Assembly (NCBI GenBank): GCA_028288925.1
Contig: JAQGHG010000012.1
Location: forward strand, 77,762-141,761
DNA: 64,000 nucleotides
Direction: 5' to 3'
Source: Patescibacteria group bacterium
GTDB lineage: Bacteria > Patescibacteriota > Saccharimonadia > UBA4664
Below the pieces are notes generated by a model. That model saw only the letters and a list, made by a program, of their open reading frames with translations, did not search any database and had not been told where the DNA came from. Position 1 is the first letter of the stretch, and each line of letters begins with the position of its first letter. Below are positions 1 through 64,000 of the stretch, piece by piece. The position numbers were made by a program, and so were the translations under genes.

Positions 1-26
1 CGGTAGTAGCGGCGCAAGGCATTAAT

Positions 27-1298
27 ATGATGGCGGGCCTGGCGGCGATAGTACTAGCCTACCACCTAGGTGGCCGCCTGCTCGCCAGTCGTCGCGCCGG
101 CCTGGCCGCCGCCGCCCTGCTGGCCGTGTCGTATGGCCCGGTAGTGTGGGGCGGCTTTGTGCTCAGTGAGGCGCTGAGCGTGCTCATGCTGCTGCTCGTT
201 ATTTGGCAGGCGGGGCGCCGGCACGACTTCGCGCTCGGCGCGCTGCTGGCGCTGGCCACCCTCACGCGCTACGAGTACGCCATTTTGCTGCTGCCCACGC
301 TGGCTTTCGCCGTGAGACCGTTTTCATGGGCCCGGGTGGGCGCCGTTCTCGGCAGTTACATGTTGCTCGTGGCCCTGGCCTTCGCTCTCATCCACCCCTT
401 CGCCTACGGCCCGGCTGCCGCTCTGGCTCAGATGGGCGGCCTGCCGCTCATTACATTGGGTCTCATGACGGCTGTTTTGCTCGTGGCTCTTGCTGGTAAA
501 TTTCTTACACAAAATGTAAAAAATTCCCCATTACGCTCCGTTATTGTAGCTCTCCCCGCGATCCTAGCCGTCACCGCTCTCATCGTCCTGCCGTCGGCCC
601 GAGGCTTCCTAGCCACCGATCCACTCATCGCCATCGCGGCAGTCACCGGCCTCACGCTCATGCTGCGCCGGCCGCAGCACCGCGCCCTCGCGCTCTATCT
701 CCTCGCCGGCGTCACCCTCCTGGCCGTCATTTATGCCCGCATCAATCCCACCATGGACCGCTATTGGACCCATCTCATACCGTTCTTGCTCCTGCCGGCC
801 GCCTACGCCGTCATCACGCTGTGCCGCCGCCGCGCCATGCTTGCACTATTTGCCCTATTATTTACCATCCAAGTGATTATCAGCGCCATTGGCCTGCGCG
901 GCGAGCCTGGCAACCCTTGGTTTCAGCCGGGCTACGAGGCTGTAGCGGCCCGGCGTATTACCGGCCTCGTTCCCTCAAACGCCGTCATCGTAGCGGCTCT
1001 GCCCGAGCCCTATTACCTCATTACCGGACGCACCACGCAGTCCATCGCCGATCGGCCGCCGTATATCTTCCTGCCTCCCGAGCTCAAATCCCGCCCGCTC
1101 TACATCATTCAGGACGAGGCCATGCGCCGGCTCTTTCCCCGATTTTCGGCTCTGCTAGATGAAAAACTCCAAGACAATAAGGCCGCGCAGCTCAAGGTTG
1201 GAACGGATTTTCGGTATATTACACAAATCATACCGGAGCACCAACCGCTTACTATGTATAAGACCAACCAGTCAGAACTGACAGCGGTCATTCATTAG
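27..1298 (+). CDS. polytopic membrane protein, GT-C-like (ArnT/PMT-family-like) glycosyltransferase candidate; no in-frame stop upstream of the first ATG, so it may begin before the window
   Basis: 423-aa ORF; Ala/Leu-rich with about 10 hydrophobic helices; first gene of a glycosylation cluster. Confidence 0.45.
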   Translation: MMAGLAAIVLAYHLGGRLLASRRAGLAAAALLAVSYGPVVWGGFVLSEALSVLMLLLVIWQAGRRHDFALGALLALATLTRYEYAILLLPTLAFAVRPFSWARVGAVLGSYMLLVALAFALIHPFAYGPAAALAQMGGLPLITLGLMTAVLLVALAGKFLTQNVKNSPLRSVIVALPAILAVTALIVLPSARGFLATDPLIAIAAVTGLTLMLRRPQHRALALYLLAGVTLLAVIYARINPTMDRYWTHLIPFLLLPAAYAVITLCRRRAMLALFALLFTIQVIISAIGLRGEPGNPWFQPGYEAVAARRITGLVPSNAVIVAALPEPYYLITGRTTQSIADRPPYIFLPPELKSRPLYIIQDEAMRRLFPRFSALLDEKLQDNKAAQLKVGTDFRYITQIIPEHQPLTMYKTNQSELTAVIH

Positions 1299-1320
1299 TG
1301 AACACAAAGGTTAATACCAT

Positions 1321-2634
1321 ATGCAATCCCAGTCAGTAGTAGTAGTGGGTCTGGGGTACGTCGGCTTGCCCCTGGCGCAGTTGGTCCAACGCAAGGGCTA
1401 TTCCGTCACCGGCATCGACACCGACCCGGCCAAGATCGCCGCCATGGACGACCTCCCGGTCGCGTCCAGTTTTGAATCCGTCAAGAGCGCCGGCATTGTC
1501 ATCATCTGTGTCCCCACACCGGTCTATGCCGACAAGCTGCCCAACCTTGAGCCCGTCACCGGCGCTGCCACCAGTGTCGGCAAGCACCTGGCCAAGGGCA
1601 CGCTGGTGGTGCTCGAATCCACCGTCAACCCCGGCGTCACCGAGGCCGTCGTCATCCCTGTCCTGGAGGAGCAATCCGGCCTTACCGCCGGCCAAGATTT
1701 CACCGTTGCTCACTGTCCCGAACGCATCAATCCCGGCGACGCCAAGTGGCATGTCGGCACTATTCCGCGCGTCGTCGGCGCCTCCACCGAGGCCGGTCTG
1801 GCCCGCGCCGTGGAGTTCTACCAGTCCATTATCGAGGCCGACATTTACCCCATGGCCAGCCTCAAAGAAGCCGAAGCCGTCAAAATAGTCGAGAACTCCT
1901 TTCGCGACATCAACATCGCCTTCGTCAACGAGCTGGCCATCTCCTTCGCCAAGATGGACATCGACGTCGTCAATGTCATCAACGGCGCCGCCACCAAGCC
2001 GTTCGCTTTCATGGCGCACTATCCCGGTATCGGCGTGGGCGGCCACTGCATCCCGGTCGACCCCTACTACCTCATCAACCGCGCCAAGCAAAACGGCTTC
2101 GACCACGACTTCCTGCAACTCGCCCGCCGCATCAACAGCCACATGCCGGAATACGCCGTCGCCCTCACCACGGACGGCCTCAACGAGTTGGGTCTAGCCC
2201 TCAACGGCGCCCATATCGCCCTCCTCGGTCTGTCCTACAAACCCGGCGTCGGCGACCTGCGCGAAGCTCCGGCCTTCACCCTCATTGACCTGCTCGAGAA
2301 GAAAGGCGCCCGCATCACCGCCTACGACCCCTACATCGCCAAGGATGCCGCCCTGAGCGAATACCACGAGCACGCCCGGCACCACAAGCACGATGGAACG
2401 TTGGTAGGGGAAAACGGCAAGGCCCGCACCGGCCTCCACCTCGCCGGCAGCCTGACGGACGCCCTCCAGGGCGCCGACGTCGTCATCGTCGCCACCGGCC
2501 ATTCCGAATTCCTCAAGCTCACCCCGGCCCAGCTCCAAGCTCACGGCGTCCGCTTCGTCCTCGACGGCCGCAACTGCCTCGACAAAGCCAAATTCATAGA
2601 GTCCAAGCTACTCTATCGCGGACTCGGGAGATAA
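1321..2634 (+). CDS. nucleotide-sugar dehydrogenase (UDP-glucose / UDP-ManNAc / GDP-mannose 6-dehydrogenase family)
   Basis: N-terminal Rossmann motif VVVGLGYVGLPLA; catalytic Cys motif GGHCIPVDPYY; 437 aa. Confidence 0.85.
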   Translation: MQSQSVVVVGLGYVGLPLAQLVQRKGYSVTGIDTDPAKIAAMDDLPVASSFESVKSAGIVIICVPTPVYADKLPNLEPVTGAATSVGKHLAKGTLVVLESTVNPGVTEAVVIPVLEEQSGLTAGQDFTVAHCPERINPGDAKWHVGTIPRVVGASTEAGLARAVEFYQSIIEADIYPMASLKEAEAVKIVENSFRDINIAFVNELAISFAKMDIDVVNVINGAATKPFAFMAHYPGIGVGGHCIPVDPYYLINRAKQNGFDHDFLQLARRINSHMPEYAVALTTDGLNELGLALNGAHIALLGLSYKPGVGDLREAPAFTLIDLLEKKGARITAYDPYIAKDAALSEYHEHARHHKHDGTLVGENGKARTGLHLAGSLTDALQGADVVIVATGHSEFLKLTPAQLQAHGVRFVLDGRNCLDKAKFIESKLLYRGLGR

Positions 2635-2641
2635 CCGCCCT

Positions 2642-3634
2642 ATGACACAACCAAAACTCATCATCCAAATACCCAGCTATAACGAAGAAAAAACCCTCAA
2701 AGACGTCCTCGACGGCATCCCCAAGCACATCCCGGGTGTCGGCGCTATCGAGACGCTCATCATCGATGACGGCTCACGCGACCGCACCCTCGAGATAGCC
2801 GAGGCCTATCCGGTCGATCACATCCTGCGCCACCGTCAAAACCGCGGCCTCGCCATCACCTTCGCCGATGGCATGCACGAATCGCTCCGCCTCGGCGCCG
2901 ATATTATCGTCAACATCGACGGCGACAACCAGCACCCCGCCAACCGCATCCCGGACCTCATCGCCCCCATCCTGGAGGGCACGCACGACATCGTGGTAGC
3001 CGACCGCGGCGTCCGTGGCATCAAGGAATTCAGCGCCACCAAGAAGCTCTTCCAGCGCCTCGGCAGCAAGGTCGTTCGCTGGGCCTCGCACACCAATGTC
3101 CCTGATGCCCCCTGCGGCTTCCGCGCCTACTCGCGCGAGGCCGCCCTCTCCACCAACATCATCACCACCTTCAGCTACACCATGGAGACCATCATCCAGG
3201 CCGGCCACAAACGTCTGGCCGTCACCCACGTCGCCATCCCCCAGCGCCCCAAAACCCGCGAGTCCCGTCTCTTCACCGGCATCGGCCAGCACATTTCCCG
3301 TTCGGCCGTCGCCATTCTGCGCAGTTACACCATGTATCAGCCCTTCAAGGTCTTCCTCCTGAGCGGCTTCCTGGTGTTCCTTATCGGGACTATTCCGTAC
3401 TGGCTGGTGCTCTACCGCGTCTTCGCCGAACCCTACAACGTCGGCGGTCACGTCCAATCATTAATCCTCGGTGCCGTCTTCATGATCCTCGGCATCATGT
3501 TCGTCATGATCGGCATCGTCGCCGACCTCCTCTCCATCAACCGCAAACTATTAGAGGACACGCTCTATCGCCTCAAGAAGATCGAGTATGGCGAGAGCCC
3601 ACACAAAACGGATCATCCCTTGAGCGGCCGATGA
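2642..3634 (+). CDS. GT2 polyprenol-phosphate sugar transferase (DPM1 / GtrB / ArnC-like) with C-terminal TM helices
   Basis: IPSYNEE...IDDGSRD GT2 signature; DxD region; two C-terminal hydrophobic helices; 330 aa. Confidence 0.8.
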   Translation: MTQPKLIIQIPSYNEEKTLKDVLDGIPKHIPGVGAIETLIIDDGSRDRTLEIAEAYPVDHILRHRQNRGLAITFADGMHESLRLGADIIVNIDGDNQHPANRIPDLIAPILEGTHDIVVADRGVRGIKEFSATKKLFQRLGSKVVRWASHTNVPDAPCGFRAYSREAALSTNIITTFSYTMETIIQAGHKRLAVTHVAIPQRPKTRESRLFTGIGQHISRSAVAILRSYTMYQPFKVFLLSGFLVFLIGTIPYWLVLYRVFAEPYNVGGHVQSLILGAVFMILGIMFVMIGIVADLLSINRKLLEDTLYRLKKIEYGESPHKTDHPLSGR

Positions 3635-4689
3635 ATATCCGATTGCTCTTCATTACCCGCGCTTATCCTCCGTCCGTGGGGGGGATGGAGCAAGTTTCCT
3701 ATAATCTCGCCCAAGCTCTCAAGGAAGAACTGCCGGTCGAAATTATCGCTTACGGAGGCAAAAGAATCGGCCTTCTGTGGTTTCTACCCCAGGCGTTCTT
3801 CCTGGCTCTCTGGAAAATATCCCGGCATGGCATTACGCACATTCATCTTGGGGATGCGGTCCTATCTCCTATCGGACTAGCCTTAAAGATACTCACGCGC
3901 AAAAAAGTTAGCGTCACCGTTCACGGTCTTGATGTCACTTACAAAAACCCCCTATATAGGGCCGTCAATCTGCCGAGCCTGCGCCACCTGGACAACATAA
4001 TCTGCGTTTCCAAACACACCCTAGAGCAATGCACCCAACGTGGCGTTCCTGCTAGCAAATGCACTGTCATACCCTGGGGCGTCGACCCACAAGAATTCCG
4101 CGTCACTGCTAGCCGCGAGGACCTGGAGGGCATCACGGACATGAACCTAAGTAATAAAAAAGTTCTCCTCACCGTCGGGCGGCTCGTCAAACGCAAAGGC
4201 GTCGCGTGGTTCATCGATCAAGTCATGCCCATCCTCGGCCCGGAGTACGTCTACCTGATAGTAGGGGAGGGCCCGGAGCGCCCGGCCATCGAGGCGACCA
4301 TTACAAACCACGGTCTCCACGACCGCGTAAGACTCCTCGGCCAACTACCCGACCGCGAGCGCACGGTCCTCTACAATACCTCCGACATCTTCATCATGCC
4401 CAACATCCCCCTGCCGGGCGACATGGAAGGGTTTGGGACGGTGGCGATAGAGGCATCCGTCGCGGGAATGCCGGTTGTAGGGAGTAATCTAGAAGGCGTA
4501 AAAGATGCGGTGATCGACGGCGAGACGGGCTGGCTTGCCTCGCCGCAGTCGCCGGCTGACTATATTATGTGCATAGGCAAGGCACGCGACACTAATCGTC
4601 TTCGTGTCGCCAGGATCACCGAACAAAAATTCAATTGGCGAGCCACTGCCATTGCTTACCGAAAGACTTTGGAGCACTCGTGCGCATAG
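3631..4689 (+). CDS. GT4 (group 1) glycosyltransferase
   Basis: C-terminal EGFGTVAIEA...GMPVVGS...DGETGWL motif typical of GT4; overlaps the upstream gene by 4 nt. Confidence 0.8.
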   Translation: MNIRLLFITRAYPPSVGGMEQVSYNLAQALKEELPVEIIAYGGKRIGLLWFLPQAFFLALWKISRHGITHIHLGDAVLSPIGLALKILTRKKVSVTVHGLDVTYKNPLYRAVNLPSLRHLDNIICVSKHTLEQCTQRGVPASKCTVIPWGVDPQEFRVTASREDLEGITDMNLSNKKVLLTVGRLVKRKGVAWFIDQVMPILGPEYVYLIVGEGPERPAIEATITNHGLHDRVRLLGQLPDRERTVLYNTSDIFIMPNIPLPGDMEGFGTVAIEASVAGMPVVGSNLEGVKDAVIDGETGWLASPQSPADYIMCIGKARDTNRLRVARITEQKFNWRATAIAYRKTLEHSCA

Positions 4690-5759
4690 CTATTATTTGT
4701 GAGCTCGCCAATACGCAACGACAAGGCGGCGAGCAGCATGCTATGCTTACGCTCGCTCGAGGATTGGCTAAGCAGGCTCATGTGGATGTATTCAGCTACG
4801 CTCCGTCCCAGGGTCAAAAGCTCATAGCAAGCAAAATACCTCTTGGGCTTCGGCTGCTACCATTTATTCGTGATATGTTCTTCCTGCCTATTATCGGGAG
4901 GTTCCTTCTGCGGAAGATTGATCAAGATTACGATGTTATTCAGGCGACATCATCTACTCTCGCGGCTTTTTATCGGCCGCGTACCCGGTTTATCGTTACT
5001 TGTCATATTATCCGCTCTCAAAAAATCCCACTTTTCTACCGCCTACCCAAATACTGGCTTTTATTCAATCCACTTACTTATCGGATCATGAAGCGGCTTG
5101 AGCGGCGAGGTCTGCGTAATGCCGATAACGTGGTCGTAATTCGCGAGCATCAACGCCAATTTCTTATTGACGAACTTAAAATATCGCCCAAAAAGATCAC
5201 TCTCATACCCAACGGTGTCGATGTGGAGATCTTTAAGCCACAAGCCACACCCAAGAAGAATCAGGTAGTTTTCGTCGGCCGTACGACCTTCCCAAAAGGC
5301 TTCAATTTGCTTGTTGACGCGGCTAATTATATCGAGGGCGATATTATCGTCATCACCCAAAAAGGCGCCTCTGAACTACTGGCAAGAGCTCAGAAAACAC
5401 CCAATATGCAAATCATCAAAAGTGCGCCGCCGGAAGTTGTAGCCGGACACTACGCGGAGTCTAAGGTATTTATCTTACCTTCTCTCGACGAGGAGCAGCC
5501 CCTCACCGTTCTGGAGGCACTCGCCTGCGGGCTTCCAATAGTGGTGTCCGAGAAAGCTGCGTCGGATGTGTTTACCAGAGAGAGTACCGTTGAAGGGAAG
5601 GTTCTCGATTATCTTCGGCCAGATACCATCGCTGAAGCGGTTAATTATTACCTGAGAACCAGCATGGGGACCATAAAAAGAAACCGCCAGATTGTTGTTG
5701 ACCAATATTCCCTCGAAAATAACCTGAACCATTACCTGAGGCTTTATGAAGATAGTTAA
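4679..5759 (+). CDS. GT4 (group 1) glycosyltransferase
   Basis: VFVGRTTFPKG...EEQPLTVLEALACGLPIVVS motif; probable GTG start at 4679 (VRIAIICELANT), overlapping the upstream stop. Confidence 0.75.
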
Positions 5760-7413
5760 ATGGATAAAAAGCGAGAAATTCCTTGTCATAATCGGCGGTC
5801 TGCTCGTATTCAGTTTTTATGCCTTAATTACACTCAATCTGAACATACATGGTGATTCTAAATTCCATACTCAATTTGCCAAGGAGAGTGTTGAAAGCGG
5901 GTTTCTCGTAAAGAACCAGCCATACAGGATTTACTCAATAAGTAATGGGCAGATAAGCTTTGAGCCTATCTCATACCCCCTAGGATCGGAGGCCTTATTC
6001 GGCTCTCTCTATGCTATCGGTGGTGAGACCCTACTCCAGTTGCTATCAGCAATAATGGCGCTTGGGGTTTATTTACTCGTCTATGTTTTGCTACGGGAAT
6101 TCGGCAAAAAAGTTGCCCTTCCTACGGCAATTTTATCGGTGTTGGTAGTCGGCGAAAGACTGTTCATGACGCCGTTGCTCGAACCACTCCTTCTGATCCT
6201 ATTACTCGGCGCGGTGGTGTGTGTCAAAAACTTCCTTCGTCAAAATGATAAAAAACAGCTTTACCTGGCGGCGCTTTTTGTAGGCGCGGCGACATGCATA
6301 AAACAACAGGGTCTAGTAGCACTATTCGCCATAGCGGGCTTCCTTACTTGTTTTTTTGTTTGGAAAATTGCCCACAAGGAATGGGGGCTAAGAAAGATAA
6401 GCGCGCTATTTATCTTTATCCTTATAGCGTTTACCGTCCCTGCTCCTTCGATTGCCGAACAAATACATCGGACAGGAACATTTGCTTTTGCGCCCGGAAG
6501 GACGGAACTGCCATCATCGATGCCTTTTTATAATCTGGTGCAACCACTGCTCACAAGTAAATTCGCTGTAAAACCTGAAGCCAAGGCAGCAATAAAGGAA
6601 CAGGTTAAGTACAACCAAAAAAAGCAATCTTTCACCGACAAGGTTAGGGGGTTCCTTTTAGCGCCTATCCTTTTTTACCGGTCTACGGATAGTGGTTTTC
6701 TTTCATCCAGCTACACAATGCTCTTCTACGGAACGCTCACATTGTTGTTACTATTCGTTATCGCATTGATACGACGCGGAGATGTCTTTGGAGGATTCCT
6801 CGTATACTTAATGATTACCGAAATGCTCGTTTCCTTTACCTTGAAAACGCCCATAACTCAGTACCACACCTTTGGAGTAATTCTGGTGGTTATGGTGCTG
6901 GCCCTAGCTCTGAAAAATCTTCTAGCTTTGGCCAAAGTACCCGGCATAGCCTACCTCCTTCTTGCTTTTGGGCTGTTCACATTTAACTACGCGGACTTGC
7001 TGGTCCCTTTGTGGAGCTCATCGGGTAGAGAGGACGGCCATAGCTTAACGGCCTACCAAAGAATAGGGGCATATGTCCAAGAGAGTACGCCCAAGAGCTC
7101 AATCTTTCTCGCTCCAGAGACAAGCTTCAGATATTATGCCAAGCGCGATACGATCTGGCTTACAGAGGACAACGCGGATGTCGTGATGCGCATCATCACC
7201 AACCCCAACCCCGATAATGAGCTGAAAGATTTACGTAGTCTATCCGTAACGCACGTAGTAATAAACGCGAGCCAGTTAAACCGATACGGAGTAAACGATT
7301 ATCTGCCGCCCGACGGGCTTTATGCGGGTATCAAAAACTCACCACATTTTAAGAAGCTCTATGACCCTTATGGTGATGGGCATTTCGTAATCTACGAGGT
7401 GCGCTATGAGTAA
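5746..7413 (+). CDS. polytopic membrane protein with C-terminal soluble domain (GT-C glycosyltransferase or O-antigen-polymerase-like candidate)
   Basis: 555 aa; about 12 hydrophobic helices then a roughly 150-aa hydrophilic C-terminus; lower-GC segment within the glycosyl cluster. Confidence 0.45.
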   Translation: MKIVKWIKSEKFLVIIGGLLVFSFYALITLNLNIHGDSKFHTQFAKESVESGFLVKNQPYRIYSISNGQISFEPISYPLGSEALFGSLYAIGGETLLQLLSAIMALGVYLLVYVLLREFGKKVALPTAILSVLVVGERLFMTPLLEPLLLILLLGAVVCVKNFLRQNDKKQLYLAALFVGAATCIKQQGLVALFAIAGFLTCFFVWKIAHKEWGLRKISALFIFILIAFTVPAPSIAEQIHRTGTFAFAPGRTELPSSMPFYNLVQPLLTSKFAVKPEAKAAIKEQVKYNQKKQSFTDKVRGFLLAPILFYRSTDSGFLSSSYTMLFYGTLTLLLLFVIALIRRGDVFGGFLVYLMITEMLVSFTLKTPITQYHTFGVILVVMVLALALKNLLALAKVPGIAYLLLAFGLFTFNYADLLVPLWSSSGREDGHSLTAYQRIGAYVQESTPKSSIFLAPETSFRYYAKRDTIWLTEDNADVVMRIITNPNPDNELKDLRSLSVTHVVINASQLNRYGVNDYLPPDGLYAGIKNSPHFKKLYDPYGDGHFVIYEVRYE

Positions 7414-8836
7414 TATGGGCCGGGGCGTTATGTATCTTGGCGTCTCATCAATCTTTTTCATGCTCTCTGGCTACCTGATAAATATATTACTCGGACGGCA
7501 CCTGGGGCCAGAATTATATGGTGCCTACGGGGTATTGATGTCGCTAATGACTACGATGAATATCATGCAAGTTTCGGGGATGCCGCAAGCGGTCAGCAAG
7601 TTTACGGCGGAAGATGAAGACAACTCCGAGGCTATCTTGCGCAGCGGCATTATGATTCAGCTATGGTCAACTCTTGTGATCGGATTAACGTTCTTTGTTT
7701 CAGCGCCTCTCTTCGCGGTCATCTTTAAAGATCCTGCCTTCACGGGCTACATGAGAGCCTTGTCGCTGGTCTTCCCTTTCTATGGGCTCTTCGCTCTCTA
7801 TGGTGGTTACTACAATGGCCGGCATAACTTTAAACGGCAAGCGATTATCAATAGCACCTACTCTGTCGTAAAGCTCGGGCTTGTCGTGGGGCTGGCGCTT
7901 GCATCTGGGCTCTATGGCGCCATCGCGGGCTTTGTTATGGCGTCGCTCTTTGCTCTTATTGGCGCTTTCCACAGGCCCAAAACCGTCCGAAGGTTTCCGT
8001 ATCGTCCTCTTATCTTGTACTCACTCCCACTTATCGGATTCGCGGTACTCTCCACCCTTCAGCTCTCCGTCGACCTCTTTTCCCTGAAGGCGATGACATC
8101 AGACGCGCGCTTGGTTGGGTATTACGCGGCCGCCCAAAGCATAGCAATCATTCCTTTCATGGCTATGAGCGCGATAGGACAAGTATTGTTCCCGAGCATC
8201 GCCAGGCAATTGGGCCAAGGCCGCGTACATGATGCGCGGAGGAGCATAAGACAAGCACTTCGCTACCTCTTATTGCTGTTAGTTCCTATTGCCGTGCTAA
8301 TAGCGGCAACAGCGCCTGACCTTATAAGTTTTCTCTTTGGCGCCAAATATTTACCCGCGGTTCCTGCGCTCCGGCTTCTTGTCCTCGGCTATGTTTTTCT
8401 GACGATATTTATGACATTCGCAAACATCCTAAACGGTTCAGGAAGAGCACATGCCTCGGCATTATGGGCCGGCATTGGCGTGGGCACCGCCTTTGTGCTG
8501 TGTATCCTTCTCATCCCTAATTACGGAAGTATCGGCGCCGCGGCGACAACCTGTATCGGGGCTTTTCTCGCGGCGGCGGGGGCGATTATAGCAACTTATC
8601 GCAGCCTCAAATTCAGGCCGCCATATCTCAGTATATTTAGACTGTCGATTGCGGCGATGGTGCTTTATGCGGCGGCCTATTTTGTAAGGCTGCCCACTGC
8701 GGTATTGCCGCTTTGGTATGTAGCATTAAGCGCGGCCTATGTTTGGCTACTTAGGCTTATGGGAGAAATCACCATCCAAGATTGGCAAATGACGAAAGCT
8801 CTATTCTCAAAACAAGACAGAGGAAGCGGATTATGA
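7406..8836 (+). CDS. polysaccharide biosynthesis protein / oligosaccharide flippase (Wzx, MOP superfamily)
   Basis: 476 aa; 12-14 TM helices; typical flippase hydrophobicity pattern; sits with GT genes. Confidence 0.7.
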   Translation: MSNMGRGVMYLGVSSIFFMLSGYLINILLGRHLGPELYGAYGVLMSLMTTMNIMQVSGMPQAVSKFTAEDEDNSEAILRSGIMIQLWSTLVIGLTFFVSAPLFAVIFKDPAFTGYMRALSLVFPFYGLFALYGGYYNGRHNFKRQAIINSTYSVVKLGLVVGLALASGLYGAIAGFVMASLFALIGAFHRPKTVRRFPYRPLILYSLPLIGFAVLSTLQLSVDLFSLKAMTSDARLVGYYAAAQSIAIIPFMAMSAIGQVLFPSIARQLGQGRVHDARRSIRQALRYLLLLLVPIAVLIAATAPDLISFLFGAKYLPAVPALRLLVLGYVFLTIFMTFANILNGSGRAHASALWAGIGVGTAFVLCILLIPNYGSIGAAATTCIGAFLAAAGAIIATYRSLKFRPPYLSIFRLSIAAMVLYAAAYFVRLPTAVLPLWYVALSAAYVWLLRLMGEITIQDWQMTKALFSKQDRGSGL

Positions 8837-10257
8837 ATAAAAACAAAAAGTGGTCACGGCTAACGGCCCTTGCGGGGTCCATGGTGTTAGTCGGATATAT
8901 CTTATTCGTCAACGCGATGCCATTAGGCGTGAGCTACGATTTCAAGCCAGGAAATAAAAATGTGTCATCGCTCGGCCCTGGAACCCGGGTTGAGACGCTA
9001 AATAGAAGTCAACGCCTCATCCAGGATCTCGCGTACTTCACGTCTAATATGACATTTCTTTTTGAACATGCACGAGTTCGCATGGCAATAAAAACTAGCG
9101 ATGTAAACCAGGTGGCTTGGTTGGGGTATAAAGACCAGCAAGCTTGGCATTACAACAATCAAGTTATAAGCGCGCCATTCATAGATTCATTAGGCTGGGC
9201 CAGGGTGGGAGAAGGGCCCTACCTCTATCAGAAACAACCAAGCTATAAGTCCTACGCCGATTTTATGGCTAATACACCTAGGGACAAATTTATAGGGGTC
9301 TATAACTACAGCGATACCGCGCTACGCCAGAGCAAGGCGGACATGTCAGGTTACAAGCCCGCCACCGCTGAAACGGTCGTCTCTACTCCTATCCGTGGCA
9401 AAGTTACAATGTACGCTTACCTCGCCAATGAGCCGTTTCGCCTCGCCGTCGAAAAAAGAGACCTTAATTGGTACAAAGATCCTGACGTTGCTACGGTAAA
9501 AGTCTACAAAGATACGGACAAAGTCTTCGAGACGACAATAGGTGACGACGGCAACACAAACGACGATCATCATCCAGGAGCCTCGCAACAAGCTGACATT
9601 AAGAACCCCGGCCCCGGACTGCCTGAAGCGGGTGTTTACAAAATTGTAATAGACGCACCGGACGACTCGATCATCACCAAAATCGCCACCAACATGCATA
9701 AGATTACGTTTGAAGGTCCTCTCCACCTGGCAGGCAACCATGAGGTTTACGGCGATGTTGTACCGCCGACCGCATCGGTTGACATCTTCACGAATGCCAC
9801 CGATGTCTCGGCGCAAGCATTCTCTAGGTCGGCTCAAACGCTCATAGCAGGTGGAAAATCAGTACCATTAACTCAATCACAAACGTTCATCAATCTCGCG
9901 TCCACGCCACAGATTAGTGCCATCAAGGCCCCCAAGAGTGACATCGTCATCAATGGCGTCGGCTACTTCGCCTTCAGCCAAGATCAATTCTTTGAACCCA
10001 CCCCCTATCACATTCTCCAAATCACCGGCCCCAAAGACCTCGAAAAAGTCGACTATGTACTCACCAACTACAAACCGCCCAAACAGCTCGGCGACGGCTG
10101 GGTAGAGGTGGAGCGGGAGTTTGATCTTAGCGGCGCCGTGGTGCAGAAAGGTAAGCTTAGTTGGGTTATTAGCGCGCCGGGACTGGCCGATAACAAGCGC
10201 AGTATCGAGATTAAGGATATTCAAATGACGCTCACTAAGAAAGGCTGGTTTAAGTAA
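8833..10257 (+). CDS. membrane-anchored extracytoplasmic protein of unknown function
   Basis: ATG at 8833 overlaps the upstream stop (ATGA); N-terminal TM anchor WSRLTALAGSMVLVGYILFV; about 475 aa. Confidence 0.5.
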   Translation: MNKNKKWSRLTALAGSMVLVGYILFVNAMPLGVSYDFKPGNKNVSSLGPGTRVETLNRSQRLIQDLAYFTSNMTFLFEHARVRMAIKTSDVNQVAWLGYKDQQAWHYNNQVISAPFIDSLGWARVGEGPYLYQKQPSYKSYADFMANTPRDKFIGVYNYSDTALRQSKADMSGYKPATAETVVSTPIRGKVTMYAYLANEPFRLAVEKRDLNWYKDPDVATVKVYKDTDKVFETTIGDDGNTNDDHHPGASQQADIKNPGPGLPEAGVYKIVIDAPDDSIITKIATNMHKITFEGPLHLAGNHEVYGDVVPPTASVDIFTNATDVSAQAFSRSAQTLIAGGKSVPLTQSQTFINLASTPQISAIKAPKSDIVINGVGYFAFSQDQFFEPTPYHILQITGPKDLEKVDYVLTNYKPPKQLGDGWVEVEREFDLSGAVVQKGKLSWVISAPGLADNKRSIEIKDIQMTLTKKGWFK

Positions 10258-10661
10258 TGGCGCGGATTACCGATATAGCTGTGGCTCTCGTGGGTGGCGC
10301 CTATGTACTCTTCGCGCCTGGTCTGGTGCTGTCGTTTGTGTTCTTCCGCCGCGACGCCATCGATTGGCTGGAGCGGGTGGCCCTGAGCTTTGCGCTATCG
10401 GTTGCCGTGGTGCCGCTGGTGGTGTTTTACTTGAACATGATAGGGATAAAACTGACGCGTCTAAGTGTGGTGCTGGAGGTTGCGGCGATAATGGTGGTGA
10501 GCGGGGGAGTGGTATGGTGGCGAGTCCGCCGGGTACAGCCGCGTAAGCCGCCGGCCGCCAAGCCCGCGCCGGTGATGGGACCAGAGCCCAGCGTCCCGCC
10601 AACCAAGCCCGCGCCCCGGCGGCGGTCCATGGACGCGGTAGGACGGAGGAACCATGAGTAA
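10257..10661 (+). CDS. small polytopic membrane protein with Pro/Lys-rich C-terminus
   Basis: 134-aa ORF; ATG overlaps the upstream TAA; 3-4 hydrophobic helices. Confidence 0.4.
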   Translation: MARITDIAVALVGGAYVLFAPGLVLSFVFFRRDAIDWLERVALSFALSVAVVPLVVFYLNMIGIKLTRLSVVLEVAAIMVVSGGVVWWRVRRVQPRKPPAAKPAPVMGPEPSVPPTKPAPRRRSMDAVGRRNHE

Positions 10662-10802
10662 CCAAAAGCAAACCCCAAACAACGGCCCCGACAGCCTCGA
10701 TGAGTTGGATTCAACCTTGCGCGGCGCCAAATTCAGCCTCTGGGCGACGGCCCGGGAGGCCTTCCAGCGGCTTGTCCGCAAGCTGACGCGGGGCCGGCGG
10801 CT

Positions 10803-11150
10803 ATGACTACGTGGCGCACCAACACCAATACTTCTAGCCGCGAATTCTTCCAAGTATCACTCGTGACGTATCTCCTGCTTACACTGGCCGAGGCGCTCAA
10901 GGAAGGATTTGTTTCGAACTTCTTTAATATGAATTATCTGCTGCTCGTGGTTTTACTCGCCGGAGTTGCCATGGTGCTCACCGAACCGGCCGAGAGCGAG
11001 ATCAAACGCACCATGGAGGTGGTGCACCAAGCCGTCCGCGCGCGTTTGGTCCGGCCAGCCGTGGATTCCGTCCGGAGAGCCGGCCGCTTCCGCACCATCG
11101 ATCTCCGCGAACAGCCCTCCCGAAAAATACCTACCAGTCGGCATCGTTAA
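10803..11150 (+). CDS. hypothetical small membrane protein (weak)
   Basis: 115-aa ORF with two hydrophobic segments; its ATG overlaps the TGA of an unlisted 50-aa ORF at 10654-10806 (ATGA). Confidence 0.25.
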   Translation: MTTWRTNTNTSSREFFQVSLVTYLLLTLAEALKEGFVSNFFNMNYLLLVVLLAGVAMVLTEPAESEIKRTMEVVHQAVRARLVRPAVDSVRRAGRFRTIDLREQPSRKIPTSRHR

Positions 11151-11177
11151 GACCACCACTACCAGATAAGAATTGCT

Positions 11178-11205
11178 ATTGGTGATTATCCTAATTATCA
11201 CCAAT
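11178..11205. promoter_or_regulatory. inverted repeat ATTGGTGAT-N10-ATCACCAAT, candidate operator upstream of the small secreted peptide gene
   Basis: 9-bp perfect arms read from sequence; a plausible TTGATC-N17-TAGAGT promoter lies about 30 nt downstream. Confidence 0.35.
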
Positions 11206-11296
11206 AATCCATGCCGGAAACCGTCAGATCATCCTGTTGATCAATCGGTTTATATCTATAGAGTAGGACGAGTAGTAGTAAGGAGGGGTGCATTCT

Positions 11297-11542
11297 ATGA
11301 AGCGAAAGCTCGCGTTAACGGCGGCCGCCATTGCAATAACCGGCATGGCAGCTTCCAGCGCACTGGCCGCGCCAGGCAACGACAACGGTAATAACAACAA
11401 CAGTCGTCCTGGCTGGGGTAACGGTGACGCTCAACATGTCCACACCGGACCACCGGGGGAGTCGGTAAACCCAGGACATCATCATTTCTTCTGGTGGTGG
11501 ATCTGGAATTTCTTGCGACATTTCCATTTCCCATGGTCATAA
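11297..11542 (+). CDS. small secreted peptide precursor with Gly/Asn-rich middle and His/Trp/Phe-rich C-terminus
   Basis: SD AGGAGG 10 nt upstream; Sec-type signal peptide MKRKLALTAAAIAITGMAASSALA; mature tail HHHFFWWWIWNFLRHFHFPWS; followed by its own terminator. Confidence 0.55.
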   Translation: MKRKLALTAAAIAITGMAASSALAAPGNDNGNNNNSRPGWGNGDAQHVHTGPPGESVNPGHHHFFWWWIWNFLRHFHFPWS

Positions 11543-11545
11543 AAA

Positions 11546-11571
11546 AGAGCGGCTCCGGCCGCTCTTTTTTT
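11546..11571 (+). terminator. rho-independent terminator
   Basis: AGAGCGGC-TCCG-GCCGCTCT hairpin followed by T7. Confidence 0.6.
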
Positions 11572-11645
11572 GTAACAATGCCCAAGTCGGAGATTATGGC
11601 TTTGAGGATACGATAAGAAGGTAATTAAGAGGTGAGGTAATAACT

Positions 11646-12251
11646 ATGAATGGACGTTCAGTATCAATCGCGCGCTCCATGGCCGTCATTGGCGGCACCG
11701 GAGCATTAATCGTAGCGGCTACATTTGCGGCATTTACGACCAATGCCGTATCGATAAACGGTACTACGCTGGCCGTGGAAGACAGCAGCGACTTTCTGCG
11801 TATCTACGATTTTGCCGGGGCCAACTTTGCCACCAGTACGGCCAACCCGGCCAACGCCGGCAACATCAACCTGACTCTGCATCAAGGGGTAGAGAGCGCC
11901 AAACAGCACTTCTATCTGCAGAACACTAGTACCGACACCGATATTGGCATATCGGTCAAGGCCGCCGGCGTAACCGGCACTATAGATCACACCAAGGTTA
12001 AAGTCAGGTTCTATGACGACGCCGCCAGCCCCCACCTTCTTGGGTCGGACACATTGGCCAACCTGGAGAGCACGGGAGTGGCGCTCAACACCGGCGAAGG
12101 CAAGCTTCCGTTTAACACGCAGGGCGACAGTAGTAGCCTAGGGACCGATCACAACGGTAACTATCTCGTGAGCTTCGAGCTTACCGGCTCCGGCGAAAAT
12201 GGCCACACCTTAAGCGACGTCAACCTGCTGTTCACTGGCACCAGTCTCTGA
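11646..12251 (+). CDS. TasA / camelysin-like secreted protein with SipW-cognate-class signal peptide
   Basis: N-terminus IGGTGALIVAATFAAFTTNAVSINGTTLAV resembles the TasA/CalY GGGT(W/F)A(A/Y)F(N/S)D...GTLDL region; immediately upstream of a SipW-like peptidase. Confidence 0.55.
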   Translation: MNGRSVSIARSMAVIGGTGALIVAATFAAFTTNAVSINGTTLAVEDSSDFLRIYDFAGANFATSTANPANAGNINLTLHQGVESAKQHFYLQNTSTDTDIGISVKAAGVTGTIDHTKVKVRFYDDAASPHLLGSDTLANLESTGVALNTGEGKLPFNTQGDSSSLGTDHNGNYLVSFELTGSGENGHTLSDVNLLFTGTSL

Positions 12252-12273
12252 CTCACGAAGTAAAGGTATAGCA

Positions 12274-13116
12274 ATGAAACGACTCGCACAGGTACTCAAA
12301 TACGCCACCCTGGCCGTTTACGGCCTGTGCGGGCTCGCTTTGCTAGCCTTCATGGTCCCGGCCACCGGCTTGCAGGCCAAGTCGGTCATCACCGGCAGTA
12401 TGCGGCCGGCTATTCCGCCGGGATCCCTCGTAATTATCCGAGAGACGCCTCTGGCGCGGCTGGCTACCGGGGACGTCGTCACTTATCGCAAAGCGCCGGG
12501 GTCGGTCGTCACCATCACGCACCGGATTATTGGAAAAACAGAAAAAGCCGGCATACCGTACCTCATTACCAAAGGTGACGCCAACCCTTCGGCCGATGTT
12601 GGAGTTCCGGGTGGCGCCGTTATCGGCAAAGTTGTATCACACGTGCCGTATGTGGGCGGCCTCGCCACCAGCATGAGGGGGCCGGCGGTGCTCTTGCTCG
12701 TAGTCGTCTTGCCGGGTCTGGTGGTCATATGGAATGAATTAAACCATTTGCGCCGTACCATGAGAGCGCCGGCGTCCAAACCCATCATTCTCCTGGTTCT
12801 GGTGTTGGCGCCGATCGTAGTCGGGGCTACCCGGGCCGCGCTTACTACCAATACCGCTCAGATCACCGGCATTGCCCTGGCTGTTGCGGCCGCCCCCGCT
12901 ACTCCCGCTCCGTGCCCGGGAACGGTCATCGTTCAGAACAATGGACCTGGCTCCGCCAACACGGTCACCTGCCATTCGTCGGTCACGGTCAACGCCCACA
13001 ACACTACGGCCGTCACCGTCACCAACACCTCCACCCAAACCAGTAGTACCGGTAGTGTTTCGGCAGTCCATAACGCCAATACCACCCACAGTAATATAAT
13101 CGTAAACGGCTTCTAG
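12274..13116 (+). CDS. signal peptidase I, SipW-like (ER/archaeal-type S26B), with roughly 118-aa C-terminal TM plus Thr/Asn-rich extension
   Basis: motifs ITGSMRP (SGSMEP-like), THRII (His box), KGDAN (KGDNN-like); N-terminal TM; extension starts MRAPASKPIILLVLVLAPIVVGATRAALTTNTA. Confidence 0.7.
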   Translation: MKRLAQVLKYATLAVYGLCGLALLAFMVPATGLQAKSVITGSMRPAIPPGSLVIIRETPLARLATGDVVTYRKAPGSVVTITHRIIGKTEKAGIPYLITKGDANPSADVGVPGGAVIGKVVSHVPYVGGLATSMRGPAVLLLVVVLPGLVVIWNELNHLRRTMRAPASKPIILLVLVLAPIVVGATRAALTTNTAQITGIALAVAAAPATPAPCPGTVIVQNNGPGSANTVTCHSSVTVNAHNTTAVTVTNTSTQTSSTGSVSAVHNANTTHSNIIVNGF

Positions 13117-13170
13117 AAAATTGGAACATTGTACGTAGATGGCAAATGCGAAAGGCATACCATACACAGC

Positions 13171-13605
13171 ATGCGCAGGAGGATAATCATCGGAATAACG
13201 GCTCTCAGCCTGGCAGTACTGGGCGGATTTGTCGTGTCAGTTCATTCACAACCTATCGCGAAGGCTGCTTCCACTGCCGACCAATCCAACCTCAGGCTGT
13301 CGCTCGATGTTTGGAACGGCCGGATAGTACACCAGGAAGTCAAGGCCACCGGCAACGCCAAAGTGGCCATAAGTACGCCGCCGCCGTGGCCCGCCCCAAG
13401 TGTCCCGCCGCCGGTTCCGCGCGGTACGACAGCTACAGGCTACACCGGCGTAAATGTCTCCAGCGCGCGGGTGAGTATCTCGGATTCTTCCACTCAGATT
13501 ACGAGTACGGGTGACGTCAATATCCACCACTCTAGCAGTAGCTCGTCTTCTAATGGTTCCAGCACCAACCGTAGCTCGGTACATATAACCATTAATAACC
13601 ACTAG
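13171..13605 (+). CDS. secreted Ser/Thr-rich low-complexity protein
   Basis: signal-peptide-like MRRRIIIGITALSLAVLGGFVVSVHS; the ORF track starts it at 13129. Confidence 0.4.
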   Translation: MRRRIIIGITALSLAVLGGFVVSVHSQPIAKAASTADQSNLRLSLDVWNGRIVHQEVKATGNAKVAISTPPPWPAPSVPPPVPRGTTATGYTGVNVSSARVSISDSSTQITSTGDVNIHHSSSSSSSNGSSTNRSSVHITINNH

Positions 13606-13679
13606 TCCCAACATCTGGACCCGCTAGCCATACGGTCGTGTCTAGGAGTATTGTAATAGTTGGATTAATTGGGATACCT

Positions 13680-15098
13680 ATGCTCGCAGCTTCATTTAAA
13701 CGCACTAAAATCGTGGCCACTATCGGCCCATCATCAAACTCGCCGCAGGTGCTCGAGGAGTTGCTGCTGGCCGGGGTAAATATGTTCCGGCTCAACTTCT
13801 CGCACGGCACCCATGAGGAGCACGGCCAAGTGGCCAAATATGCCCGGCATCTCTCCGACAAACACGGCAAGCCGGTGGCCGTTCTGGCCGACATTCAGGG
13901 GCCCAAGATTCGCGTAGGCACTCTGCCTATTGACGGGCTGCCGTTTGTCCGCGGCAACGTCGTGCGCTTCCAGTTTGGCGCCGACTACGAAGCCAGCGGT
14001 GTTATCCCCGTCCAGCACGACATCTCCAAATACCTCAAGAACGGCGAGCGCGTCTTCCTTCGCGACGGCCAGGTACAGATCGAGGTAGAGAAGATTCAAA
14101 AACAGCTCATCACCGGCAAAGTGCTCACGCCGGGCATCGTCTTCTCGAACCAAGGCATGAACCTGCCCGACACCGACCTAGGCGGCGATATCCTCACGCC
14201 CAAGGACATCGCCGATATTGAATTCGCCGCCAGCCAGGGTGTGGATTACATTGGGTATTCCTTCGTACAAACCGCCGATGACATTCATAAGCTGCGCGAG
14301 CGGCTCGTCAAGCTCAAATGTGACGCCAAAATCATCGCCAAGATCGAGACCGCCGCGGCCGTCGAAAACCTCGAAGAGATCGTGGCCGCCACCGACGTCA
14401 TCATGGTAGCGCGCGGCGATCTGGCCATCGAGACCAAGCCCGAAGCCGTCCCCGCCGCCCAGCGCCGCATGATCGAGCTCGGCAAACAATACCGCAAGCC
14501 CGTCATCGTCGCTACCCAAATGCTCGAAAGCATGATCCAGTCGCAGCAGCCCACCCGCGCCGAGGTGTCCGATGTGGCCACCGCCGTCCTCGAAGGCACC
14601 GACGCCGTCATGCTCTCCGGCGAGACCGCCATGGGCCTCTTCCCGGTCGAGGCCGTCAAGATGATGAAACGCGTCATTCTCTACACCGAGCGCGAAGAAA
14701 TCGCCGGCCGCAACAACCTGCCCGAATGGCGCGACTTCGGCCACGAACGCCAAAACGCCATCTCCGCCGCCGCCGTGGTGCTAGCCAACCAACTGCCGGC
14801 CAAGGTCATCATCGCCGAGACCAGCTCCGGCCAGACCGCCCGCAATATCTCCGCGCTGCGCCCCAACATGCCCATCATCATGGTGACCGACCACAAGCGC
14901 GTCTACTACCAAATGGCCATCGTCTGGGGCGGCAAATCCTACTTTGCCAAAGACATGAAGGGCGCCACCGACCACGTCATCCGCCAGCTCAAAGCCGCCG
15001 AAAATATCACCAAAGGCGACGCCGCCGTGGTCGCCTCGGGCAACCAGCCCGGCTTGGTCGGCGGCACCGATAAAGTCGTCATCAAGATCACCGAGTAA
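13680..15098 (+). CDS. pyk: pyruvate kinase
   Basis: KIVATIGP, NFSHG, MVARGDL motifs; about 470 aa. Confidence 0.9.
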   Translation: MLAASFKRTKIVATIGPSSNSPQVLEELLLAGVNMFRLNFSHGTHEEHGQVAKYARHLSDKHGKPVAVLADIQGPKIRVGTLPIDGLPFVRGNVVRFQFGADYEASGVIPVQHDISKYLKNGERVFLRDGQVQIEVEKIQKQLITGKVLTPGIVFSNQGMNLPDTDLGGDILTPKDIADIEFAASQGVDYIGYSFVQTADDIHKLRERLVKLKCDAKIIAKIETAAAVENLEEIVAATDVIMVARGDLAIETKPEAVPAAQRRMIELGKQYRKPVIVATQMLESMIQSQQPTRAEVSDVATAVLEGTDAVMLSGETAMGLFPVEAVKMMKRVILYTEREEIAGRNNLPEWRDFGHERQNAISAAAVVLANQLPAKVIIAETSSGQTARNISALRPNMPIIMVTDHKRVYYQMAIVWGGKSYFAKDMKGATDHVIRQLKAAENITKGDAAVVASGNQPGLVGGTDKVVIKITE

Positions 15099-15106
15099 CG
15101 CGCGCG

Positions 15107-15370
15107 ATGGGGCATCTCGCCGACTCCGAACTCCAAAGCCGCCTAGCTCAGGCGGCCAGTCAGGTCTCGATAGGCGCCGAATATGTGCACTACAAAGGCA
15201 ATATCTACCTAGTGACCGGCTTGGCCATCCTCGAAGCCACCGATGAAGTTGGCATCATTTACGATGCTCGATATGGCGAAGGTCTCACATTTGTGCGGGC
15301 GCTCGAGTCGTGGCTCGAAACGGTTGAATATAAGGGGGAAAATGTGCCCCGCTTTGCGCGCCGTCGCTAA
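15107..15370 (+). CDS. small DUF1653-like protein
   Basis: YVHYKGNIYLVTGLA...IIYDARYG pattern recalled for DUF1653; 87 aa. Confidence 0.4.
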   Translation: MGHLADSELQSRLAQAASQVSIGAEYVHYKGNIYLVTGLAILEATDEVGIIYDARYGEGLTFVRALESWLETVEYKGENVPRFARRR

Positions 15371-15436
15371 GATGGCTAGCTATACATGAGCGCGTCCAAA
15401 TCCGCTACACTACCAATGACAGTAACCGGGGTCCTT

Positions 15437-16633
15437 ATGAAGAAGAAAACCATCCGCGATATCGACATCAAAGGTAAGACCATCCTGGCTCGCCTCGACT
15501 GGAACGTACCCATCAAGGACGGCCAGGTCACCGACGCCTACCGCATCGAGTCCACCCGGCCCACCATCGACTACTTGCTTGAGCAAGGCTGCAAAGTCAT
15601 CATCACGAGCCACCTCGGCCGCCCCGACGGTAAGCCTGATCCCAAGTTTAGTCTCGCGCCGGCCGCCAAAAAAGCCGCCGAAGTCCTCGGCCGCGAGGTT
15701 AAATTCATAGCCGATTGCGTAGGTACCGAAGTCCAGGCCGCCGTCGCCGCGCTCGAGCCCGGCCAGTTGCTCTGCCTCGAAAACGTCAGATTCCACCCCG
15801 AAGAAGAGGCCAACGACCCGGCTTTCGCCAAGCAGCTGGCGGACCTCGCCGAAGTCTTCGTCTACGACGCCTTCGCTTCATATCGCCCGCACGCTTCCAC
15901 CGAAGGCGTCGCGCACTACCTGCCCGCCGTGGCCGGTCTGCTGGTCGAAAAAGAAGTCGATTACATCACCGGCGCCGTCGAGCACCCCAACCGCCCACTC
16001 GTAGCCGTCATCGGCGGGGCCAAAGTCTCGACCAAGCTCGAGATCCTCACCAACCTCGTATCCAAGGTCGACGCCATGCTCCTTACCGGGCCCATCGCCA
16101 GCACCTTTGCTTACACCGAAGGCCGCGCCATCGGCAAAAGTGTCGCCGAGCGCGATCAGACCGAGGCCGTCAAAAAACTCCTCGAAATCGCCAAAACCGA
16201 AAACACCCAAGTCCTCCTACCCGAAGAGGTCGTCGTATCTAAGAGCTTGGAGAAGCCTCAAGACATTCACACCGTCAGCCTCGGCAGCGTCAAAGACGAC
16301 GAATACATCGTCGATGCCACCCCCGCCTACGGCGAGGTCCTCAAGCGCACCATCTACGACTTCCTCGACTTCGACGGCAAGGCCACCATCATCTGGAACG
16401 GCCCCCTCGGCCTCACCGAAGTGCCCGAATTCCGCGCCGGCTCCCGCGCCATGGCCCAGGCCATCATCGACAGCAAAGGCATCTCCATTATCGGCGGCGG
16501 CGACACCGCCAGCTTCCTCGACCAAGAAGGCCTACACGACAAATTTACTTGGGTGTCCACCGGCGGCGGCGCCAGTCTAGAGCTCATGAGCGGCAAGGGC
16601 TTGCCCTGCGTCGACGCATTGCTCGACAAATAG
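15437..16633 (+). CDS. pgk: phosphoglycerate kinase
   Basis: ARLDWNVP, IITSHLGRP, GGGDT and GGGASLE motifs; the ORF track begins earlier at 15386. Confidence 0.92.
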   Translation: MKKKTIRDIDIKGKTILARLDWNVPIKDGQVTDAYRIESTRPTIDYLLEQGCKVIITSHLGRPDGKPDPKFSLAPAAKKAAEVLGREVKFIADCVGTEVQAAVAALEPGQLLCLENVRFHPEEEANDPAFAKQLADLAEVFVYDAFASYRPHASTEGVAHYLPAVAGLLVEKEVDYITGAVEHPNRPLVAVIGGAKVSTKLEILTNLVSKVDAMLLTGPIASTFAYTEGRAIGKSVAERDQTEAVKKLLEIAKTENTQVLLPEEVVVSKSLEKPQDIHTVSLGSVKDDEYIVDATPAYGEVLKRTIYDFLDFDGKATIIWNGPLGLTEVPEFRAGSRAMAQAIIDSKGISIIGGGDTASFLDQEGLHDKFTWVSTGGGASLELMSGKGLPCVDALLDK

Positions 16634-16691
16634 CTCACGGGTCCTGTCACCCGTAAGCCTAGTTGCTCAGAGTGCAATAAAGGTAGGCGGA

Positions 16692-16786
16692 GGGAATATG
16701 CGCTTTGTGCCAGCCAGCGCCGGTCCAGATATTGGCTCCACCGAAGAGAAGGACAGCGTTCGCTGGCCAACAAAGCGCATATTCCC
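16692..16786. repeat. palindromic repeat element, copy A (intergenic pgk-tpiA): 17-bp outer inverted repeat GGGAATATGCGCTTTGT / ACAAAGCGCATATTCCC around a conserved core
   Basis: read directly; the core TGTGCCAGCCAG...GGCTCCACCGAAGAGA...GCGTTCGCTGGCCA is about 86% identical to copy B at 22607-22697. Confidence 0.7.
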
Positions 16787-16883
16787 GCAGCAAAAAAATA
16801 AAAGCTTCTCCCAAGCAAAAACCTGATAGAAACGTGACACAATGCTCGCAAAGCATTACCATTATTAATGAAATGAGGGTAAT

Positions 16884-17648
16884 ATGCGGCTAATCGTCGG
16901 AAACTGGAAGATGAACTTAAACCCGGGCGAGGCCAGCTTGCTCGTGAAGCGCCTAGAGGACAAAATAAAGCCCGATCCTAAAACTGAGATCGTCATTTGC
17001 CCGCCGTTCATCGATCTGTATCCTATCGCCAAAGACCTCGACCGCGGTAAGCTCAAGCTGGGCTCGCAAAACATCCACTACCTCGACGAAGGACCCTTCA
17101 CCGGTGAAATCTCCCCGGCCATGCTCAAGGGCCTGGCCGATTACGCCATCATCGGCCACTCCGAGCGCCGGGCCATGGGCGAAGACGACAAGCTGATCGC
17201 CAAAAAAATGGCGGCCGCCATCCGCAATGACATCACGCCCGTCCTCTGCGTCGGCGAGACCCTGGCCGAGCGCCAGCACGGTCTGGCCAAAAAGGTGATA
17301 GTCGACCAGCTCACCGCCGACCTCACCCAGCTCACCGCCACCGACGTTGCCAAAATCGTCGTAGCCTACGAGCCCGTCTGGTCCATCAACCACGGCGACG
17401 GCAACATCGTGCACGCCAAGCCCGAAGACATCACCTTTGCCTACACCACCATCCGCACTCTCCTGGAGGAACTCTACGGCGAAGAGGGCGTGAGCGGCTT
17501 ACGGCTGCTCTATGGCGGCAGCGCCGATCCCGGCCATTGCCGAGCCTACTTAGAAATGCCTTATGTCGACGGGCTACTCGTCGGCGGCGCCAGCCTAAAT
17601 TACGAAGATTTCGCCAAGATAGTCAAAGTTGCTCAAGGTTTAAAGTAG
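16884..17648 (+). CDS. tpiA: triosephosphate isomerase
   Basis: GNWKMN, IIGHSERR, CVGETL, AYEPVWSI motifs. Confidence 0.92.
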   Translation: MRLIVGNWKMNLNPGEASLLVKRLEDKIKPDPKTEIVICPPFIDLYPIAKDLDRGKLKLGSQNIHYLDEGPFTGEISPAMLKGLADYAIIGHSERRAMGEDDKLIAKKMAAAIRNDITPVLCVGETLAERQHGLAKKVIVDQLTADLTQLTATDVAKIVVAYEPVWSINHGDGNIVHAKPEDITFAYTTIRTLLEELYGEEGVSGLRLLYGGSADPGHCRAYLEMPYVDGLLVGGASLNYEDFAKIVKVAQGLK

Positions 17649-17670
17649 CTATTCGTTCTATAGCTATCGC

Positions 17671-18132
17671 ATGATGCGCCAATATCGTCTAGAATGGTCA
17701 ACTATGAACGTGCAACTCACATCCGACGAATACCGCAAACTGATCGAACTCGCCTACTTGGGCGAGTGGATGATCAACGCCCACCACGATCCAGACTTTC
17801 AGGACGAGGCCGCCGGCAAGGTATTACAACATTTGCTCAGCGCTCACCCCGTCGAAGGCGCCACCCGCGACGATGAGACCGGCGAGTATCTAATGGACAC
17901 CGAGTGGACCGAACGCTTGTACGACGATTATGTTGTCGATTACGACGACCACGTCTTTTGGGATGAACTCATCGAGCGCCTGGCCCAGCGGGATCTCGCC
18001 AAAGACCGGGGAGTCGCGCTCGATGATATCGACCGGGACGATGATCTCTTTGAGCTACGGCCGCTCGAAGACCGCTACCGGGATGAGCTCGAAGAGCACG
18101 GACTCGACCGTCTTGACGTCCGCGAATATTAG
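17671..18132 (+). CDS. acidic hypothetical protein
   Basis: 153-aa ORF; Asp/Glu-rich C-terminus; no recognizable motif. Confidence 0.35.
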   Translation: MMRQYRLEWSTMNVQLTSDEYRKLIELAYLGEWMINAHHDPDFQDEAAGKVLQHLLSAHPVEGATRDDETGEYLMDTEWTERLYDDYVVDYDDHVFWDELIERLAQRDLAKDRGVALDDIDRDDDLFELRPLEDRYRDELEEHGLDRLDVREY

Positions 18133-18181
18133 TTTAGGCGTCACCCGTTCCCCAGCATAAGAACTATGCTATGCTAGAACA

Positions 18182-20113
18182 ATGAAGTGCCCCAATTGTG
18201 GCAAGGACGGAATGGTACAGTCGCGCGCCGGCTGGTTGTGCCTGTCGTGCGGCCATCTCAAGCGTAACGAACCCACGAGCATTAACGCCCAGATAACCAC
18301 TGGCAAAGATGCGCACGCCCAAATGAGCGCTACTATCACCGGACACGATATTCACAAAGCCAAGGACGAGCCCGAAGAACCCAAACCTGAGCCCGAGGCG
18401 CCCCAGCCCGAAGCGGTCACGCCGCCTCCGCCCTCGGCCGCTCCGCCGTGGGTCGCCCCCACTGACGCTCCCGATTCCGATGCGCCCAAGGCTGACGAGG
18501 TCGCCGAGCCGGACCAGCCCGAAGAACCAGGTGTCGCGCCCGAGGTGCCCAAGGCCGAAGAACCGGAAGTCGCGCCCGAGGACGTCAAACCCGAAGCCGA
18601 GCCTGAGCCCGTTGAGGAGCCCGAAGCTAAGCCCGAATTCGCCGAACCGGCCGAATCTCCCGAAGAAGAGCCGGCCGAAGAAGAACCAGAATCAGTTCCC
18701 GAACCGCCCGTCGAACCCGAACCACCGGCACTCCCGGCCGCGCCTACCGAGCCGGAACCCGACGCGGTCGCCGAGCCGAAGCCGGACCCAGATGTTGAGC
18801 CGCCCAAGGATGAAGATGACCCCGCGCCCGTCAAAGACGAATCCAAGCCCACGCCGGAGAAACTTGTAGCGGAGACTGCTCCCGGTGTGCCGGCCCCAGC
18901 TACGCTCCCGCTCAACGGCAAGCCGCCGCTCAAGCCCGTCACCCATCCCCGGCCCGTAAAACCCGCTGCCGTTGCCAAGGTCATCGTGGGGCTAGTTGCC
19001 GTGGCAGTTATCGCCGGCGCCGGTTTCTTGTACCTCTACCAGCCCAAGGTGGCGCTGGCTGCCTACCTCAAGCGTCTTTCGGCCGCCAAGACCGGCGCCT
19101 TTGTGTCCACCTCCACGGGCCAGGCCGGTGGGTACCGCTTCGCATTGCAGGTGAGTGCCAAGGCTAGCCTGGCCGATCCGGCCAAACCCAAGGTCGCCCT
19201 CACCGCCAACGGCGCCCTCAACCCGCTCATCGGCGCCGCGGAGGCCGGAACGCTCTCGGCCAGTCTCACCGTGGTGGACGGCCAGGCGTACATTAAGGCC
19301 AAAAACACGCCCGATAAACTCTTCTCCGGCGTCACCTCCTCCGACCAGTGGCAGAAATATGACCCGGCCTCTTCCGGTCTGAGTCAGTGCCTAGGTTCCG
19401 GCAAAGGCCTGAGCTCGCTCATCGCTAACGCCGGCAACGCCCAGCTACCCGTGACGGCCGCCTCCTTTGCCGGCCTCGACACCGTAAACGGCACCCAGAC
19501 TCTGCATTACCGGGGAAGATTCGACCGCGCCAAACTCCAGACCTACCTGAATGCCGTCACCAAGGACCTGGCGCCGAGTTGCAAGATCGACGCCAGCCAC
19601 CTCACCGCCGCGTACGAAGTCTGGCAGGGTCTACATTCCGACCGTCTCAAGCTCACCCTCTCCGATACCGGCACGAACACCACCACCGAAGTTACGCTCG
19701 ACAGTAATTCCTACAATCAACCCGTCAACATCCAGGCCCCCTCAGTGTCCCAACCAGCTAGCGCCAGCCCGTCGCCCACGGCCGGCGCCACGCCCAAGCC
19801 CGCCTCCGCCGCAGCGCATGATACTCAGCGCAAAGCTGACCTTGCCGCCTACATAGCGGCCTATAAGGCAATCGCGGTCAATGGCTTCTATCCCATCTCG
19901 CCGCCCACCGTCAGCGTAAAAGCCAACGACCCCAGCACTGCCAAGCCCTATGTCGTAAGCCGGGTCAAACCCACTGCCCTCGGTCAAATCGAATATCGCC
20001 CCGGCGGCGCGTGCATCGGCGCCGGCATTACACCCGGTGCGACCGGTAGCCGCTACCTGGCCGTCTTTACCACCCTCGAGAACGGCCAGACCGCCTGCGC
20101 CGACAACCGCTAA
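18182..20113 (+). CDS. bitopic membrane protein with N-terminal zinc ribbon, Pro/Glu-rich linker and extracytoplasmic domain
   Basis: CPNCG...CLSCG zinc ribbon; long PEPE/EPEA low-complexity tract; TM VAKVIVGLVAVAVIAGAGFLYLY; 643 aa. Confidence 0.5.
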   Translation: MKCPNCGKDGMVQSRAGWLCLSCGHLKRNEPTSINAQITTGKDAHAQMSATITGHDIHKAKDEPEEPKPEPEAPQPEAVTPPPPSAAPPWVAPTDAPDSDAPKADEVAEPDQPEEPGVAPEVPKAEEPEVAPEDVKPEAEPEPVEEPEAKPEFAEPAESPEEEPAEEEPESVPEPPVEPEPPALPAAPTEPEPDAVAEPKPDPDVEPPKDEDDPAPVKDESKPTPEKLVAETAPGVPAPATLPLNGKPPLKPVTHPRPVKPAAVAKVIVGLVAVAVIAGAGFLYLYQPKVALAAYLKRLSAAKTGAFVSTSTGQAGGYRFALQVSAKASLADPAKPKVALTANGALNPLIGAAEAGTLSASLTVVDGQAYIKAKNTPDKLFSGVTSSDQWQKYDPASSGLSQCLGSGKGLSSLIANAGNAQLPVTAASFAGLDTVNGTQTLHYRGRFDRAKLQTYLNAVTKDLAPSCKIDASHLTAAYEVWQGLHSDRLKLTLSDTGTNTTTEVTLDSNSYNQPVNIQAPSVSQPASASPSPTAGATPKPASAAAHDTQRKADLAAYIAAYKAIAVNGFYPISPPTVSVKANDPSTAKPYVVSRVKPTALGQIEYRPGGACIGAGITPGATGSRYLAVFTTLENGQTACADNR

Positions 20114-20165
20114 CACCGCAAAAGTCAACCTAGTTCGGTCGCGTTCGGTGCGTTAAAATCAGATA

Positions 20166-23100
20166 GTGCATCCACTTCTAGCCGAACTCAATGAGCCCCA
20201 GCGCAAAGCCGCCGAAACCACCGATGGCCCCGTCTTAATATTGGCCGGCGCCGGCTCGGGCAAGACCAAGGCCCTCACGCACCGCATTGCCTACCTGGCC
20301 GCCGAGAAGCATGTCCGGCCGCAAAGCATCCTGGCCGTCACCTTCACCAACAAAGCCGCCGGCGAGATGCGCGCGCGCGTCCTCAAGCTGCTCAGCCTCG
20401 ACCCCAACAATCGTGGCTATTTTCCGTTTATCGGCACCTTTCACTCGATCTGTCTGCGGCTGTTGCGGCGCGAAGCCACCGAGATCGGCCTGGCCTCCAA
20501 CTTCCTCATCTTCGACGCCGCCGACACCCAATCCGCCATCAAGCGCGCCATGCGCCAAACCAACATCGACGACAAACAATTCACCCCCAACCTCATCCAC
20601 GGCCTCATCTCCAGCGCCAAAAACGAGCTGGTCGATGCCGCGGCCTACGCCAAATTCGCCACCGGCAAGGCCCAAGAAGCCGCCGCCAAAGTCTATCCCG
20701 TCTACCAAGCCACCCTCCAAGAAGCCGGCGCGCTCGACTTCGACGACCTCATCTTCCGCACCGTCAAAATGTTCAAAGACTATCCCGAAATTCTCAAAAA
20801 ATACCAAAATCAATTCCAATACATTATGGTCGACGAATACCAAGACACCAACCATGCCCAATATCAAATCACTAAGCTTCTGGCCCAAGGCCACCACAAC
20901 ATTTGCGTAGTAGGGGACGACTGGCAATGCCTGGTTCCAGGGACCTTGATCGAAACCCCCGCTGGCCCCAGGAAAATTGAGGCCATTACCAGGGGAGACC
21001 TCGTCACCTCGGCGAGCGGTTACGGCCGGTCCGGACAGTTTAAAGTCTTAGCTCAAAAAAAATTCCAATACCAAGGCGAGATAATCCACATTGAGACCGC
21101 TTCGGGCAAGGAGCTGGCATGCACGCCCAATCATCTGCTCTTCTCCCGGTGGAGCCAAACGGACGCCTATTTTGTCTATCTGATGTATTCGCAAGACAAG
21201 GGCTATCGCATTGGTGTCGCTAAAGGCACAAGATTTGATGGCAAAAAGCACGACACCGGCCTAAGGATACGTGCCAACCAGGAACGCGCCGACCGAATGT
21301 GGGTGATCAAAGTTTGCGTCAACCGGGCAGAAGCCATGTACAACGAAGCTCTCTTCGCGTACAAGTATGGAATTCCCATGTTAGTCTTCCGTGCCTTTAG
21401 CAACCGGGCCATGAAATTTGATCAAAAGTACATTGACGCCATCTATGAGGAGATCGACACCGAAACCAGAGCCAAACAGCTAATGACAAGGCTTGGGTTA
21501 GCCTTCGACTATCCGCACTTTGTACCCAGCGCCACCACCAGAAATGACATAAAGCGAGTAGTTGTAAACGTGGTTCTTTTTGGTGATAAGCGCATTACGC
21601 GACAAAGCCCGTGGTCAGCCAGTAGAATTTCCGCCAACACTACCGTCCGCCACGATATTGAAGTGTTTGAGAAGCTTGGACACACGGTAAGAATCGGTCG
21701 GTCGGGCACGTTCCGGGCCGAGATTCACAACCTCGACTATGGTCAAATCGAGCAGACACTTGAGCAGCTAAAGGAAGGTGCGGCCAACCAGCTACAAATC
21801 CACAAATACGCGTTTCTAACCGATAACAAATTCTCGTACATGCCAGCCAGCCAAATACATCTCGGCATGATGGTCCCCACAATCCAGGACGGTGTTATAA
21901 CGGAAGACCGGATAGTCGCGGTCAGTCGGAGCCATTACTCAGGGCCGGTATACGACCTAGATATTGATAAAGTTCATAATTACATCGCCTCAGAGCTGGT
22001 TGTGCATAACTCCATATATTCTTGGCGCGGCGCCAATTTCCAAAACATTCTCGACTTCGAAAAAGACTATCCCGACACCGAAGTCATCAAGCTTGAGCAA
22101 AATTATCGCTCCACCAAGCGCATTCTCGATGCTGCCCACGCTATTATCACCAAAAACCGCACCCGCAGCGACAAAAAACTCTGGACCGACCGCGGCGACG
22201 GCGCCGGCATCAGCATCGTCAACGTCTACAACGAAATCCAGGAAGCCGAGACCATCGTGCGCAAAATCCAAGAGCTCAAACTCGCCGAAACGCGCGAGCT
22301 CTACGACTTCGCCATCCTCTACCGCACCAACGCCCAATCCCGCTCGCTCGAAGAAGCCTTCCTGCGTGCCAACCTGCCCTACAAAATCGTCGGCGGCACG
22401 CGCTTCTATGAGCGCAAAGAAATCAAAGACGCCCTGGCCTACCTGCGCTTCGTCTACCAGCCCGACGACATGGTGAGCTTCGGCCGCATCATCAACCTCC
22501 CGCCACGCGGCCTCGGCGACGTCAGCCTCCAACGCCTCGAGTCCTGGCGCCGCACCCAGACCATCAGGGCAAATAACGGGGAGGAGCGCAGCGGGGTAGA
22601 GGCGCAGGGTGGCTCATCTGTGCCAGCCAGTGTAGGTTCAGATACCGGCTCCACCGAAGAGACGGATGGCGTTCGCTGGCCAGCAGATGAGCCACCCGAA
22701 GCCCAAGCGAATAAGCTGCGCCCCATGTCCCTCCTCGAGGCCTGCCGCCAAGCCGACCGCGCCCCCGGCCTCCAGGCCCGCGCCGTCAACGCCCTCCAAA
22801 CCTTTGCCCTGCTCATCGACGGCCTGCGCCAAGAGGCCAAAACCCTCGCCGTCGGCCCACTGCTGAGCCTCATCATCAAGCGCTCCGGCTACCTCGCCCA
22901 CCTCGACGATGGCTCCATCCAGGCCGCCGACCGCATCGAAAACGTCAAAGAGCTCCTCTCTGTCGCCGAGGCCTACAACGAACTCCCGCTCCAAGGCTTC
23001 CTGGAAGAAATCGCCCTCATCTCCGACATCGACAACTATTCCGAGTCCACCGACGCCGTCACCCTCATGACCCTCCACGCCGCCAAAGGCCTCGAGTTTC

Positions 23101-23621
23101 CCGTGGTCTTCATCCCCGGCGCCGAAGAGGGCATCTTCCCGCATTCCCGCGCACTCTTCGACGGCGAGCAGATGGAAGAAGAGCGCCGCCTTTGCTACGT
23201 CGGCATGACCCGGGCCAAAGAACGCCTCTATATGCTCTATGCCAACTCGCGCCTGCTCTACGGCTCCACCAACCACAACCCACCCTCACGCTTCCTCCTG
23301 GAAATCCCTGCCGAGCTTCAGGCCGATGACAACGAATGGAGCGCCGCTTCCCGTACCGCCGCGGCCGGCCACGGCGCCGGCGCCGCCAGCTGGTCGCCCA
23401 CAGCCATGCGCGCCACCGGCCCCACCACTGAAGCCTCCGCCGCCGCCCACCGCGAAGCCATGCTCGGCCTCAGTCTGGCCCCCGGCGACCGCATCCACCA
23501 CGCCAAATTCGGCGACGGCATCGTCAGCTCCATCTCCGGCGACGAAGTCACCGCCGCCTTCGAAGGCATCGGCTCCAAACGCCTCAGCCTCAGTTTCGCC
23601 CCGATCGAAAAGGTGGAATAA
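20166..23621 (+). CDS. uvrD: ATP-dependent DNA helicase UvrD/PcrA carrying an intein in helicase motif III
   Basis: Walker A AGAGSGKT; DEYQDTN; VVGDDWQ / SIYSWRGAN split by the intein; C-terminal VGMTRAKE and Tudor-like tail; 1151 aa against roughly 740 aa expected. Confidence 0.9.
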   Translation: MHPLLAELNEPQRKAAETTDGPVLILAGAGSGKTKALTHRIAYLAAEKHVRPQSILAVTFTNKAAGEMRARVLKLLSLDPNNRGYFPFIGTFHSICLRLLRREATEIGLASNFLIFDAADTQSAIKRAMRQTNIDDKQFTPNLIHGLISSAKNELVDAAAYAKFATGKAQEAAAKVYPVYQATLQEAGALDFDDLIFRTVKMFKDYPEILKKYQNQFQYIMVDEYQDTNHAQYQITKLLAQGHHNICVVGDDWQCLVPGTLIETPAGPRKIEAITRGDLVTSASGYGRSGQFKVLAQKKFQYQGEIIHIETASGKELACTPNHLLFSRWSQTDAYFVYLMYSQDKGYRIGVAKGTRFDGKKHDTGLRIRANQERADRMWVIKVCVNRAEAMYNEALFAYKYGIPMLVFRAFSNRAMKFDQKYIDAIYEEIDTETRAKQLMTRLGLAFDYPHFVPSATTRNDIKRVVVNVVLFGDKRITRQSPWSASRISANTTVRHDIEVFEKLGHTVRIGRSGTFRAEIHNLDYGQIEQTLEQLKEGAANQLQIHKYAFLTDNKFSYMPASQIHLGMMVPTIQDGVITEDRIVAVSRSHYSGPVYDLDIDKVHNYIASELVVHNSIYSWRGANFQNILDFEKDYPDTEVIKLEQNYRSTKRILDAAHAIITKNRTRSDKKLWTDRGDGAGISIVNVYNEIQEAETIVRKIQELKLAETRELYDFAILYRTNAQSRSLEEAFLRANLPYKIVGGTRFYERKEIKDALAYLRFVYQPDDMVSFGRIINLPPRGLGDVSLQRLESWRRTQTIRANNGEERSGVEAQGGSSVPASVGSDTGSTEETDGVRWPADEPPEAQANKLRPMSLLEACRQADRAPGLQARAVNALQTFALLIDGLRQEAKTLAVGPLLSLIIKRSGYLAHLDDGSIQAADRIENVKELLSVAEAYNELPLQGFLEEIALISDIDNYSESTDAVTLMTLHAAKGLEFPVVFIPGAEEGIFPHSRALFDGEQMEEERRLCYVGMTRAKERLYMLYANSRLLYGSTNHNPPSRFLLEIPAELQADDNEWSAASRTAAAGHGAGAASWSPTAMRATGPTTEASAAAHREAMLGLSLAPGDRIHHAKFGDGIVSSISGDEVTAAFEGIGSKRLSLSFAPIEKVE
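20928..22010 (+). other. intein (361 aa) inside uvrD
   Basis: starts CLVPGTLIETPAG (block A); TPNH (block B); ends VYDLDIDKVHNYIA...VVHN followed by +1 Ser (blocks F/G); the flanks rejoin to GDDWQSIYSWRGA. Confidence 0.8.
22607..22697. repeat. palindromic repeat element, copy B, in-frame inside uvrD: 14-bp outer inverted repeat GGGTGGCTCATCTG / CAGATGAGCCACCC
   Basis: shares the conserved core with copy A; encodes roughly GGSSVPASVGSDTGSTEETDGVRWPADEPP within a non-conserved UvrD loop. Confidence 0.65.
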
Positions 23622-23627
23622 TAAACC

Positions 23628-24054
23628 CATGACACTCCCACCTATCACCCCCTCCCACGAACCCTACCAAAGCCTCATCGACTCGGCCGAAACCTGGCAC
23701 AAGCAAGGCCATTACAAAGAAGCCGTCATCCTCGCCCAGACCGGCCTCGAGCTCTTCACCGAAAAAACCCTCGGCCATCTCTACCAAACCCGCCAGCTCG
23801 AATACCTCAAACCCGAATTCGAGCATTTACTCATCAATTACAATATCGGCAACAGCAAAGTCTCCGGGCTCTACATCGCGCTCTCCGGCGACGAAATCAA
23901 GCAAGCGCCCTTCTGGGCAGCTCTCACCGATCACGTCGAACTCCGCAACAAACTCGTCCACGACGGCCAAGACGCCACCGCCGAGCAATCCCGCAACTCC
24001 CTCGACGCCGTCAAAGCCCTCATTTCGCATGTCCAAGAGCATAATTCCCTATGA
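23628..24054 (+). CDS. hypothetical alpha-helical protein with an Rx4H (HEPN-like) motif
   Basis: 142 aa; ELRNKLVHDG near the C-terminus; the ORF track draws it from 23239, overlapping uvrD, so ATG 23628 was chosen. Confidence 0.35.
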
Positions 24055-24089
24055 GCGGATTGCACCGGGTAATGCTATAATCACAACCA

Positions 24090-24812
24090 ATGCAACCACC
24101 CAAGCGCCAACCCCGCGTACTCCTCAAACTCTCCGGCGAGCAATTCGCCGGCGACCGCGAATACGGCGTAGATCCTGAATTCGTCAACCGGCTAGCCCAA
24201 GAGCTGGCCGAAACTATTGAGGCCACCGGCGTTCAGCTCACCATCGTGGTAGGCGGCGGCAACATCATGCGCGGCGCCAGCGTGGCCAAGAGCGGCATCG
24301 AGCGCGCCACCGGCGACTACATGGGCATGCTTGCCACGGTCATCAACGGCATAGCCCTGGTCGACATTCTGGAGCAAAACGGCGTCTCCGCCCGCGCTCA
24401 AACCCGTCTGCGCGTCGACAGCGTCGCTGAGCCGTATATCCGCCGCCGCGCCATCCGGCACCTCGAAAAGGGGAGAGTCGTGGTGATAGCCGGCGGCACC
24501 GGCAACCCCTACGTCACCAGCGACACCGCCGCTGTCTCCGCCGGTCTCGAGCTCGAGTGCGACATGGTTCTCAAGGCCACCAAGGTCGACGGCGTCTACG
24601 ACAAAGACCCTCACAAACATCCGGAAGCCAAAAAGTTCTCTACGCTCTCTTTCAATCAGGTTCTCACCGATCCGCACATTAAGGTCATGGATAACGCCGC
24701 CATCTCTCTGGCCATGGACAACCACCTGCCCATCGTGGTCTTCGACCTCCTCACCCACGGCAACATCCGCCGCGTCATTAAGGGCGAAGCCGTCGGCACC
24801 AAGGTCGAATAG
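24090..24812 (+). CDS. pyrH: UMP kinase
   Basis: VLLKLSGE, GGGNIMRG, TGNPYVTSDTAA motifs. Confidence 0.92.
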   Translation: MQPPKRQPRVLLKLSGEQFAGDREYGVDPEFVNRLAQELAETIEATGVQLTIVVGGGNIMRGASVAKSGIERATGDYMGMLATVINGIALVDILEQNGVSARAQTRLRVDSVAEPYIRRRAIRHLEKGRVVVIAGGTGNPYVTSDTAAVSAGLELECDMVLKATKVDGVYDKDPHKHPEAKKFSTLSFNQVLTDPHIKVMDNAAISLAMDNHLPIVVFDLLTHGNIRRVIKGEAVGTKVE

Positions 24813-24903
24813 CCCCGTCCGCCTAAGGGCAGGTATGGGAATTATTCCCATACTGCCCCCGACGGGGGTTGAGCCCCCGATATCCTGATATATAATTGCT
24901 CGT

Positions 24904-25422
24904 ATGACATACGACCCTCAAAGCTCTCCCGCGATAAAAGCCCTCATAGCTGTCTGGCAGCCGTTCACTGAAAAGCTCGAAGATTGGCAATCACTGGTCA
25001 AAACTACGGAACCCAAAGAGACCTATTGCGGCCCCGTCTACGAGCCTGCTAGCCCCCTCGACCGGCCCAATGAGAGCTTCGCCATCGCCGACATGCGCCA
25101 GGTCAAAGTCGCCGAACCGCACTACCACGCCAACGGCGAAACCGAAATTTACTTTGTGATCTCCGGAACCGGCCTCACCGTCGTCGGCGGCGAGGAGATC
25201 CCGCTCTCCAAGGGTACGATTGTAGCCACCCCACCCGGAACGGCCCACTTTACCATTCCAAGAGAAAACCTGGTGATGGTGGTCATTAACACCCCACCTT
25301 TTAACCCCGAAAACAACATCCACTTGCCGGCCTCCAATCCTATGGTAAAGTTTGACCATGAACAGTTCGCCCGGCTGTGCATAACTGAACAAGAAAAGTA
25401 TTCAAAACCTGCTCAAATTTGA
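24904..25422 (+). CDS. cupin-domain protein
   Basis: HYHANGETEIYFVISG...GTAHF two-motif cupin signature. Confidence 0.65.
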   Translation: MTYDPQSSPAIKALIAVWQPFTEKLEDWQSLVKTTEPKETYCGPVYEPASPLDRPNESFAIADMRQVKVAEPHYHANGETEIYFVISGTGLTVVGGEEIPLSKGTIVATPPGTAHFTIPRENLVMVVINTPPFNPENNIHLPASNPMVKFDHEQFARLCITEQEKYSKPAQI

Positions 25423-25546
25423 CGCCCACCCAGATGGTGCGATACCATAAGCAAGATCACAGTAAATTCCTGAATTCGAACTTAAAAAAACACCAAAACA
25501 CCCAAAATAAAACGTCCCCTTCGTAATAACGAGAGAGACAACTATT

Positions 25547-26767
25547 TTGCGTAACGCCAACGATTCCCTTACCGCCGCGCTCGACCTGCTCAAGAGGCTG
25601 AAGACCCAGCCGCGCAACCTGGTGGCGATCGGAATCCTCATCACGATAGTTTCATTTGGATTTTCATCCGGCCGGCTACCCGTTTCGCCCGCCGCCAACG
25701 CCGACTCCCAGCGCATGGTGTCGCTGTACGTGGATGGCCAAAAGCGCCTCTTTGCCACCGACGGCACCTCCGTGGGCGATATATTGTCGCGCGCCGGCGT
25801 CAAGCTCACCGCCACCGATCTGGTCGAACCTGGCCTCAAGACCGCCGTTCCCAAAGGCCAGTTCAACATCAACGTCTACCGTGCCCGGCCTGTCCTGGTC
25901 GGCGACGGCGCCCGGACCTACCATCTCAGCAGCGCCTATCAGAGCCCCCGTTTGCTTGCTAAGGCGGCCGGTATCACGGTATACCCCGAAGACACTTACC
26001 GCACCGAAGTCATCACGAACGTGGTCGAAAACGGTGCTATCGGCGAGAAAATCAACATTACCCGGGCCAAGCCTTTCGTAGTCACGGTTGACGGTCACAC
26101 CCGTACGCTGCGCACCCAAGCCAAGACTATTGGCGACGCCCTCAAGAGCGCCAATATCGCTCTGGGCCTCAAAGACACCGTCTCGCAGCCGCTGGCCGCT
26201 CCGGTTTTGCCCGGCGCCAGCCTCTCGATCACTCGCGTCACCGAGGCCTTGGCGACGCTCACCGAGACGATTCCCCGGCCCGTCAAGGTCATCCAGGATC
26301 CGGCCATGCTCAAGGGCCAGACCAACGTTAAAACCGAAGGCGCCGACGGCCAAAAAACCATTACGTACCGCATCCATTACCAAAACGGCATAGAGACCGG
26401 CCGCGAGCAGATTCAGCTCGTCAGCCAGAGCGCTCCTGCAGCCCGCGTCGTGACCGAAGGCACCAAGGTGCTCTTCTCGGGCTCGGTCGAATACTGGCGC
26501 CCCCAGGTCGAAGCCGCCGCTGCCGCCTGGAACTTTGACCCCAACACCATGCTGCGCATCATGGCCTGCGAATCCCGCGGCAATGCCCTAAGCATTAGCC
26601 ATTTTGTAATCAACGGCGAGCATCCCACCGGCCTCTTCCAGTATCTGCCGTCTACTTGGCGGTCATCCGGTGGCACCGATGACAATATTCTCGACGGCGC
26701 CATGCAAATCCAGCTCACCGCCAAAAAGATGGCTACCCAAGGCACCAAAGCTTGGCAATGTAAGTAG
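25547..26767 (+). CDS. RpfB-like protein: TM anchor, DUF348 repeats, G5 domain and C-terminal lysozyme-like transglycosylase domain
   Basis: TTG start; DUF348-like VSLYVDGQKRLFATDGTSVGDIL; catalytic-Glu context ACESRGN in the C-terminal domain. Confidence 0.7.
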   Translation: MRNANDSLTAALDLLKRLKTQPRNLVAIGILITIVSFGFSSGRLPVSPAANADSQRMVSLYVDGQKRLFATDGTSVGDILSRAGVKLTATDLVEPGLKTAVPKGQFNINVYRARPVLVGDGARTYHLSSAYQSPRLLAKAAGITVYPEDTYRTEVITNVVENGAIGEKINITRAKPFVVTVDGHTRTLRTQAKTIGDALKSANIALGLKDTVSQPLAAPVLPGASLSITRVTEALATLTETIPRPVKVIQDPAMLKGQTNVKTEGADGQKTITYRIHYQNGIETGREQIQLVSQSAPAARVVTEGTKVLFSGSVEYWRPQVEAAAAAWNFDPNTMLRIMACESRGNALSISHFVINGEHPTGLFQYLPSTWRSSGGTDDNILDGAMQIQLTAKKMATQGTKAWQCK

Positions 26768-26816
26768 GTTACGGGTCGTAGTTATCCCTGAGAAGGCCAA
26801 GTAGTATACTGGGTCC

Positions 26817-27986
26817 GTGAATATATTAGACCTCTTCATTATTGTGCTCGTAATAGCCGTCATGGCCCGCGGCATCGCCTCCGGTTTCCTCCGGCAGGTG
26901 GGGTCGCTCGGGGGCTTCGTGGCCGGACTTATGCTCGGCGCCGTCATCGCGCCGTGGGTAGCCGGCGCTATGCCTAGTGGCAGCAATCGCGCGCTGGTAG
27001 CGGTGCTGGTGTTCTTCGGGGTGGCGCTCACGGTGGGCGGCCTGGGTGAAGCCCTCGGACACGCGCTTTCGGGGCTGGCCGAACGCTACCGGCTGCGGGT
27101 ACTCGACACGGCGCTCGGCGCCATCTTCGGCGTCGGCATTACGCTGCTGGCGGTATGGCTGCTGGCCGCTACGTTTGCGCGCTCCGCCGGGCCGGCCCTG
27201 GCCGCCCAGATCCAATCCTCGCGCGTGCTTCAGGTGCTCGACCGCTCGCTGCCGCCCGCCCCTGATGTGCTCGCACGGCTGGAGCGGACACTGGGCGTCA
27301 ATGGCCTCCCACGGGTCTTCGCCGGCCTCGAGCCAGCCCCTGCCGCACCGGTTGCCGGGCCGGACGCGCCGGCGGTTAATGCGGTCACCGCTGCCGGCCG
27401 GGCCGCCACCGTCAAAATCCTCGGCGAAGGCTGGGGCGGCGAGGTCGAAGGCTCCGGCTTCGTAGCCGGCCCCGGGCTCGTCGCCACCAATGCCCATGTG
27501 GTGGCTGGCATCGATAGCCCCACGGTCGAAGACGCCGCCGGCTCGCATCGCGCGCAAGTGGTGCTGTTCGATCCCGATCTGGACTTCGCCGTCCTGCGTA
27601 CCGTCGGCCTGGCCGCCGCGCCACTGCCCCTCGACCCCAATATCGAGCCACGCGGCACCGTCGGCGCGGCCCTAGGCTACCCAGGCGGCGGCGATTTCAC
27701 AGCCTCACCGGCCGCCATTCTGGACCGCATCACCGCCACCGGCCGCAACATCTACGACGCCGGCCTCGTCCGCCGCGACATCTACGAACTCCAAGCCCTC
27801 GTCCGCCCCGGCAACTCCGGCGGCCCGCTCGTCGCCCCCGACGGCAGCGTCATCGGCGTAATCTTCGCCACCTCCACCGTCAACGGCAACCTCGGCTACG
27901 CCCTCACCTCCGCCGAAGTACTCCCTGACTTCCGCGAGGCTGCCACCTCCGGCTCTGTCTCCGGCGGGACCTGTATCGCTGAGTAG
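26817..27986 (+). CDS. CvpA-family membrane domain fused to trypsin-like (S1) serine protease, MarP-like
   Basis: 4 N-terminal TM helices; TNAHVV (His), D...AVL (Asp), GNSGGPLV (Ser) triad motifs. Confidence 0.75.
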   Translation: MNILDLFIIVLVIAVMARGIASGFLRQVGSLGGFVAGLMLGAVIAPWVAGAMPSGSNRALVAVLVFFGVALTVGGLGEALGHALSGLAERYRLRVLDTALGAIFGVGITLLAVWLLAATFARSAGPALAAQIQSSRVLQVLDRSLPPAPDVLARLERTLGVNGLPRVFAGLEPAPAAPVAGPDAPAVNAVTAAGRAATVKILGEGWGGEVEGSGFVAGPGLVATNAHVVAGIDSPTVEDAAGSHRAQVVLFDPDLDFAVLRTVGLAAAPLPLDPNIEPRGTVGAALGYPGGGDFTASPAAILDRITATGRNIYDAGLVRRDIYELQALVRPGNSGGPLVAPDGSVIGVIFATSTVNGNLGYALTSAEVLPDFREAATSGSVSGGTCIAE

Positions 27987-28057
27987 TAATTTGCATAAAC
28001 AACAACAATGTGTCATCATAGATAAACCTGTCGACCCGAGAGAGACCAGGAGCATCA

Positions 28058-28813
28058 ATGACAATTCATGTCAGGAGCACAGACGTCACGACCATCCCAG
28101 AGGGTAAGGCTAGGGACTTCGCCCTGGGGTATGCGGACCTTGTGAGACGTTGTGGAGGCAAGGTTACCTCCACTAAGACCATTCTGCAGTCACCCGAGCT
28201 CCTCGACCTGGGCCTTAGCGTCCAGGACGTAGAAGTGCTGGTAGGGCAGGGCATTCACACGGTGGTGCAGCTCACTGCCCTTACTGAAAAACAGGTACTG
28301 GGGCTCAAAAACGTCAAATACCCCCGCCTGCTCAGGATCAAGCTCCGGCTGCACGAGAGAGGCCTGGCGTTGGCCGGCGAACGACCGGAGGACTTTGAGG
28401 GTTCGGTTGAAGCCTTGCTTCAACGGCTCGCAACCCCCGGTCACCTCTACGACCTGCTCAAGTCTGGCGGGTTCGACACGTTGACGCACATTCTGAGCCT
28501 GGAGTACCCCGATGCTCTGGGCTACCGCTGGTGGAAACCTGTCGAGGCCCTACTCGGAGACCGCCGCCTCACGCCCACCAGTCTGAGCCGGCCGCTCTCA
28601 GACTTCGACCCCTATTTCAGCTTCGAGCCCCTCGGAGCTGTCGGAATCGTCAACGGCCAGGATCTGGTAGCGCTCACGGCTGCGGAACTGTTCGCCAGCC
28701 TTCACGAGGCCGAGCAGGGACGCGAACCGGCCCGCCGCAGCGACATCGGGTCCTACGTTGAGAGGCTCGAGACGGTCCTCAAGGCCAACGGCCACTCCCT
28801 GCGCCAGGACTGA
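28058..28813 (+). CDS. hypothetical protein with three helix-hairpin-helix repeats resembling the RNA polymerase alpha C-terminal domain
   Basis: LLDLGLSVQDVEVLVGQGIHTVVQLTALTEKQVLGLKNV and two further similar segments; codon usage looks atypical; own terminator at about 28826-28859. Confidence 0.4.
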   Translation: MTIHVRSTDVTTIPEGKARDFALGYADLVRRCGGKVTSTKTILQSPELLDLGLSVQDVEVLVGQGIHTVVQLTALTEKQVLGLKNVKYPRLLRIKLRLHERGLALAGERPEDFEGSVEALLQRLATPGHLYDLLKSGGFDTLTHILSLEYPDALGYRWWKPVEALLGDRRLTPTSLSRPLSDFDPYFSFEPLGAVGIVNGQDLVALTAAELFASLHEAEQGREPARRSDIGSYVERLETVLKANGHSLRQD

Positions 28814-28896
28814 ACGGCCCGCCCAGGGGCAGGAAAAAGGGCAGAGCGACCACTTGGTCGCTCTGCCCTTTCGCATCTCTGTTAATATAGGTCTAT

Positions 28897-29724
28897 ATGG
28901 ATCTCACTCGCGTCGAAGACGTTCGCACCGCCATGAAACTGGCGGGCATCAAACCCAACAAAGGCCTCGGCCAGCACTTCCTCGTTGATAAACCCAGCCT
29001 GGAAGCCATTATGGATGCCGCCGCCGTCACCAGGGACGACACCGTGCTCGAGGTCGGCCCGGGCCTCGGCGTCATGACGCGCCCGCTCACGCACCAGGCC
29101 GGCCATGTTGTCGCCGTGGAGACCGACCACATCTTGGCCGGCCTCCTGCGCCGCGATGCCCCGGACAACCTCACCGTCGTCGAGCAAGACATCCTCACTT
29201 ACGACTTCAGCCAGCTTCCGCCGCGTTACAAAGCCATCGCCAACATTCCGTATTACCTCACCTCCAAAATCTTCCGCCTGCTCATCGAAAACCCCAACCC
29301 GCCCAGCGTGATGTCGCTGCTCATCCAAAAAGAAGTCGCCGAGCGCATCGTGGCCCCGCCCGGCAAACTCAGCATCCTAGCCTTATCCGTCCAATACTAC
29401 GGCCACCCCGAAATCGTGCGCATCGTCGAGCGCCACAAATTCTGGCCCTCGCCGGCCGTCGATTCGGCTGTGCTGCGCGTCGTGCTCACCGGCCCGGCCT
29501 TCCCGGCCGACCCCGACCGCCTCTTCCGGCTCATCAAGGCCGGCTTCGGCGAGAAGCGCAAGCAGCTCAAAAACGCCCTGGCCGGCGGCCTCAACCTCAG
29601 CTCCGAGCTCGCCGTCGAGCTCATCGCCAAGGCCAAAATCGGCCCTACCGCCCGGGCTCAAGAGCTCGACCTCAAAGCTTGGAAGCGCCTCTATGACCTG
29701 GCAATTAAAAAAGAGCTCATTTAA
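28897..29724 (+). CDS. rsmA: 16S rRNA (adenine1518/1519-N6)-dimethyltransferase
   Basis: GQHFLVD, EVGPGLGVMT, NIPYYLTS motifs. Confidence 0.9.
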   Translation: MDLTRVEDVRTAMKLAGIKPNKGLGQHFLVDKPSLEAIMDAAAVTRDDTVLEVGPGLGVMTRPLTHQAGHVVAVETDHILAGLLRRDAPDNLTVVEQDILTYDFSQLPPRYKAIANIPYYLTSKIFRLLIENPNPPSVMSLLIQKEVAERIVAPPGKLSILALSVQYYGHPEIVRIVERHKFWPSPAVDSAVLRVVLTGPAFPADPDRLFRLIKAGFGEKRKQLKNALAGGLNLSSELAVELIAKAKIGPTARAQELDLKAWKRLYDLAIKKELI

Positions 29725-30327
29725 GTGAAACTTCTGCTACTCTCCCTTGGTCTCGGCGCCGTACCCGAATTCATTCCAGCCCAAGCCAAGCTTGGCTTCA
29801 TCCCCACCGCCGGGAACGTCTATGCCGACCCGTCGTTTGTGCGCCACGACCGCGCACGTCTCGTCAAACTCGGCTATCAAATTACCGATATCGACCTAGA
29901 CGAGCTCACGCCCGCCGAAATCCAGACCCGCCTCGGCGCTATTGACGCCGTCTACGTAGCCGGCGGCAATTCCTTTTACCTGCTCCAGCAACTGCACCAA
30001 AAAGACGCCGCCGATACGCTGCGCCGTCGCGTCCAAGCCGGCCTGCCCTACATTGGCTCTAGTGCCGGTGCTATCATCCTCGGTCCCAGCCTCGAACCCG
30101 TCTCGTCCTTGGACGATCCCGCCGAAGCACCCTTGCTCACCAGCACGAAGGGCCTGGGTCTCATCTCGTTTGTTCCACTCCCGCATTACGGCAAGAAGAA
30201 ATACCTGCCCCGCTATCAAAAAATATTAGACGAATACCGCTATACCTATCAGCTCGTCACCTATAAGGACGATCAAGCTCTCTTGCTGGCCGATCCCAAT
30301 GCCTACCAAATGATCGAATCCATTTAG
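29725..30327 (+). CDS. peptidase E / S51-family dipeptidase
   Basis: GTG start; FIPTAG...YVAGGNSFYLL...IGSSAGAII S51 motifs. Confidence 0.7.
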   Translation: MKLLLLSLGLGAVPEFIPAQAKLGFIPTAGNVYADPSFVRHDRARLVKLGYQITDIDLDELTPAEIQTRLGAIDAVYVAGGNSFYLLQQLHQKDAADTLRRRVQAGLPYIGSSAGAIILGPSLEPVSSLDDPAEAPLLTSTKGLGLISFVPLPHYGKKKYLPRYQKILDEYRYTYQLVTYKDDQALLLADPNAYQMIESI

Positions 30328-30401
30328 CGCTCAAAATCGGCTGTTGGCCGCCTGTCGGCCGATATGATACGATTGACACCGTTAAATGATTCGGACTTCC
30401 C

Positions 30402-31868
30402 ATGGCCAAATACTACGCTACATCCTCCATTGTCTACACCAACGCCGTGCCGCACATCGGGTACGCCATGGAGCTTATTCAGGCTGACGTACTGGCCCGC
30501 TACCACCGCCAGAAGGGCGAAGATGTCCGATTCCTTACCGGCACCGATGAGCACGGCACCAAGATCCAGCGTGCCGCCGAAGCCGCCGGCCAAGAGCCCC
30601 AAGCCTATGTCGACGGCATGAGCGAAGTCTACCGGGACCTCACCAAGACACTCAACATCTCCAACGACCAATTCATCCGTACCACCGATCCCGGCCACAA
30701 ATCAGCCGCCCAAGCGCTCTGGAAAACCTGCGCCAAGGATATTTATAAATCGGACTACGAAGGCTGGTACTGCGTAGGGTGCGAAACCTTCTACACCGAG
30801 ACAGACGTACCGGATCACGTCTGTCCGATCCACAAAAAGCCTCTAGAAAAGATCAAAGAGCAAAACTATTTCTTCAAATTGTCCGCCTACACCGACCAGA
30901 TCAAAGAAGTTATCAAAAGTGACCAGCTGCTCATCCGCCCATCGACCCGCAAAAACGAGATTCTAGCCCTGCTCGAGCGCGGGCTCGAAGACATCAGCAT
31001 TAGCCGCGACAAAAAGCAGCTCAGCTGGGGCGTGCCCGTGCCCGGCGATAGCACGCAGGTGATGTATGTCTGGTTCGACGCGCTGGCCAACTACATCACA
31101 GCGCTAGGCTATCCAGACGGCGAAGCCTTCAAGAAATTTTGGCCGGCCGACATCCAAATAATCGGCAAGGACATCATACGCCACCACGCCGCCATCTGGC
31201 CGGCCATGCTGCTGAGTGCCGGTTTGCCGCTGCCCAAAGCCCTGTACGTCCATGGCTTCATTTCCAGCGAAGGCCACAAAATGAGCAAATCACTCGGAAA
31301 TGTCATCGCCCCGCAAGCCGTGATCGACAAATACGGCGTCGACGGCCTGCGCTACTACCTGCTGCGCGAAATCCCGGCCGACGGCGACGGCGACTTCTCG
31401 TGGGCGCGCATGGAGGCCGTCTACAACGCCGATCTGGCCAACGACCTCGGCAACCTGCTGCAGCGCGTGCAAGTAATGTTCGTTAAATACCTGGGCGCGA
31501 TCATCGGCGACCTGCCGCAGCATTCACACGACATCCAACCCTACCAAGAAGCCATGGACCAGCTGCGCTTCGACAAAGCCCTGGCCGAAGTCTGGCTGCT
31601 CATCCGGGGCCTCAACCAATACCTCGAAGAAGAAAAGCCCTGGAAGCTGGCCACAGACGACGTCGATCATCTGTCCGAGGTCCTGCACCACGCCGTGGCC
31701 GACCTGGTCCAGATCGCCACCCTACTCATGCCGTTTATGCCCGGCACCGCCGCCAAGATCGCCGCTACCTTTGCCGGCGGCGTCGCCCGGCCCGAGGTCG
31801 GCATCCTCTTCCCCAAGCTCGAAGCCGATGCCATCGAAAAGACCGAAATACAGCCCGGGGCCAAATAG
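30402..31868 (+). CDS. metG: methionyl-tRNA synthetase (short form)
   Basis: HIGYAMELIQAD (HIGH-like), KMSKSLGN, zinc-knuckle CVGCE...CPIH. Confidence 0.92.
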   Translation: MAKYYATSSIVYTNAVPHIGYAMELIQADVLARYHRQKGEDVRFLTGTDEHGTKIQRAAEAAGQEPQAYVDGMSEVYRDLTKTLNISNDQFIRTTDPGHKSAAQALWKTCAKDIYKSDYEGWYCVGCETFYTETDVPDHVCPIHKKPLEKIKEQNYFFKLSAYTDQIKEVIKSDQLLIRPSTRKNEILALLERGLEDISISRDKKQLSWGVPVPGDSTQVMYVWFDALANYITALGYPDGEAFKKFWPADIQIIGKDIIRHHAAIWPAMLLSAGLPLPKALYVHGFISSEGHKMSKSLGNVIAPQAVIDKYGVDGLRYYLLREIPADGDGDFSWARMEAVYNADLANDLGNLLQRVQVMFVKYLGAIIGDLPQHSHDIQPYQEAMDQLRFDKALAEVWLLIRGLNQYLEEEKPWKLATDDVDHLSEVLHHAVADLVQIATLLMPFMPGTAAKIAATFAGGVARPEVGILFPKLEADAIEKTEIQPGAK

Positions 31869-31870
31869 CC

Positions 31871-32326
31871 GTGACGCGAGGTTGTGAGGTCTGCGAGGCC
31901 CTATCGGGCGCCACCTCTTCGATCTTCGAAACCGAGCATTGGACCGCGGTCCTCTCGCCCGAGCAGGGCTATTTGGGAAGCACCTTTGTTGGACTCAAAC
32001 GCCACGTGTCGTCGCTGAGCGAGTTGTCTGACGAAGAATGGGCCGAACTCCACCAAGTTATTAAAAAATTTGAGCGGGCTGTGCGCGGGGCCTTTGGCGC
32101 CCAAGTCTTTAATTGGGTTTGTCTCATGAATAATGCCTTTAAAGCGGCCGAACCCAAACCCCACGTTCACTGGAGGGTTCGCCCCCGCTACGACGCCCGG
32201 GTACAAGTAGGGGAGCACGTCTTCGCCGATCCCAACTTTGCCCATCACTACGACAAGCACCATACTGCGCGGGTAGATGAAGTCGTGCGGAGCCAAATCC
32301 AGTCTGCTATCCAGGCTTGTCTTTAA
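31871..32326 (+). CDS. HIT-family hydrolase
   Basis: GTG start; HVHWRVRPR histidine-triad-like motif; N-terminal CEVCE. Confidence 0.65.
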   Translation: MTRGCEVCEALSGATSSIFETEHWTAVLSPEQGYLGSTFVGLKRHVSSLSELSDEEWAELHQVIKKFERAVRGAFGAQVFNWVCLMNNAFKAAEPKPHVHWRVRPRYDARVQVGEHVFADPNFAHHYDKHHTARVDEVVRSQIQSAIQACL

Positions 32327-32402
32327 TGACCCGGACCGTGCCTCTGCTACTATGCCTTGCCGCGGCGCCGTACCCGGTTTTAGATGGTATATAATACATC
32401 CC

Positions 32403-33158
32403 ATGCTTATCGATACCCATGCCCACATCCACTTCGACGAATTCCGTGACGAGCTGGACACGGTGTTGGAGCGCGCCCACGACGCGCGGGTAGAAAAAAT
32501 CCTCTGCGTCGGCGTCAACGATGCCGACTCGGCCCAAGCCATCGCGGTCGCGCGCGCCTACGACCACGTCTGGGCCACCGTCGGCCTCCACCCGCACGAC
32601 GCCGATCGTGGCTACGAGGCGCTCGACGAAGTCGCCCGTCTGGCCGAGTTCGAAAAGGTCGTCGCCATCGGCGAGTGCGGTCTCGACTACTTCAAGAGCG
32701 AGACCACGCGCGAGGACCAAGAACGCGCCCTGCGCTTCCAGATCGAGCTCGGTCTCAAGCGCGATCTCCCCATGATCTTTCATGTGCGCGACGCCTTCCC
32801 CGAATTCTGGCGCATCCTAGACGACTACGACGGCGTCCGCGGTCTCGTCCACTGCTTCACCGCCGGCCTGCCCGAGCTCGAAGGCTCGCTCGATCGCGGT
32901 CTCTCCATCGCCCTTAACGGCATCATGACTTTCACCAAAGACCCGCGCCAGCTCGAGGCCGCCCGCCGCGTGCCGCTCGACCGCCTTGTGCTCGAGACCG
33001 ATTGCCCCTTCCTGACGCCCACACCGCACCGGGGCAAGCGCAACGAGCCGGCCAACATCGCCCTTACCGCCAAATTCCTCGCCGAGCTGCGCGGTGAAGC
33101 CCTCGAAGACCTCGAGCATGCCACCAGCCGCAACGCCGAAAAATTATTCAAAATATAA
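32403..33158 (+). CDS. tatD: TatD-family metal-dependent DNase/hydrolase
   Basis: LIDTHAHIHFDEF, GECGLDY, FHVRDA, ETDCPFL motifs; the ORF track starts at 32277 but the conserved N-terminus begins at ATG 32403. Confidence 0.9.
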   Translation: MLIDTHAHIHFDEFRDELDTVLERAHDARVEKILCVGVNDADSAQAIAVARAYDHVWATVGLHPHDADRGYEALDEVARLAEFEKVVAIGECGLDYFKSETTREDQERALRFQIELGLKRDLPMIFHVRDAFPEFWRILDDYDGVRGLVHCFTAGLPELEGSLDRGLSIALNGIMTFTKDPRQLEAARRVPLDRLVLETDCPFLTPTPHRGKRNEPANIALTAKFLAELRGEALEDLEHATSRNAEKLFKI

Positions 33159-33173
33159 ACAGAAAGCTCACCC

Positions 33174-33695
33174 ATGAAACTCCTCGACGTCATCAACTAC
33201 CAAAACCCCCAAGCCACTGACCTCAAGGAGTTGGGTAAACACCACTTCCGCGTCCGTCGCCGCGCCGTCCGCGCCGTCGCCACCGATGCCGAAGGCCGCG
33301 TTCACATGCTCTCGGTCAGCGCCGACGGCGGCTACCTCAAGCTCCCCGGCGGCGGCGTCGATCCCGGCGAGGAGCTCATCGAGGCGCTGCATCGAGAAGT
33401 CATGGAGGAGCTCGGCTACCTCATCGCGCCGGGCGATCCCATCGGCCGCGTTCTGCAGTACGACCTCGAGGACAGCTTCCTCCAGGAATCACTCTGCTAC
33501 CACGCCACCATTACCGGTGGCGCCGGCGAGCCCACTTATACCGACGAAGAAGCCGCCGACGGCTTTAATCCCATCATTTTCTCCAGCCTTGACCACGCCA
33601 TCAAAGCCGTAGCGCATTTGCCGCACCACAGCGCCAAAATTCATGCCATCAATCGCCGCGAGCTGGTCTTTCTGAAGGCTGCCCAAAGGAACTAA
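33174..33695 (+). CDS. NUDIX hydrolase
   Basis: Nudix box GGGVDPGEELIEALHREVMEELG. Confidence 0.75.
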   Translation: MKLLDVINYQNPQATDLKELGKHHFRVRRRAVRAVATDAEGRVHMLSVSADGGYLKLPGGGVDPGEELIEALHREVMEELGYLIAPGDPIGRVLQYDLEDSFLQESLCYHATITGGAGEPTYTDEEAADGFNPIIFSSLDHAIKAVAHLPHHSAKIHAINRRELVFLKAAQRN

Positions 33696-33711
33696 CCAAA
33701 AGGAGCTATCC

Positions 33712-34380
33712 ATGGAGCCACCAACCGCCAAAACCCCCGTAATCACGATCGCTAAGCCCAAACTGCCCCCAGACCTGCCTGCCCGAAACGCCCCATCGCT
33801 CGAGAACGGCCTCAAGCTCGAGAACGCCGAGATCATCGCGGCGGGCTGGGCGGGCGAGTCGGCGCGGCTCGCGACTTTCGACGTACTCCGCCTGGCCCAG
33901 CCCGATCTCACCGCCACCAAGCTGCGCGAAAGCGGCTGGTCGGACGTGCAAATCAGCGGCGGCCAGCTTGGCGGCCTGGATCTCACCAACGGCGCATGGC
34001 GGCGTGTGACCGTCAGCGGCGCGCGCCTCAGCGGCGTCGTTTTGGTCGAAGCCGAGCTCAGGGATGTTACGTTCGCCGACGCCAAGCTCGACCTAGCCAA
34101 TCTGCGTTTCGCCAAGCTCACGCGCGTGCAGTTCCTGCGCTGCCAGCTCACCGAGGCCGACTTTGCCGGCGCCCAGCTCACCGATGTCAGTTTCACTGGC
34201 TGCGACCTCACGGCCAGCAGCTTTGCCGGCGCCACTCTCGAGGATGTTGATCTGCGCACCTCAACGCTTCGGGATCTCCACGACCTGGCCGGCCTCCGCG
34301 GCGCTACCATCGACACCGAGCAGCTCATCGGCTTGGCGCCGGAGCTGGCCGAGACCCTCGGCCTCAAAGTAGCCGACTAA
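33712..34380 (+). CDS. pentapeptide-repeat protein
   Basis: tandem A(D/N)(L/F)xx repeats, e.g. ADFAGAQLTDVSFTGCDLTASSFAGATLEDVDL. Confidence 0.8.
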   Translation: MEPPTAKTPVITIAKPKLPPDLPARNAPSLENGLKLENAEIIAAGWAGESARLATFDVLRLAQPDLTATKLRESGWSDVQISGGQLGGLDLTNGAWRRVTVSGARLSGVVLVEAELRDVTFADAKLDLANLRFAKLTRVQFLRCQLTEADFAGAQLTDVSFTGCDLTASSFAGATLEDVDLRTSTLRDLHDLAGLRGATIDTEQLIGLAPELAETLGLKVAD

Positions 34381-34394
34381 GCCGGCACCTCTGC

Positions 34395-34981
34395 CGGTCG
34401 TTCGCTCAAGGTCGGACCTTGATATTTGACAGACTACCCTGTAACCTGTCAAATATGCCTAGCCCCAATGCAGTCAAAGAGTCTCTCCGGGATGGCGTCT
34501 ACCACGTCTACAACCGCGGCGTTGAGCGGCGCGACATCTTCATGGATCATCACGGTTATCAGCGGTTTAAACTGCAGATGCGCACGTTTCTGGAGCGCGA
34601 ACTAAACCATTTCCATTTACTTGTCCAGCGAACCGATAACGAGGCGATGAGCCGGTACATTAAGCGGCTCGTGGTGGGCTATGTTATGTATTTCAACAAA
34701 AAATACCACCGTGTAGGGCCACTGTTCCAGGGCAAATACAAGGCTGTCCGGGTGATCGGGCCCCGGCAGCTCATGGAAGTTTCGCGCTATATCCACCTGG
34801 ATCCTGAGCGCGCCGGTCTCGGCTGGCGTCAACACCAGCACTCAAGTATCGCCAGCTATACCCGCGAGGCGGGCGCCGATAACATGGTCGATCCCGGTCC
34901 GGTGCTCGAGCTTTTCGATATACCAGAGGATTATAAGCGATATATGTCAATTGGCGAGGTCCGACCTTGAGCGAACGACCG
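34395..34981 (+). mobile_element. IS200/IS605-family or RAYT-like HUH transposase gene flanked by perfect 24-bp inverted repeats (REPtron-like unit)
   Basis: left CGGTCGTTCGCTCAAGGTCGGACC (34395-34418) is the exact reverse complement of right GGTCCGACCTTGAGCGAACGACCG (34958-34981). Confidence 0.7.
34455..34970 (+). CDS. HUH (Y1) transposase, IS200-like / REP-associated tyrosine transposase-like
   Basis: YHVYNRG, HuH motif HFHLLV, catalytic Tyr context FQGKYKAV, YIHLDPERAGL; about 171 aa. Confidence 0.8.
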   Translation: MPSPNAVKESLRDGVYHVYNRGVERRDIFMDHHGYQRFKLQMRTFLERELNHFHLLVQRTDNEAMSRYIKRLVVGYVMYFNKKYHRVGPLFQGKYKAVRVIGPRQLMEVSRYIHLDPERAGLGWRQHQHSSIASYTREAGADNMVDPGPVLELFDIPEDYKRYMSIGEVRP

Positions 34982-34990
34982 ATATTTTAT

Positions 34991-36145
34991 ATGGACCATG
35001 CGGCCGCCACCCCGCTCGATCCGCGCGTGTTTGAGGCTATGCAGCCGTATCTGGCCGGGCAGTTCGCCAACCCTTCGAGCCTGTATGGCGCGGCCCGCGA
35101 GACCCGCCAAGCCGTGGAAGCCGCGCGCCACACGCTGGCCAACATCCTCGGTGCCAAGCCCACCGAGATCGTCTTCACCAGCGGCGGCACCGAGGGCGAT
35201 AATCTAGCGGTACAGGGCGTACTGCGGGCGCACCCCGGCGCGCACTGGGTCACCAGCTCAATCGAGCACGATGCCATATTAGGCTGCGTAGAGCCATTAA
35301 TGCGTGAAGGTCACGAGGCTACTATCGTGCCGGTCGAGCCCAACGGCCTCGTCGAAGTGGCCGCCATCGAACGCGCTGTCACCGACCAAACCGTACTCAT
35401 CAGCGTCATGATGGCCAACAACGAAATCGGCGCCATCCAGCCCATCGCCGAGCTCGCCAAGCTGGTCGCCAAAGTCCGCGCCGACCGTAGCCAGCGGGGC
35501 CTAGACCGGCCGCTCTACCTTCACACCGATGCCGCCCAGGCCGCCGGCTACCTCGACCTGCACGTGGCACGCCTCCGCGTGGATCTGCTCAGCCTCAACG
35601 GCTCCAAGCTCTACGGCCCCAAGGGTGCCGGGCTGCTCTACGTGCGCCAAGGCACGCGGCTCGAGCCGTTGATGTACGGTGGCGGCCAGGAGCGCGGCCG
35701 ACGCAGCGGCACCGAAAACGTCGCCGGCGCGGTCGGCCTGGCCAAGGCCCTCGAGCTGGCCGCCGCCGCCCGCGAGTCCGAATCGCACCGCCTGGCCGGC
35801 CTCCGCGACGAGCTCATCCGCCGCCTCACCGCGGCCATCCCCCACACTACCCTCAACGGCGACCCCAAGCGCCGTCTCCCCAACAACCTCAGCCTCACCA
35901 TCCCCGGCGCCGAGGGTGAGGCCATGGTGCTCTACCTCGACAACCACGGCGTCCAAGCCTCCACCGGCTCGGCCTGTTCCACCGGCAGCCTCGACCCGTC
36001 ACATGTGCTGCTCGCTCTGGGCCGCACTCCCGCCGAAGCCAATGCCAGCCTCCGCCTCACGCTCGGCCGTGCCACCGATGAGGCCGCCATTGATCATGTC
36101 GTCAAGGTCTTGCCGCCCATTATCGTCCGCCTGCGCGAGCTCTAA
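34991..36145 (+). CDS. cysteine desulfurase (IscS/NifS-like class V aminotransferase)
   Basis: TSGGTEGDN, PLP-Lys context SLNGSKLYGPKG, C-terminal catalytic Cys GSACSTG; ATG 34991 preferred over the track's TTG 34967, which lies inside the right IR. Confidence 0.85.
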   Translation: MDHAAATPLDPRVFEAMQPYLAGQFANPSSLYGAARETRQAVEAARHTLANILGAKPTEIVFTSGGTEGDNLAVQGVLRAHPGAHWVTSSIEHDAILGCVEPLMREGHEATIVPVEPNGLVEVAAIERAVTDQTVLISVMMANNEIGAIQPIAELAKLVAKVRADRSQRGLDRPLYLHTDAAQAAGYLDLHVARLRVDLLSLNGSKLYGPKGAGLLYVRQGTRLEPLMYGGGQERGRRSGTENVAGAVGLAKALELAAAARESESHRLAGLRDELIRRLTAAIPHTTLNGDPKRRLPNNLSLTIPGAEGEAMVLYLDNHGVQASTGSACSTGSLDPSHVLLALGRTPAEANASLRLTLGRATDEAAIDHVVKVLPPIIVRLREL

Positions 36146-36183
36146 GCCATCGCCTCACCGCCACAAGCTGGTACAATAAGACC

Positions 36184-36777
36184 ATGAAGCGCTTTCTATT
36201 AGTGCTAATGTTCGTGGTAATTATCCTCGGCGGTTTGGCCGCCGGAGCCTTTTTCGGCGTCGGCTACTATCTGTCGCCGCAAGACCAGCTCGCCAAAACC
36301 GACGCCATCGTCGCCATCTCCGGCGGCGAGACCGACGCTCGCACCGCCGAAGCCGTGCGGCTCTACAAAGACGGCTGGGCGCCCAAGCTGATCTTCTCGG
36401 GCGCGGCCCTCGATCCCAACGGCCCCTCCAACGCCCAGGCCATGGCCACCGCCGCCGAGCGCGCCGGCGTGCCCTTCCAGGACATCGAACTCGACGAGGT
36501 GGCCGCCAATACCCGCCAAAACGCCACCGGTGTCGCCGGTATCGTTCAGCATCACGGCTATCGTTCGCTCATTCTCGTGACTTCACCCTACCACCAGCGC
36601 CGCGCCGAGATTACCTTTCACCGGGTGCTTGGGTCCACCTTTCCTCTCATTAACCATTCGTCCTACGATCACCAATGGCGCCGCTCGCATTGGTGGGCCA
36701 CCCCCTATAGTCAAAGCGTGACGCTTTCTGAAATTCAGAAGATCGCCTTTGAACTCGCCAGCGGACACGCCCAGTGA
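36184..36777 (+). CDS. DUF218 / YdcF (ElyC/SanA-family) membrane-anchored protein
   Basis: N-terminal TM; AIVAISGGETDAR...LIFSGAA...ANTRQNA pattern. Confidence 0.65.
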   Translation: MKRFLLVLMFVVIILGGLAAGAFFGVGYYLSPQDQLAKTDAIVAISGGETDARTAEAVRLYKDGWAPKLIFSGAALDPNGPSNAQAMATAAERAGVPFQDIELDEVAANTRQNATGVAGIVQHHGYRSLILVTSPYHQRRAEITFHRVLGSTFPLINHSSYDHQWRRSHWWATPYSQSVTLSEIQKIAFELASGHAQ

Positions 36778-37739
36778 TCATCGTCGACCTTGCCATCATC
36801 GGCATTATTGTCTATGCGGCCTACTCCGGCACCAAGCGGGGCATGGTGCTCATCGGGCTCGAGTTGGGAAGCTTCATCATCGCCACGGGAGTGGCTCTCG
36901 CCGGCTATCACATGATCGGAAGCTGGGTTAAGGCTCTCACCGGCACATCGGGAGCCCTCAGTAACGTGGCGGCGTTCATACTCATTTGGATCCTTACTGA
37001 AATAATCTGCGCGGTCATCGTGCGCTTCAAGGTGCTTCCACGCCTCACCCGCCAAGTTCAGCTTTCGCTCGTCAACCAGATCGGAGGCTCGGCCCTCAAC
37101 GCGCTCAAATCACTCATAATCATTGCCCTCGCGCTCATCGTATTCGTGGGAATGCCGCTATCTTCGGGCACCAAACGCACCGTCACCGACTCTTTTCTGG
37201 CCAAAACCTTCCTGGCCTCGAGCGGCCAGCTCCAAAACTGGTTGGCCGGCGGCCTCGGCCACGACCTGAGCGAAAGCCTCAACTTCTTCACCGTCACCGC
37301 CGAGCCCGAAAGCCAGCAGCGCATCGAGCTCGGCTACACCACCACGGCCGTCACCGCCGATCCCCATGACGAGGCCGCCATGCTCGTGCTCGTCAACCAA
37401 GAGCGCACCAGCCGCAATCTCCTCCCCCTCAGCCTCAACACCAAAGCCCGCGCCGTCGCCCGCGCCTACTCCCGCGACATGTTCGCGCGCGGCTACTTCT
37501 CGCACATCAGCCCCGAGGGCAAGAGCCCCTTCGACCGCATGAAAGCCGGCGATGTTAGCTACGAGACGGCCGGCGAAAACCTGGCGCTAGCCCCTACCCT
37601 CGACCTCGCGCACCAAGGCCTCATGAACTCGCCCGGCCACCGCGCCAACATCCTCAACCCCAGCTACCGCACCGTCGGCATCGGCATTATCGACGGCGGC
37701 CCCTACGGGCTCATGGTTACCCAAGACTTCACCGATTAA
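36774..37739 (+). CDS. CvpA-family membrane domain fused to CAP/SCP (YkwD-like) domain
   Basis: 4 TM helices; C-terminal LVNQER...GYFSHISPEG...GENLA...HRANILNP CAP signature. Confidence 0.65.
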   Translation: MIIVDLAIIGIIVYAAYSGTKRGMVLIGLELGSFIIATGVALAGYHMIGSWVKALTGTSGALSNVAAFILIWILTEIICAVIVRFKVLPRLTRQVQLSLVNQIGGSALNALKSLIIIALALIVFVGMPLSSGTKRTVTDSFLAKTFLASSGQLQNWLAGGLGHDLSESLNFFTVTAEPESQQRIELGYTTTAVTADPHDEAAMLVLVNQERTSRNLLPLSLNTKARAVARAYSRDMFARGYFSHISPEGKSPFDRMKAGDVSYETAGENLALAPTLDLAHQGLMNSPGHRANILNPSYRTVGIGIIDGGPYGLMVTQDFTD

Positions 37740-37792
37740 GGGAACCCAGGGTTTTCGACAGACTACAATATTTCTTGTATAATAGGCCGGTT

Positions 37793-38833
37793 ATGAAAAC
37801 CGTCTACGTTGGCATGAGTGGGGGAGTGGATTCCTCGGTGAGCGCCGCCCTTCTAAAACAGCAGGGTTTTAACGTCGTGGGCGTGTATATGAAGAACTGG
37901 ACCCAAGACGTCGCCGGAGTGGCCTGCCCCTGGAAACAAGACCTGGCCGACGCCCGGGCCGCGGCCGCCGTGCTCGACATCCCGTTCAAAGTCTTCGACT
38001 TTCAGGCCGAGTACAAGCAGCACGTCGTCGATGCCATGGTGGCCGAGTACCAGGCCGGCCGCACGCCCAATCCGGACGTGATGTGCAACCAAGAAATCAA
38101 ATTCAACCTCTTCCTCAAAGCGTCCCTGGCCGACGGCGCCGACCTCATCGCCACCGGCCACTACGCCCGGACTGAGGACGGCCAGCTCCTCGCCGGCCGC
38201 GACACCAACAAAGACCAGAGCTACTTCCTCTACCGCGTCACCGCCGAGGCGCTCCGGCGCACCATCTTCCCGGTAGGCGAGCTCACTAAGCCTGAGGTTC
38301 GGCGCCTGGCCGCCGAGGCCGGCCTACCCACCGCCACCAAGCCCGATTCGCAGGGCATTTGCTTCGTTGGCGAGGTCGGCCTGCGCGAATTTCTGCGCCA
38401 ATACATTTCGGCCGCGCCAGGGCCCGTCCTGCACCGCGCTACGGGCGCTAGGCTGGGCGAGCACCAAGGAGCCGTGTTCTACACCATCGGCCAGCGCCAC
38501 GGCTTGGGCATCGGCGGCGGCACACCCTACTACGTGGTCGGCAAAGACATCGCCGCCAACACCGTCTACGTTACTGGCGACCCGTCCGACCTCGAGCTCG
38601 AAACTGACGCCTTTGCCATCGAGCAGACCCATTGGATCGGCGAGCGCCCCCAGGAAGGCCGAGCCTACCAAATCCGCACCCGCTACCGTGCCGGCCTCAT
38701 TGACGGCCAGCTCACCCCGGCGTCCGGCGGCTATCAGGTCCAGCTCGTCCGCTCCGAGCGCGCCGTCACCCCCGGCCAGTCGGCCGTCATTTACGACGGC
38801 GACCGCGTCCTCGGCGGCGGGTCGATCTCGTAG
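37793..38833 (+). CDS. mnmA: tRNA-specific 2-thiouridylase MnmA
   Basis: PP-loop VGMSGGVDSSV; CNQEIKF; catalytic Cys context GICFVGE; the track starts earlier at 37775. Confidence 0.9.
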   Translation: MKTVYVGMSGGVDSSVSAALLKQQGFNVVGVYMKNWTQDVAGVACPWKQDLADARAAAAVLDIPFKVFDFQAEYKQHVVDAMVAEYQAGRTPNPDVMCNQEIKFNLFLKASLADGADLIATGHYARTEDGQLLAGRDTNKDQSYFLYRVTAEALRRTIFPVGELTKPEVRRLAAEAGLPTATKPDSQGICFVGEVGLREFLRQYISAAPGPVLHRATGARLGEHQGAVFYTIGQRHGLGIGGGTPYYVVGKDIAANTVYVTGDPSDLELETDAFAIEQTHWIGERPQEGRAYQIRTRYRAGLIDGQLTPASGGYQVQLVRSERAVTPGQSAVIYDGDRVLGGGSIS

Positions 38834-38880
38834 CAGCCCCGAAGCCGCTCTTATCCTTTTTTGAGTAATAATCTGGTACA

Positions 38881-40773
38881 ATGTCCCCCATGACAGCTAG
38901 TGAAATCCGTTCCGCCTATCTCAAATTCTTCGCCGACCGTGGCCACGCCATTATTCCGCGCGCCAACATCGTGCCGCAAGAAGACGCCACCACACTCTTC
39001 ACCGGCTCGGGCATGCAGCCGATGATCCCGTACCTGCTCGGCGCCACCCACCCCGCCGGCGTCCGCCTGGCCGACAGCCAAGTCTGCTTCCGGGCCGAAG
39101 ACATCGACGAAGTCGGCGACAACCGCCACACCACCGCCTTCGAGATGCTCGGCAACTGGAGCCTGGGCGACTACTTTAAGGACGAGCAAATCCCCTGGAT
39201 GTGGGAATTCCTCACCGAAGTCGTTGGTCTCGATCCGCAAAAGCTCTACATCACCTGCTTCATCGGCGCGCCCGAGTACGACGTACCCAAAGACACCGAA
39301 ACCACCAAGATCTGGCAGAAGCTTTTTAAGACCAAGGGTATCGACGCCCCGGCGGTCGACATCGGCTCCGAAGCTGACGGCTACGCCCGCGGCATCAAGC
39401 CCGGCGAGCGCATCTTCTATTACGACGGCAAGAAGAACTGGTGGAGCCGCAACGGCAGCCCCGAGACCACGCCCATCGGCGACCCCTGCGGCCCCGACTC
39501 CGAAATGTTCTACGACTTCGGCACCGAGCACGATCCCAAATGGGGCAAGCACTGCCACCCCAACTGCGACTGCGGGCGCTTTATGGAAATCGGCAACAAC
39601 GTCTTTATGGCCTACAAAAAGGTTGGCGAAGGCAAATTTGAGCCCTTGCCCAAACCCAACATCGACCACGGCTCCGGCCTGGAGCGCATCGCGGCGGCCG
39701 CCATCAACGACCCCGACTTCTTCAAAATCAGCCTGCACTACCCGGTAATCCAAAAGCTCGAAGCGCTTTCGGGCTTCAAATACGACCAAAACCCGGTCGC
39801 CATGCGCATCATCACCGACCACCTCAAGGCCGCCGTCTTCCTGGCCGTCGACGGTGTCGTGCCCAGCAATACCGCCCAAGGCTATGTGATGCGCCGCTTC
39901 CTTCGCCGCGCCATCCGCCAGGCCTTGGCGCTCGACCTGCGCGAAGACTTCCTGGAGCTCGTCGTGCCCGTCATTACCGAGCTCTACCGCGACGCTTTCC
40001 CCGAAGTCGCCGCCCGCGAAGAATCGATCATCCATGTATTAGTGAATGAAGAGAAACAATTCCGCAAAACCCTCGAACGCGGCGTGCGCGAATTCAACAA
40101 ACTCGCCGGCGACAAACTCACCGGTGAGACCGTCTTCATGCTCTTCGACACCTATGGCTTTCCACCCGAACTATCACTCGAAGAAGCGCATGACAAGCAC
40201 ATCAAAGTCGACCCCGACTGGCGCAAAGATTTCGATCACCTCCTCAAAGAGCAAAAAGACCGCTCCCGCACCGCCACCGTCGGGCAGTTCAAGGGCGGGC
40301 TAGCCGATCACAGCGATATCAGCGTCAAATATCACACCGCCACCCACCTCATGTACAAGGCCCTGCGCCTCGTTCTGGGCGATCACGTCATCCAGCGCGG
40401 CTCAAATATTACGCCTGAGCGCTTGCGTTTCGACTTCTCTCATCCCGAAAAAATGACCCCCGAGCAAATCAAGCACGTCGAAGATCTCGTTAACGAAAAT
40501 ATCGCCAAAGACTGGCCCATGGGCTTCCGCGAAATCCCCACCGAGCAGGCCTTCAAAGAAGGCGCGCTGGGCGCGTTCGGCGATAAATACGGCGACACCG
40601 TCAAAGTCTACACCGCCGGCGATCCGGAAGGGGAGTGGTATTCCAAGGAAATCTGCGGCGGCCCGCACGTGGAGCATACCAGCGCCCTGGCCGAAGACGG
40701 CAAGAAATTTAAGATCAAAAAAGAAGAATCCAGCTCGGCCGGCATCCGCCGTATCAAAGCCATACTCGGATAG
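38881..40773 (+). CDS. alaS: alanyl-tRNA synthetase, short form (catalytic plus editing domains, no C-Ala domain)
   Basis: N-terminal FFADRGHAIIPRANIVP; editing-domain HTATHLMYKAL and CGGPHVEHT; 630 aa. Confidence 0.85.
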   Translation: MSPMTASEIRSAYLKFFADRGHAIIPRANIVPQEDATTLFTGSGMQPMIPYLLGATHPAGVRLADSQVCFRAEDIDEVGDNRHTTAFEMLGNWSLGDYFKDEQIPWMWEFLTEVVGLDPQKLYITCFIGAPEYDVPKDTETTKIWQKLFKTKGIDAPAVDIGSEADGYARGIKPGERIFYYDGKKNWWSRNGSPETTPIGDPCGPDSEMFYDFGTEHDPKWGKHCHPNCDCGRFMEIGNNVFMAYKKVGEGKFEPLPKPNIDHGSGLERIAAAAINDPDFFKISLHYPVIQKLEALSGFKYDQNPVAMRIITDHLKAAVFLAVDGVVPSNTAQGYVMRRFLRRAIRQALALDLREDFLELVVPVITELYRDAFPEVAAREESIIHVLVNEEKQFRKTLERGVREFNKLAGDKLTGETVFMLFDTYGFPPELSLEEAHDKHIKVDPDWRKDFDHLLKEQKDRSRTATVGQFKGGLADHSDISVKYHTATHLMYKALRLVLGDHVIQRGSNITPERLRFDFSHPEKMTPEQIKHVEDLVNENIAKDWPMGFREIPTEQAFKEGALGAFGDKYGDTVKVYTAGDPEGEWYSKEICGGPHVEHTSALAEDGKKFKIKKEESSSAGIRRIKAILG

Positions 40774-40778
40774 AAATC

Positions 40779-42812
40779 CTACAGCGCTACAACCGTCCGA
40801 ACCCCTAAGTTCTCCTGAGGATATTTCAGCCAACCCGGGTAGTCTGAAAGGTGCGCCCGCAGGTAGTGAAGGTTTCTCCCGTCCTTGTATGCGTTGTGGC
40901 CATAATTGGCCGCCATACCCAAAAAGCTCAGCCCTGTTCGGGAGCCGGGTAAAACCGAATAGTATTCGGAGTCAATCACACGGTTGTTCTCGTATAGGTT
41001 CTTTAGGGCAAGCATTATCCACGTATCGTAGTCCATGCCCGACTCGCCGGCGTGGGCTGGGTCGGCAGCAAGCTTCTTCAGTCGGTCATTAAGCCGTAAA
41101 CCCACCGGAAAAAGATACTTGTCACGCAAGATTAAGCCGGGTAACCCGCCGATTTTTACCGTGTAGTTATCTGGGCGAGCCTCGGCAAAGTCCTGAACTA
41201 ACACCACCTTCCAGCCTGGTATCGTTAGCTCGCCACTCTCCAGGGTCTCCTTTTTGGTTTTGGATGGCTTGCCAAAACCCGGGCTGTATTTAACGTCTGC
41301 GCGCACATCTGGTCCTCCCCAGCCTTCCGATGACTCCACCACGGGTTTACTCTTGTGGGGCTTCAACGGCTCGCCCTCATACGTCCGCGGGGGGTCAGTT
41401 TGAGCTCGCTCTTTCACAGCTGCGCCATATTTCTTCCATGATTCCTCCAGCGGCAAGCCAAACGGCACAAGCAGCAGGGTGTCAAAGCCTTGGCGAAGCT
41501 TGGTATCAAGCTCGCCATTACGATTAGCCGCCTCAACGGCACCGGCGACTTGTTCTTGGGTGGGCACCGGATACGACCGGGCGTCGACCCCCCGGTAGCC
41601 CAGCTCGCCTGAAGGCAAGTTCGTAACTAGGCCGGTCTCGCGTAGCAACGATATCTGCCCTTGATACTGCTCGCCTAGCCGCAGGTTTTCGGCCAGTTTT
41701 TTGGATTCATCGACCGGCTCAACGTGTTCAATCTTCGCCCATCTGGCCTCCTCGATGGCCGGGTCTTGTCGGGTGTCATACTTCCAGAGCTCCTGGTCGA
41801 GCTCAAGCTGTATGGCCGCCGCATCCCGTATGGTATGGCCCATTCTTTCGAACATTTTTATCGGATGGCGAAGAACGCCAAGCGCGCCATTGCCATACTG
41901 TTGTTCTAGCTGCCAATTATTGTAGCCAGTTTGGACGTTATGGATGTCGTTATGGGCCAAGGCCGTAATGCGGGCTCGCTCTTTGTCGTGCTCCAGTCCG
42001 TCCCAGCGCTGCTGCTCCGTCTTGGTACGACGAGGCCACCCTGAGTTGGGATTCTTTTCCTCATGCAGATTATCAAACAGCTCATCGCGTTCTTCGATCA
42101 GCTTCTGCTTGCTCCAGCCTAGCTTGTGGCCTTCAACGATCGCCCGTTTCATTGCGTCTCGCGCCTGCGCTACCTTGAGGGGATGGCCGGTTGCACCCGC
42201 CAAAAGCTCAGCGCTTTCCCTCAAGTGCTGTTGTACTATCTCCCCGCGCGAGTCAGAAAAATCGATCCTGCTTCCCTGATTGACAACATCCAAGAAGTGA
42301 CCTTGCAGAATATCGGCTTCATAACGCTTCATGCCGGCCTGTTCAGTGAGGTCCCGGGCTGCCTCCCGGGCTTTTTTAGCCTCTTTGTAGAACCGCCAGG
42401 TCTTCGGGCGAAACATGTTGCTATGGTTAGCCTCTACGATCAAATCCGTACTGCGCTGTATATGCTGCTTAATATCCTGGTATGCCGCCGCTGCCTCTGG
42501 GCCTCGCTGGGGGACCTCTTGGTCTAGGGCGGCCGATACAGCTGCCCGGGCGCTCACGATGTCCAGCGGTGTGTCCTCGATATCTGGTGGGGACGGCGGA
42601 GTGGCGCCACCATGATCCAATTGCTCAGCCTCTACTGGTCTAGGGCGAACTTCCGCATGCTCAAATGCCGGGTCCGGGGCAGGCTCAAAAGATTCCGACG
42701 ACATAAAAACTCCGAGATATAGTTGACAACATCTTAGCAGAAATGCCAAAAGACCGCCTCCCAAAGCAGCGGAAGTGTCCACGATGTTGTAATCAATACG
42801 TTTCCCCGCCAA
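40779..42812 (-). CDS. large soluble hypothetical protein; the only minus-strand gene in about 45 kb
   Basis: 677-aa ORF with a TTG start as drawn by the track, more likely starting at internal MSSESFEP; no TM and no recognizable motif; composition visibly less GC-skewed than neighbours. Confidence 0.5.
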   Translation of the reverse strand: MAGKRIDYNIVDTSAALGGGLLAFLLRCCQLYLGVFMSSESFEPAPDPAFEHAEVRPRPVEAEQLDHGGATPPSPPDIEDTPLDIVSARAAVSAALDQEVPQRGPEAAAAYQDIKQHIQRSTDLIVEANHSNMFRPKTWRFYKEAKKAREAARDLTEQAGMKRYEADILQGHFLDVVNQGSRIDFSDSRGEIVQQHLRESAELLAGATGHPLKVAQARDAMKRAIVEGHKLGWSKQKLIEERDELFDNLHEEKNPNSGWPRRTKTEQQRWDGLEHDKERARITALAHNDIHNVQTGYNNWQLEQQYGNGALGVLRHPIKMFERMGHTIRDAAAIQLELDQELWKYDTRQDPAIEEARWAKIEHVEPVDESKKLAENLRLGEQYQGQISLLRETGLVTNLPSGELGYRGVDARSYPVPTQEQVAGAVEAANRNGELDTKLRQGFDTLLLVPFGLPLEESWKKYGAAVKERAQTDPPRTYEGEPLKPHKSKPVVESSEGWGGPDVRADVKYSPGFGKPSKTKKETLESGELTIPGWKVVLVQDFAEARPDNYTVKIGGLPGLILRDKYLFPVGLRLNDRLKKLAADPAHAGESGMDYDTWIMLALKNLYENNRVIDSEYYSVLPGSRTGLSFLGMAANYGHNAYKDGRNLHYLRAHLSDYPGWLKYPQENLGVRTVVAL

Positions 42813-42842
42813 GCATAAGTTTGATACAATAAACGCACCTAA

Positions 42843-43409
42843 GTGGTGGAGAAGAAGCTTATGGTAAGAAGTAAGGTCATATCCGTGACCCGAGAGCTTA
42901 TACCTGTATTTATGGTAGCCGTTGGTGTAGCGCTGGTGAGCACGCTAGCCGGTTCAGTATTTGACCGTGTGCACCAAGTCGACGCCGAAGCTCTCGTGCG
43001 CGATACAGTTGCTGCCCGTCCGGCCGGCGACCAACAAACGCTTGTCGTACCAGAATGGGGCGTCCAGGCCACCATCCCGCTCGCGGCCGAGATGCCGCTG
43101 CTCAGCTACTCGGCCCATGGCCAGTCCAGCATTGGGCTTTCATCGGCCGGCCTCGTGTCGTATGGCCCGCTCTGTAGCGCGGCCCGCAACGCACTTGGCG
43201 TTCTCGTGCGCTACCCCCTCGGTGGTTTTGACCAGCGGTCCGAAGGCGCGGTAATGCAATACTTCCTCGCCCAAGTGGGCCAATTCGAGTACGCCTACCA
43301 ATTGCCCCAAACCTCTTGCCTGCAGGCCGATCCCCACCGCCCGCTCATCAACCAGCAGACTTCGGTTTTGCGCGAGGCTCTGGGCACCCTCTCTGCCATC
43401 CAGCCATAA
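42843..43409 (+). CDS. membrane-anchored hypothetical protein
   Basis: GTG start; N-terminal TM LIPVFMVAVGVALVSTLAG; 188 aa. Confidence 0.4.
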   Translation: MVEKKLMVRSKVISVTRELIPVFMVAVGVALVSTLAGSVFDRVHQVDAEALVRDTVAARPAGDQQTLVVPEWGVQATIPLAAEMPLLSYSAHGQSSIGLSSAGLVSYGPLCSAARNALGVLVRYPLGGFDQRSEGAVMQYFLAQVGQFEYAYQLPQTSCLQADPHRPLINQQTSVLREALGTLSAIQP

Positions 43410-43427
43410 GTTTGATATACTTTTGAT

Positions 43428-44045
43428 ATGTCACAGCGGGGTTTTATTCGGTTGCCAATTCTCATCGCCATAGTACTCGGGCTAGGGTTCGGCGCCTCAG
43501 GCTATCTTAATTACTCTCAGCATCAGCGGGCCGAGCAAGACAAAAAGCTGCTCCAAGGGCAGATTACTGACCTGCGCTACCAGCTTAAGCAAGATCAACA
43601 GGCCGTCGGCAGTCCCAGCCCTTCGCCCAGTGGCAGCGTGGAACCCGCCCCTACGCCGTCACCCAGCCCATCACCGGCCGTGGCAGGTACCGCCAGCGTG
43701 GCGATTAGCCAGTTTGGGGTCAGACTCACCGCCACTGACCCTCTGCTCGATCTCACCTATGCCCCCATACAATCTGCCGGGCTAACAGTGGCCGGTTTTA
43801 CCACTGAGAGCTTGTTGGCCAAATATCCCAGCTGTAAGCCGGGCGCCCTCGGGGCATTGGTAAGGCGTCCCCAAAGCCAAAAAGCCCCTTCATGGAACAA
43901 ACTTGTGAAAACACTTGGCAGCTACAGTTACTACTACTCAGCCGCTTCGGCTTCCGATTGCACCAACGATCAGGCCGGCCACAACACCTATGCCGCGGCC
44001 AAGGCGGCCCTCGCCAACGGCGTATTGCCAACGCTATCAAACTAA
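43428..44045 (+). CDS. bitopic membrane protein with coiled-coil and PTPSP-rich linker (FtsB/DivIC-like topology)
   Basis: TM LPILIAIVLGLGFGASGYL; heptad-like LLQGQITDLRYQLKQDQQ; sits upstream of ftsA. Confidence 0.4.
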   Translation: MSQRGFIRLPILIAIVLGLGFGASGYLNYSQHQRAEQDKKLLQGQITDLRYQLKQDQQAVGSPSPSPSGSVEPAPTPSPSPSPAVAGTASVAISQFGVRLTATDPLLDLTYAPIQSAGLTVAGFTTESLLAKYPSCKPGALGALVRRPQSQKAPSWNKLVKTLGSYSYYYSAASASDCTNDQAGHNTYAAAKAALANGVLPTLSN

Positions 44046-44063
44046 TACTCCAAGGAGATTTCC

Positions 44064-44348
44064 GTGCGTAATTCCGGCCAAAAACTTATTTATATGCTCT
44101 GGGGCGTAATCACGGTATTGGTGGTCGGCGGAGGAATCATCGCCTTTATGCTCCTGCACAAAGCCGACGAGCTCGACCAAACCAACAACCAGCTGACCGG
44201 CAGTAATTCCAGCCTGCGCGAGCAACTCCGCCAAGCCAAGGCCTCGCCAACCCCCAGACCCACACCTACGCCCGACTACAGCGCCTCGGCCACACCTACG
44301 CCCAGCCCGGCGGCTACCGCGACACCAAAACCACCAACTAGCCGCTAG
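44064..44348 (+). CDS. small bitopic membrane protein with coiled-coil and Pro/Thr-rich tail (FtsL/DivIC-like topology)
   Basis: TM IYMLWGVITVLVVGGGIIAFMLL; LDQTNNQLTGSNSSLREQLRQ; 94 aa. Confidence 0.35.
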   Translation: MRNSGQKLIYMLWGVITVLVVGGGIIAFMLLHKADELDQTNNQLTGSNSSLREQLRQAKASPTPRPTPTPDYSASATPTPSPAATATPKPPTSR

Positions 44349-44390
44349 CCGGGTTTGTCATCGGGCGGCAGGAACAACCTTCCATACGTC

Positions 44391-44469
44391 TATATATCGG
44401 CAAACGACATATACTACAAATTTTCTGAGCCCGACCTTTACGATCCTATATATCGTTTGACGACATATA
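44391..44469. promoter_or_regulatory. two copies of a 23-bp near-palindromic motif TATATATCG-N6-CGACATATA upstream of ftsA
   Basis: copy 1 at 44391-44413 (tatatatcggcaaacgacatata); copy 2 at 44447-44469 (tatatatcgtttgacgacatata). Confidence 0.3.
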
Positions 44470-44573
44470 GCCGGGTGAGCGAGTCGCCACCCTCAGTCGA
44501 ACCGCCCATTCCCGTTTGGAGCCAGCGAGCATAAGCGCTACAATCAGACAGAAGGTTAAGAAATCTACCAATC

Positions 44574-45860
44574 GTGAAATTACTCGAAAAATTTGTGAAA
44601 ATCCGGGACAAAGCCCAGGCTCCGCGCTACCTGGTGGCGCTTGATATTGGCACCGAATTCGTCAAAGCTCTCATCGGCGAGATCAAAGTAGATCCGGCCT
44701 CAGGCGCGCCCTCCAAGGTCGAAATCCTCGGCGTCGGCCGCCAGCGCCAGCGCCTTTCGGATATGCAATCCGGCGCCGTCACCGACATTACCGGCGTGGT
44801 CGAAAACTGCGACGCCGCCCTCAAGATGGCCGAAAAGATGTCCGGCGTAGTGGCCAAAGACGTCGTTATCGGCATCGCCGGCGAGCTGGTCAAGGGCGCC
44901 AGTACCATCGTCCGCTACAAGCGCGCCGATCCCAGCGACCCCATCGACATGCCCGAGCTGCGCAAAATCCTCGACCGCGTCCAATACCGAGCCTTCGAGC
45001 GCGCCCGCGAGCAGCTCACCTGGGAGACCGGCTACAAGGAACTCGAGGTCAAGCTCGTCAACACCGCCATCGTCGACGTCCAGATCGACGGCTACCGCGT
45101 CACCAACCCCGTCGGCTTCCAAGGGCGCGATGTCTCAATCCAGCTCTTCAACGCCTTCGCGCCCATGGTTCACCTCGGCGCGCTGCAGTCGGTGGCCCGG
45201 GACCTCGACCTCAACCTTATCAATATCGCCGCTGAACCCTTCGCTGTCGCCAAATCCGTGGGCGGTCAAGATTCCGGCGAATTCTCGGCCATCTTCATCG
45301 ACATTGGCGGCGGCACCACCGACATCGCGCTCGTCAACAACGGGGGAGTCGAAGGCACCAAAATGTTTGCCATCGGCGGCCGCAGCTTCACCAAACGCAT
45401 CGCCCAGGTCGCCAACACCAGCTTCGAAAAAGCCGAAGAAATGAAGATTGCCTACAGCGCCGGCAAACTCGGCCCCCGCGCCAAGAAAGTCGTCGAAGAA
45501 GCCGTCAACGCCGACATCCAAGTGTGGCTCTCCGGCGTCGAGCTCAGCCTAGCCGAATTCGACCGCGTCGACCACCTGCCGGCCAAAATCCTGCTCTGCG
45601 GCGGCGGCACCGGTCTTCCTCAGATCATGGATGCCCTCAAGGGCAAAGAATGGTACAAAAACCTGGCCTTTGCCCGCAAACCCGTCGTCAACCACATTAG
45701 CCCCACCGAAGTAAACCGCGTCTTCGACAAAACCGGCAAGCTCACCAGCTTTGCCGACATCACCCCCATGGGCCTAGCCAACATTGGCCTCGACCAAGCC
45801 GGCGGCGAAACCACAACCGACACCCTTGTCCGCAAGCTCGCCCGCGCCATCTCGGCATAA
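44574..45860 (+). CDS. ftsA: cell division protein FtsA
   Basis: actin-fold motifs VALDIGTEFVKALIGE, FIDIGGGTTDIALV, LCGGGTGL. Confidence 0.88.
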   Translation: MKLLEKFVKIRDKAQAPRYLVALDIGTEFVKALIGEIKVDPASGAPSKVEILGVGRQRQRLSDMQSGAVTDITGVVENCDAALKMAEKMSGVVAKDVVIGIAGELVKGASTIVRYKRADPSDPIDMPELRKILDRVQYRAFERAREQLTWETGYKELEVKLVNTAIVDVQIDGYRVTNPVGFQGRDVSIQLFNAFAPMVHLGALQSVARDLDLNLINIAAEPFAVAKSVGGQDSGEFSAIFIDIGGGTTDIALVNNGGVEGTKMFAIGGRSFTKRIAQVANTSFEKAEEMKIAYSAGKLGPRAKKVVEEAVNADIQVWLSGVELSLAEFDRVDHLPAKILLCGGGTGLPQIMDALKGKEWYKNLAFARKPVVNHISPTEVNRVFDKTGKLTSFADITPMGLANIGLDQAGGETTTDTLVRKLARAISA

Positions 45861-45934
45861 GTATTGACTTCTATAGCATTTCATGCTTAAATAATTAAAT
45901 GTAGCTTCACAACACGCGACCACAGGGAGGTCAC

Positions 45935-46624
45935 ATGTCAGAATGGTGGCAGCGGATTGCCGCATGTCAGGTCCCTGTTGCTCGACAGATCGAGCAACTC
46001 CATGAGCTCAACGCCGGCGTCTGGAAAGGTGCCATCCCCAAGGAGTGGTTCGGCGCCGCGCTCACGCCCCCGAACGAGCTCGAGACGGGCCAGATCTGGG
46101 TCGTCTACGTCGAATTCGGGACCCCCGAAGATACCTACGACCGTTGGCGCCAGGCCCTTGAGGCGCGGTTCCCACATTACTTCTGTCGTCTCCTCGCCCG
46201 CCAGGTGCGGCTTGCTCCGACCGCCCGCCGGTACAACCCAGGCATCCACCTGGTCTGTCTGGACCCTCGGACGAGTCCTGAGTGCGAAACCTTCGAGGAA
46301 GTCTGCGCCGAGGCGAAAGGTGACGGCACGGTCCTGGCCGCCGCCGAAGGCCTGTGCGCCTACGCGCTACTGGGAGACCAGTATGCGAAGGTAGTGCCTC
46401 AGGCGAATCTCGCCGGGTACCAGGCGACGGTCGACGCCCGAGATGGGAACGTTCCCTTCCATTTGCTACCGGTCGTCGACTACGACCATGGTCTCGACTG
46501 GACCGGCTCCAACGAAACCCTCAGGTCGACACCTCAGCCACACAGGACCTTCTCCATCACTCCGCGGTGGGCCTTCAACAAGGAAGCCCATGGGGCCCCG
46601 ACGCCGGTGATCATCACCCCCTAG
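45935..46624 (+). CDS. hypothetical protein
   Basis: 229-aa ORF with SD AGGGAGG; codon usage looks different from the flanking housekeeping genes. Confidence 0.45.
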   Translation: MSEWWQRIAACQVPVARQIEQLHELNAGVWKGAIPKEWFGAALTPPNELETGQIWVVYVEFGTPEDTYDRWRQALEARFPHYFCRLLARQVRLAPTARRYNPGIHLVCLDPRTSPECETFEEVCAEAKGDGTVLAAAEGLCAYALLGDQYAKVVPQANLAGYQATVDARDGNVPFHLLPVVDYDHGLDWTGSNETLRSTPQPHRTFSITPRWAFNKEAHGAPTPVIITP

Positions 46625-46825
46625 TCCCTCACGGGGCACGAAGCAGGGGTTGCGAAAGCAACGCCAGGCCTTCGTGCCCCTTCTTCGTGCGTATTCTTAT
46701 ATAAACGAAAATGACGCCGTTGGCCTATCCTGATGCCTCAAGCCTAGCTTGAGATCTCGGGGTAGGCTCGGCCCGGCACATGAGCGCCGGGCCGAGAACG
46801 GGTGAGGGCAGCCGCCGGCCGGTTC

Positions 46826-47737
46826 CTACCAGATGATGACCGGCCACAGCTGGATGACCAGGACCACGGAGTAGAAGCCGCAGGCGGTGATGATGCGCGT
46901 TATCCTCAGGGTGAAGATGACGCTGTGCGCTTCTTCCGGTGACCGCCCGGCCCTTACCTGACGGCAGTACAGCGCCAGCATCATCCGCTGGCTTGGCACG
47001 GCCGTGAGGAGCGTGAGGAAGGGGAAAAACACCCGCGTCTGCAGCCAGAGGCTGTAGATCACGCTGGCGCGCCAGCGCTGGCGGCCGGTCCAGCTCTCTG
47101 ACCCCGCGATGAAGGCGAGGATGGTCATGGCGGCCTTATCGACGCCTCCAACGTGCGATCCGTCGCGCGAGCCAGCACGGCGATGGCGACAGATCAGCCA
47201 GACTGCGAGGATGGTCATGGCTGCTGCGGCGCCGAACTGCCAAGGCAGCCGGTGTCCAATCTGGACCGCGATGTAGAGCGGCCCCAAGGCCACTTCGTGG
47301 CCGACAGCCCATAGCAGCAGCCAGTACGGCAGGGATGTCATCAGGAACAGGCCGGTTCCCGCGCCCCACCAGCGCCAAGCGTTGAGCTGATGGAGCTGAA
47401 GGCTGTAGGCTCCATCGGGTGCGGGCGGCAGGTACCGAGCCAGCCATGAGCCGACTACAACCTTCCGGGCGTTCATCGCCGTCAGATGAGACGTGGCATA
47501 CAGCCGGATCGATGTGATGGCGCGCCAAGCAAAGAAGGCGCACAGGATCGCAGCCGTAGCTGCGATGGCCATGTGAAAGCCAATTCTGGCCCACGGCGGC
47601 GCAGCCGCCACATGCGGTATCCAGTCGAAGCGTCCGGTTGAAACCTCGGCCGTTCGCCACACCTGATAGACGACCGCCACGAAGAGTACGAAGGCCAACA
47701 GAGCGAAGCAGCGGTTAATCGTCAATGATCGCGTCAC
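46826..47737 (-). CDS. polytopic membrane protein
   Basis: GTG start with AAGGAG 7 nt upstream (minus strand); N-terminus VTRSLTINRCFALLAFVLFV; about 8 TM helices; the track ORF extends to 48064 with no plausible upstream start. Confidence 0.5.
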   Translation of the reverse strand: MTRSLTINRCFALLAFVLFVAVVYQVWRTAEVSTGRFDWIPHVAAAPPWARIGFHMAIAATAAILCAFFAWRAITSIRLYATSHLTAMNARKVVVGSWLARYLPPAPDGAYSLQLHQLNAWRWWGAGTGLFLMTSLPYWLLLWAVGHEVALGPLYIAVQIGHRLPWQFGAAAAMTILAVWLICRHRRAGSRDGSHVGGVDKAAMTILAFIAGSESWTGRQRWRASVIYSLWLQTRVFFPFLTLLTAVPSQRMMLALYCRQVRAGRSPEEAHSVIFTLRITRIITACGFYSVVLVIQLWPVIIW

Positions 47738-48647
47738 GGTTGACTCCTTCGAGCCGGGGGTAGGGAGACAGGTCAAGGAACGCAGTACATTGTGCCACCG
47801 TCCAAGCGAATAGTCAATAACTCCCAAAAGCCCCCGGCCGCAATAGGCTGGGGGCTTTGATGCATTAAACAAGAAGAAGGGGGTGGGCAAGCGGAAAACC
47901 GCTGCCCACCCCCAGAATTGGGGTACCTTGCTTACGCAGAGTGTTGGATCCTGCGCCCAACTGCGTTTCGCTGGATTTATCCCCTTTGCCCACCGGACCA
48001 GGTTGCCCGGCGGACGTGGCATAGAACTCTCCGAGAAAAAAACGGAGAGCGACGTATGTGCCACAACAACACGTCGTTACTCATTACAAGACGGAGAATG
48101 AACCTCGAACGAGGGTAGCATCTCCGCGGCCGCATGGCGGCCTGTGGTGACGGTAGAACCGTCATAGGACGCGCCCGATGGGCGACTTAGGCTGCCTGTG
48201 GCAGCCAGCTCGACCTAATAGTCGGCCTCTCTTAACAGAGCAGGCCGCATTGTCGAGGCAACAACATAGTAGCACATAAGCGCTATAATGTCAATGTCTC
48301 TAGCGAATTACACCCTGAGTTACCGAAATATAAATCGTCATAAAGGCGCCCATCGTCACCAGCAACAGAGTCGCCATTAGCCGCAGCTTGCGCTCCGGAT
48401 GACTACTGGCAGTACGAAATGACCAGATGGCGCCCATCATGAAACCCGCCACGAGTAGCGCTATCCCGACCCACGAATTGAGCACAATGTACCCTGATGA
48501 TGCGAATAATAGCGCCGAGAGCAGTACCCGGTCTTGGAGAATGAACGGTTCTTTGACCCTAATCCGCGCCAGTTATGCACCTCTTACGCTTAACAACTAA
48601 TTGGCCACACTATAACGTAACCGTAACAATTATGGTAGTCTAAGAGC

Positions 48648-50324
48648 ATGAAAGATAATGCCCTGTATCTAGAAGTCGACGAGGATATTACCTCGGCTAT
48701 CGACAAGCTGACCAAATCGACCGGCGATTCCGTCCAGATCGTCGTCCCCAAGCGCTCTAGCATGCTGCAGAGTGTCATCAACCTCAAGCTGCTCAAGAAA
48801 GCCGCCGGTCAGCAGGGCAAAGAGCTGGTACTCGTCACGAACGACCGGATCGCGAGCGATCTGGCCGCCCGGGTAGGTCTGGCCGTGGCGCCTTCGCTCG
48901 GGGCCAAGCCGGTGCTGGCCGATGTCCAGATGCCGGAGCAGCTCAAATCCGTCGAGGAGGTCATCGACGCCGGTGACCCGGCTCCGCCCGTAGCCGGTCC
49001 CGCCCCGGCCGCCGCCCCGGCCAAATCCAAACGCCCGCTCCTGTTGCGCCGTCGCGAGGTCGGTGACGGTCCGCCCGCCCCGCCGCCCACACCCGATCCG
49101 GCACCCGCCGCGGCTGGTGGCGACCCGGCCAAAAAAGGCCCCAAAATTCCGAATTTCAACCGGCTTCAGCGCCGGGTAATATGGCTCGTCGTGGCCGCCC
49201 TGCTGGTCGGGAGCTACATGGCTGGCATGTACTTTCTGAGCAGCGCCAAGGTCACTCTCTACGCCAACGGTTCTAAGGTCGACATCGACACCACGTTCGC
49301 CGTCGATCCGGCCGCCAAAACCAGCGACAAGAATAAGGCCGTGTTGGCCGGGCAAGTAGTGAGCACGAGCAAGGATCTCTCCGGCTCGTTTGCCCCTACC
49401 GGCAAAAAAGACGCCGGAACCAAGGCCACCGGCACCATATCTATCAGCAACTGTCTCGACAACAATCCCCATACGTTCGTATCGGGGACCCGCTTCCAGG
49501 CTCCCGACGGCAAAATATTCCGCTCCACCGCCGAGGTGGTGGTTCCGGGCGGGCAAGGCAGTTTCTTCGGCTGTACCGCACCGGGCATGGCCACCGCGAC
49601 CGTCCAGGCGGATCAAAACGGCGACAGTTACAATGAGGGGCCCAGCACATACACTATGCCCGGCTTGCCCGCCAGCCAACAGACCGGTCAAAACAGCATC
49701 ATCTCCAAGGGCGCTCAGATGAGCGGCGGCACTACCAAGACCGTATCAGTCGTGACCCAGGCCGACATCGACACCGCCAAAGCGGCACTGATCGCCAAGG
49801 ACAAAGACAACGCCGGCCGCGACCTCCAGAGCCGTGTTCCCAAAGATTACACCGGGCTTACCTCCTCGCAGTCGACCATTACCGGCGATGTAGTCTCCTC
49901 GCCGGCCGTCGAAACCGAGGCTACTACCGCCAACCTGTCACTCAAAGTCACCTATACCGTATTGGCCGTCAAAAAGAGCGAATATCAGGAAATGGTGAAG
50001 GCGCAGGAGCTCAAGCAAGTCGGCGCCGAAAACCAGATCTACGACGACGGCTTGGCCAACGCCCAGGTGACGGCCAACGAAAAAGACTCCTCCGGGCGCC
50101 AGACCTTTCACCTCACCACCGAGGCTTCCGGCGGCGTTAAGATCGATACGGCCGGCTTGATCGAGAAGTTGCGGGGCAAACGCTACGGCGACGCCGCCGA
50201 TCTGTCCTCGCACACTTCGGGCGTCACCCGTGCCGACATCGTACTTTGGCCGAGCTGGGCCTCGAGCCTGCCGGGCCGGTCGGATAAAATTACCGTTAAG
50301 ATTCAAGTAGAAGGCACGAAATAG
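48648..50324 (+). CDS. bitopic membrane protein: cytoplasmic N-domain, Pro-rich linker, TM, large extracytoplasmic domain
   Basis: 558 aa; TM VIWLVVAALLVGSYMAGMYFL; immediately upstream of ruvX-mltG. Confidence 0.5.
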   Translation: MKDNALYLEVDEDITSAIDKLTKSTGDSVQIVVPKRSSMLQSVINLKLLKKAAGQQGKELVLVTNDRIASDLAARVGLAVAPSLGAKPVLADVQMPEQLKSVEEVIDAGDPAPPVAGPAPAAAPAKSKRPLLLRRREVGDGPPAPPPTPDPAPAAAGGDPAKKGPKIPNFNRLQRRVIWLVVAALLVGSYMAGMYFLSSAKVTLYANGSKVDIDTTFAVDPAAKTSDKNKAVLAGQVVSTSKDLSGSFAPTGKKDAGTKATGTISISNCLDNNPHTFVSGTRFQAPDGKIFRSTAEVVVPGGQGSFFGCTAPGMATATVQADQNGDSYNEGPSTYTMPGLPASQQTGQNSIISKGAQMSGGTTKTVSVVTQADIDTAKAALIAKDKDNAGRDLQSRVPKDYTGLTSSQSTITGDVVSSPAVETEATTANLSLKVTYTVLAVKKSEYQEMVKAQELKQVGAENQIYDDGLANAQVTANEKDSSGRQTFHLTTEASGGVKIDTAGLIEKLRGKRYGDAADLSSHTSGVTRADIVLWPSWASSLPGRSDKITVKIQVEGTK

Positions 50325-50332
50325 AGGCGGCA

Positions 50333-50722
50333 TTGGGCAAATACCTGGGAATTGATTATGGCGCGAAGCGGATTGGCCTGGCTACCGCCGACGCCGAAAC
50401 CAAGCTGGCTACGCCCCTCGCCACGGTGGGGGCGGCCGAGCTGATCGCAACCATTAAGCGCGAGGGACCGTTCAAGGCAGTCGTGGTTGGCCTTCCGCGC
50501 AGCCTCGACGGCCTCGAGACCGCCCAGACCTTGGCCGTGCGCCGTTTCACCGATGACGTGCTGTGGCGGCACTTGCGCATCGAGGCCGAGTTCCAAGACG
50601 AGGCCGGCACCTCGTCGCTCGCCGAAGAGCGCCTCAAGGGTGCCGGCAAGCCCTACGCCAAAGGCGCCATCGACGCGGAAGCCGCCGCTATCATTTTGCA
50701 AGATTACCTGGACGCGCTATGA
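50333..50722 (+). CDS. ruvX: Holliday-junction-resolvase-like RNase YqgF/RuvX
   Basis: YLGIDYGAKRIGLA N-terminus; VVGLPRSLDG; TTG start. Confidence 0.85.
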   Translation: MGKYLGIDYGAKRIGLATADAETKLATPLATVGAAELIATIKREGPFKAVVVGLPRSLDGLETAQTLAVRRFTDDVLWRHLRIEAEFQDEAGTSSLAEERLKGAGKPYAKGAIDAEAAAIILQDYLDAL

Positions 50723-51735
50723 AGTCTAGCTACTCTCGGCGGCCGTGGCTCACGCCGCGCAAGGTCTATGGCACGCTGCTCATCCTCGTCCTGGCCGCGG
50801 CGCCGGTGCTATACGCCAAATACCGCCTGGATCTGCGGCCGGTCGCCGCGCAAGGGCAGAGTCAGCAGTTTGTGGTGGCGGCCGGCGAAAACGCCCAGGG
50901 TATCGCCACCCATCTCCGGGCCGCCGGCCTCATTCGCGACCGTAACGCCTTCATTACGTATGTGAACCTGCACGGCTTACGCCCCCGGCTCAAGGTCGGG
51001 ACATACGCCATTGTGCCCAATCTCTCGGCCGCCCAAATCGCCGAGCTCCTAGCCGGCGGCAAAACTATCTCGAAGCGCTTGCTCGTGCCCGAAGGCTACC
51101 GACTCAGCCAGATTACGGCCGCCGCCGCCAGCCTGGGCATCGACAAAACAGCCTTCGCGGCCGCCCTAACTGCCGCCCACCGCCAGACATTCCTGACCGG
51201 CAAACCGGCCAATGTCGACCTCGAGGGCTACCTCTTCCCGGATTCCTACGCCGTCGACGCCGACACCACCCCAACTCAGCTCGTAAACGCCATGCTCGAT
51301 AACTTCGGCAAGCGCGTCGGCCCCGAGTACACCCAAGCCTTTGCCGCCGAGGGGCTCACCCTTCATCAGGGTCTCACGCTCGCTTCGGTGATCGAAAAAG
51401 AAGTCCACAACCCCGCCGACCGCCCCATTGTGGCGCAGGTCTTTCTCAAACGCTTCAAAACCGGCATGCCGCTGGGCTCCGACGTTACCACCCAATACGC
51501 TGCCGACCAGCTCCATGTACCCTTTGATACTAATCTCGACTCCCACTACAATACCCGCCGTTACCCCGGCTTGCCGCCCGGGCCCATCTGTAGCCCCGGC
51601 CTTGGCGCTCTCGATGCCGCCGCCCACCCTGCTACTACCGATTACCTCTACTTTCTAAGCGACAAAAACGGCAAAACCTACTTTGCCAAGACATACGCTG
51701 AGCACCAGCAGAATATCGTTAAGTATCTCCAGTAG
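50719..51735 (+). CDS. mltG: endolytic murein transglycosylase MltG (YceG family)
   Basis: ATG overlaps the ruvX stop (ATGA); N-terminal TM; YceG-like GxYxxxPN and LVPEGYRL motifs. Confidence 0.85.
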   Translation: MKSSYSRRPWLTPRKVYGTLLILVLAAAPVLYAKYRLDLRPVAAQGQSQQFVVAAGENAQGIATHLRAAGLIRDRNAFITYVNLHGLRPRLKVGTYAIVPNLSAAQIAELLAGGKTISKRLLVPEGYRLSQITAAAASLGIDKTAFAAALTAAHRQTFLTGKPANVDLEGYLFPDSYAVDADTTPTQLVNAMLDNFGKRVGPEYTQAFAAEGLTLHQGLTLASVIEKEVHNPADRPIVAQVFLKRFKTGMPLGSDVTTQYAADQLHVPFDTNLDSHYNTRRYPGLPPGPICSPGLGALDAAAHPATTDYLYFLSDKNGKTYFAKTYAEHQQNIVKYLQ

Positions 51736-51985
51736 CGTAACGGGTCCTGGCAGCTTCGGAATATCTCTCCTCGGGCGAGCGAGCGCTGCCCGTCTCTTCG
51801 GTGGACACGATATCAGTATCCGCACTCGCTTCCTCGGAGAGACATTCCTGCGCCGCCACCCGTAAAAAGCGCCACATGGAGCTCAAATTTGACAACGTGT
51901 GGAACATATCATACCGGTGTGTCGTGATGTTTATTTGATGCCGTGAAGGGCCGCATTTTCCCCTTGGCAAGGCTCTTTAACATGG

Positions 51986-52014
51986 TTGACAGATACGGAT
52001 GAGAGAATTAGACT
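51986..52014 (+). promoter_or_regulatory. candidate sigma70-type promoter TTGACA-N17-TAGACT ahead of the LysM-CHAP gene
   Basis: hexamers read from sequence; would give a leader of roughly 230 nt. Confidence 0.3.
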
Positions 52015-52252
52015 ACGAAAGTAAATCGATAAGCGTTAGCGGAATGGTGATGTAACCGCCGGCTGCGAACCGATTTACTACCTGAACCGTCGATACGAAG
52101 GATTAACTAAGGTCGAAATACTTCTGCCCTGTCTCAGATAGGGGAAGGACCCAGTAAGGTAGTACTCGCTCAAGTTTATGAGCGGGGTGGAGAGAAACGT
52201 TATTAGTAGAGATGCCCTTAGTGTCTCCCTTGAAGGATTCCCATCGGTTCAA

Positions 52253-53389
52253 ATGAGCCCGGGGATCGGAGCCACGCCAGAGACATTTTCGAACATAAAA
52301 ACTCCGGCAGCGGCCCAGAAGAGCCGGACTGCGTCCAAACTCGAAATCTCGAAAAAAGTCCAAAAAATCTATCGTTCGCGCTATTTAGCCCACGTTGGCG
52401 TGCTCAGCATCGCCGCTCTCCTCGTCCTCAGCCATGATCCGGCTAAGGCCCATTCGGTCTCGGTACGGCTAATGTCGGCCCACGCCGGCATGAGCACCAC
52501 GCTCGACGACGTCGCCACGGCTAGCATGGCCGCCGATATCGCCGGCGCCGGCAGTATGCTCGTAGACGCCGAGGCGGCCAAGACCGCTACGAGCAAAAAC
52601 GAGCAGGTAGCCTTGCTTACAAGCGATGACAGCACGCTCGCCAAGCGCCAGGTCGTTTCAACGGCCGGCAACGCCACCCGCGACATCAGCACCTACGCCG
52701 TACAGCCCGGTGACACCCTCTCCGGGGTCGCTAGTAAATTTAATATCACCAGCTCCACCCTCAAGTGGGCCAATGAGCTCGATGACGCCGATGCCATTAA
52801 GCCCGGCCAAGAGCTAACCATTCTGCCCGTCAGCGGCCTGCTCTATACGGTGCAATCCGGCGACACCGCCGATAGCTTGGCGGGTAGCTACAGTGCCAAC
52901 GCCGCCCAGATCCTGTCGTTCAACAACGCCGAGGTCAAGGGCCTGGCCGTCGGCATGAAGATCATCATCCCCGACGGCGTCAAGCAGGAGGCTCCCAAAG
53001 CCGCCCCGGCCGCTCCCGCCACCAGTAGCTACGGCCGCGTAGCCGGCGCCAGCACCATCCGCCCCACACTTACCAACTTTGCCGGCGGCGCCAATGGTTA
53101 CTCCTATGGTTACTGCACCTACTACGTGGCCGGCCGCCGCAGCGTCCCCTCTAGCTGGGGCAATGCCAGCTCCTGGTACTACAACGCCCAAGCCTCCGGT
53201 TTCTCAGTGGGCTCCCAGCCCGTACCCGGCGCCATAGCCTGGACCGGCGCCGGCTACTACGGCCACGTGGCTTACGTCGAAGGCGTCTCCGGCGGCATGG
53301 TGACCATCAGCGAGATGAACTTCAACGGCAACTGGAACCGCGTTACCTCCCGCACCGTCTCCGCCTCTAGCTTCCGCTACATTTACTAG
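52253..53389 (+). CDS. secreted peptidoglycan hydrolase with two LysM domains and C-terminal CHAP domain
   Basis: LysM YAVQPGDTLSGVASKF / YTVQSGDTADSLAGSY; CHAP-like GYCTYYVAGRR...YGHVAYVEGV; the track starts at 52178. Confidence 0.8.
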   Translation: MSPGIGATPETFSNIKTPAAAQKSRTASKLEISKKVQKIYRSRYLAHVGVLSIAALLVLSHDPAKAHSVSVRLMSAHAGMSTTLDDVATASMAADIAGAGSMLVDAEAAKTATSKNEQVALLTSDDSTLAKRQVVSTAGNATRDISTYAVQPGDTLSGVASKFNITSSTLKWANELDDADAIKPGQELTILPVSGLLYTVQSGDTADSLAGSYSANAAQILSFNNAEVKGLAVGMKIIIPDGVKQEAPKAAPAAPATSSYGRVAGASTIRPTLTNFAGGANGYSYGYCTYYVAGRRSVPSSWGNASSWYYNAQASGFSVGSQPVPGAIAWTGAGYYGHVAYVEGVSGGMVTISEMNFNGNWNRVTSRTVSASSFRYIY

Positions 53390-53515
53390 GGTAAAGGCCA
53401 TATAAACACAAAGTAGAGCCCGGTTGCATTTGCGGCCGGGCTTTCAGGTAGCGTTACAGCCGATTTTCAACATAACTAGTACAAAAAATCAAGTTCGTGG
53501 TACAATGAGCACAAC

Positions 53516-54784
53516 ATGTTTGCAGATACAGCCACAATCGAAGTAAAGGCGGGCAAGGGCGGCGATGGCCGCCTCAGTTTTCGTCACGAGAAATACCGCG
53601 CCATGGGCGGCCCAGACGGCGGCGACGGCGGCCGTGGCGGCGACATCATCGTGCGCGTGGACCACAACCTCAATACGCTTTCGGCCTATCGCAACTCCCG
53701 CATCATCCGCGGCAAGGACGGCGAGGCCGGCGGCGGCAACCGCATGCACGGCGCCAACGGCGAAGAGGCCGTCGTACGCGTGCCCCAGGGCACGCAGGTC
53801 TGGGAAGGCGAGCGGCTAATAATAGACCTCTCAGAAGGCGACCAGGAGACCATTATTGCCAAGGGCGGCCGCGGCGGCTTCGGCAACGCCCACTTCAAAT
53901 CCAGCACCCGCCAGGCCCCGCGCAACGCCGAGCTCGGCGAACGCGGCGACGCCTATCAGCTCCGGCTCGAGCTCAAGATGGTGGCCGATGTCGGCCTGGT
54001 GGGCCTGCCCAACGCCGGCAAATCCACCCTGCTCTCGGTAATCTCCAATGCCAAGCCCGAAATCGCCGATTATCCCTTTACCACCCTCGTGCCCAACCTC
54101 GGCGTGGTTGACGTCGACGAATATGGCTTCCTGGTAGCCGACATCCCCGGCCTCATCGAAGGCGCCAGCCAAGGCAAGGGGCTAGGCGACGAGTTCCTGC
54201 GCCACATCGAGCGCACCGCCGTCCTCCTGCACCTCATCGACGCCCGCTCCGAAGACCCGGCCGCCGACTACAACGTAATCCAAGGCGAATTGCGCGACTA
54301 CCAGGTAGATCTTTCGGCCAAACCTCAGATCATCGTCCTCACCAAGCAGGAAACCGTCGACGCCGAACAGCTCAAGGCCGCCGAAAAAGCCGTCAAGAAG
54401 GCCGCCGGCAAGATCCCCATTTTCGTCATCTCCGCCCAGACCCACGCCGGCCTCCTGCCGCTGCTACGCGCCGCCGCCGAGCTCGTTAAAGCCGCCCGCA
54501 TTCGCCACGAAGAAGAACTGGCAAATGCCGCCGTGCCCGTCATCGACACCGTCGACCAACCTGATTTCTGGCGCGTCACCGCCGAGGGCGAAGGCGTCTG
54601 GCGCGTTACCGGCGAGCATATCCAGGGCTTTGCCCGCCGCACCAACTTTGAGCAAGACGACGCCGTCCGCCGCCTGCGCGACATTTTGGTCAAGACCGGC
54701 GTCGCCCGCGAACTCCGCCGCCAAGGCGCCCAAGACGGCGACATCATCCACATCGACGACACTGAGCTTTCCTGGCTCGACTAA
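53516..54784 (+). CDS. obg: GTPase Obg
   Basis: Gly-rich Obg fold KAGKGGDGRLSFRHEKY...GGDGGRGGD; G1 GLVGLPNAGKST; G4 TKQE. Confidence 0.92.
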   Translation: MFADTATIEVKAGKGGDGRLSFRHEKYRAMGGPDGGDGGRGGDIIVRVDHNLNTLSAYRNSRIIRGKDGEAGGGNRMHGANGEEAVVRVPQGTQVWEGERLIIDLSEGDQETIIAKGGRGGFGNAHFKSSTRQAPRNAELGERGDAYQLRLELKMVADVGLVGLPNAGKSTLLSVISNAKPEIADYPFTTLVPNLGVVDVDEYGFLVADIPGLIEGASQGKGLGDEFLRHIERTAVLLHLIDARSEDPAADYNVIQGELRDYQVDLSAKPQIIVLTKQETVDAEQLKAAEKAVKKAAGKIPIFVISAQTHAGLLPLLRAAAELVKAARIRHEEELANAAVPVIDTVDQPDFWRVTAEGEGVWRVTGEHIQGFARRTNFEQDDAVRRLRDILVKTGVARELRRQGAQDGDIIHIDDTELSWLD

Positions 54785-54856
54785 AAACCGAACATTAGCC
54801 AAATACCCTAGAGCTTGTTATACTGTCAAACATTGTTATAAATAAGCCCAAGTACA

Positions 54857-56674
54857 ATGTCGCAGGTTAAGCCCCATTACACCAAACAGACACTCAGTCT
54901 TTTTTGGCAACATATCAAGCGGTATCCCCAGCATCTCTGGCCGTTACTGTTCACGATTCCCGCTACCGTTCTGGTGGGGGAGTTTCTGCGCCCCTACGTT
55001 ACGGCCGATATTCTCAATCGCCTCAGTACCGGCTCCTATGATCACCACAACCTCTTAGCGAGCTTTGGCTCCCAGCTGCTGATCTTCGCGGCGGCTAGCA
55101 TCTTCTATGGCGTCATCGGCTGGCGCGTCACCAACTGGATCTCGTGGCGGCTTGAGCTCAAGGTAATGCGCGAGCTCACGCAACGTGTCTTCGGTCACCT
55201 CTTGGCCATGAGCCCCAATTTTCATGCCAACCGGTTCGGTGGCTCGCTAGTCTCGCAGACCAATAAACTCAACGGCGCCTACATCCGTTTGATGGACTCG
55301 ACCGTTTTCGCGGTAATTCCCCTCGTAATATCGGTGATAGCTACGGTTGTAATCTTGGTGCCGCGAGCTCCCCTCTATGTGGCCGCGCTGCTCGTGATCT
55401 CAGCGGTTTATCTCGTGGGTACCATTCACTTTTCCCGCGCGGTCCGAGACGCCAACGCCGAAGAAGCCGCCGTCCAGAGCCGCCAAACCGGCTACCTATC
55501 CGACAGCATCACCAATGTCTTCGCGATTAAAACCTTTGCGGCGGCGGATTACGAAGGCAAGCGCTTCTGGAAGATGAGCGGACTCGTGCAAGAAGCCGGC
55601 CACAAATCCATGCGGGCCACCCTCAAGCGCGAAAACTATGCCAGCCTCCTTACACAAACTCTAGGCATCGTGGCGCTCTGTATCGCCGTAATAGGTGTGG
55701 GCGTACTCAAGGCCGACATCGGCACCATCTTCCTGGTCGTCAGCTACACCGCCTCCATGGCCGAGCGCCTGTGGAACTTCCAGAATGTCCTGCGCCAGTA
55801 CAACCGGGCTATGGGTGACGCCAGCGACATGGTAGAGATTCTACAGATTAAGCCGGGCATTCAGGACCCGGCCCGGCCGGAGCCGTCGCGCATGCGCCAG
55901 GGCGCCATCACCTTTACCGGCGTAACGTTCACCCACGGCGACGCCGACGAAACCCTCTTCGAAGACTTCAGCCTCAAGATTAAGCCCGGCGAAAAGATTG
56001 GCTTGGTTGGGCATTCCGGCTCCGGCAAGACCACCCTCACCCGGCTGCTGCTGCGTTTCTCCGACCTCGATAGCGGCCATATCACGATCGACGGCCAAGA
56101 TATCGCCGCCGTCACCCAGGACGACCTGCGCCGGGCTATTAGCTATGTTCCGCAGGAGCCGATGCTCTTCCACCGTACCCTGCGCGAAAACATCGCCTAT
56201 GGCAAGCTCGACGCGCCGGAAGAGGAGATCATGCGGGCGGCCACGCGCGCCCACGCTCACGAGTTCATCGGCAAAATACCCAAAGGCTATGAGACGATGG
56301 TGGGCGAGCGGGGTATCAAGCTTAGTGGCGGCCAACGCCAGCGCATCGCCATCGCCCGGGCCATGCTCAAGGACGCGCCCATTCTGGTGCTCGACGAAGC
56401 CACTAGCGCTCTCGACAGCGAATCCGAACATCTCATCCAAGACGCGCTCTGGAGCCTCATGGAGGGCCGCACCGCCATCGTCATCGCTCACCGCCTCAGC
56501 ACCATCCAGCACATGGACCGGATCATCGTGCTCGAAGACGGCCGCATCACGGAGCAAGGCTCGCACGCCAAGCTCCTAGCCAAGGGCGGCGCCTACGCCA
56601 AGCTCTGGTCGCGCCAGTCGGGCGGCTTCATCGACGGCGACGAAGAGGCGGCAGCGGAAGACTCCAAGAGCTAG
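54857..56674 (+). CDS. ABC transporter permease/ATP-binding protein (MsbA-like exporter)
   Basis: 6 TM N-domain; Walker A GHSGSGKTT; signature LSGGQRQRIAIARA; Walker B ILVLDEATS. Confidence 0.88.
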   Translation: MSQVKPHYTKQTLSLFWQHIKRYPQHLWPLLFTIPATVLVGEFLRPYVTADILNRLSTGSYDHHNLLASFGSQLLIFAAASIFYGVIGWRVTNWISWRLELKVMRELTQRVFGHLLAMSPNFHANRFGGSLVSQTNKLNGAYIRLMDSTVFAVIPLVISVIATVVILVPRAPLYVAALLVISAVYLVGTIHFSRAVRDANAEEAAVQSRQTGYLSDSITNVFAIKTFAAADYEGKRFWKMSGLVQEAGHKSMRATLKRENYASLLTQTLGIVALCIAVIGVGVLKADIGTIFLVVSYTASMAERLWNFQNVLRQYNRAMGDASDMVEILQIKPGIQDPARPEPSRMRQGAITFTGVTFTHGDADETLFEDFSLKIKPGEKIGLVGHSGSGKTTLTRLLLRFSDLDSGHITIDGQDIAAVTQDDLRRAISYVPQEPMLFHRTLRENIAYGKLDAPEEEIMRAATRAHAHEFIGKIPKGYETMVGERGIKLSGGQRQRIAIARAMLKDAPILVLDEATSALDSESEHLIQDALWSLMEGRTAIVIAHRLSTIQHMDRIIVLEDGRITEQGSHAKLLAKGGAYAKLWSRQSGGFIDGDEEAAAEDSKS

Positions 56675-56705
56675 CCGAGCCGGGGTTTCTCCACGCACCA
56701 TCCGA

Positions 56706-56745
56706 TTTTACTTAGATTTCCGATGCATCGGAAATCTAAGTAAAA
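56706..56745. repeat. 40-bp perfect palindrome TTTTACTTAGATTTCCGATGCATCGGAAATCTAAGTAAAA
   Basis: read directly; lies between the ABC transporter stop and tRNA-Ala. Confidence 0.55.
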
Positions 56746-56818
56746 TGGTGAGTCCTGTCCCCACTGGGCGTAGTGCGGATTGACGAACTGCCCGCGACCA
56801 GGCACAATAGACCAGTTC

Positions 56819-56895
56819 GGGGCATTAGCTCAGCTGGCTAGAGCGCTGCATTCGCATTGCAGAGGTCAAGAGTTCGAATCTCTTATGCTCCACCA
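56819..56895 (+). tRNA. tRNA-Ala (anticodon CGC), CCA-encoded
   Basis: GGGGCAT acceptor stem with G3:U70; anticodon stem CTGCA/TGCAG, loop TTCGCAT; T-arm GGTCAAGAGTTCGAATCTCTT; 3' ACCA. Confidence 0.88.
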
Positions 56896-56924
56896 TTTTA
56901 GTTTCTTTTACTTCTTTTTAGTTT
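56885..56924 (+). repeat. direct repeat DR1 (40 nt: tRNA-Ala 3' end ATGCTCCACCA plus TTTTAGTTTCTTTTACTTCTTTTTAGTTT), identical to 57463-57502
   Basis: read directly; each copy is followed by a GAGCC-GNRA-GGCTC hairpin plus T-run. Confidence 0.75.
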
Positions 56925-56965
56925 TCATTAAGAGCCGTGAGGCTCTTTTTGATATACTCATGCAT

Positions 56966-57434
56966 ATGGAAATTATAGACATAGTAGATTTAGGCGATAA
57001 TGTTATCGGGTCGGCCGAAAAGTCGGATGTTTTGGGGCCAAGGATTAACCTGCCGTGTCTCATTTATCATGATTCAAAATGATGCCGGTGAATTTTTCTT
57101 ACAGCAGCGCAAGTCAACTAAGAAAACGTACCCTTTATATTGGTCTGGTGCGGCTGCGGGCCACGTCGCAAGTGGCGAAACGTATGAGCAGGCTGCCCTG
57201 CGAGAATTAGCCGAAGAACTCGGCGTATCAGTGAAACTTCAAAACATTGGTAAGCAATATTCTAAAGATGATAAAGAATTCGTAAGCTTCTTCATTGGAA
57301 AGAGCAACGGCCCATTTAAGCTCGAGGAAGATGCTATCGAAAAAGCTGAGTTCTTCTCCTTGGAACGATTAAAGAATCAAACCACGGAGATAAAGGTAAC
57401 CTCCTGCCTACAAGCTGCACTCTTGCTGATTTAG
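56966..57434 (+). pseudogene. NUDIX hydrolase gene with apparent frameshift (cassette 1)
   Basis: the N-terminus MEIIDIVDLGDNVIGSAEKSDV...(stop at 57082) continues in another frame as ...RVSFIMIQNDAGEFFLQQRK...Nudix box GHVASGETYEQAALRELAEELGV; shift near the GGGG run around 57035. Confidence 0.5.
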
Positions 57435-57462
57435 CACAAGCTCAGCGCTAACAGCGCCCACA

Positions 57463-57502
57463 ATGCTCCACCATTTTAGTTTCTTTTACTTCTTTTTAGT
57501 TT
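57463..57502 (+). repeat. direct repeat DR2, 40/40 identical to DR1
   Basis: read directly. Confidence 0.75.
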
Positions 57503-57553
57503 GAGTTAGTTTTCCCTTAAGAGCCGCGAGGCTCTTTTTGGTATCATAGCCCT

Positions 57554-58154
57554 ATGACGAAACAAGCAACCATTCACGCCTATGACCGCTACTCGGATAT
57601 TTACGACCGAGAAGTAATAGATTTTTGGGCTAATTTTCCTACATCAACTATCGAGGCATTTCTGCAAAGCATCTCGGGCAAAAAGATTCTGAATGTGGGC
57701 AGCGGTAGCGGACGAGACGCGTTGCTGCTACGCCAGCACGGATTGGATGTGGTTTGCGTTGATGGTTCCGAAGAAATGGTCTGCCACGGAGCATCTGGGT
57801 TTCAAAAGCCACGCCCAAACATTTGATGTGCTGGAATTCCCAAAGAACTCCTTTGACGGAGCCTGGGCCTATACATCACTTATTCATGTTCCTCCAGCCG
57901 AGGCTAGCGCGACAATTAACAAGATAGCCACATTTCTACGGCCCAAAGGAACGTTGCTCACCGGAATTATTATTGGCAAGGGTTCCAAAACGGTAGAAAG
58001 AGAATCGATGCCAGGCGTCAAACGATTTTTTCAGTATTACCAGCCTGATGAAATAGCCTCGCTTGTAGAATCGGCAGGCTTTAAAATGGTATTCCAAGAA
58101 GAATATCAACCTCATAGCACGGTCTATCTAAACCAGGTTTACGAACTGGCATAG
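57554..58154 (+). pseudogene. class I SAM-dependent methyltransferase gene with apparent frameshift (cassette 2)
   Basis: SAM motif ILNVGSGSGRD...LDVVCVDGSEEMV in frame 1 continues in frame 2 (...HLGFKSHAQTFDVLEFP...); shift near 57780. Confidence 0.55.
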
Positions 58155-58191
58155 CCACGAGTCGCTGAGACATCGCCACGTAGCGTGGCGT

Positions 58192-58224
58192 TAACAGCGC
58201 ACACAATGATCCACCATATTTTAG
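58192..58224 (+). repeat. degenerate copy DR3 (TAACAGCGCACACAATGATCCACCATATTTTAG), similar to the sequence at 57449-57479 overlapping DR2
   Basis: about 29/31 matches to the DR2-flank, read directly. Confidence 0.5.
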
Positions 58225-58432
58225 ATAATTTCTATCAGAAGCCAAAACCAGCTTTCCTGTTTTAATAGAAACTGGAGTTATTTTTGGGTAGCTAGCCCCT
58301 CAAAGAGATAAAAGCGAATTCAAATCCTATCGATCGGCTCACTCTCGAAGATTATGCCCTACGTTGCCCTCCAGAACCTAGCTTTGGTACCCTCGTCATA
58401 CGTGGCTTGACGGGATCTGATATTATTTTTAC

Positions 58433-60160
58433 ATGGCCCATAAACCTAAAAAGTTTCGGCAGAAAACGGACGCAATACTCGCCAGTAGGTCGGTCACGGC
58501 CACAACTCATGAGCTTACCGATGTACGAATCATACGTAGCCGGTGGTGGCAGCTACGGCCGCCGTTTTGGTTGGCGGTAGCGGTAATTATACTGGTTGGT
58601 TTTGCGGTATATTTCTCAGGTTTATCAAATGACTTCGTATTAGACGATGCCCGGCAGATCGTCAATAACCCCTCGATCCAGTCAGGAACAAATTGGGGAC
58701 AGCTATTTAGTGGCAGCACTGGCTATTCCGGGTACGTCGACGGCAAGCTCATCGGCGCCTACTACCGCCCATTGATGATGGTCTCGTATTCCTTTATATA
58801 CTCAATGTTCGGTCAAGATCAGGTCGCGTTTCATGTCATTCAACTCTCATTACACATCGCCGTAGCCGTTGTTCTGCTCATGTTTCTCCGCTATACTTTT
58901 AAGCCTGTTCTGGCGCTTGGCTTGGCGTTAATTTTTCTCGCCCATCCTGTCAATAGCCAATCAGTATTCTACATCGCTTCACTACAAGAGCCGCTCTATA
59001 TGCTATTCGGGCTATTGGCTCTGTGGCTGCTATTAAAGTTTGACTCAAAGAAGAGCCTCGTGGCCGTTGCGGTCTGTCTGTTTGTGTCGCTCCTCGCCAA
59101 AGAGTCAGGCATCTTGTTTGTTGTCATGTCGGCGGTTTACTTGTTCATATACAATCGCCAGCGGTTATACACATTCCTGGTGCTCATGGCCTTGCCGCTT
59201 GTCGTATACGTTGCGCTCCGCACCCACGCCCTCGGGCTACCTCACAATCCTCACCTTGCTCAAATTGATGATCTCTCTATTTGGGGCCGCCTAGCATCAA
59301 TGCCGGCCATTCTTTTCTGGTATATATCAGTTTTCTTCTTACCGTTCCAGTTCGCTCACGCATATTACTGGACCGTACCGACACTCTCCATTACAGGTTT
59401 TTGGCTACCGTTATTGGCTGATAGTCTCTCCATTGCAGCATTGTCGTACCTGACCGCTGTAGTTAAGCGAAGGTTACCAAACGCATATTACCGGACCTAC
59501 TTATTCTTTGGGATTTGGTTTGCTCTAGGGATGATGCTGGTTTCGCAAGTCTTCCCACTTGATCTGACTGTCAGCCCGTCATGGTTTTATTTTCCAATCA
59601 TCGGGCTGCTAGGTATGCTTGGCATTGCTTCGATGCTGATCCGGTGGCCTCGGCTTCCGGGCTACGTACCAATTATCGTTATCTCTGTTATTATTGGGCT
59701 GTTAAGCATGAGGACGGCGGTCAGGGGGTTTGATTGGGTCAATGACACTACCTTGGCTGCCCGGGACGCTAAACTCTCACCCGATGACTACAACGCGCAA
59801 TTTGAAATTGCGCACGGTCTAGTACTAAGGGGTAAGTTTAATGAGGCGAGGCCATATGCCCAGCGAGCAGTAGAACTCTACCCAACCGCCGTTAACTATG
59901 AGTTATTGGCGGACATCTGCTTATGGAGTGGCGACATCCAATCTAATCGCGCTACCATTAAAAGTGGCCTCAAACACTATCCCGGCCATCCAGCATTGTG
60001 GCTGGATCTGGCCATTATTGATGAGAACAGCGGCCTCCAGGATGAGGCGAAGGACGCCATCGCTCAGGCCTATAGACTAGCGCATACCTCGGGCATGGAA
60101 AGCTACTACACGAGCATCATGAATGGTGAGCACATTAATGTCTCGCCGGTCAGCAACTAA
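58433..60160 (+). CDS. TMTC / GT39-like (DUF1736-type) membrane glycosyltransferase with C-terminal TPR repeats
   Basis: FVLDDARQIVNNP motif after the first TM; about 11 TM helices; C-terminal TPR-like YNAQFEIAHGLVLRGKFNEARPYAQRAVELYP. Confidence 0.65.
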   Translation: MAHKPKKFRQKTDAILASRSVTATTHELTDVRIIRSRWWQLRPPFWLAVAVIILVGFAVYFSGLSNDFVLDDARQIVNNPSIQSGTNWGQLFSGSTGYSGYVDGKLIGAYYRPLMMVSYSFIYSMFGQDQVAFHVIQLSLHIAVAVVLLMFLRYTFKPVLALGLALIFLAHPVNSQSVFYIASLQEPLYMLFGLLALWLLLKFDSKKSLVAVAVCLFVSLLAKESGILFVVMSAVYLFIYNRQRLYTFLVLMALPLVVYVALRTHALGLPHNPHLAQIDDLSIWGRLASMPAILFWYISVFFLPFQFAHAYYWTVPTLSITGFWLPLLADSLSIAALSYLTAVVKRRLPNAYYRTYLFFGIWFALGMMLVSQVFPLDLTVSPSWFYFPIIGLLGMLGIASMLIRWPRLPGYVPIIVISVIIGLLSMRTAVRGFDWVNDTTLAARDAKLSPDDYNAQFEIAHGLVLRGKFNEARPYAQRAVELYPTAVNYELLADICLWSGDIQSNRATIKSGLKHYPGHPALWLDLAIIDENSGLQDEAKDAIAQAYRLAHTSGMESYYTSIMNGEHINVSPVSN

Positions 60161-60271
60161 CTAGTGTAACAAAGCTCGTACAAACAACTTAAAACTCTTG
60201 TGTCTATTGACAAACGTATTCTTGGGGTAGAACCTAAAAGCAACATCAAAACTCGAAAGGTCCTAACAAAA

Positions 60272-63109
60272 ATGCGCCCCAGAATGAGTAATATCTTTTT
60301 TAGGTTAGCAATACCTGGAGTGCTAGCTTTTTTGTTTGCCGTCTTTAACCACGTCGGAACTGCATCAGCTGCAGTATGCGATCCGAGCGCGTCGGTTCAC
60401 ATTACGGGCAGTATCACAAGCCAGAATGGGGCCGGAGTAGGAAACGTAACTGTGACGGCTAATGCGGCGGGCGCAAGCACGGCAGAGTATGGTCCATGCT
60501 TCTCGCTTACCAATGGTACGTATGAGATTGATGTGGCGCCGGGCACGTATGATTTACATTTCAATCCGCCAAGTACCAGTAATCTCAATCCTGTCATCGA
60601 CACTAACTATACGGTGATGACAGACCAAGTGCTCAATATCCAGTTCGCCCCCGTCACCCGTACCTTCTCGGGCGTCCTGCGTGACCAGACCGGCGCTCCC
60701 ATTCCGGGTGTCTCTCTGGAGCTGGATACGAGTTCCGGCAGCACAGCCAAGAGCGTCTGCACTGACGCCAACGGCAACTTTAGCATGACGGTCTCGGCCG
60801 GAGCATATGTTCCCTACGTTTCCTGGGCATCCTACTACTGCGGCGGTGCTACAAACATATTCACCAACAAGTTTAATACCATTGCCCTCAGGGGCACTTC
60901 CGCTGACATCGACCTCACAAATAGCGACATGGCCCAGGACCTCCAGCTTAGTATTGCTACAGTCACAGTCACGCTAAAAGATGCCAACGGCAACCCCATA
61001 AGCGGGTCTAACGTCACTGCTCAGCCAGGCACAAGTACGAATACACCGTTACTGCCAGGAGGCCCAGGTGAGCTCAAGCCCATCGACGCAAACTTTGCCG
61101 CCAGCCATGCTACTACAGACCAGAACGGCACCGCCCAATTACCGGTATTCAAAGGCCTCTCGTTTGCCCAAAATCAAGGCAAACAGTCGCTAGGAGATAA
61201 CCTCTGTGGCTCGTCGAGTGCTGGCCCAATCTGCATAGATTCTCCGCTAACGGCCAGCGGGGATGTGGCCGTCGTTCTCCAGCGAGCTCCTTCTACTCCC
61301 GGCACACCCACAAGCCTCTCCGCTACTACCCCTACCCCCACAGCACCAGTTCTTACCTGGAACGCCGTAACTGGCGCCGCCAACTACCGCGTCTACCGCG
61401 ACGGACTGCAAACCGGCACAGCTACCACCCCCAACTTTGTCGACTCAGCTCTTAATACGAGCGGTTCATACAACTACACCGTTACCGCCGTGAATGCCCA
61501 GGATATCGAAAGCGCTAGTTCCGCACCGGTAACTGTCATTTACGACATCACCCCACCCGCGGTCATCAATGCCGCTGTAAGCCCCACTACTGTCGATCAA
61601 GGCGGCAGCACTATCCTCAGCGCTGACGTCACCGATAATCTCACCGGCGTCACAAGCGCGGAATACTTCGAAGGCACCGACCCTGGGCAAGGGAGTGGTA
61701 CCGCTATGACCATTAGTGGCGACGCAGCCACCGCCACTGTCGGTAGCACGCTCAACCCAGGTATCCACACACTCAGCGTTCGCGCCAAGGACGGTGTCGA
61801 CAATTGGAGTAATCCCGTTACCGTAACCCTCACCGTTAAACTTGCCGCACCCGCAGGTCTCCATGCTGCTACTCCCACTAACAATCCCAGCCTTAGTTGG
61901 AGCGCCGTCATCGGCACCAACCATTACGACATCTACCGCGATAGCACAAAAGTCGGCTCAGTCGCTACAGTCAGCTACACCGATGCCGCAGCCACCGAGG
62001 GTAGTCGCACCTACTACGTCGTAGCTGTCACCGCCGACAATGTCGTAAGCGATCCCTCTAGCACCATTACGATAGTAATCGACAAAACCAACCCCACCAT
62101 CACTACCGCCGTTACGCCTACTCCCAACGCTGCCGGCTGGAACAACACGAGCGTCACAGTCACTTTTACCTGCTCCGACGCTTCCGGTGTTGCCTCCTGC
62201 ACCTCACCCATCGCCTTCGTCTCTGAAGGCAAGAACCAAACCACTACAGGCACCGCCACGGACAATGCTGGCAATACCGCTACCGTCTCAACGACCATTC
62301 GCATCGACAGAACCGCCCCCACTGTCTCAAGTCCCACCTGGTCCGCTAACCCCATACCCGCCAACGCCACTACCACACTCACAGTCCCCACAGCCGACGC
62401 TCTCTCTGTGGTAACCGGTGGTGAGTACTTCATTGGCACCGATCCCGGACAGGGGAGTGGTACGGCCATGACCTACAGCGCCGGTAATCTCTCGGCCACA
62501 CTTGGCTCAAGCCTGTCAGTTGGCGTGTACGACATCGGCGTTCGAGCCAAAGATACCGCTGGCAACTGGAGCCTCACTACCACCACAATGCTTGTCGTCA
62601 ACGACCCCACTACGACTCTGGGTATCTCCGGTAAGAACAAAAAAGACCTTGTACCCAGACTCGCCGCTGGCGACATCCTGCCCGGTCTCACCAGCCCCAC
62701 CCAAACTGATGCCGCCGATTATGGCATGACCGTCAGCTACAAGAACGGTGTCCTCGACACTCACAACGCCTTCCACCTCACCTACGCCACCGGCGCTAAT
62801 TGTGGTAAGCCCACCGCCCAAAACTGTCATACCTTCACGCTTGATGCTACCAGCTTCGATTGGCTCATCGTTGACCAAGCCAACAATTCCCGAGGTCGGT
62901 TCCAGGGACTCGCCACTCTTACCATTGATGGCGTTACTACCGCCAATCCCTTCACCATAATGAGCATCGACGGCGACCGTTTAACGCCCAACGCCAACGA
63001 CTCCCTCGTTCTCAAAGTCTATGCGCCTGGTGCCAACCCTGCCACCACCGCGGCTATTTATCAGGCCTCTGGGTCTATGGCTAAGGGGAACGGTGTAAAG
63101 ATTCAGTAA
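60272..63109 (+). CDS. large secreted surface protein with prealbumin-like, fibronectin-III and Ig-like repeat domains
   Basis: signal peptide MRPRMSNIFFRLAIPGVLAFLFAVFNHVGTASA; two FN3-like units (LTWNAVTGAANYRVYRDG, LSWSAVIGTNHYDIYRDS); two roughly 100-aa repeats sharing EYFxGTDPGQGSGTAMT...VRAKD..NWS; the track starts at 60200. Confidence 0.65.
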   Translation: MRPRMSNIFFRLAIPGVLAFLFAVFNHVGTASAAVCDPSASVHITGSITSQNGAGVGNVTVTANAAGASTAEYGPCFSLTNGTYEIDVAPGTYDLHFNPPSTSNLNPVIDTNYTVMTDQVLNIQFAPVTRTFSGVLRDQTGAPIPGVSLELDTSSGSTAKSVCTDANGNFSMTVSAGAYVPYVSWASYYCGGATNIFTNKFNTIALRGTSADIDLTNSDMAQDLQLSIATVTVTLKDANGNPISGSNVTAQPGTSTNTPLLPGGPGELKPIDANFAASHATTDQNGTAQLPVFKGLSFAQNQGKQSLGDNLCGSSSAGPICIDSPLTASGDVAVVLQRAPSTPGTPTSLSATTPTPTAPVLTWNAVTGAANYRVYRDGLQTGTATTPNFVDSALNTSGSYNYTVTAVNAQDIESASSAPVTVIYDITPPAVINAAVSPTTVDQGGSTILSADVTDNLTGVTSAEYFEGTDPGQGSGTAMTISGDAATATVGSTLNPGIHTLSVRAKDGVDNWSNPVTVTLTVKLAAPAGLHAATPTNNPSLSWSAVIGTNHYDIYRDSTKVGSVATVSYTDAAATEGSRTYYVVAVTADNVVSDPSSTITIVIDKTNPTITTAVTPTPNAAGWNNTSVTVTFTCSDASGVASCTSPIAFVSEGKNQTTTGTATDNAGNTATVSTTIRIDRTAPTVSSPTWSANPIPANATTTLTVPTADALSVVTGGEYFIGTDPGQGSGTAMTYSAGNLSATLGSSLSVGVYDIGVRAKDTAGNWSLTTTTMLVVNDPTTTLGISGKNKKDLVPRLAAGDILPGLTSPTQTDAADYGMTVSYKNGVLDTHNAFHLTYATGANCGKPTAQNCHTFTLDATSFDWLIVDQANNSRGRFQGLATLTIDGVTTANPFTIMSIDGDRLTPNANDSLVLKVYAPGANPATTAAIYQASGSMAKGNGVKIQ

Positions 63110-63572
63110 TACGATATCGGTTACGTACTCAAGGTGAAATCGTCCGATATCCCCTCGACTCGATCCGACCACAATCTCGCAACTACCATTATGAGATAGG
63201 ATCTTGGAATTGGGTAATCGCATCTCCGGCCTGCGCGCCATAAACTACATCATGCTCGACAGGATGTCGCGTATTCATGACAGTCCGCAAGTTCGATTAA
63301 TAAGAAGATTTGAAACGGATAAAAACCGAGGTATCATGATGCTGACTACTCGCTGTCGGTACTGGCGCTTTCATCCAAGAGTTCGCGTGTCTCTTTTGCC
63401 TCGTATTCAGGATCATCGCCAAAAGTTATATTAACGTCTCCCATGCTCCACCATGGAATCATCCAACAAAGAGAGAGCCTTCGCGGCTCTTTTTTGTTAT
63501 TTATGACAAAGCTCCTCGACTTTCTCAGCTTATACTTAATAAATACTAGCAAAAACACAGGAGGTAGCCGAT

Positions 63573-64000
63573 TTGAAGCAAATATACCTAAAGATCCTAG
63601 CCATAGTAACGATAACGCTCGGGAGTATGGCCGCGCCAATTGTTTCGGCCGCAAACTCCAGCCCGGGTTCAGGTGGCCTCGCGGACTATAACGCCAGCGG
63701 TAAAACCACCGCGGATGGCACGCCGCTCACCCACTGGGCCGCGGGACGGGGCGCCGGACCCGTGGCTACCCTAAAGTCGGCTCCCGATTTAACGGCGCTC
63801 GCCGCCACCACGCCCGAGCCAGAATGTCCGTTGGAGCTCAAGCGCAAATGCCACTTTGTGCCGGCCGCTTATCAGCAAGTCGATCCTAACGATTCATCAA
63901 ATTACGGCAACTACGACTTGGCCGAGCGCCCATCCAACGGCCTCAAGGTAAATTCGGTGGTGATCCACGACACCGAAGGCTCGCTAGCCGACACCTTGGC
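63573..64000 (+). CDS. secreted protein, 3'-truncated by the window end
   Basis: SD AGGAGGT 7 nt before TTG; signal-peptide-like KQIYLKILAIVTITLGSMAAPIVSA; open to the window end. Confidence 0.4.
   Translation, partial: MKQIYLKILAIVTITLGSMAAPIVSAANSSPGSGGLADYNASGKTTADGTPLTHWAAGRGAGPVATLKSAPDLTALAATTPEPECPLELKRKCHFVPAAYQQVDPNDSSNYGNYDLAERPSNGLKVNSVVIHDTEGSLADTL

Follow-up and report, generated by a model that had tools for sequence, protein, structure and literature searches.

Does the three-gene locus at 11646–13605 of the window (the whole 64,000-nt stretch of Saccharimonadia DNA analysed here) encode an extracellular fibre of the TasA type, and if so, what would start such a fibre? TasA fibres are the reference model for the scaffolds of Gram-positive biofilms, and their initiation and anchoring are still debated. 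Patescibacteria live attached to host cells, and their surface appendages are mostly uncharacterised besides the type IV pili. An earlier note on this DNA had read the locus as a TasA/camelysin-like protein, a SipW-type signal peptidase and a third secreted low-complexity protein, and had taken this to imply a fibre or matrix system.

ORF calling gave three co-directional ORFs, all on the + strand: ORF A (11646–12251, 201 aa), ORF B (12274–13116, 280 aa) and ORF C (13129 or 13171 to 13605, 158 or 144 aa). The motifs quoted in the earlier note are present in them ('VIGGTGALIVAATFAAFTTNAVSINGTTLAV' in ORF A; GSMRP, the His box and KGDAN in ORF B). The features of the locus are as follows.

11545..11575, +: hairpin and T-run aaaaaaGAGCGGCtccgGCCGCTCttttttt, 3' of the preceding 84-aa ORF (read directly from the sequence)
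11627..11637, +: Shine-Dalgarno-like GAGGTGAGG, 9 nt 5' of the ORF A ATG (from the sequence)
11646..12251, +: ORF A, 201 aa, predicted secreted beta-sandwich, putative major fibre subunit, distantly TasA/camelysin-like (family profile, hhalign, AF2, Foldseek)
11646..11729, +: predicted signal peptide of ORF A, aa 1–28 (hhalign register versus TasA)
11730..11783, +: mature N-terminal strand of ORF A, aa 29–46, AFTTNAVSINGTTLAVED, putative donor strand (hhalign to the TasA 28–46 donor strand and linker; PMC9674648)
12274..12738, +: peptidase module of ORF B, aa 1–155, with an N-terminal TM helix, the S26B domain and a C-terminal TM helix at about aa 137–153 (TIGR02228; SEC11A alignment; 25 homologues)
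12739..12837, +: basic loop of ORF B (aa 156–169, LNHLRRTMRAPASK) and third hydrophobic segment (aa 170–185), ending in T186-R187-A188 (sequence; aligned in 25 homologues)
12838..12891, +: copy in ORF B of the mature N-terminal strand of ORF A, aa 189–206, ALTTNTAQITGIALAVAA (HMM match; co-variation; position profiles)
12892..13116, +: tail of ORF B, aa 207–280, with a Pro/Ala linker, a Cys-x-GPGS-x-Cys box and an N/S/T-rich 'TNTSTQTSSTGSVS' module (module conserved in homologues)
13171..13605, +: ORF C, 144 aa from ATG (158 aa from TTG at 13129), with an N-terminal hydrophobic segment, a Pro-rich linker and an N/S/T-rich module (BLASTP; positional counterparts)

The hairpin at 11545..11575 is not among the entries of the consensus scan. 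Judged by its sequence and position it is probably the end of the upstream transcription unit, in which case ORF A would begin a new one. ORF A lies directly upstream of ORF B in the window and in L001–L005, L007–L013, L031, L055 and L060; this adjacency is kept in every related locus examined, and also in many loci with unfused peptidases. The conserved arrangement of a subunit gene with a dedicated peptidase resembles that of tapA-sipW-tasA-type operons. No second signal peptidase was found within the window.

ORF A has a predicted cleavage site at TFA28|A29F, with Thr at P-3, Ala at P-1 and Phe at P2', the counterpart of TWA|AF in TasA. The register was taken from TasA, whose mature N-terminus A28 is visible in the structure 8AUR. 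Among 136 members of the A family, P-3 is Thr in 97% and P-1 is Ala in 100%, and the pattern of T at P-3, A at P-1 and F or L at P2' agrees with TasA (PMC10269814). The family comprises 173 clusters; its N-terminal strand and first core strands are the most conserved parts. The SipW-cognate/TasA signature that had been claimed for ORF A is borne out by the cleavage site, the first strand and the family profile, but ORF A itself has no match to either Peptidase_M73 (PF12389) or TIGR04088 at E ≤ 1. PF12389 was weakly matched by 13 of the 136 members (best 2.1e-5), TIGR04088 by 30 (best 3.4e-4) and NF046066 by three, and some members also match TasA/BsaA models. In hhalign, the A-family profile and the TasA/CalY profile aligned at 96.9% (E 2e-10) over 88 columns, in the N-terminal half only; comparison of the mature parts, with the signal peptides removed, gave 80% (E 1.4e-5). 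As far as these profiles tell, the relation of ORF A to TasA/camelysin is a remote one at superfamily level, confined to the N-terminal half and visible at family level only.

The peptidase module of ORF B contains the motifs 'TGSMRP', 'TITHRI' and 'TKGDANP'. It scored 83.9 bits against the archaeal/ER-type model TIGR02228 (cutoff 51.85, residues 23–157), while the 25.3 bits against the bacterial-type TIGR02227 are below the cutoff of 47. In a phmmer alignment Ser42, His83 and Asp102, in the boxes GSM(S42), TH(H83)R and KGD(D102)AN, fall on the GSMEP, VHR and KGDNN boxes of human SEC11A (7P2P), and S42, H83, D102 and D108 are invariant across 25 homologues. Ser-His(-Asp) are the established catalytic residues of SEC11/SipW, in place of the bacterial Ser-Lys dyad. 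By sequence, ORF B is an archaeal/ER-type (S26B) signal peptidase and not LepB, just as the earlier note had proposed. Its further assignment as SipW-type is sustained for class and context only: with 64.6 bits ORF B stays below the cutoff of 190 for the Bacillus SipW equivalog NF046067, and by the NCBI criterion it is SipW-like but not a SipW orthologue.

ORF B continues past the peptidase module. Residues 156–188 resemble a signal peptide lying inside the chain, with a -3/-1 cleavage motif at its end; the residues joining TM2 to TM3 are basic (RR..R..K), in keeping with the topology. At the internal site of the ORF B homologues, P-3 is T/A/V in 96% and P-1 is A/S in 92%. What follows this site is a copy of the N-terminal strand of ORF A: TRA|ALTTNTAQITGIALAV in ORF B (residues 185–206) corresponds to TFA|AFTTNAVSINGTTLAV in ORF A (residues 25–46), so that the cleavage site and the first 16–18 mature residues are duplicated. 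An HMM of the 'signal + strand' region of the A family found only ORF A (6.5e-17) and this segment of ORF B (1.7e-4) among 824 ORF fragments of the window, and it matched 16 of 30 long peptidase homologues versus 2 of 86 short ones. The position profiles of A and B run parallel, with matched conservation at P+2, +5, +7, +9, +12 and +14. Cognate A/B pairs share 97 of 198 identities, compared with 65 when the pairings are shuffled (P<1e-5, 11 pairs), and the strand copy in B co-varies with A genome by genome. The tail beyond the strand (74 aa) matched no Pfam or NCBIfam family, TIGR04088 included, and its 'N-x-N-x-Q-x-A-x-SG-N' module is conserved in homologues. This tail with its second signal-like segment and strand copy, the most distinctive feature of the locus, had been overlooked in the earlier note.

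The donor strand of TasA consists of residues 28–38, and the mature N-terminus of TapA resembles this strand and nucleates fibres, for which TapA residues 44–57 alone suffice (PMC9674648, PMC10151520). In ORF B, the HMM match, the profiles and the co-variation likewise point to a look-alike of the major subunit's strand after a SipW-type site. Since a second signal-peptide-like segment and a copy of the A strand follow the peptidase module within ORF B, the likeliest place for a TapA-like accessory role is the tail of the peptidase, and not, or not only, ORF C. At its length and low complexity this tail could not hold the V-set Ig domain of TapA, and it would be a functional TapA analogue at most.

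The tail might instead be no more than an exported substrate joined to its peptidase, such as an N/S/T-rich protein that is wall-associated or adhesive, with the motif acting as a recognition signal and having no role in fibre initiation. The shared motif does take in the -3/-1 cleavage determinants, TIGR04088 is a signal class and not a fibre function, and fused tails with LTD, fn3 or OmpL47-type domains elsewhere look like independent adhesins. Yet the conservation and co-variation reach P+14/+16, far past the known reading range of type I signal peptidases, and the conserved positions (+5, +7, +9, +12, +14) alternate as they would in a beta-strand. In addition, the equivalent residues of TasA and TapA are the donor strand (PMC9674648, PMC10151520). 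A tail that is substrate only is unlikely.

The AF2 monomer model of ORF A is a beta-sandwich (pLDDT 85.7, pTM 0.77) with the N-terminal strand, at residues 35–44, folded back. The top PDB matches of the model in Foldseek, all weak, are self-complemented FimA (2M5G/5NKT), the TasA fibre (8AUR), a Sulfolobus thread (7PNB) and PapA (2UY6), all of them donor-strand filaments; the match to 8AUR has a TMq of 0.35, an E of 0.012 and a prob of 0.97. This weak likeness to TasA and the pilins would also suit a monomeric secreted or surface beta-sandwich (an adhesin, a binding protein or a camelysin-type protease), with the operon being a dedicated export module only. The same could be said of the size of ORF A, which has about 60 residues fewer than TasA and lacks the C-terminal half that aligns in the Bacillus proteins, and of the historical name of the family, which is that of a protease (PF12389, camelysin). 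However, the conservation of the family peaks at the N-terminal and first core strands, and TasA-like proteins conserve the protomer interface most (PMC10151520). Moreover, the sequence of ORF A shows neither HExxH nor another metalloprotease motif, and a co-evolving second copy of the strand on another protein is hard to explain if A is a monomer. We regard a monomeric ORF A as unlikely.

Long fused peptidases in which a third hydrophobic segment is followed by a TasA-type motif recur across classes of Patescibacteria. The tail of one of them (L015) passes TIGR04088 (25.1 bits versus 19), and fused tails in other Patescibacteria are large surface proteins built from several domains (LTD, fn3, OmpL47-type). 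That the long ORF B is an annotation or assembly artefact, in which a peptidase of about 165 aa and a small TapA-like protein have been merged by a missed stop or a frameshift, or in which the tail has its own internal start, is very unlikely: the nearest clade often has a Met just before the third hydrophobic segment ('LDGM') and MAG assemblies do carry frameshifts (e.g., in the A gene of L008), but more than 20 independent assemblies, drawn from different projects and classes, carry the fusion in frame and with linkers of 14 to more than 90 residues, a second, 98%-identical assembly (P0154) has the same 280-aa ORF, 'RRxLDG' upstream of the Met is conserved at the protein level and argues that this region is translated, and ORF B of the window has no Met at the relevant position except M163 within the basic loop. 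A SipW-cognate signal fused to the peptidase itself was not found in the searchable literature, and to our knowledge the family description of TIGR04088 holds no such fusion. Systems of this kind could be sought in genomes by a simple signature: an S26B peptidase whose length exceeds about 270 aa and which contains the motif T-x-A|x-[LF]-x-x-N/D internally.

We put at about even the chance that the locus encodes a TasA-like donor-strand fibre with a TapA-like initiator or anchor fused to a SipW-like peptidase. In such an extracellular fibre or matrix system of a Saccharimonadia-like Patescibacteria cell, ORF A would be exported by Sec and cut after TFA28 by the dedicated peptidase B. The freed N-terminal strand of A would enter the beta-sandwich of the next subunit, as in TasA, and A would polymerise by donor-strand exchange. 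ORF B would be bifunctional: after the catalytic domain and the second membrane helix, the chain may recross the membrane by the third, signal-peptide-like helix and display the T-x-A cleavage site and the matching copy of the A strand on the outside. Most likely B would cut its own tail, in cis or in trans, setting free a small N/S/T-rich protein whose new N-terminus could fill the acceptor groove of the first A and start the fibre, the role that the TapA N-terminus has for TasA. An uncleaved tail would instead tether the base of the fibre to the membrane.

The locus shares several traits with tapA-sipW-tasA of Bacillus subtilis: a dedicated ER/archaeal-type peptidase encoded beside its substrates, a T-x-A|A-F/L cleavage context in the subunit, an N-terminal strand that is profile-homologous to the TasA donor strand, and a second polypeptide with a look-alike of this strand right after a SipW-type site, as in TapA. 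Unlike TasA, mature A is about 170 aa long (234 in TasA), scores below the PF12389/TIGR04088 thresholds and aligns in its N-terminal half only, and the peptidase is not the SipW equivalog. TapA is a separate protein, whereas the TapA-like strand of the locus is carried at the C-terminal end of the peptidase itself, after one more membrane pass, and no TapA Ig domain is present. The gene order also differs, being subunit, peptidase (with the initiator) and small protein.

The archaeal bundling pili AbpA/AbpB of Pyrobaculum calidifontis and the Sulfolobus threads also have TasA-related or analogous beta-sandwich subunits with an N-terminal donor strand, which is likewise folded back in AlphaFold monomers, and A has the thread subunit 7PNB among its top Foldseek matches. 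For AbpA/AbpB, the minor partner has been proposed as donor of the first strand and carrier of distal adhesive domains (PMC9245690). Unlike the window, the archaeal loci have no dedicated peptidase. AbpB is a protein of its own, with several domains of which one is TapA-like, whereas the partner in the window is much smaller and fused to the peptidase. Among known structures the A model comes closest, if weakly, to the chaperone-usher pilins FimA and PapA, Ig-like subunits that a donor strand completes. They have no sequence relationship to it, no periplasmic chaperone or outer-membrane usher is present, and the envelope of the host is of the monoderm type; this likeness is analogy only. The syntax of a signal followed by a first strand is shared with the TIGR04088 proteins of Firmicutes, Actinobacteria and Archaea and with BsaA of Clostridium perfringens, but A and the tail of B are too divergent to score in this class.

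A natural fusion of a peptidase and a TapA-like strand that co-evolves with the subunit would lend independent evolutionary support to the model of a first strand supplied by the initiator, and a subunit of about 170 aa with an 18-residue primer would offer a minimal test system. For Patescibacteria, the locus suggests that besides the type IV pili there may be a second and widespread class of filaments, candidates for attachment or matrix formation. More tentatively, it is possible that Patescibacteria have merged two parts of TasA assembly, such that a SipW-type peptidase processes its own tail and the strand for priming or anchoring a donor-strand fibre is thereby set free or kept at the membrane. 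If so, the stoichiometry and location of the initiator would be coupled to the processing enzyme, the variable distal tail domains (N/S/T-rich, LTD, fn3, OmpL47-type) would be adhesins of the fibre tip or base, and these episymbiotic, ultra-small bacteria would share a surface-appendage system that is widespread and so far undescribed.

The third gene, ORF C, is the secreted low-complexity protein that the earlier note had described 3' of the peptidase; it has a hydrophobic N-terminus and a Ser/Thr/Asn-rich tail. Its start is more likely ATG 13171 (MRRRIIIG...) than TTG 13129, as the former agrees with the starts of its homologues. With the same N/S/T-rich module as ORF B, it could be a further minor or wall-associated component. 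ORF C and the tail of ORF B are related by BLASTP (E 0.003 in the window, 6e-8 in L003), and positional counterparts of ORF C are found in L001, L003 and L006.

The window is part of a Patescibacteria MAG; the product of ORF A is identical to the NCBI protein "JWN01_605, Patescibacteria group bacterium," and the nearest genomic relatives of the locus are found within Candidatus Saccharimonadia/Saccharibacteria. The locus consists of three co-directional ORFs, with intergenic gaps of 22 nt (A–B) and 12–54 nt (B–C), in which every motif string quoted by an earlier note was found:

11646–12251, + strand: ORF A, 201 aa, secreted β-sandwich protein
12274–13116, + strand: ORF B, 280 aa, signal peptidase with a C-terminal tail
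13129/13171–13605, + strand: ORF C, 158/144 aa, small N/S/T-rich protein

A hairpin with a T-run (11545–11575), located after an 84-aa ORF (11288–11542), and a strong Shine-Dalgarno sequence ahead of A suggest that A is the first gene of a transcription unit.

ORF B scored 83.9 bits against TIGR02228 (archaeal/ER-type signal peptidase I, cutoff 51.85) and 25.3 bits against the bacterial-type model, below its cutoff of 47, which bears out the class proposed in the earlier note. Among proteins of solved structure, human SEC11A and SEC11C are the closest; GSM(S42)RP, TH(H83)R, and KGD(D102)AN of B align onto the SEC11 catalytic boxes, and S42, H83, D102, and D108 are invariant among 25 homologs. 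The Bacillus SipW equivalog cutoff was not reached (64.6 vs. 190), and B is SipW-like by class and context but not an ortholog by this measure. The 64-kb window contains no other signal peptidase gene.

Compared with a plain SipW-like enzyme, B has ∼100 extra residues, a feature that the earlier note overlooked. This part of the protein is arranged as follows:

about aa 137–153: C-terminal membrane helix, preceding the tail
LNHLRRTMRAPASK: basic loop after the C-terminal membrane helix
aa 170–185: third hydrophobic segment, after the basic loop
T186-R187-A188, then ALTTNTAQITGIALAV: cleavage-site motif and strand, after the third hydrophobic segment

T186-R187-A188 with the following strand is a copy of ...TFA|AFTTNAVSINGTTLAV in A. 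From the positive-inside rule, the basic loop would be cytoplasmic and the strand copy would lie on the outer face beside the catalytic domain. When the window was translated in six frames and its 824 ORF fragments were scanned with an HMM of the A-family signal peptide and first strand, the sole matches were A (6.5e-17) and the B segment in question (1.7e-4); in the reciprocal test a B-family HMM matched A. Of 30 B homologs with at least 280 aa, 16 carry the motif, always at residues ∼180–255, and the HMM gave just two insignificant matches among 86 short homologs. Relative to the predicted cleavage site, the A and B profiles run in parallel at P-3 (T), P-1 (A), P+2 (L/F), P+5 (N), and P+7 (V/A), and further out at P+9 (L), P+12 (N), and P+14 (L/I). 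Only P-2 departs from this pattern, with an aromatic residue in A and R/H/Y in B.

A had been proposed to be TasA/camelysin-like, but in profile searches it matched neither Peptidase_M73 nor TIGR04088. A word-indexed search returned just four relatives; an exhaustive profile search gave a family of 173 cluster representatives, nearly all of 180–215 aa. When 136 family members were scanned individually, 13 weakly matched Peptidase_M73, 30 matched TIGR04088 (cognate_SipW), and a few matched the TasA, BsaA, and TIGR04089 models. The A-family profile was also compared with a TasA/CalY alignment, seeded with a TasA sequence that was verified to be identical to PDB 8AUR over its mature part. The two aligned with 96.9% probability (E 2e-10) over 88 columns that take in the signal peptide and mature N-terminal strand as well as the "L-x-PG-D...F-x-L-x-N-x-G-x-L" strand. 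Because the probability falls to 80% (E 1.4e-5) without the signal peptides and to 56% when the N-terminal strand is removed as well, the comparison argues for a distant homology that is centered on the N-terminal half, rather than for family membership. The alignment register with TasA predicts cleavage of A at TFA28|A29F, the counterpart of TWA27|A28F in TasA. Both have an aromatic residue at P2', to which the poor suitability of TasA as a substrate of LepB has been attributed (PMC10269814). Across the A family, every member has Ala at P-1 and 97% have Thr at P-3. In one member (L008, 3226–3991 of a 1.1-Mb contig) the gene has a 1-nt frameshift inside the signal peptide, reflecting either an assembly error or a pseudogene.

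An AlphaFold model of A, built with a 136-sequence alignment (pLDDT 85.7, pTM 0.77), predicts a signal helix (4–28), an N-terminal strand (35–44), and a β-sandwich. In a Foldseek comparison of this model with the PDB, every match fell short of E 1e-3, with TM-scores of 0.30–0.38. The leading matches were nevertheless all subunits of donor-strand-complemented filaments: FimA (self-complemented), the TasA fibre 8AUR (prob 0.97), PapA, and the Sulfolobus thread 7PNB. That A is a monomeric surface protein seems to us unlikely.

A and B also vary together, as seen for the L001 locus (A AFQTNTVTLADSQFTT vs. B ALQTNTVTLADSHLAI) and the L005 locus (A QLTSNTVALTNNSVTV vs. B LLTSNTVSLTGNRITV). For 11 A/B pairs from the window and nine related contigs, cognate partners are identical at 97 of 198 positions, while shuffled pairings average 65, and none of 100,000 shuffles was as high as observed. 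As every A-to-B comparison crosses one ancient duplication, this excess within genomes means concerted evolution, through either the tracking of a common partner surface or gene conversion.

A scan of species-representative genomes showed a peptidase ORF of 270–1148 aa in 23 of the best 80 loci. Twenty of these are from Patescibacteria (Saccharimonadia, Paceibacterota/Parcubacteria, Kaiserbacteria, Roizmanbacteria, Andersenbacteria, and Shapirobacteria). The long-ORF tails open with a third hydrophobic segment and then a classic TasA/camelysin N-terminus, e.g., "STVSYFSDTEGTIANALMARFLDF" and "NAYGLDTETSNDNFFSAGSLDFSLSA." HMMs placed the motif at residues ∼200–290 in 14 of the 23 long ORFs (weak individual E-values, 6e-5 to 0.4), and the 57 short ORFs had no such motif; a fifteenth nominal match in L024 (E 2.0, residue 927) lies outside this region and was left out. 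The L015 tail scores above the curated TIGR04088 cutoff (25.1 vs. 19), and that of L045 has a sub-threshold Peptidase_M73 match ahead of fn3, OmpL47-type, and LTD domains, the last of which are also present in L024, L060, and L086. Since long peptidases with TasA-type tails recur, B is a minimal member of a recurrent architecture in which the peptidase is fused to its own substrate. That the fusion is an annotation artefact is very improbable. Two fused examples with high-GC, Actinobacteria-like composition (P0186 and P0204), whose tails have a TasA-like "LWIRNTG" strand, suggest that the fusion extends beyond Patescibacteria; P0186 ends in an LPXTG-type sortase signal (LPRTGG) and a membrane anchor.

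Other features of these tails vary. The Patescibacteria contig L009 has two tandem copies of the subunit and fused-peptidase pair (329–2227 and 3427–5143); the second peptidase tail weakly matches the lamin-tail domain (PF00932), and the first looks similar. In B homologs (P0155–P0163, L014–L028), the cytoplasmic linker between the second and third hydrophobic segments contains a short conserved motif, which reads "RRxLDGM" in the Saccharimonadia clade and "R-x-MDI-x-P" among Paceibacterota and their relatives; the 14-residue linker of B has neither. A Cys-containing module, "CKNGGW..F.NPDGS.MFKNQGQC," occurs in the tails of P0158, P0161, P0162, and L031 and, in L001, within a small secreted ORF of its own (914–1336) that lies upstream of A; it is absent from the window.

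In Bacillus subtilis, SipW cleaves both TasA and TapA, the TasA donor strand comprises residues 28–38, and the mature N-terminus of TapA resembles this strand and nucleates fibres; secretion of TapA residues 44–57 alone restores biofilms (PMC9674648, PMC10151520). The results here are at the sequence level; by analogy with Bacillus we infer a similar scheme, to which we give about an even chance as a whole: B would cut A at A28|A29, A would polymerize through donor-strand exchange, and the first strand would be supplied by B's own tail, either cleaved at A188|A189 or still membrane-tethered. In this scheme the initiator or anchor would be made 1:1 with the peptidase, in keeping with published findings that both TapA and SipW are much scarcer than TasA (PMC10151520). 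A rival reading, in which the tail is simply another exported substrate with the recognition signal in common, we consider rather unlikely. A TasA-like gene beside a SipW-like peptidase is the kind of thing expected in Patescibacteria, since a phylogenomic survey mentions PF12389 homologs there in a single sentence (PMC9245690). Open-access papers and bioRxiv yielded no account of a fusion between a SipW-type peptidase and a TasA/TapA-type signal and strand, and nothing on a TasA-like/SipW-like system in Saccharibacteria.

The third secreted low-complexity protein of the earlier note is confirmed in C, which has a hydrophobic N-terminal segment and, beyond a Pro-rich linker, an N/S/T-rich end. 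This end resembles the B tail, with BLASTP E-values of 0.003 in the window and 6e-8 for the pair in L003. C has no A-like strand and matched no family model in profile searches. Positional counterparts occur in the related loci L001, L003, and L006, which share the order A-B-C-pyruvate kinase-phosphoglycerate kinase (-triose-phosphate isomerase); these three glycolytic genes lie directly downstream in the window (13638–17648), and pyruvate kinase is also downstream in L007. The genes upstream of A are:

3631–4689 and 4635–5759: two GT4 glycosyltransferases
5746–7413: PMT_2-like membrane protein (25.8 bits, slightly below the 26.1 cutoff)
7406–8836: Wzx/Polysacc_synt-type flippase
8782–10257: 491-aa secreted protein with a hydrophobic N-terminal segment
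10257–10661: small membrane protein, DUF1616 (PF07760, 49.5 bits vs. cutoff 31.6, first third of the model only), with a Pro/Ala/Arg-rich C-terminal half
11288–11542: 84-aa secreted peptide with a signal peptide, a stretch rich in Asn and Gly, and, at its end, an unusual sequence rich in His, Trp, and Phe (HHHFFWWWIWNFLRHFHFPWS)

Because these genes do not adjoin A-B in the related genomes examined, the conserved system is A-B, with C in the nearest clade. Profile searches gave no family match for the 491-aa or the 84-aa ORF, and related loci have no equivalent of the former. The glycan-biosynthesis cluster directly upstream (3631–8836) could glycosylate the Ser/Thr/Asn-rich tails of B and C, although this cluster is not conserved beside A-B elsewhere. 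Nearly all long ORFs of the window are on the + strand, GC skew is negative in all 2-kb bins but 10001–12000 (cumulative -3.88), and a single tRNA-Ala(CGC) is located at 56819–56895.

Follow-up and report, generated by a model that had tools for sequence, protein, structure and literature searches.

We have found that a hairpin-forming element of about 110 bases (101–114 nt), read on one defined (sense) strand, occurs three times in the 64-kb stretch of DNA analysed here (64,000 nt, from now on the window) and nine more times in contigs of related Saccharimonadia. We hold with moderate confidence that these copies make up a non-autonomous family of palindromic repeats of the Saccharimonadia, closest in kind to the repetitive extragenic palindromes (REPs) with a GT(A/G)G head and to the Rickettsia palindromic elements (RPEs) that lie in frame within genes. 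A previous sequence-only reading of the same window had described two copies and had called the family novel; there are clearly more than two, and the novelty is one of form and host phylum and not of kind, the family being newly seen in Patescibacteria. Descriptions of small palindromic repeats abound for Proteobacteria and Rickettsia; in the literature that we searched we found none for Saccharibacteria or Patescibacteria.

The coordinates of the three copies in the window and of the genes around them are listed in Table 1. Copy A had been placed between pgk and tpiA, and this holds: the ORF on its 3′ side is identical to a gene with Pfam TIM, and the one on its 5′ side is syntenic with the PGK genes of relatives. 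The perfect 17-bp inverted repeat reported for it is present, and was stretched to 22 nt (91% complementarity) by a repeat finder. The core was said to recur at about 86% identity, and we found it in copy B with 85% over 67 nt. The outer stems of these two copies are indeed unlike and yet each perfectly self-complementary (17 and 14 bp), the arms of copy B having no sequence relation to those of copy A; among the three copies the identity of the outer stems was 0.23–0.36, i.e., random level. Two covariance models gave scores of 110.7 and 90.2 bits for copy A, 121.7 and 116.6 bits for copy B and 103.5 and 107.7 bits for copy C. Folded as RNA the copies reached z-scores of −7.8 (A, −59.3 kcal/mol), −5.6 (B) and −4.7 (C), and in all cases none of 200 shuffles attained the native fold; folded as DNA, copy A had a z-score of −6.9. 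The 16-mer GGCTCCACCGAAGAGA had four matches with up to three mismatches vs. 0.56 expected. Copy C has the opposite orientation to both flanking genes (named by Pfam), and its sense strand folds better than the antisense (−53.8 vs. −41.0 kcal/mol). The replication strand was considered as the cause of this reversed direction and dropped; the GC skew keeps its sign across the window. We found no promoter for copy C, and the scans for promoters and terminators around copies A and C were uninformative. Copy C, the in-frame position of copy B and the conserved short flanks outside the stems had all been missed in the sequence-only reading.

Table 1. Copies of the palindromic element in the window, their parts, and neighboring genes (positions in the window).
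Feature	Position	Strand	Remarks
Copy A, whole element	16681..16796	+	pgk-tpiA spacer
Copy A, head	16683-16686	+	GTAG
Copy A, basal left	16687-16693	+	GCGGAGG
Copy A, outer-stem arms	16692-16708 / 16770-16786	+	GGGAATATGCGCTTTGT / ACAAAGCGCATATTCCC; perfect 17-bp inverted repeat
Copy A, core	16709-16769	+	67-nt stretch compared with copy B: 16706-16772
Copy A, basal right	16785-16791	+	CCGCAGC, then A-rich tail
ORF 5′ of copy A	15386-16633		PGK by synteny
ORF 3′ of copy A	16884-17648		Pfam TIM
Copy B, whole element	22594..22707	+	in frame within pcrA
Copy B, head	22596-22599	+	GTAG
Copy B, basal left	22602-22608	+	GCGCAGG
Copy B, outer-stem arms	22607-22620 / 22684-22697	+	GGGTGGCTCATCTG / CAGATGAGCCACCC; 14 bp, perfect
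Copy B, core	22621-22683	+	67-nt stretch compared with copy A: 22619-22685
Copy B, basal right	22696-22702	+	CCGAAGC
pcrA insertion vs. empty site	22560..22718	+	159 nt = 53 codons; copy B + 34 nt upstream + 11 nt downstream
PcrA/UvrD ORF	20166-23621		1151 aa; host of copy B
RayT-like Y1 transposase gene	34455-34970
Copy C, whole element	51748-51861	-	spacer between the two genes below; GTGG head
Copy C, hairpin	51753-51853	-
Copy C, outer-stem arms	51836-51848 / 51758-51770	-	13 bp including one G-T pair
mltG/YceG-like gene	50563-51735		flanks copy C
LysM-CHAP gene	52178-53389		flanks copy C

All copies are built on the same plan. The element opens with an unpaired GT(A/G)G head followed by 1–3 spacer bases, and this head is GTAG in copies A and B and at loci L110–L114 of the relatives and GTGG in copy C and at L109 and L220, i.e., 10 of the 12 copies of the first subfamily; it is degenerate in L115 and absent from L027. 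Then comes a basal helix, 5′-GC G N A GG / CC G N′ A GC-3′, in which N and N′ are paired (G:C, C:G or A:T) and the G.A and A.G mismatches are conserved; outside the variable stem the left end reads GCGSAGG and the right end CCGNAGC. The outer stem, of 12–17 bp, is paired and has a different sequence in every copy. At its junction with the core a tandem G.A/A.G is usually present, followed by a 7-bp inner helix, and the inner GCCAGC/GCTGGC pairing that had been pointed out before was confirmed. The conserved core has about 65 nt, of which about 50 nt form the apical part (..GGTYCWGATAYCGG..CCACCGAAGAGACGG...GCGTTCGC..), and seven copies measure exactly 101 nt from GCGSAG to CGNAGC. No CTAC or inverted second head was found at the 3′ end of the element. 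As read from the flanks, copies B, C and L109 have extra, copy-specific complementarity beyond the element. Three further ideas about this architecture were discarded: as we read it, the junction does not look like a standard kink-turn, the order of bulge and G.A pairs being wrong; the variable arms do not look like guide or antisense sequences, each arm being matched nowhere else in the window or the Saccharimonadia loci; and an apparent swap of arms between L111 and L112 is explained by partly self-complementary arms (GGG...CCC).

The nine additional copies come from Saccharimonadia metagenomes. Six of them occupy the pcrA site (L110–L115), the copy of L109 is intergenic, that of L220 lies between a TraC-like and a VirB4/TraG-like gene, and that of L027 is partial and in frame within a 608-aa surface protein. 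A second subfamily (L114b and L114c) has the same ends and a different core; the 70-aa ORF between its two copies was considered as a transposase and turned out to be a small membrane protein. Several loci have seen gains and losses of the element. The pgk-tpiA spacer is only 20–47 nt long and without it in L111, L113 and L114, which are syntenic relatives, the pcrA site is empty in L219, remnants made up of the 5′ flank alone are found in L217 and L218, and decayed insertion peptides are present in many PcrA homologues. In the PcrA tree P0011, with the remnant of L218, is nested next to P0004, which has the full copy of L115. The number of copies was three in the 64-kb window and one to three per relative locus of about 20 kb, most syntenic loci having only the pcrA copy. 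The pcrA orthologues were taken from the top of a protein search with the insertion in the query, which may inflate their apparent conservation. A scan of metagenome contigs with an exact pattern recovered L109 and L110, together with L108, a chance match; in genome contigs it gave 107 matches, nearly all by chance in an enterobacterial gene and only L027 relevant, and in viral contigs 100 chance matches, none reaching into the core. Rfam gave no match on the element, either at the gathering threshold for the window or at E ≤ 10 for copy A, L109, L110 and L116. No consistent flanking direct repeats were found at A, C, L109 and L220; copy A is bordered by AATAAA(G/A)G and copy C by TTACG, and neither is general. 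The empty sites that we had for comparison were not from close relatives, and they yielded neither a target-site duplication nor an exact boundary of the insertion.

The reading frame of pcrA is open through the element, both in the window and in six orthologues, with insertion lengths that are multiples of 3, and the read-through peptide at copy B is ...GVEAQGGSSVPASVGSDTGSTEETDGVRWPADEPPEAQ... The extent of the insertion was set against the empty site of L219 (WRRTQ-ARP-LSLLEACR) and the orthologues, and it falls in a short linker, between residues 431 and 439 of the PcrA of G. stearothermophilus (1PJR). Translation of the element is tolerated here, the inserted peptide being hydrophilic and placed in this linker. 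The stems of these seven copies differ and are nearly all paired, i.e., the complementarity is kept at orthologous loci. Neither of the two outcomes named beforehand as fatal to the sequence-only reading, a family of just two copies or unpaired stems in orthologues, was therefore observed, and that reading is supported.

Over 11 copies, 92.2% of the pair cells were standard pairs vs. 74.1% after shuffling (reached by none of 500 shuffles) and 33–50% with slid partners. Changes on both sides were found in 19 of 30 pairs, including 14 of the 16 of the outer helix, and the covariation score was likewise reached by 0/500 shuffles, a pattern indicating that the helices are maintained through changes on both sides. 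Beyond P2 and P3, covariation supported no fold of the apical core. In the seven pcrA copies, identity was 0.62 at four-fold sites (saturation 0.49), 0.45 in the outer stem and 0.71 in the core, so the outer stem drifts roughly as fast as synonymous sites. In the core, conservation was 0.79, 0.76 and 0.79 at codon positions 1, 2 and 3, and since all three are equally conserved the constraint acts on the nucleic acid and not on the peptide. Head and basal motifs kept an identity of 0.80–0.86 between non-orthologous copies. The mismatches in the helices were 16 G.A or A.G and no C.T, G-T pairs numbered 24 (11 of them one invariant pair) vs. 7 A.C, and the sense strand folded better as RNA in 8 of the 11 copies. 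These figures show that core and base are constrained at the nucleotide level and that the constraint is strand-specific. The sequence-only reading had concluded from the compensatory change that the hairpin is under selection. The covariation is strong (92% vs. 74% shuffled), but by itself it is no proof of selection on the stem, because template switching during replication can create and repair a perfect stem in one event (PMC8794818), and DNA-level mechanisms could give the same covariation pattern as a structured RNA. Constraint is better evidenced by the G.A mismatches, which are conserved, and by a core that is conserved at synonymous positions.

Several known systems resemble the element. 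In REPs a palindrome with complementary stem changes follows a GT(A/G)G head (Nunvar, 2010; PMC2817692). GTAG REPs have G-T pairs, can hold an unpaired G-A in the stem and have also been found within genes, notably those of UvrD/Rep helicases and other repair genes (Di Nocera, 2013; PMC3733652). Our element has the same unpaired head just 5′ of the stem-loop (GTGG being a known REP variant), complementary stem changes, G-T pairs and the conserved unpaired G-A known from some REP families; its copies lie mostly between co-directional or convergent genes and occasionally within a gene (UvrD/Rep helicase), and its host genomes encode Y1/HUH (RayT-like) transposases. On the other hand, with 101–114 nt it is three to five times longer than a REP (20–40 nt). 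A REP unit has a stem of 5–13 bp and a loop of 2–20 nt, while the “loop” of the element is the structured, conserved core of about 65 nt; and it is the stem that is repeated within a genome in REPs, while here the stem is unique to each copy. The element flanks no examined RayT gene, its copy number appears to be low (three known copies in 64 kb vs. tens to hundreds per genome for REP/RAYT systems), and Patescibacteria are not among the eight phyla from which REPs have been reported.

RayT-like genes are widespread in the clade: a search gave about 4600 homologues, several of them named RayT by JGI, and some genomes have two copies; the protein in the window scores 22.9 bits vs. the NCBIfam cut-off of 80. 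The genes of the window, L221 (3235–3783) and L223 (10001–10555) are flanked by a different repeat, ..GCTCAAGGTCGGACCT.. (AGGTCCGAYCT...GAGCG), and 37–39-nt terminal inverted repeats are also found among the flanks of these three; the hairpin element is next to none of them. The AGGTCCGAYCT repeat forms REPIN-like hairpins of its own, and a REPIN-like pair of it lies at the 3′ end of the second RayT-like gene of L221 (10001–10546). Judging from these flanks, the RayT-like transposase of the window has a different cognate repeat. A link through an 8-mer present in both, CGTTCGCT, was rejected, as with seven occurrences in the window the match is probably due to chance and the RayT flanks belong to another repeat family.

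The RPEs (Ogata et al., summarised in PMC10969869 and PMC3733652) are the other close parallel. They are palindromic repeats of about 100–150 bp that insert in frame (PMC10969869) in functional genes of a bacterium with a reduced genome, where they are translated as an extra peptide at a tolerated site, they have intergenic copies and several subfamilies, and some short RPEs belong to the CGTC class of REPs (PMC3733652). The likeness is one of kind, drawn from their description, and homology is not expected between Patescibacteria and Rickettsia hosts; the two are presumably unrelated in sequence. Moreover, in-frame copies are known so far in two genes vs. dozens for RPE, and the element differs in its constraint on nucleotides rather than peptide, its idiosyncratic stems and its GT(A/G)G head. 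REPINs (Bertels and Rainey, 2011; PMC3116915) are hairpins of about 100 nt, proposed to be the mobile unit and to travel as a folded single strand through the action of a vertically inherited RayT, features in which the element may resemble them; however, their arms are two conserved REPs (GTAG...CTAC) and their loop is less conserved, the reverse of an element with variable arms, conserved loop and a single head. Like MITEs (ERIC, Correia/NEMIS, RUP), the element is a small non-autonomous repeat, a hairpin once transcribed, that resides in operons and sometimes in ORFs. Unlike them, it has no conserved terminal inverted repeats of 15–30 bp, its conserved ends being only 7 nt long and interrupted by mismatches; it shows no target-site duplication that we could recognise, it has no parent IS, and its structure is maintained long after insertion. 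Finally, it may be likened to the attC sites of integrons, folded single-strand substrates of similar length that are read by their structure and a few unpaired bases, although attC has R″/R′ boxes (RYYYAAC/GTTRRRY) and a variable top and here the top is conserved and the ends are GCGSAGG/CCGNAGC; no integrase or cassette array was found among the ORFs of the window that were scanned.

Could the element be a true member of the REP/RAYT system, i.e., the cognate REP or REPIN-like unit of a RayT, moved as folded single-stranded DNA? The position of the head, which in 10 of 12 copies precedes the foot of the hairpin by 1–3 nt as in REPs (PMC2817692), the element's residence within a UvrD/Rep-type helicase gene as reported for GTAG REPs, and the RayT-like transposase of the window with its thousands of homologues speak for it. 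The head and the residence within a helicase gene also give specific support to the REP-like half of the earlier suggestion (structured RNA or MITE/REP-like), the RNA candidate remaining beside it. Nevertheless, we consider full membership quite unlikely, given that the defining arrangement is not seen, the three examined RayT-like genes carrying an unrelated repeat or terminal inverted repeats. The missing inverted CTAC head means that the element is neither a REP dimer nor a REPIN, its length and its stems, not common to the copies, are not those of REPs, and the RayT-like protein is far below the family cut-off. A different possibility is a functionless by-product of mutation, an old neutral insertion whose stems are perfect only through template switching. 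Stems that evolve at a neutral rate yet are perfect, the ability of template switching to make or repair them in one event (PMC8794818), complementarity reaching outwards beyond the element in B, C and L109, as expected of outward-growing palindromes, and the frequent decay and deletion would all fit. But template switching would erase mismatches, yet the G.A/A.G and the asymmetric junction have been kept in nearly all copies, conservation in the core is far above that of four-fold sites and even across the three codon positions, and both the motifs shared by non-orthologous copies (head and base, 0.80–0.86) and the fixed length tell against it, so that we regard this explanation as very unlikely. 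That the peptide (..GSDTGPTEETDSVRR..) is the object of selection, as a small ORF or a domain insertion, is scarcely credible, even if A, B, C, L027 and all pcrA copies can be read through in the same frame, copy A has a GGAGG-N5-ATG and is called as a 42-aa gene in a public assembly, and the copy of L220 is covered by a called ORF of 52 aa. In the core, third codon positions are conserved to the same degree as the first and second. Of the eight codons that changed between A and B, six differ non-synonymously; L109 contains a stop in this frame as well as 26 nt of inserted sequence, and copy C has its ATG in another frame. Several antisense frames are open too, which is to be expected at this G+C content. 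Only two small ORF calls came out of a search with a peptide profile, a 45-aa low-complexity query for which such a search is insensitive.

The strongest competitor is a dedicated cis-acting structured RNA with a host function, a hairpin for protein binding or RNase processing that would tune mRNA stability or translation and would not be primarily mobile DNA; its copies would be paralogous motifs under host selection, and the one in pcrA would regulate or mark the pcrA mRNA and be translated only incidentally. We deem this a real possibility, if well short of an even chance. It would account for a core constrained as nucleotides, third codon positions included, at a vertically inherited locus, for the strand-specific G.A motifs and G-U pairs with the sense RNA folding better in 8/11, for the fixed length of 101 nt, for helices that covary as in bona fide RNAs, and for a sense strand co-directional with the adjacent or host gene in six of seven independent contexts (A, pcrA, L109, L220, L114b and L114c, the exception being copy C). 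Against it are copy C itself, antisense to both neighbors and with no promoter found, the lack of any Rfam match even at E ≤ 10, and the perfect stems of 13–17 bp, unusual in functional bacterial RNAs. The contexts have no functional theme (a glycolysis operon, a helicase coding sequence, cell-wall genes, a T4SS operon and a surface protein), and the apical core is without a fold supported by covariation beyond P2 and P3. In addition, the element has been lost, truncated or left to decay in many pcrA lineages, with nothing taking its place, which fits a dispensable element better than a needed regulator. It is unlikely, in our judgement, that we are dealing with a new, CPR-specific class of mobile module, a protein-binding or catalytic RNA or ssDNA under purifying selection even within an essential helicase gene, with the stem as a sequence-free spacer, and not with a selfish repeat of the REP type.

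Under the repeat-family explanation that we prefer, the sense strand would fold as single-stranded DNA or RNA, and a structure-specific protein would read the head, the basal G.A motif and the core and ignore the sequence of the stem. This protein may move the element on rare occasions, the HUH/Y1 (RayT-like) transposases encoded by these genomes being the prime candidates, and the stems might stay perfect partly via template switching during replication. A core that stays conserved in the long term where the locus is vertically inherited is unexpected for a purely selfish repeat and counts against this explanation; it suggests that the host, too, depends on the fold to some extent, the simplest form being a hairpin in the mRNA, as has been proposed for REPs. 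Since copy C points against both of its neighbors, a role in mRNA cannot hold for every copy.

The practical consequences are for annotation: gene callers place spurious “hypothetical proteins” of 42–52 aa over the elements, and the 53-codon insertion inflates PcrA alignments. For the biology of these repeats, a single pcrA site inherited across many lineages is a natural experiment in which the stem turns over neutrally and stays paired while the top and the base are fixed within a coding sequence. It bears on the share of template switching and of selection in compensatory evolution, and on whether REP-like elements are selfish, useful or both.

The repeat is a hairpin of about 110 bases with a conserved core and base and a stem that is different in every copy. 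The sequence-only reading had described a perfect 17-bp terminal inverted repeat around the core of copy A, a second occurrence of this core, and outer stems that differ between both copies while each is self-complementary; all of this was recovered (see table). The arms of copy B are unrelated in sequence to those of copy A, and a third copy (C), overlooked in that reading, has a third stem unrelated to the other two. Also overlooked were the location of copy B, which lies in frame within the PcrA/UvrD ORF, and the short conserved stretches outside the variable stems. Copies A and B fold far better than shuffled sequences, both as RNA (z = -7.8 and -5.6, respectively, with 0 of 200 shuffles equal) and as single-stranded DNA (z = -6.9 and -3.8). 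Covariance-model searches of the 64-kb window found no copies beyond these three.

Coordinates of the repeat copies and of other features in the window and in loci of related Saccharimonadia or metagenomes (L numbers)
Feature	Sequence	Position	Strand	Remarks
Copy A	window	16681-16796	+	pgk-tpiA spacer
Copy A arms	window	16692-16708, 16770-16786		GGGAATATGCGCTTTGT, ACAAAGCGCATATTCCC; perfect 17-bp inverted repeat; 61 nt of core between them
Copy B	window	22594-22707	+	arms GGGTGGCTCATCTG, CAGATGAGCCACCC, perfectly complementary
Second occurrence of core	window	22619-22685		85% identity over 67 nt
Copy C	window	51748-51861	-	13-bp stem
PcrA/UvrD ORF	window	20166-23621		1151 aa
Whole pcrA insertion	window	22560-22718		159 nt
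PcrA intein	window	20928-22010		361 aa; CLVPGT...VVHN then S; after GDDWQ
Small ORF calls over element	window; L116; L220	16698-16826; 106-234; 1237-1395
Second-subfamily copy	L114	14827-14941	-	divergent from next
Second-subfamily copy	L114	15381-15491	+
Terminator-like hairpin	L114	14972-15012		strong
Insertion	L114	14827-15491		~650 nt; between pyrH and DUF348/G5 gene
RF02968 (DUF3800-IX RNA) match	L110	162-231	+	58.4 bits (gathering score 36.8)
RayT-like Y1/HUH transposase gene	window	34455-34970		from Pfam annotation of window ORFs
37-nt inverted repeats	window	34395-34431, 34945-34981		each includes small palindrome TCAAGGTCGGACCTTGA
ORF directly downstream of RayT-like gene	window	34967-36145
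Syntenic RayT-like homologue	L221	3235-3783		same place, between TatD and class V aminotransferase gene
REPIN-like hairpins	L221	9083-9193, 10533-10616		AGGTCCGAYCT..GAGCG; arms 17-35 nt
REPIN-like hairpins	L223	9873-9957, 10520-10629		AGGTCCGAYCT..GAGCG; arms 17-35 nt
Low-G+C region	window	~3600-12000		G+C 0.49-0.53 vs about 0.60
AT-rich palindrome	window	56705-56746		perfect, 42 nt (21 + 21, no spacer)
tRNA	window	56819-56892		3' end opens first 40-nt repeat
40-nt perfect repeats	window	56885-56924, 57463-57502
NUDIX hydrolase ORF	window	57000-57434
Surface-protein ORF	window	60200-63109		Ig-like/CarboxypepD_reg; 969 aa
80-nt direct repeat	window	61632-61711, 62394-62473		71% identity, 762 nt apart

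The anatomy of the element was derived from an alignment of 12 copies, read on the strand carrying CCACCGAAGAGACGG (sense strand). From 5' to 3' it starts with a GGGT(A/G)G head, 1-3 unpaired bases and a basal helix in which 5'-GC G N A GG pairs with CC G N' A GC-3'; N:N' is G:C, C:G or A:T depending on the copy, and the adjoining G.A and A.G mismatches are retained. Above come the copy-specific stem (12-17 bp), a junction that is usually GA(G/A) facing (C/T)GA, i.e., tandem G.A/A.G, an asymmetric 3-nt/1-nt loop, a 7-bp helix (P2) and an apical region of ca. 50 nt, in which a 3-bp hairpin (GGT YCWGAT AYC) and the invariant GAAGAGACGG...GCGTTCGC are found. The spacing from GCGSAG to CGNAGC was exactly 101 nt in copies B and C and in L110, L111, L114 and L220, by alignment also in L112 and L113, and 105 nt in copy A. 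A scan of 268 kb that required both ends and a stem of 9 bp or more recovered every known copy and about three chance matches, in line with the 2.8 matches per shuffled data set. In the public annotation, small "hypothetical proteins" of 42 and 52 aa correspond to the element read in one frame, and GGAGG-N5-ATG is present in copy A; these gene calls are probably spurious.

The covariation of the outer stems that had been claimed was confirmed. In a model-based alignment of 11 copies, standard pairs made up 92.2% of the pair cells vs 74.1% in shuffles (0 of 500 reached 92.2%), the alignment being fitted to the model, which favours structure. With the partners slid by 1-3 columns, 33-50% of the cells were paired. 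Both sides had changed in 19 of 30 pairs (61 cells); for the outer helix the count was 14 of 16 and for P2 it was 4 of 7. The same outer helix was obtained independently with MAFFT/RNAalifold, where it had 16 covarying pairs. Among the non-standard helix cells, G.A or A.G occurred in 16 and C.T in none. There were 24 G-T pairs (eleven of them one invariant pair) vs seven A.C, and the sense strand gave the better fold in 8 of 11 copies. The fold is therefore a property of a single strand, be it RNA or single-stranded DNA. This strand runs with the host or adjacent gene in six of seven independent contexts; copy C is opposed to both neighboring genes. GC skew indicated no change of replication direction between copies B and C, and promoter and terminator scans around copies A and C gave none assignable. 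The core, being conserved, may be a functional module at the RNA level.

Rates were compared among seven pcrA copies (copy B and six orthologues). Identity at the four-fold degenerate sites of pcrA was 0.62 and, because 67% of them are C, saturation lies at 0.49. On a scale from random to full identity, the outer-stem value (0.45) stands at roughly one quarter, the same fraction as for the four-fold sites. Identity was 0.71 for the core and 0.69 for the basal motif; conservation may be somewhat overstated, since the orthologues were the highest-ranking matches to a query that itself contained the insertion. Within the core all three codon positions were conserved to an equal degree (0.79, 0.76, and 0.79 for positions 1 to 3), and the constraint therefore acts on nucleotides and not on the peptide. 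Decayed insertion peptides among the PcrA homologues show that it is not universal. Replication template switching, by which one arm is copied from the other and a perfect stem is created or repaired in one event (PMC8794818), is a plausible reason for perfect 13-17 bp stems drifting at neutral rate. Another explanation is needed for the conserved mismatches and asymmetric junction, which template switching would erase, and for the conserved core and fixed length, to which it is irrelevant.

The window comes from a MAG of the Saccharimonadia/Patescibacteria: homologues of its PcrA carry the name Candidatus Saccharimonadia, and one of its proteins is identical to an NCBI protein of a "Patescibacteria group bacterium". 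Exact-pattern scans had a low yield, i.e., three loci: L027, a Saccharimonadales MAG in which the tail of a surface protein includes a partial in-frame copy; L109, with a copy in the intergenic spacer of convergent genes; and L110, with a copy at the pcrA site. A search for homologues with the C-terminal half of PcrA as query gave more. Many close homologues have an insertion between WRRxQ and MSLLEACR (peptides such as GAGSDTGPTEETDSVRRRE) and others have nothing there. The element was found at this site in 6 of 6 loci examined as DNA (five insertion-bearing genes and L110), each copy with its own stem. The insertion maps between residues 431 and 439 of Geobacillus stearothermophilus PcrA (1PJR), a short connection that is simply skipped by the alignment. 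The window pcrA also contains an intein; homologues of 735-800 aa are without it. A further copy lies between TraC-like and VirB4/TraG-like genes (L220), and the metagenomic contig of L110 carries, besides its pcrA copy, an Rfam match to another RNA (see table).

In L111, L113, and L114 the pgk-tpiA spacer has 20-47 nt and no element, indicating that copy A is lineage-specific. The pcrA site is cleanly empty in L219 (WRRTQ-ARP-LSLLEACR), and in L217 and L218 the 5' flank alone remains, (G/C)TAG..GC(A/G)GAGG, joined to host sequence. Insertion peptides of other homologues are truncated (P0019, P0021) or have an eroded core (P0006, P0014, P0043, P0081). Full, empty and decayed states are intermixed on an approximate neighbor-joining PcrA tree, where the L218 remnant (P0011) nests by L115 (P0004), which has a full copy, and by a decayed copy. 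Taken together, the empty sites, remnants, interleaved states and eroded peptides therefore point to an element inserted long ago and since then repeatedly lost or decayed; repeated reinsertion at a hot spot is a possible alternative. L114 also contains two copies of a second subfamily, which has the ends of the first, stems of 20-25 bp and a different core. They bracket a 70-aa membrane-protein ORF and a terminator-like hairpin, within an insertion that is absent from relatives and may be a composite mobile unit.

The window encodes a RayT-like protein (PF01797, 23.9 bits, cut-off 23; NCBIfam REP_Tyr_transpos, 22.9 bits, cut-off 80) with the motifs YHVYNRG, HFHLLV, and RYIHLDPERAG; its gene lies between 37-nt inverted repeats. 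The clade has many homologues, some named RayT by JGI. L221 has two, one of them syntenic with the window gene, and this shared position suggests that the transposase is vertically inherited and possibly domesticated. The repeat flanking the RayT-like genes of the window, L221 and L223 belongs to a different family (..GCTCAAG(G/A)TCGGACCT..), which makes REPIN-like hairpins of its own in L221 and L223 and appears to be the true cognate of the Saccharimonadia RayT-like transposases. Since the flanks examined carry this other repeat, they lack the arrangement that defines a REP/RAYT system. The 8-mer CGTTCGCT, common to the core and the RayT flank, was discarded as a link, being common in the window. 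By analogy only, a Y1 enzyme would be the most reasonable candidate for moving the element.

Other features of the window may be mentioned. The 40-nt repeats, the first opening with the tRNA 3' end, bracket the NUDIX hydrolase ORF and resemble a duplicated attachment site, as of a very small integrated cassette. G+C falls from here to about 62 kb, and the AT-rich palindrome is found some 70 nt upstream of the tRNA. The low-G+C region, in which third-position C is also low, contains genes for glycosyltransferases, a PMT_2-like protein and a polysaccharide flippase, and is a possible island of surface-polysaccharide genes acquired by horizontal transfer. The 80-nt direct repeat within the surface-protein ORF reflects an internal domain duplication.

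There was no Rfam match on the element, and full-text literature searches found such repeats described in neither Saccharibacteria nor Patescibacteria. The closest described elements are REPs, in which a palindrome with complementary stem mutations comes after a GT(A/G)G head (Nunvar et al., PMC2817692). In the GTAG superfamily the head degenerates to GTGG, one family has unpaired G-A in the stems, G-T pairs suggest an RNA function, and copies are sited between co-directional and convergent genes; those inside genes cluster in genes for replication and repair, UvrD/Rep helicase among them (Di Nocera et al., PMC3733652). Our element shares with them the head (in 10 of 12 copies), the location in a helicase gene and the G.A motifs. 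Unlike REPs, it is three to five times longer, its repeated part is the loop and base instead of the stem, and it has one head, so that it is no REP dimer or REPIN. The Rickettsia RPEs, 100-150-bp palindromes translated through in frame (PMC10969869), are a precedent for read-through copies such as those in pcrA. The palindromic family proposed by the sequence-only reading is genuine, and is best classed with the REP/RPE palindromic repeats, as a new variant and not as a category of its own. It is a GT(A/G)G-headed, strand-specific hairpin family of Saccharimonadia that is mobile on an evolutionary time scale, is tolerated as an in-frame part of pcrA and is under constraint as nucleic acid.

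Follow-up and report, generated by a model that had tools for sequence, protein, structure and literature searches.

The window analysed here (the whole 64-kb stretch of DNA) contains a gene for a PcrA/UvrD helicase, whose top matches are the PcrA/UvrD proteins of Saccharimonadia (70-77% identity) and which aligns with the PcrA of PDB entry 1PJR at E = 9e-101 (Table 1). The gene carries an intein, which is an insertion distinct from the palindromic element considered below. The palindrome at 22607-22697 consists of GGGTGGCTCATCTG, 63 nt and CAGATGAGCCACCC, an inverted repeat whose 14-nt arms are 100% complementary. As the first-pass annotation had described, it lies in frame and wholly within the helicase open reading frame (ORF), and it brings neither a stop codon nor a frame break. 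The segment that is extra in comparison with most orthologues comprises the conserved element and less conserved outer flanks, which pair with each other (GGAGCGCAGC/GCTGCGCCCC). In the protein, the peptide GGSSVPASVGSDTGSTEETDGVRWPADEPPE stands between GLGDVSLQRLESWRR (encoded at 22509-22553) and SLLEACRQAD (22728-22757).

Table 1. Coordinates of the features of the window discussed in the text
Feature	Position	Strand	Basis or remark
Copy A, intergenic, between pgk (15386-16633) and tpiA (16884-17648)	16680..16792	+	R1, 101 bits
Copy A, stem P1 arms	16692-16707 and 16771-16786	+	
pcrA/uvrD helicase gene, host of copy B	20166..23621	+	Single ORF, 1151 aa
Intein, 361 aa, in the pcrA/uvrD gene	20928..22010	+	CLVPGT...VVHN/S boundaries; Pfam Intein_splicing, 49 bits
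Extra segment in full, absent from most orthologues, 58 codons (TQTIRANN...KLRPM)	22554..22727	+	Orthologue alignment
Copy B, conserved element, from 5' box GGGGTAGAGGCGCAGG to 3' box CCGAAGC	22593..22703	+	Covariance model R1
Copy B, stem P1, 5' arm GGGTGGCTCATCTG	22607..22620	+	100% complementary
Copy B, conserved centre and stem P2 3' arm	22634..22680	+	Alignments; includes TCCACCGAAGAGACGG (22650-22665) and GCGTTCGCTGG
Copy B, stem P1, 3' arm CAGATGAGCCACCC	22684..22697	+	
RAYT-like tyrosine transposase gene	34455-34970		Pfam Y1_Tnp, 23.9 bits (cut-off 23)
Copy C, intergenic, 17 nt past the stop codon of a yceG/mltG-like gene (50563-51735)	51752..51862	-	R1, 117.5 bits

The RNA fold of 22560-22730 has a predicted energy of -80.1 kcal/mol (z = -5.1), and none of 200 shuffled sequences was equally stable; imperfect pairing around copy B reaches about 22578-22729. 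The window has five perfect inverted repeats with arms of 12 nt or more and a loop no longer than 120 nt, two of them being copies of the element in uvrD; shuffled sequences have 0.37 on average. The first-pass annotation had called the palindrome in the helicase gene "copy B", which implied others; blastn, nhmmer and a covariance model (R1) run with filters off all found exactly three copies in the 64 kb, the two further ones being intergenic (copies A and C, Table 1). Each of the three has an nhmmer E-value below 1e-27, and copy B matches R1 over its full length with 124.5 bits (E = 1e-27; nhmmer E = 2e-29). The score of the model does not exceed 29 bits on the opposite strands of the three copies and about 15 bits elsewhere in the window. 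Coding sequence at 56996-57028 shows a faint likeness to the centre (E = 0.47), which we attribute to chance.

Copies A and B are 85% identical over a 67-nt centre (E = 8e-17), and their P1 arms are unrelated past the first bases. The pgk-tpiA spacer that holds copy A measures 250 nt, as compared with 109 and 70 nt in the relatives L187 and L188. In a public metagenome, copy A is annotated as a hypothetical protein of 42 residues. Copy C is antisense to both of its neighbours, as judged from the flanking genes named by Pfam. The fold z-scores of copies A and B are -8.3 and -5.9, respectively, and that of copy C is -2.0, the last being calculated for a shortened stretch only.

The first-pass annotation had also regarded the palindrome in uvrD as a lineage-specific insertion, and the orthologue alignment agrees with this: in most of 60 Saccharimonadia orthologues the site is empty, and ...WRRxQx-LS-LLEACR runs uninterrupted. 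The added length is about 54-58 residues compared with most orthologues and with PcrA 1PJR, and 132 nt (44 codons), measured at the DNA level, compared with the two nearest orthologues (L003 and L004). The length differences of +132 nt and +108 nt seen at the site both retain the host frame. In the alignment with 1PJR, the interruption lies between query residues 178 and 239, which correspond to PcrA residues 432 and 439, so that 60 query residues stand against the six of PcrA (433-438). For the 58 additional codons the GC content at third codon positions (GC3) is 0.62, as compared with 0.82 for the remainder of the part of the gene that follows the intein, which indicates that the extra segment is without the codon signature of the pcrA/uvrD gene.

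The loop whose codons contain copy B lies where the 2B region of PcrA/UvrD starts. In the AlphaFold2 model of the helicase part after the intein, the element-encoded residues 195-231 form a coil, of which residues 200-229 have pLDDT values below 50, and this low-confidence coil is flanked by confident helices at 170-194 and 241-246. The element-encoded residues are therefore predicted to be disordered, and the insert, as modelled, falls in a tolerated loop of the helicase within the PcrA 432-439 interval. The placement in a surface loop, suggested earlier from the letters alone, is in line with this prediction.

Could the segment be an ordinary variable loop of the helicase, which resembles the other loci merely by chance? 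The length at this site does vary in several close orthologues, with 3-25 extra residues. However, this reading is refuted by the three-copy matches obtained with blastn, nhmmer and the covariance model, including the match to copy A described above; the perfect inverted repeats lie far above chance and the GC3 departs from that of the gene, and we give the reading practically no credence.

The uvrD insertion is old, not recent, as the same site is filled in at least two other lineages. In L185 the element occupies it with 115 bits to the model and is followed by MSLLDACRH; in L001 a copy with a decayed centre scores 49.6 bits, and its stem is intact and its frame is still open. Furthermore, the sites of L003 and L004 retain a 5'-box-like stretch and, directly after it, a mini-palindrome (such as GGGATAGTGCAGAGG-GGTTTGAAACC). 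In L187-L189, which have shorter inserts at the site, no recognisable element remnant was detected. The remnants of the 5' box, together with the variable short inserts of the orthologues, fit an old insertion with later internal deletions. In a single-gene tree the element-bearing lineages are not monophyletic, and one old insertion followed by repeated loss is thus indistinguishable from repeated insertion at one site.

Copies beyond the window were found in L102, L184, L185 and L001, all of which are contigs of Saccharimonadia, and seven copies in total, in four or five genomes, were available. The copy of L102, a metagenome-assembled genome of Saccharimonadales, lies in frame close to the C-terminal end of an unrelated 608-aa protein (...HTGSTEETGSVRPP...); the core motif is therefore present in another coding sequence, as the first-pass annotation had proposed to look for. 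A peptide that distant orthologues share and that has no other copies, which the same annotation had named as evidence against an insertion, is not what we found. The copy of L184, from the metagenome scan, is intergenic and antisense to the upstream gene. L102 was the single real one among 107 matches in a genome collection with one genome per species; the others were ascribed to chance or probably to sequence common to Enterobacteriaceae, the source of many of them. The metagenome scan gave three matches, two of them real (L184 and L185). A scan of viral contigs with a 16-mer of the centre gave 71 matches and no real copy, the matches being regarded as chance because the agreement was limited to the seeded word. 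No copy was found in other related Saccharimonadia DNA (roughly 125 kb of distinct sequence). In the protein databases, profile searches with five peptides against 5.8 billion proteins and with the three window peptides against 1.84 billion representatives yielded no other protein with the element peptide than the mis-called 42-aa ORF of copy A.

The reading frame of the coding copies bears on whether the segment reaches the protein. The frame that gives (S/P)TEET is used in every coding copy that retains the core (the window, L185 and L102), and it is the sole sense frame that is open in all of these. With L001 included, all four coding copies keep the frame and have no stop codon in it. That the frame is conserved and open in four coding copies, even in the one whose centre has decayed, speaks for translation of the segment and against its excision from the RNA. 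The codons of the centre are identical across the core-keeping copies, with zero synonymous variation, and the adjacent amino acids differ, which points to conservation at the nucleotide level.

That the segment is an intervening sequence, cut from the mRNA and never translated, seems to us highly improbable. The segment and the gene differ in GC3, and the long hairpin of the segment is of the type that is excised from some ribosomal RNAs; the hairpin intervening sequences of rRNA resemble the element in size (about 100-150 nt), in their location in an essential gene and in the preserved function of that gene. However, those sequences are cut from the RNA, whereas all four coding copies of the element are in frame without a stop codon, and the gene of L001 is open although the centre is lost. 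In addition, no ribozyme or intron family of Rfam matched the uvrD locus at E-values up to 10.

The consensus of the element consists of a 5' box (GGGTRG..GCGSAGG), a stem P1 of 12-16 bp, a stem P2, the centre (..GATA..TCCACCGAAGAGAMGG..GCGYTCG) and a 3' box (CCGMAGC). In copy B the centre reads ...TCCACCGAAGAGACGG...GCGTTCG..., and the invariant block of the centre, CCACCGAAGAGA, after which comes GG...GCGYTCG, is identical in the core-keeping copies of four genomes. The perfect P1 stems are 14-16 bp long. The P1 arms of copies A, B and C and of L185 and L184 differ from each other, only the opening bases (GGRAW) being alike. In an alignment of six copies that was fitted to the model, a procedure favouring the structure, 97.4% of the cells are paired and both sides have changed in 16 of 26 pairs; none of 500 shuffles reached the observed pairing, and a slid partner gave 32-49%. 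An independent MAFFT/RNAalifold alignment of four copies shows a compensatory change in 12 pairs. Across the copies, 12 of the 13 pairs of P1 have changed on both sides, and the cells of P1 comprise 75 Watson-Crick pairs, two G-U pairs and no A-C (37, three and none, respectively, in P2). Such retention of the pairing while the sequence of the stem changes freely is unusual.

GGGTAG or GGGTGG precedes P1 by 5-8 nt in copies A, B and C, L184 and L185, and GGTAG is present also in L102, where P1 is not clear. There are six occurrences of the 5' box against 0.6 expected. We considered and rejected the possibility that this box was a pre-existing target of insertion, as the three extra matches lie inside annotated ORFs and one of them is found again in L190 and L193, within the corresponding synthetase gene, so that they look like coding coincidence. 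The copying of the P1 arms from the target was also rejected, since bases of P1 are alike among the copies and the P1 arms of the diverged uvrD copies of L185 and L001 are related. No consistent direct repeat was seen in the flanks, the empty sites of the relatives being too diverged or holding remnants.

Covarying stems with a conserved centre are the usual signature of a functional fold, and the element may thus be mainly a structured RNA or single-stranded DNA motif kept by the host, with the peptide as a by-product. It could be, for example, an RNase III target, a binding or processing site or a stabiliser of 3' ends, and the uvrD copy would act within the mRNA. The five G-U cells of P1 and P2 together, with no A-C, favour one folding strand, that carrying TCCACCGAAGAGA; the intergenic copies lie 13-47 nt past stop codons; and L001 has retained the stem despite its decayed centre. 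However, the nearly exclusive Watson-Crick pairing of P1 is more in keeping with a palindrome in DNA than with a helix of RNA, and the distribution of the element is very narrow. Rfam 15 gave no relevant family at the gathering threshold over the window (tRNA only), and at E-values up to 10 the best matches at the uvrD locus were microRNA hairpin models (E = 0.48), which are not relevant. The copies do not have a common gene context, as C and L184 are antisense to the upstream gene and A and B are sense, and no promoter-like or terminator-like site brackets any of them. Although this reading overlaps with the family of repeats proposed below and does not exclude it, we regard it as unlikely in its own right.

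With regard to a possible mobiliser, the window contains a RAYT-like gene between tatD and an aminotransferase gene, in the same position as in L190; no other transposase-like gene was seen among the ORFs examined. Besides its match to Y1_Tnp, the ORF has an HUH motif (HFH) and a tyrosine motif (YIHLDP); its score to the NCBIfam model REP_Tyr_transpos (22.9 bits) is below the cut-off of 80. If the element were of the REP/REPIN type and served by this gene, the GTRG box 5' of its hairpin would have a counterpart in REPs, and the 8-mer CGTTCGCT is indeed common to the centre of the element and the repeat that flanks the RAYT-like gene. A single-copy RAYT-like gene in a syntenic position in the same genome, as well as long vertical persistence, is also in keeping with REPs, the box itself being a resemblance only. 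However, the gene is flanked by a different repeat of its own, a perfect 23-bp inverted repeat (GGTCGTTCGCTCAAGGTCGGACC) that is absent elsewhere in the window. The loci of its homologues in L190 and L193 have doublets of the GGTCGTTCGCTCAAGGTCGGACC-type repeat alongside, and no element of the copy B type was found in about 40 kb of distinct sequence around them (L191 and L192 repeat L190). The gene of the window also lacks 11 residues just before the HUH motif that all close homologues have. Moreover, REPs are extragenic, and REPIN arms are conserved and the spacer between them varies, which is the reverse of the element. A link between the RAYT-like gene and the element is thus not supported, and an assignment of the element to the REP/REPIN type is improbable.

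We therefore prefer the explanation that copy B is one of a small family of non-autonomous hairpin repeats, ~110-150 nt in length, in a subgroup of Candidatus Saccharimonadia, and we consider this probable. Copy B would have entered the helicase gene long ago and, with a length that is a multiple of three and a sense frame free of stop codons, would have left the gene intact; it may now be translated into a disordered, acidic loop, tolerated by the helicase. The constraint would lie on the nucleic acid and not on the peptide, the stems being rewritten by paired changes, both between copies in general and between those that different lineages have at the one uvrD site, and the sequence of the centre being retained. 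Its spread probably involved a folded single strand and an enzyme, acting in trans, that recognised this strand. A role of the hairpin probably persists, either in the propagation of the element or in a host function, for instance as a processing or binding site, because the stems would otherwise have decayed.

Some features fit less well with a family of repeats. In classical MITEs the terminal inverted repeats are conserved between copies, whereas the P1 arms of the element differ, and a dead selfish element would not be expected to show long-term upkeep of perfect stems. The first-pass annotation had called the palindrome selfish, a term that we do not retain, as neither an enzyme for mobilisation nor conserved terminal repeats nor a duplicated target site was found, and no related autonomous insertion sequence was seen among the ORFs of the window that were run through Pfam. 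The compensatory changes in the stems point to a lasting constraint on the hairpin, and a selfish relic may thus not suffice as a description. A more speculative suggestion, which we put forward tentatively, is that the element is not a passive relic but a hairpin module with a conserved three-way centre, selected as folded RNA or single-stranded DNA and persisting inside an essential helicase gene through extensive turnover of its sequence. If so, the same bases would serve two codes, that of a protein loop and that of a nucleic-acid fold, and the family would be a class of structured elements not recognised so far in Saccharibacteria, whose genomes are reduced; it might, for instance, serve as a recognition site for proteins of the host or of a mobile element. 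With stems rewritten around a frozen centre, within a reading frame, the element offers a natural test of whether repeats of this kind persist because their hairpin is still being recognised. Annotation would also benefit from a model of the element, since copy A has been mis-called as an ORF and the uvrD insert lengthens a well-conserved protein.

Rickettsia provides the best-known examples of translated palindromic repeats in housekeeping genes, and enterobacteria and Neisseria provide less prominent ones. Saccharibacteria are unrelated to Rickettsia, tiny and host-dependent, and have very few repeats; the same outcome in this group shows the independent recurrence of such translated repeats. 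In the literature searched, no such elements were described for Saccharibacteria or the candidate phyla radiation, in accordance with the first-pass annotation, which knew of no equivalent.

For the Rickettsia palindromic elements (RPEs), of which R. conorii has 44 copies (PMC10969869), it has been established that small palindromic repeats become fused in frame with conserved genes; the same is established less extensively for ERIC, the 107-bp Correia element and YPAL (PMC2229807, PMC10969869). ERIC, Correia and YPAL elements resemble the element described here in that they are small, form a stable stem-loop, are usually located just after genes and provide ORFs that are fused to host genes. 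However, their terminal inverted repeats are conserved, often with a TA target duplication and sometimes with a parent insertion sequence, none of which was found for the element.

The closest likeness appears to be to the RPEs, with which the first-pass annotation had compared the palindrome, and this analogy, drawn from size, hairpin, intergenic and coding sites, the use of one frame and placement in a loop, seems to hold. Both are about 100-150 bp long with a long hairpin, occur between genes as well as in frame within housekeeping genes, have one usable frame that gives a similar hydrophilic peptide in a tolerated loop, have insertions common to related species and reside in the small, reduced genome of a host-dependent organism (PMC2229807, PMC10969869). 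On the other hand, the phylum is different (Patescibacteria/Saccharibacteria), and the sequence family seems unrelated, RPEs being compared by their published description. The element is present in three copies per 64 kb and in very few copies in public data, as against dozens per Rickettsia genome; it has variable arms and a conserved centre, whereas RPEs are listed with conserved 12-bp terminal repeats; and its GC content is about 60%, not AT-rich. The host belongs to Saccharimonadia, and we do not claim membership in the named Rickettsia RPE families. Our assessment is that the element is an RPE-like, in-frame, translated palindromic repeat of a new family in a new phylum; the phenomenon is known, and the lineage and the architecture are new.

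The helicase gene uvrD, which carries copy B of the ~110-nt hairpin element in frame, is also interrupted by an intein at GDDWQ/SIYSWRGA (Table), with a score of 49 bits to the Pfam family Intein_splicing. All of the 120 uvrD orthologues listed are too short to contain this intein.

Coordinates of the intein, RAYT-like gene, hairpins, REPIN-like doublets and the additional element copy
Feature	Locus	Positions	Strand	Remarks
Intein, 361 residues	Window	20928-22010	+	Same uvrD gene as copy B; boundaries CLVPGT...VVHN/S
RAYT-like Y1 (IS200-type) transposase gene	Window	34455-34970	+	HUH and tyrosine motifs
Perfect 23-bp inverted repeat	Window	34396-34418 / 34958-34980		Either side of RAYT-like gene
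11-bp stem	Window	about 34422-34456		5' of RAYT-like gene, extends to start codon
Perfect hairpin, 17-nt arms	Window	28836-28871		Directly 3' of gene ending at 28813
Perfect hairpin, 13-nt arms	Window	11541-11570		Within weak minus-strand ORF 11295-11585
REPIN-like doublets	L190	9095-9176, 10534-10615
REPIN-like doublets	L193	9875-9955, 10534-10615
Element copy	L184	899-1035	-	13 nt 3' of stop of ribonucleotide reductase-like gene

The element's further copy at metagenome locus L184 has an extra 29 nt inserted internally, where GGTGACCGAAGGGAGGTGGCGTAG adjoins GGGCCACCGAAGAGACGGATAG; this insertion has the appearance of a partial tandem duplication of the element centre. In a near-identical strain (JGI metagenome), copy A is annotated as a 42-residue hypothetical protein, P0121 (window 16698-16826; positions 106-234 of L186, the locus holding that copy), which, because of the nature of the element, is probably a false gene prediction. 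A small hairpin, ACGGGT-CCTGTC-ACCCGT (16634-16660), lies between copy A and the stop codon of pgk. The outermost stem of copy C is formed by the same ACGGGT/ACCCGT pair, and this may be a coincidence.

The two perfect hairpins of the window with 17- and 13-nt arms are probably terminators, and they have no relation to the ~110-nt element. A perfect, loop-free 42-nt palindrome (56705-56746; ATTTTACTTAGATTTCCGATG followed directly by CATCGGAAATCTAAGTAAAAT) was also found between a gene end (56674) and tRNA-Ala (56819-56895), bordering a lower-GC stretch. The GC content is near 0.48-0.52 at ~4000-10000 and ~56000-60000, versus ~0.60 in the remainder of the window. Nearly all genes are on the + strand, and despite this its GC skew is negative throughout (about -0.05 to -0.27), with positive AT skew.

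The RAYT-like gene of the window, which has an 11-residue deletion before HUH, occupies the interval between tatD and an aminotransferase gene, as does its homologue in L190. In L190 and L193, related Saccharimonadia loci, one or two RAYT-like genes are adjoined by REPIN-like doublets, each consisting of two inverted copies of CGCTSRAGRTCGGASC separated by ~50 nt, with stems of 17-22 bp. Together, these doublets and genes look like a REPIN/RAYT system in the Patescibacteria phylum, and this system is separate from the ~110-nt element in uvrD.
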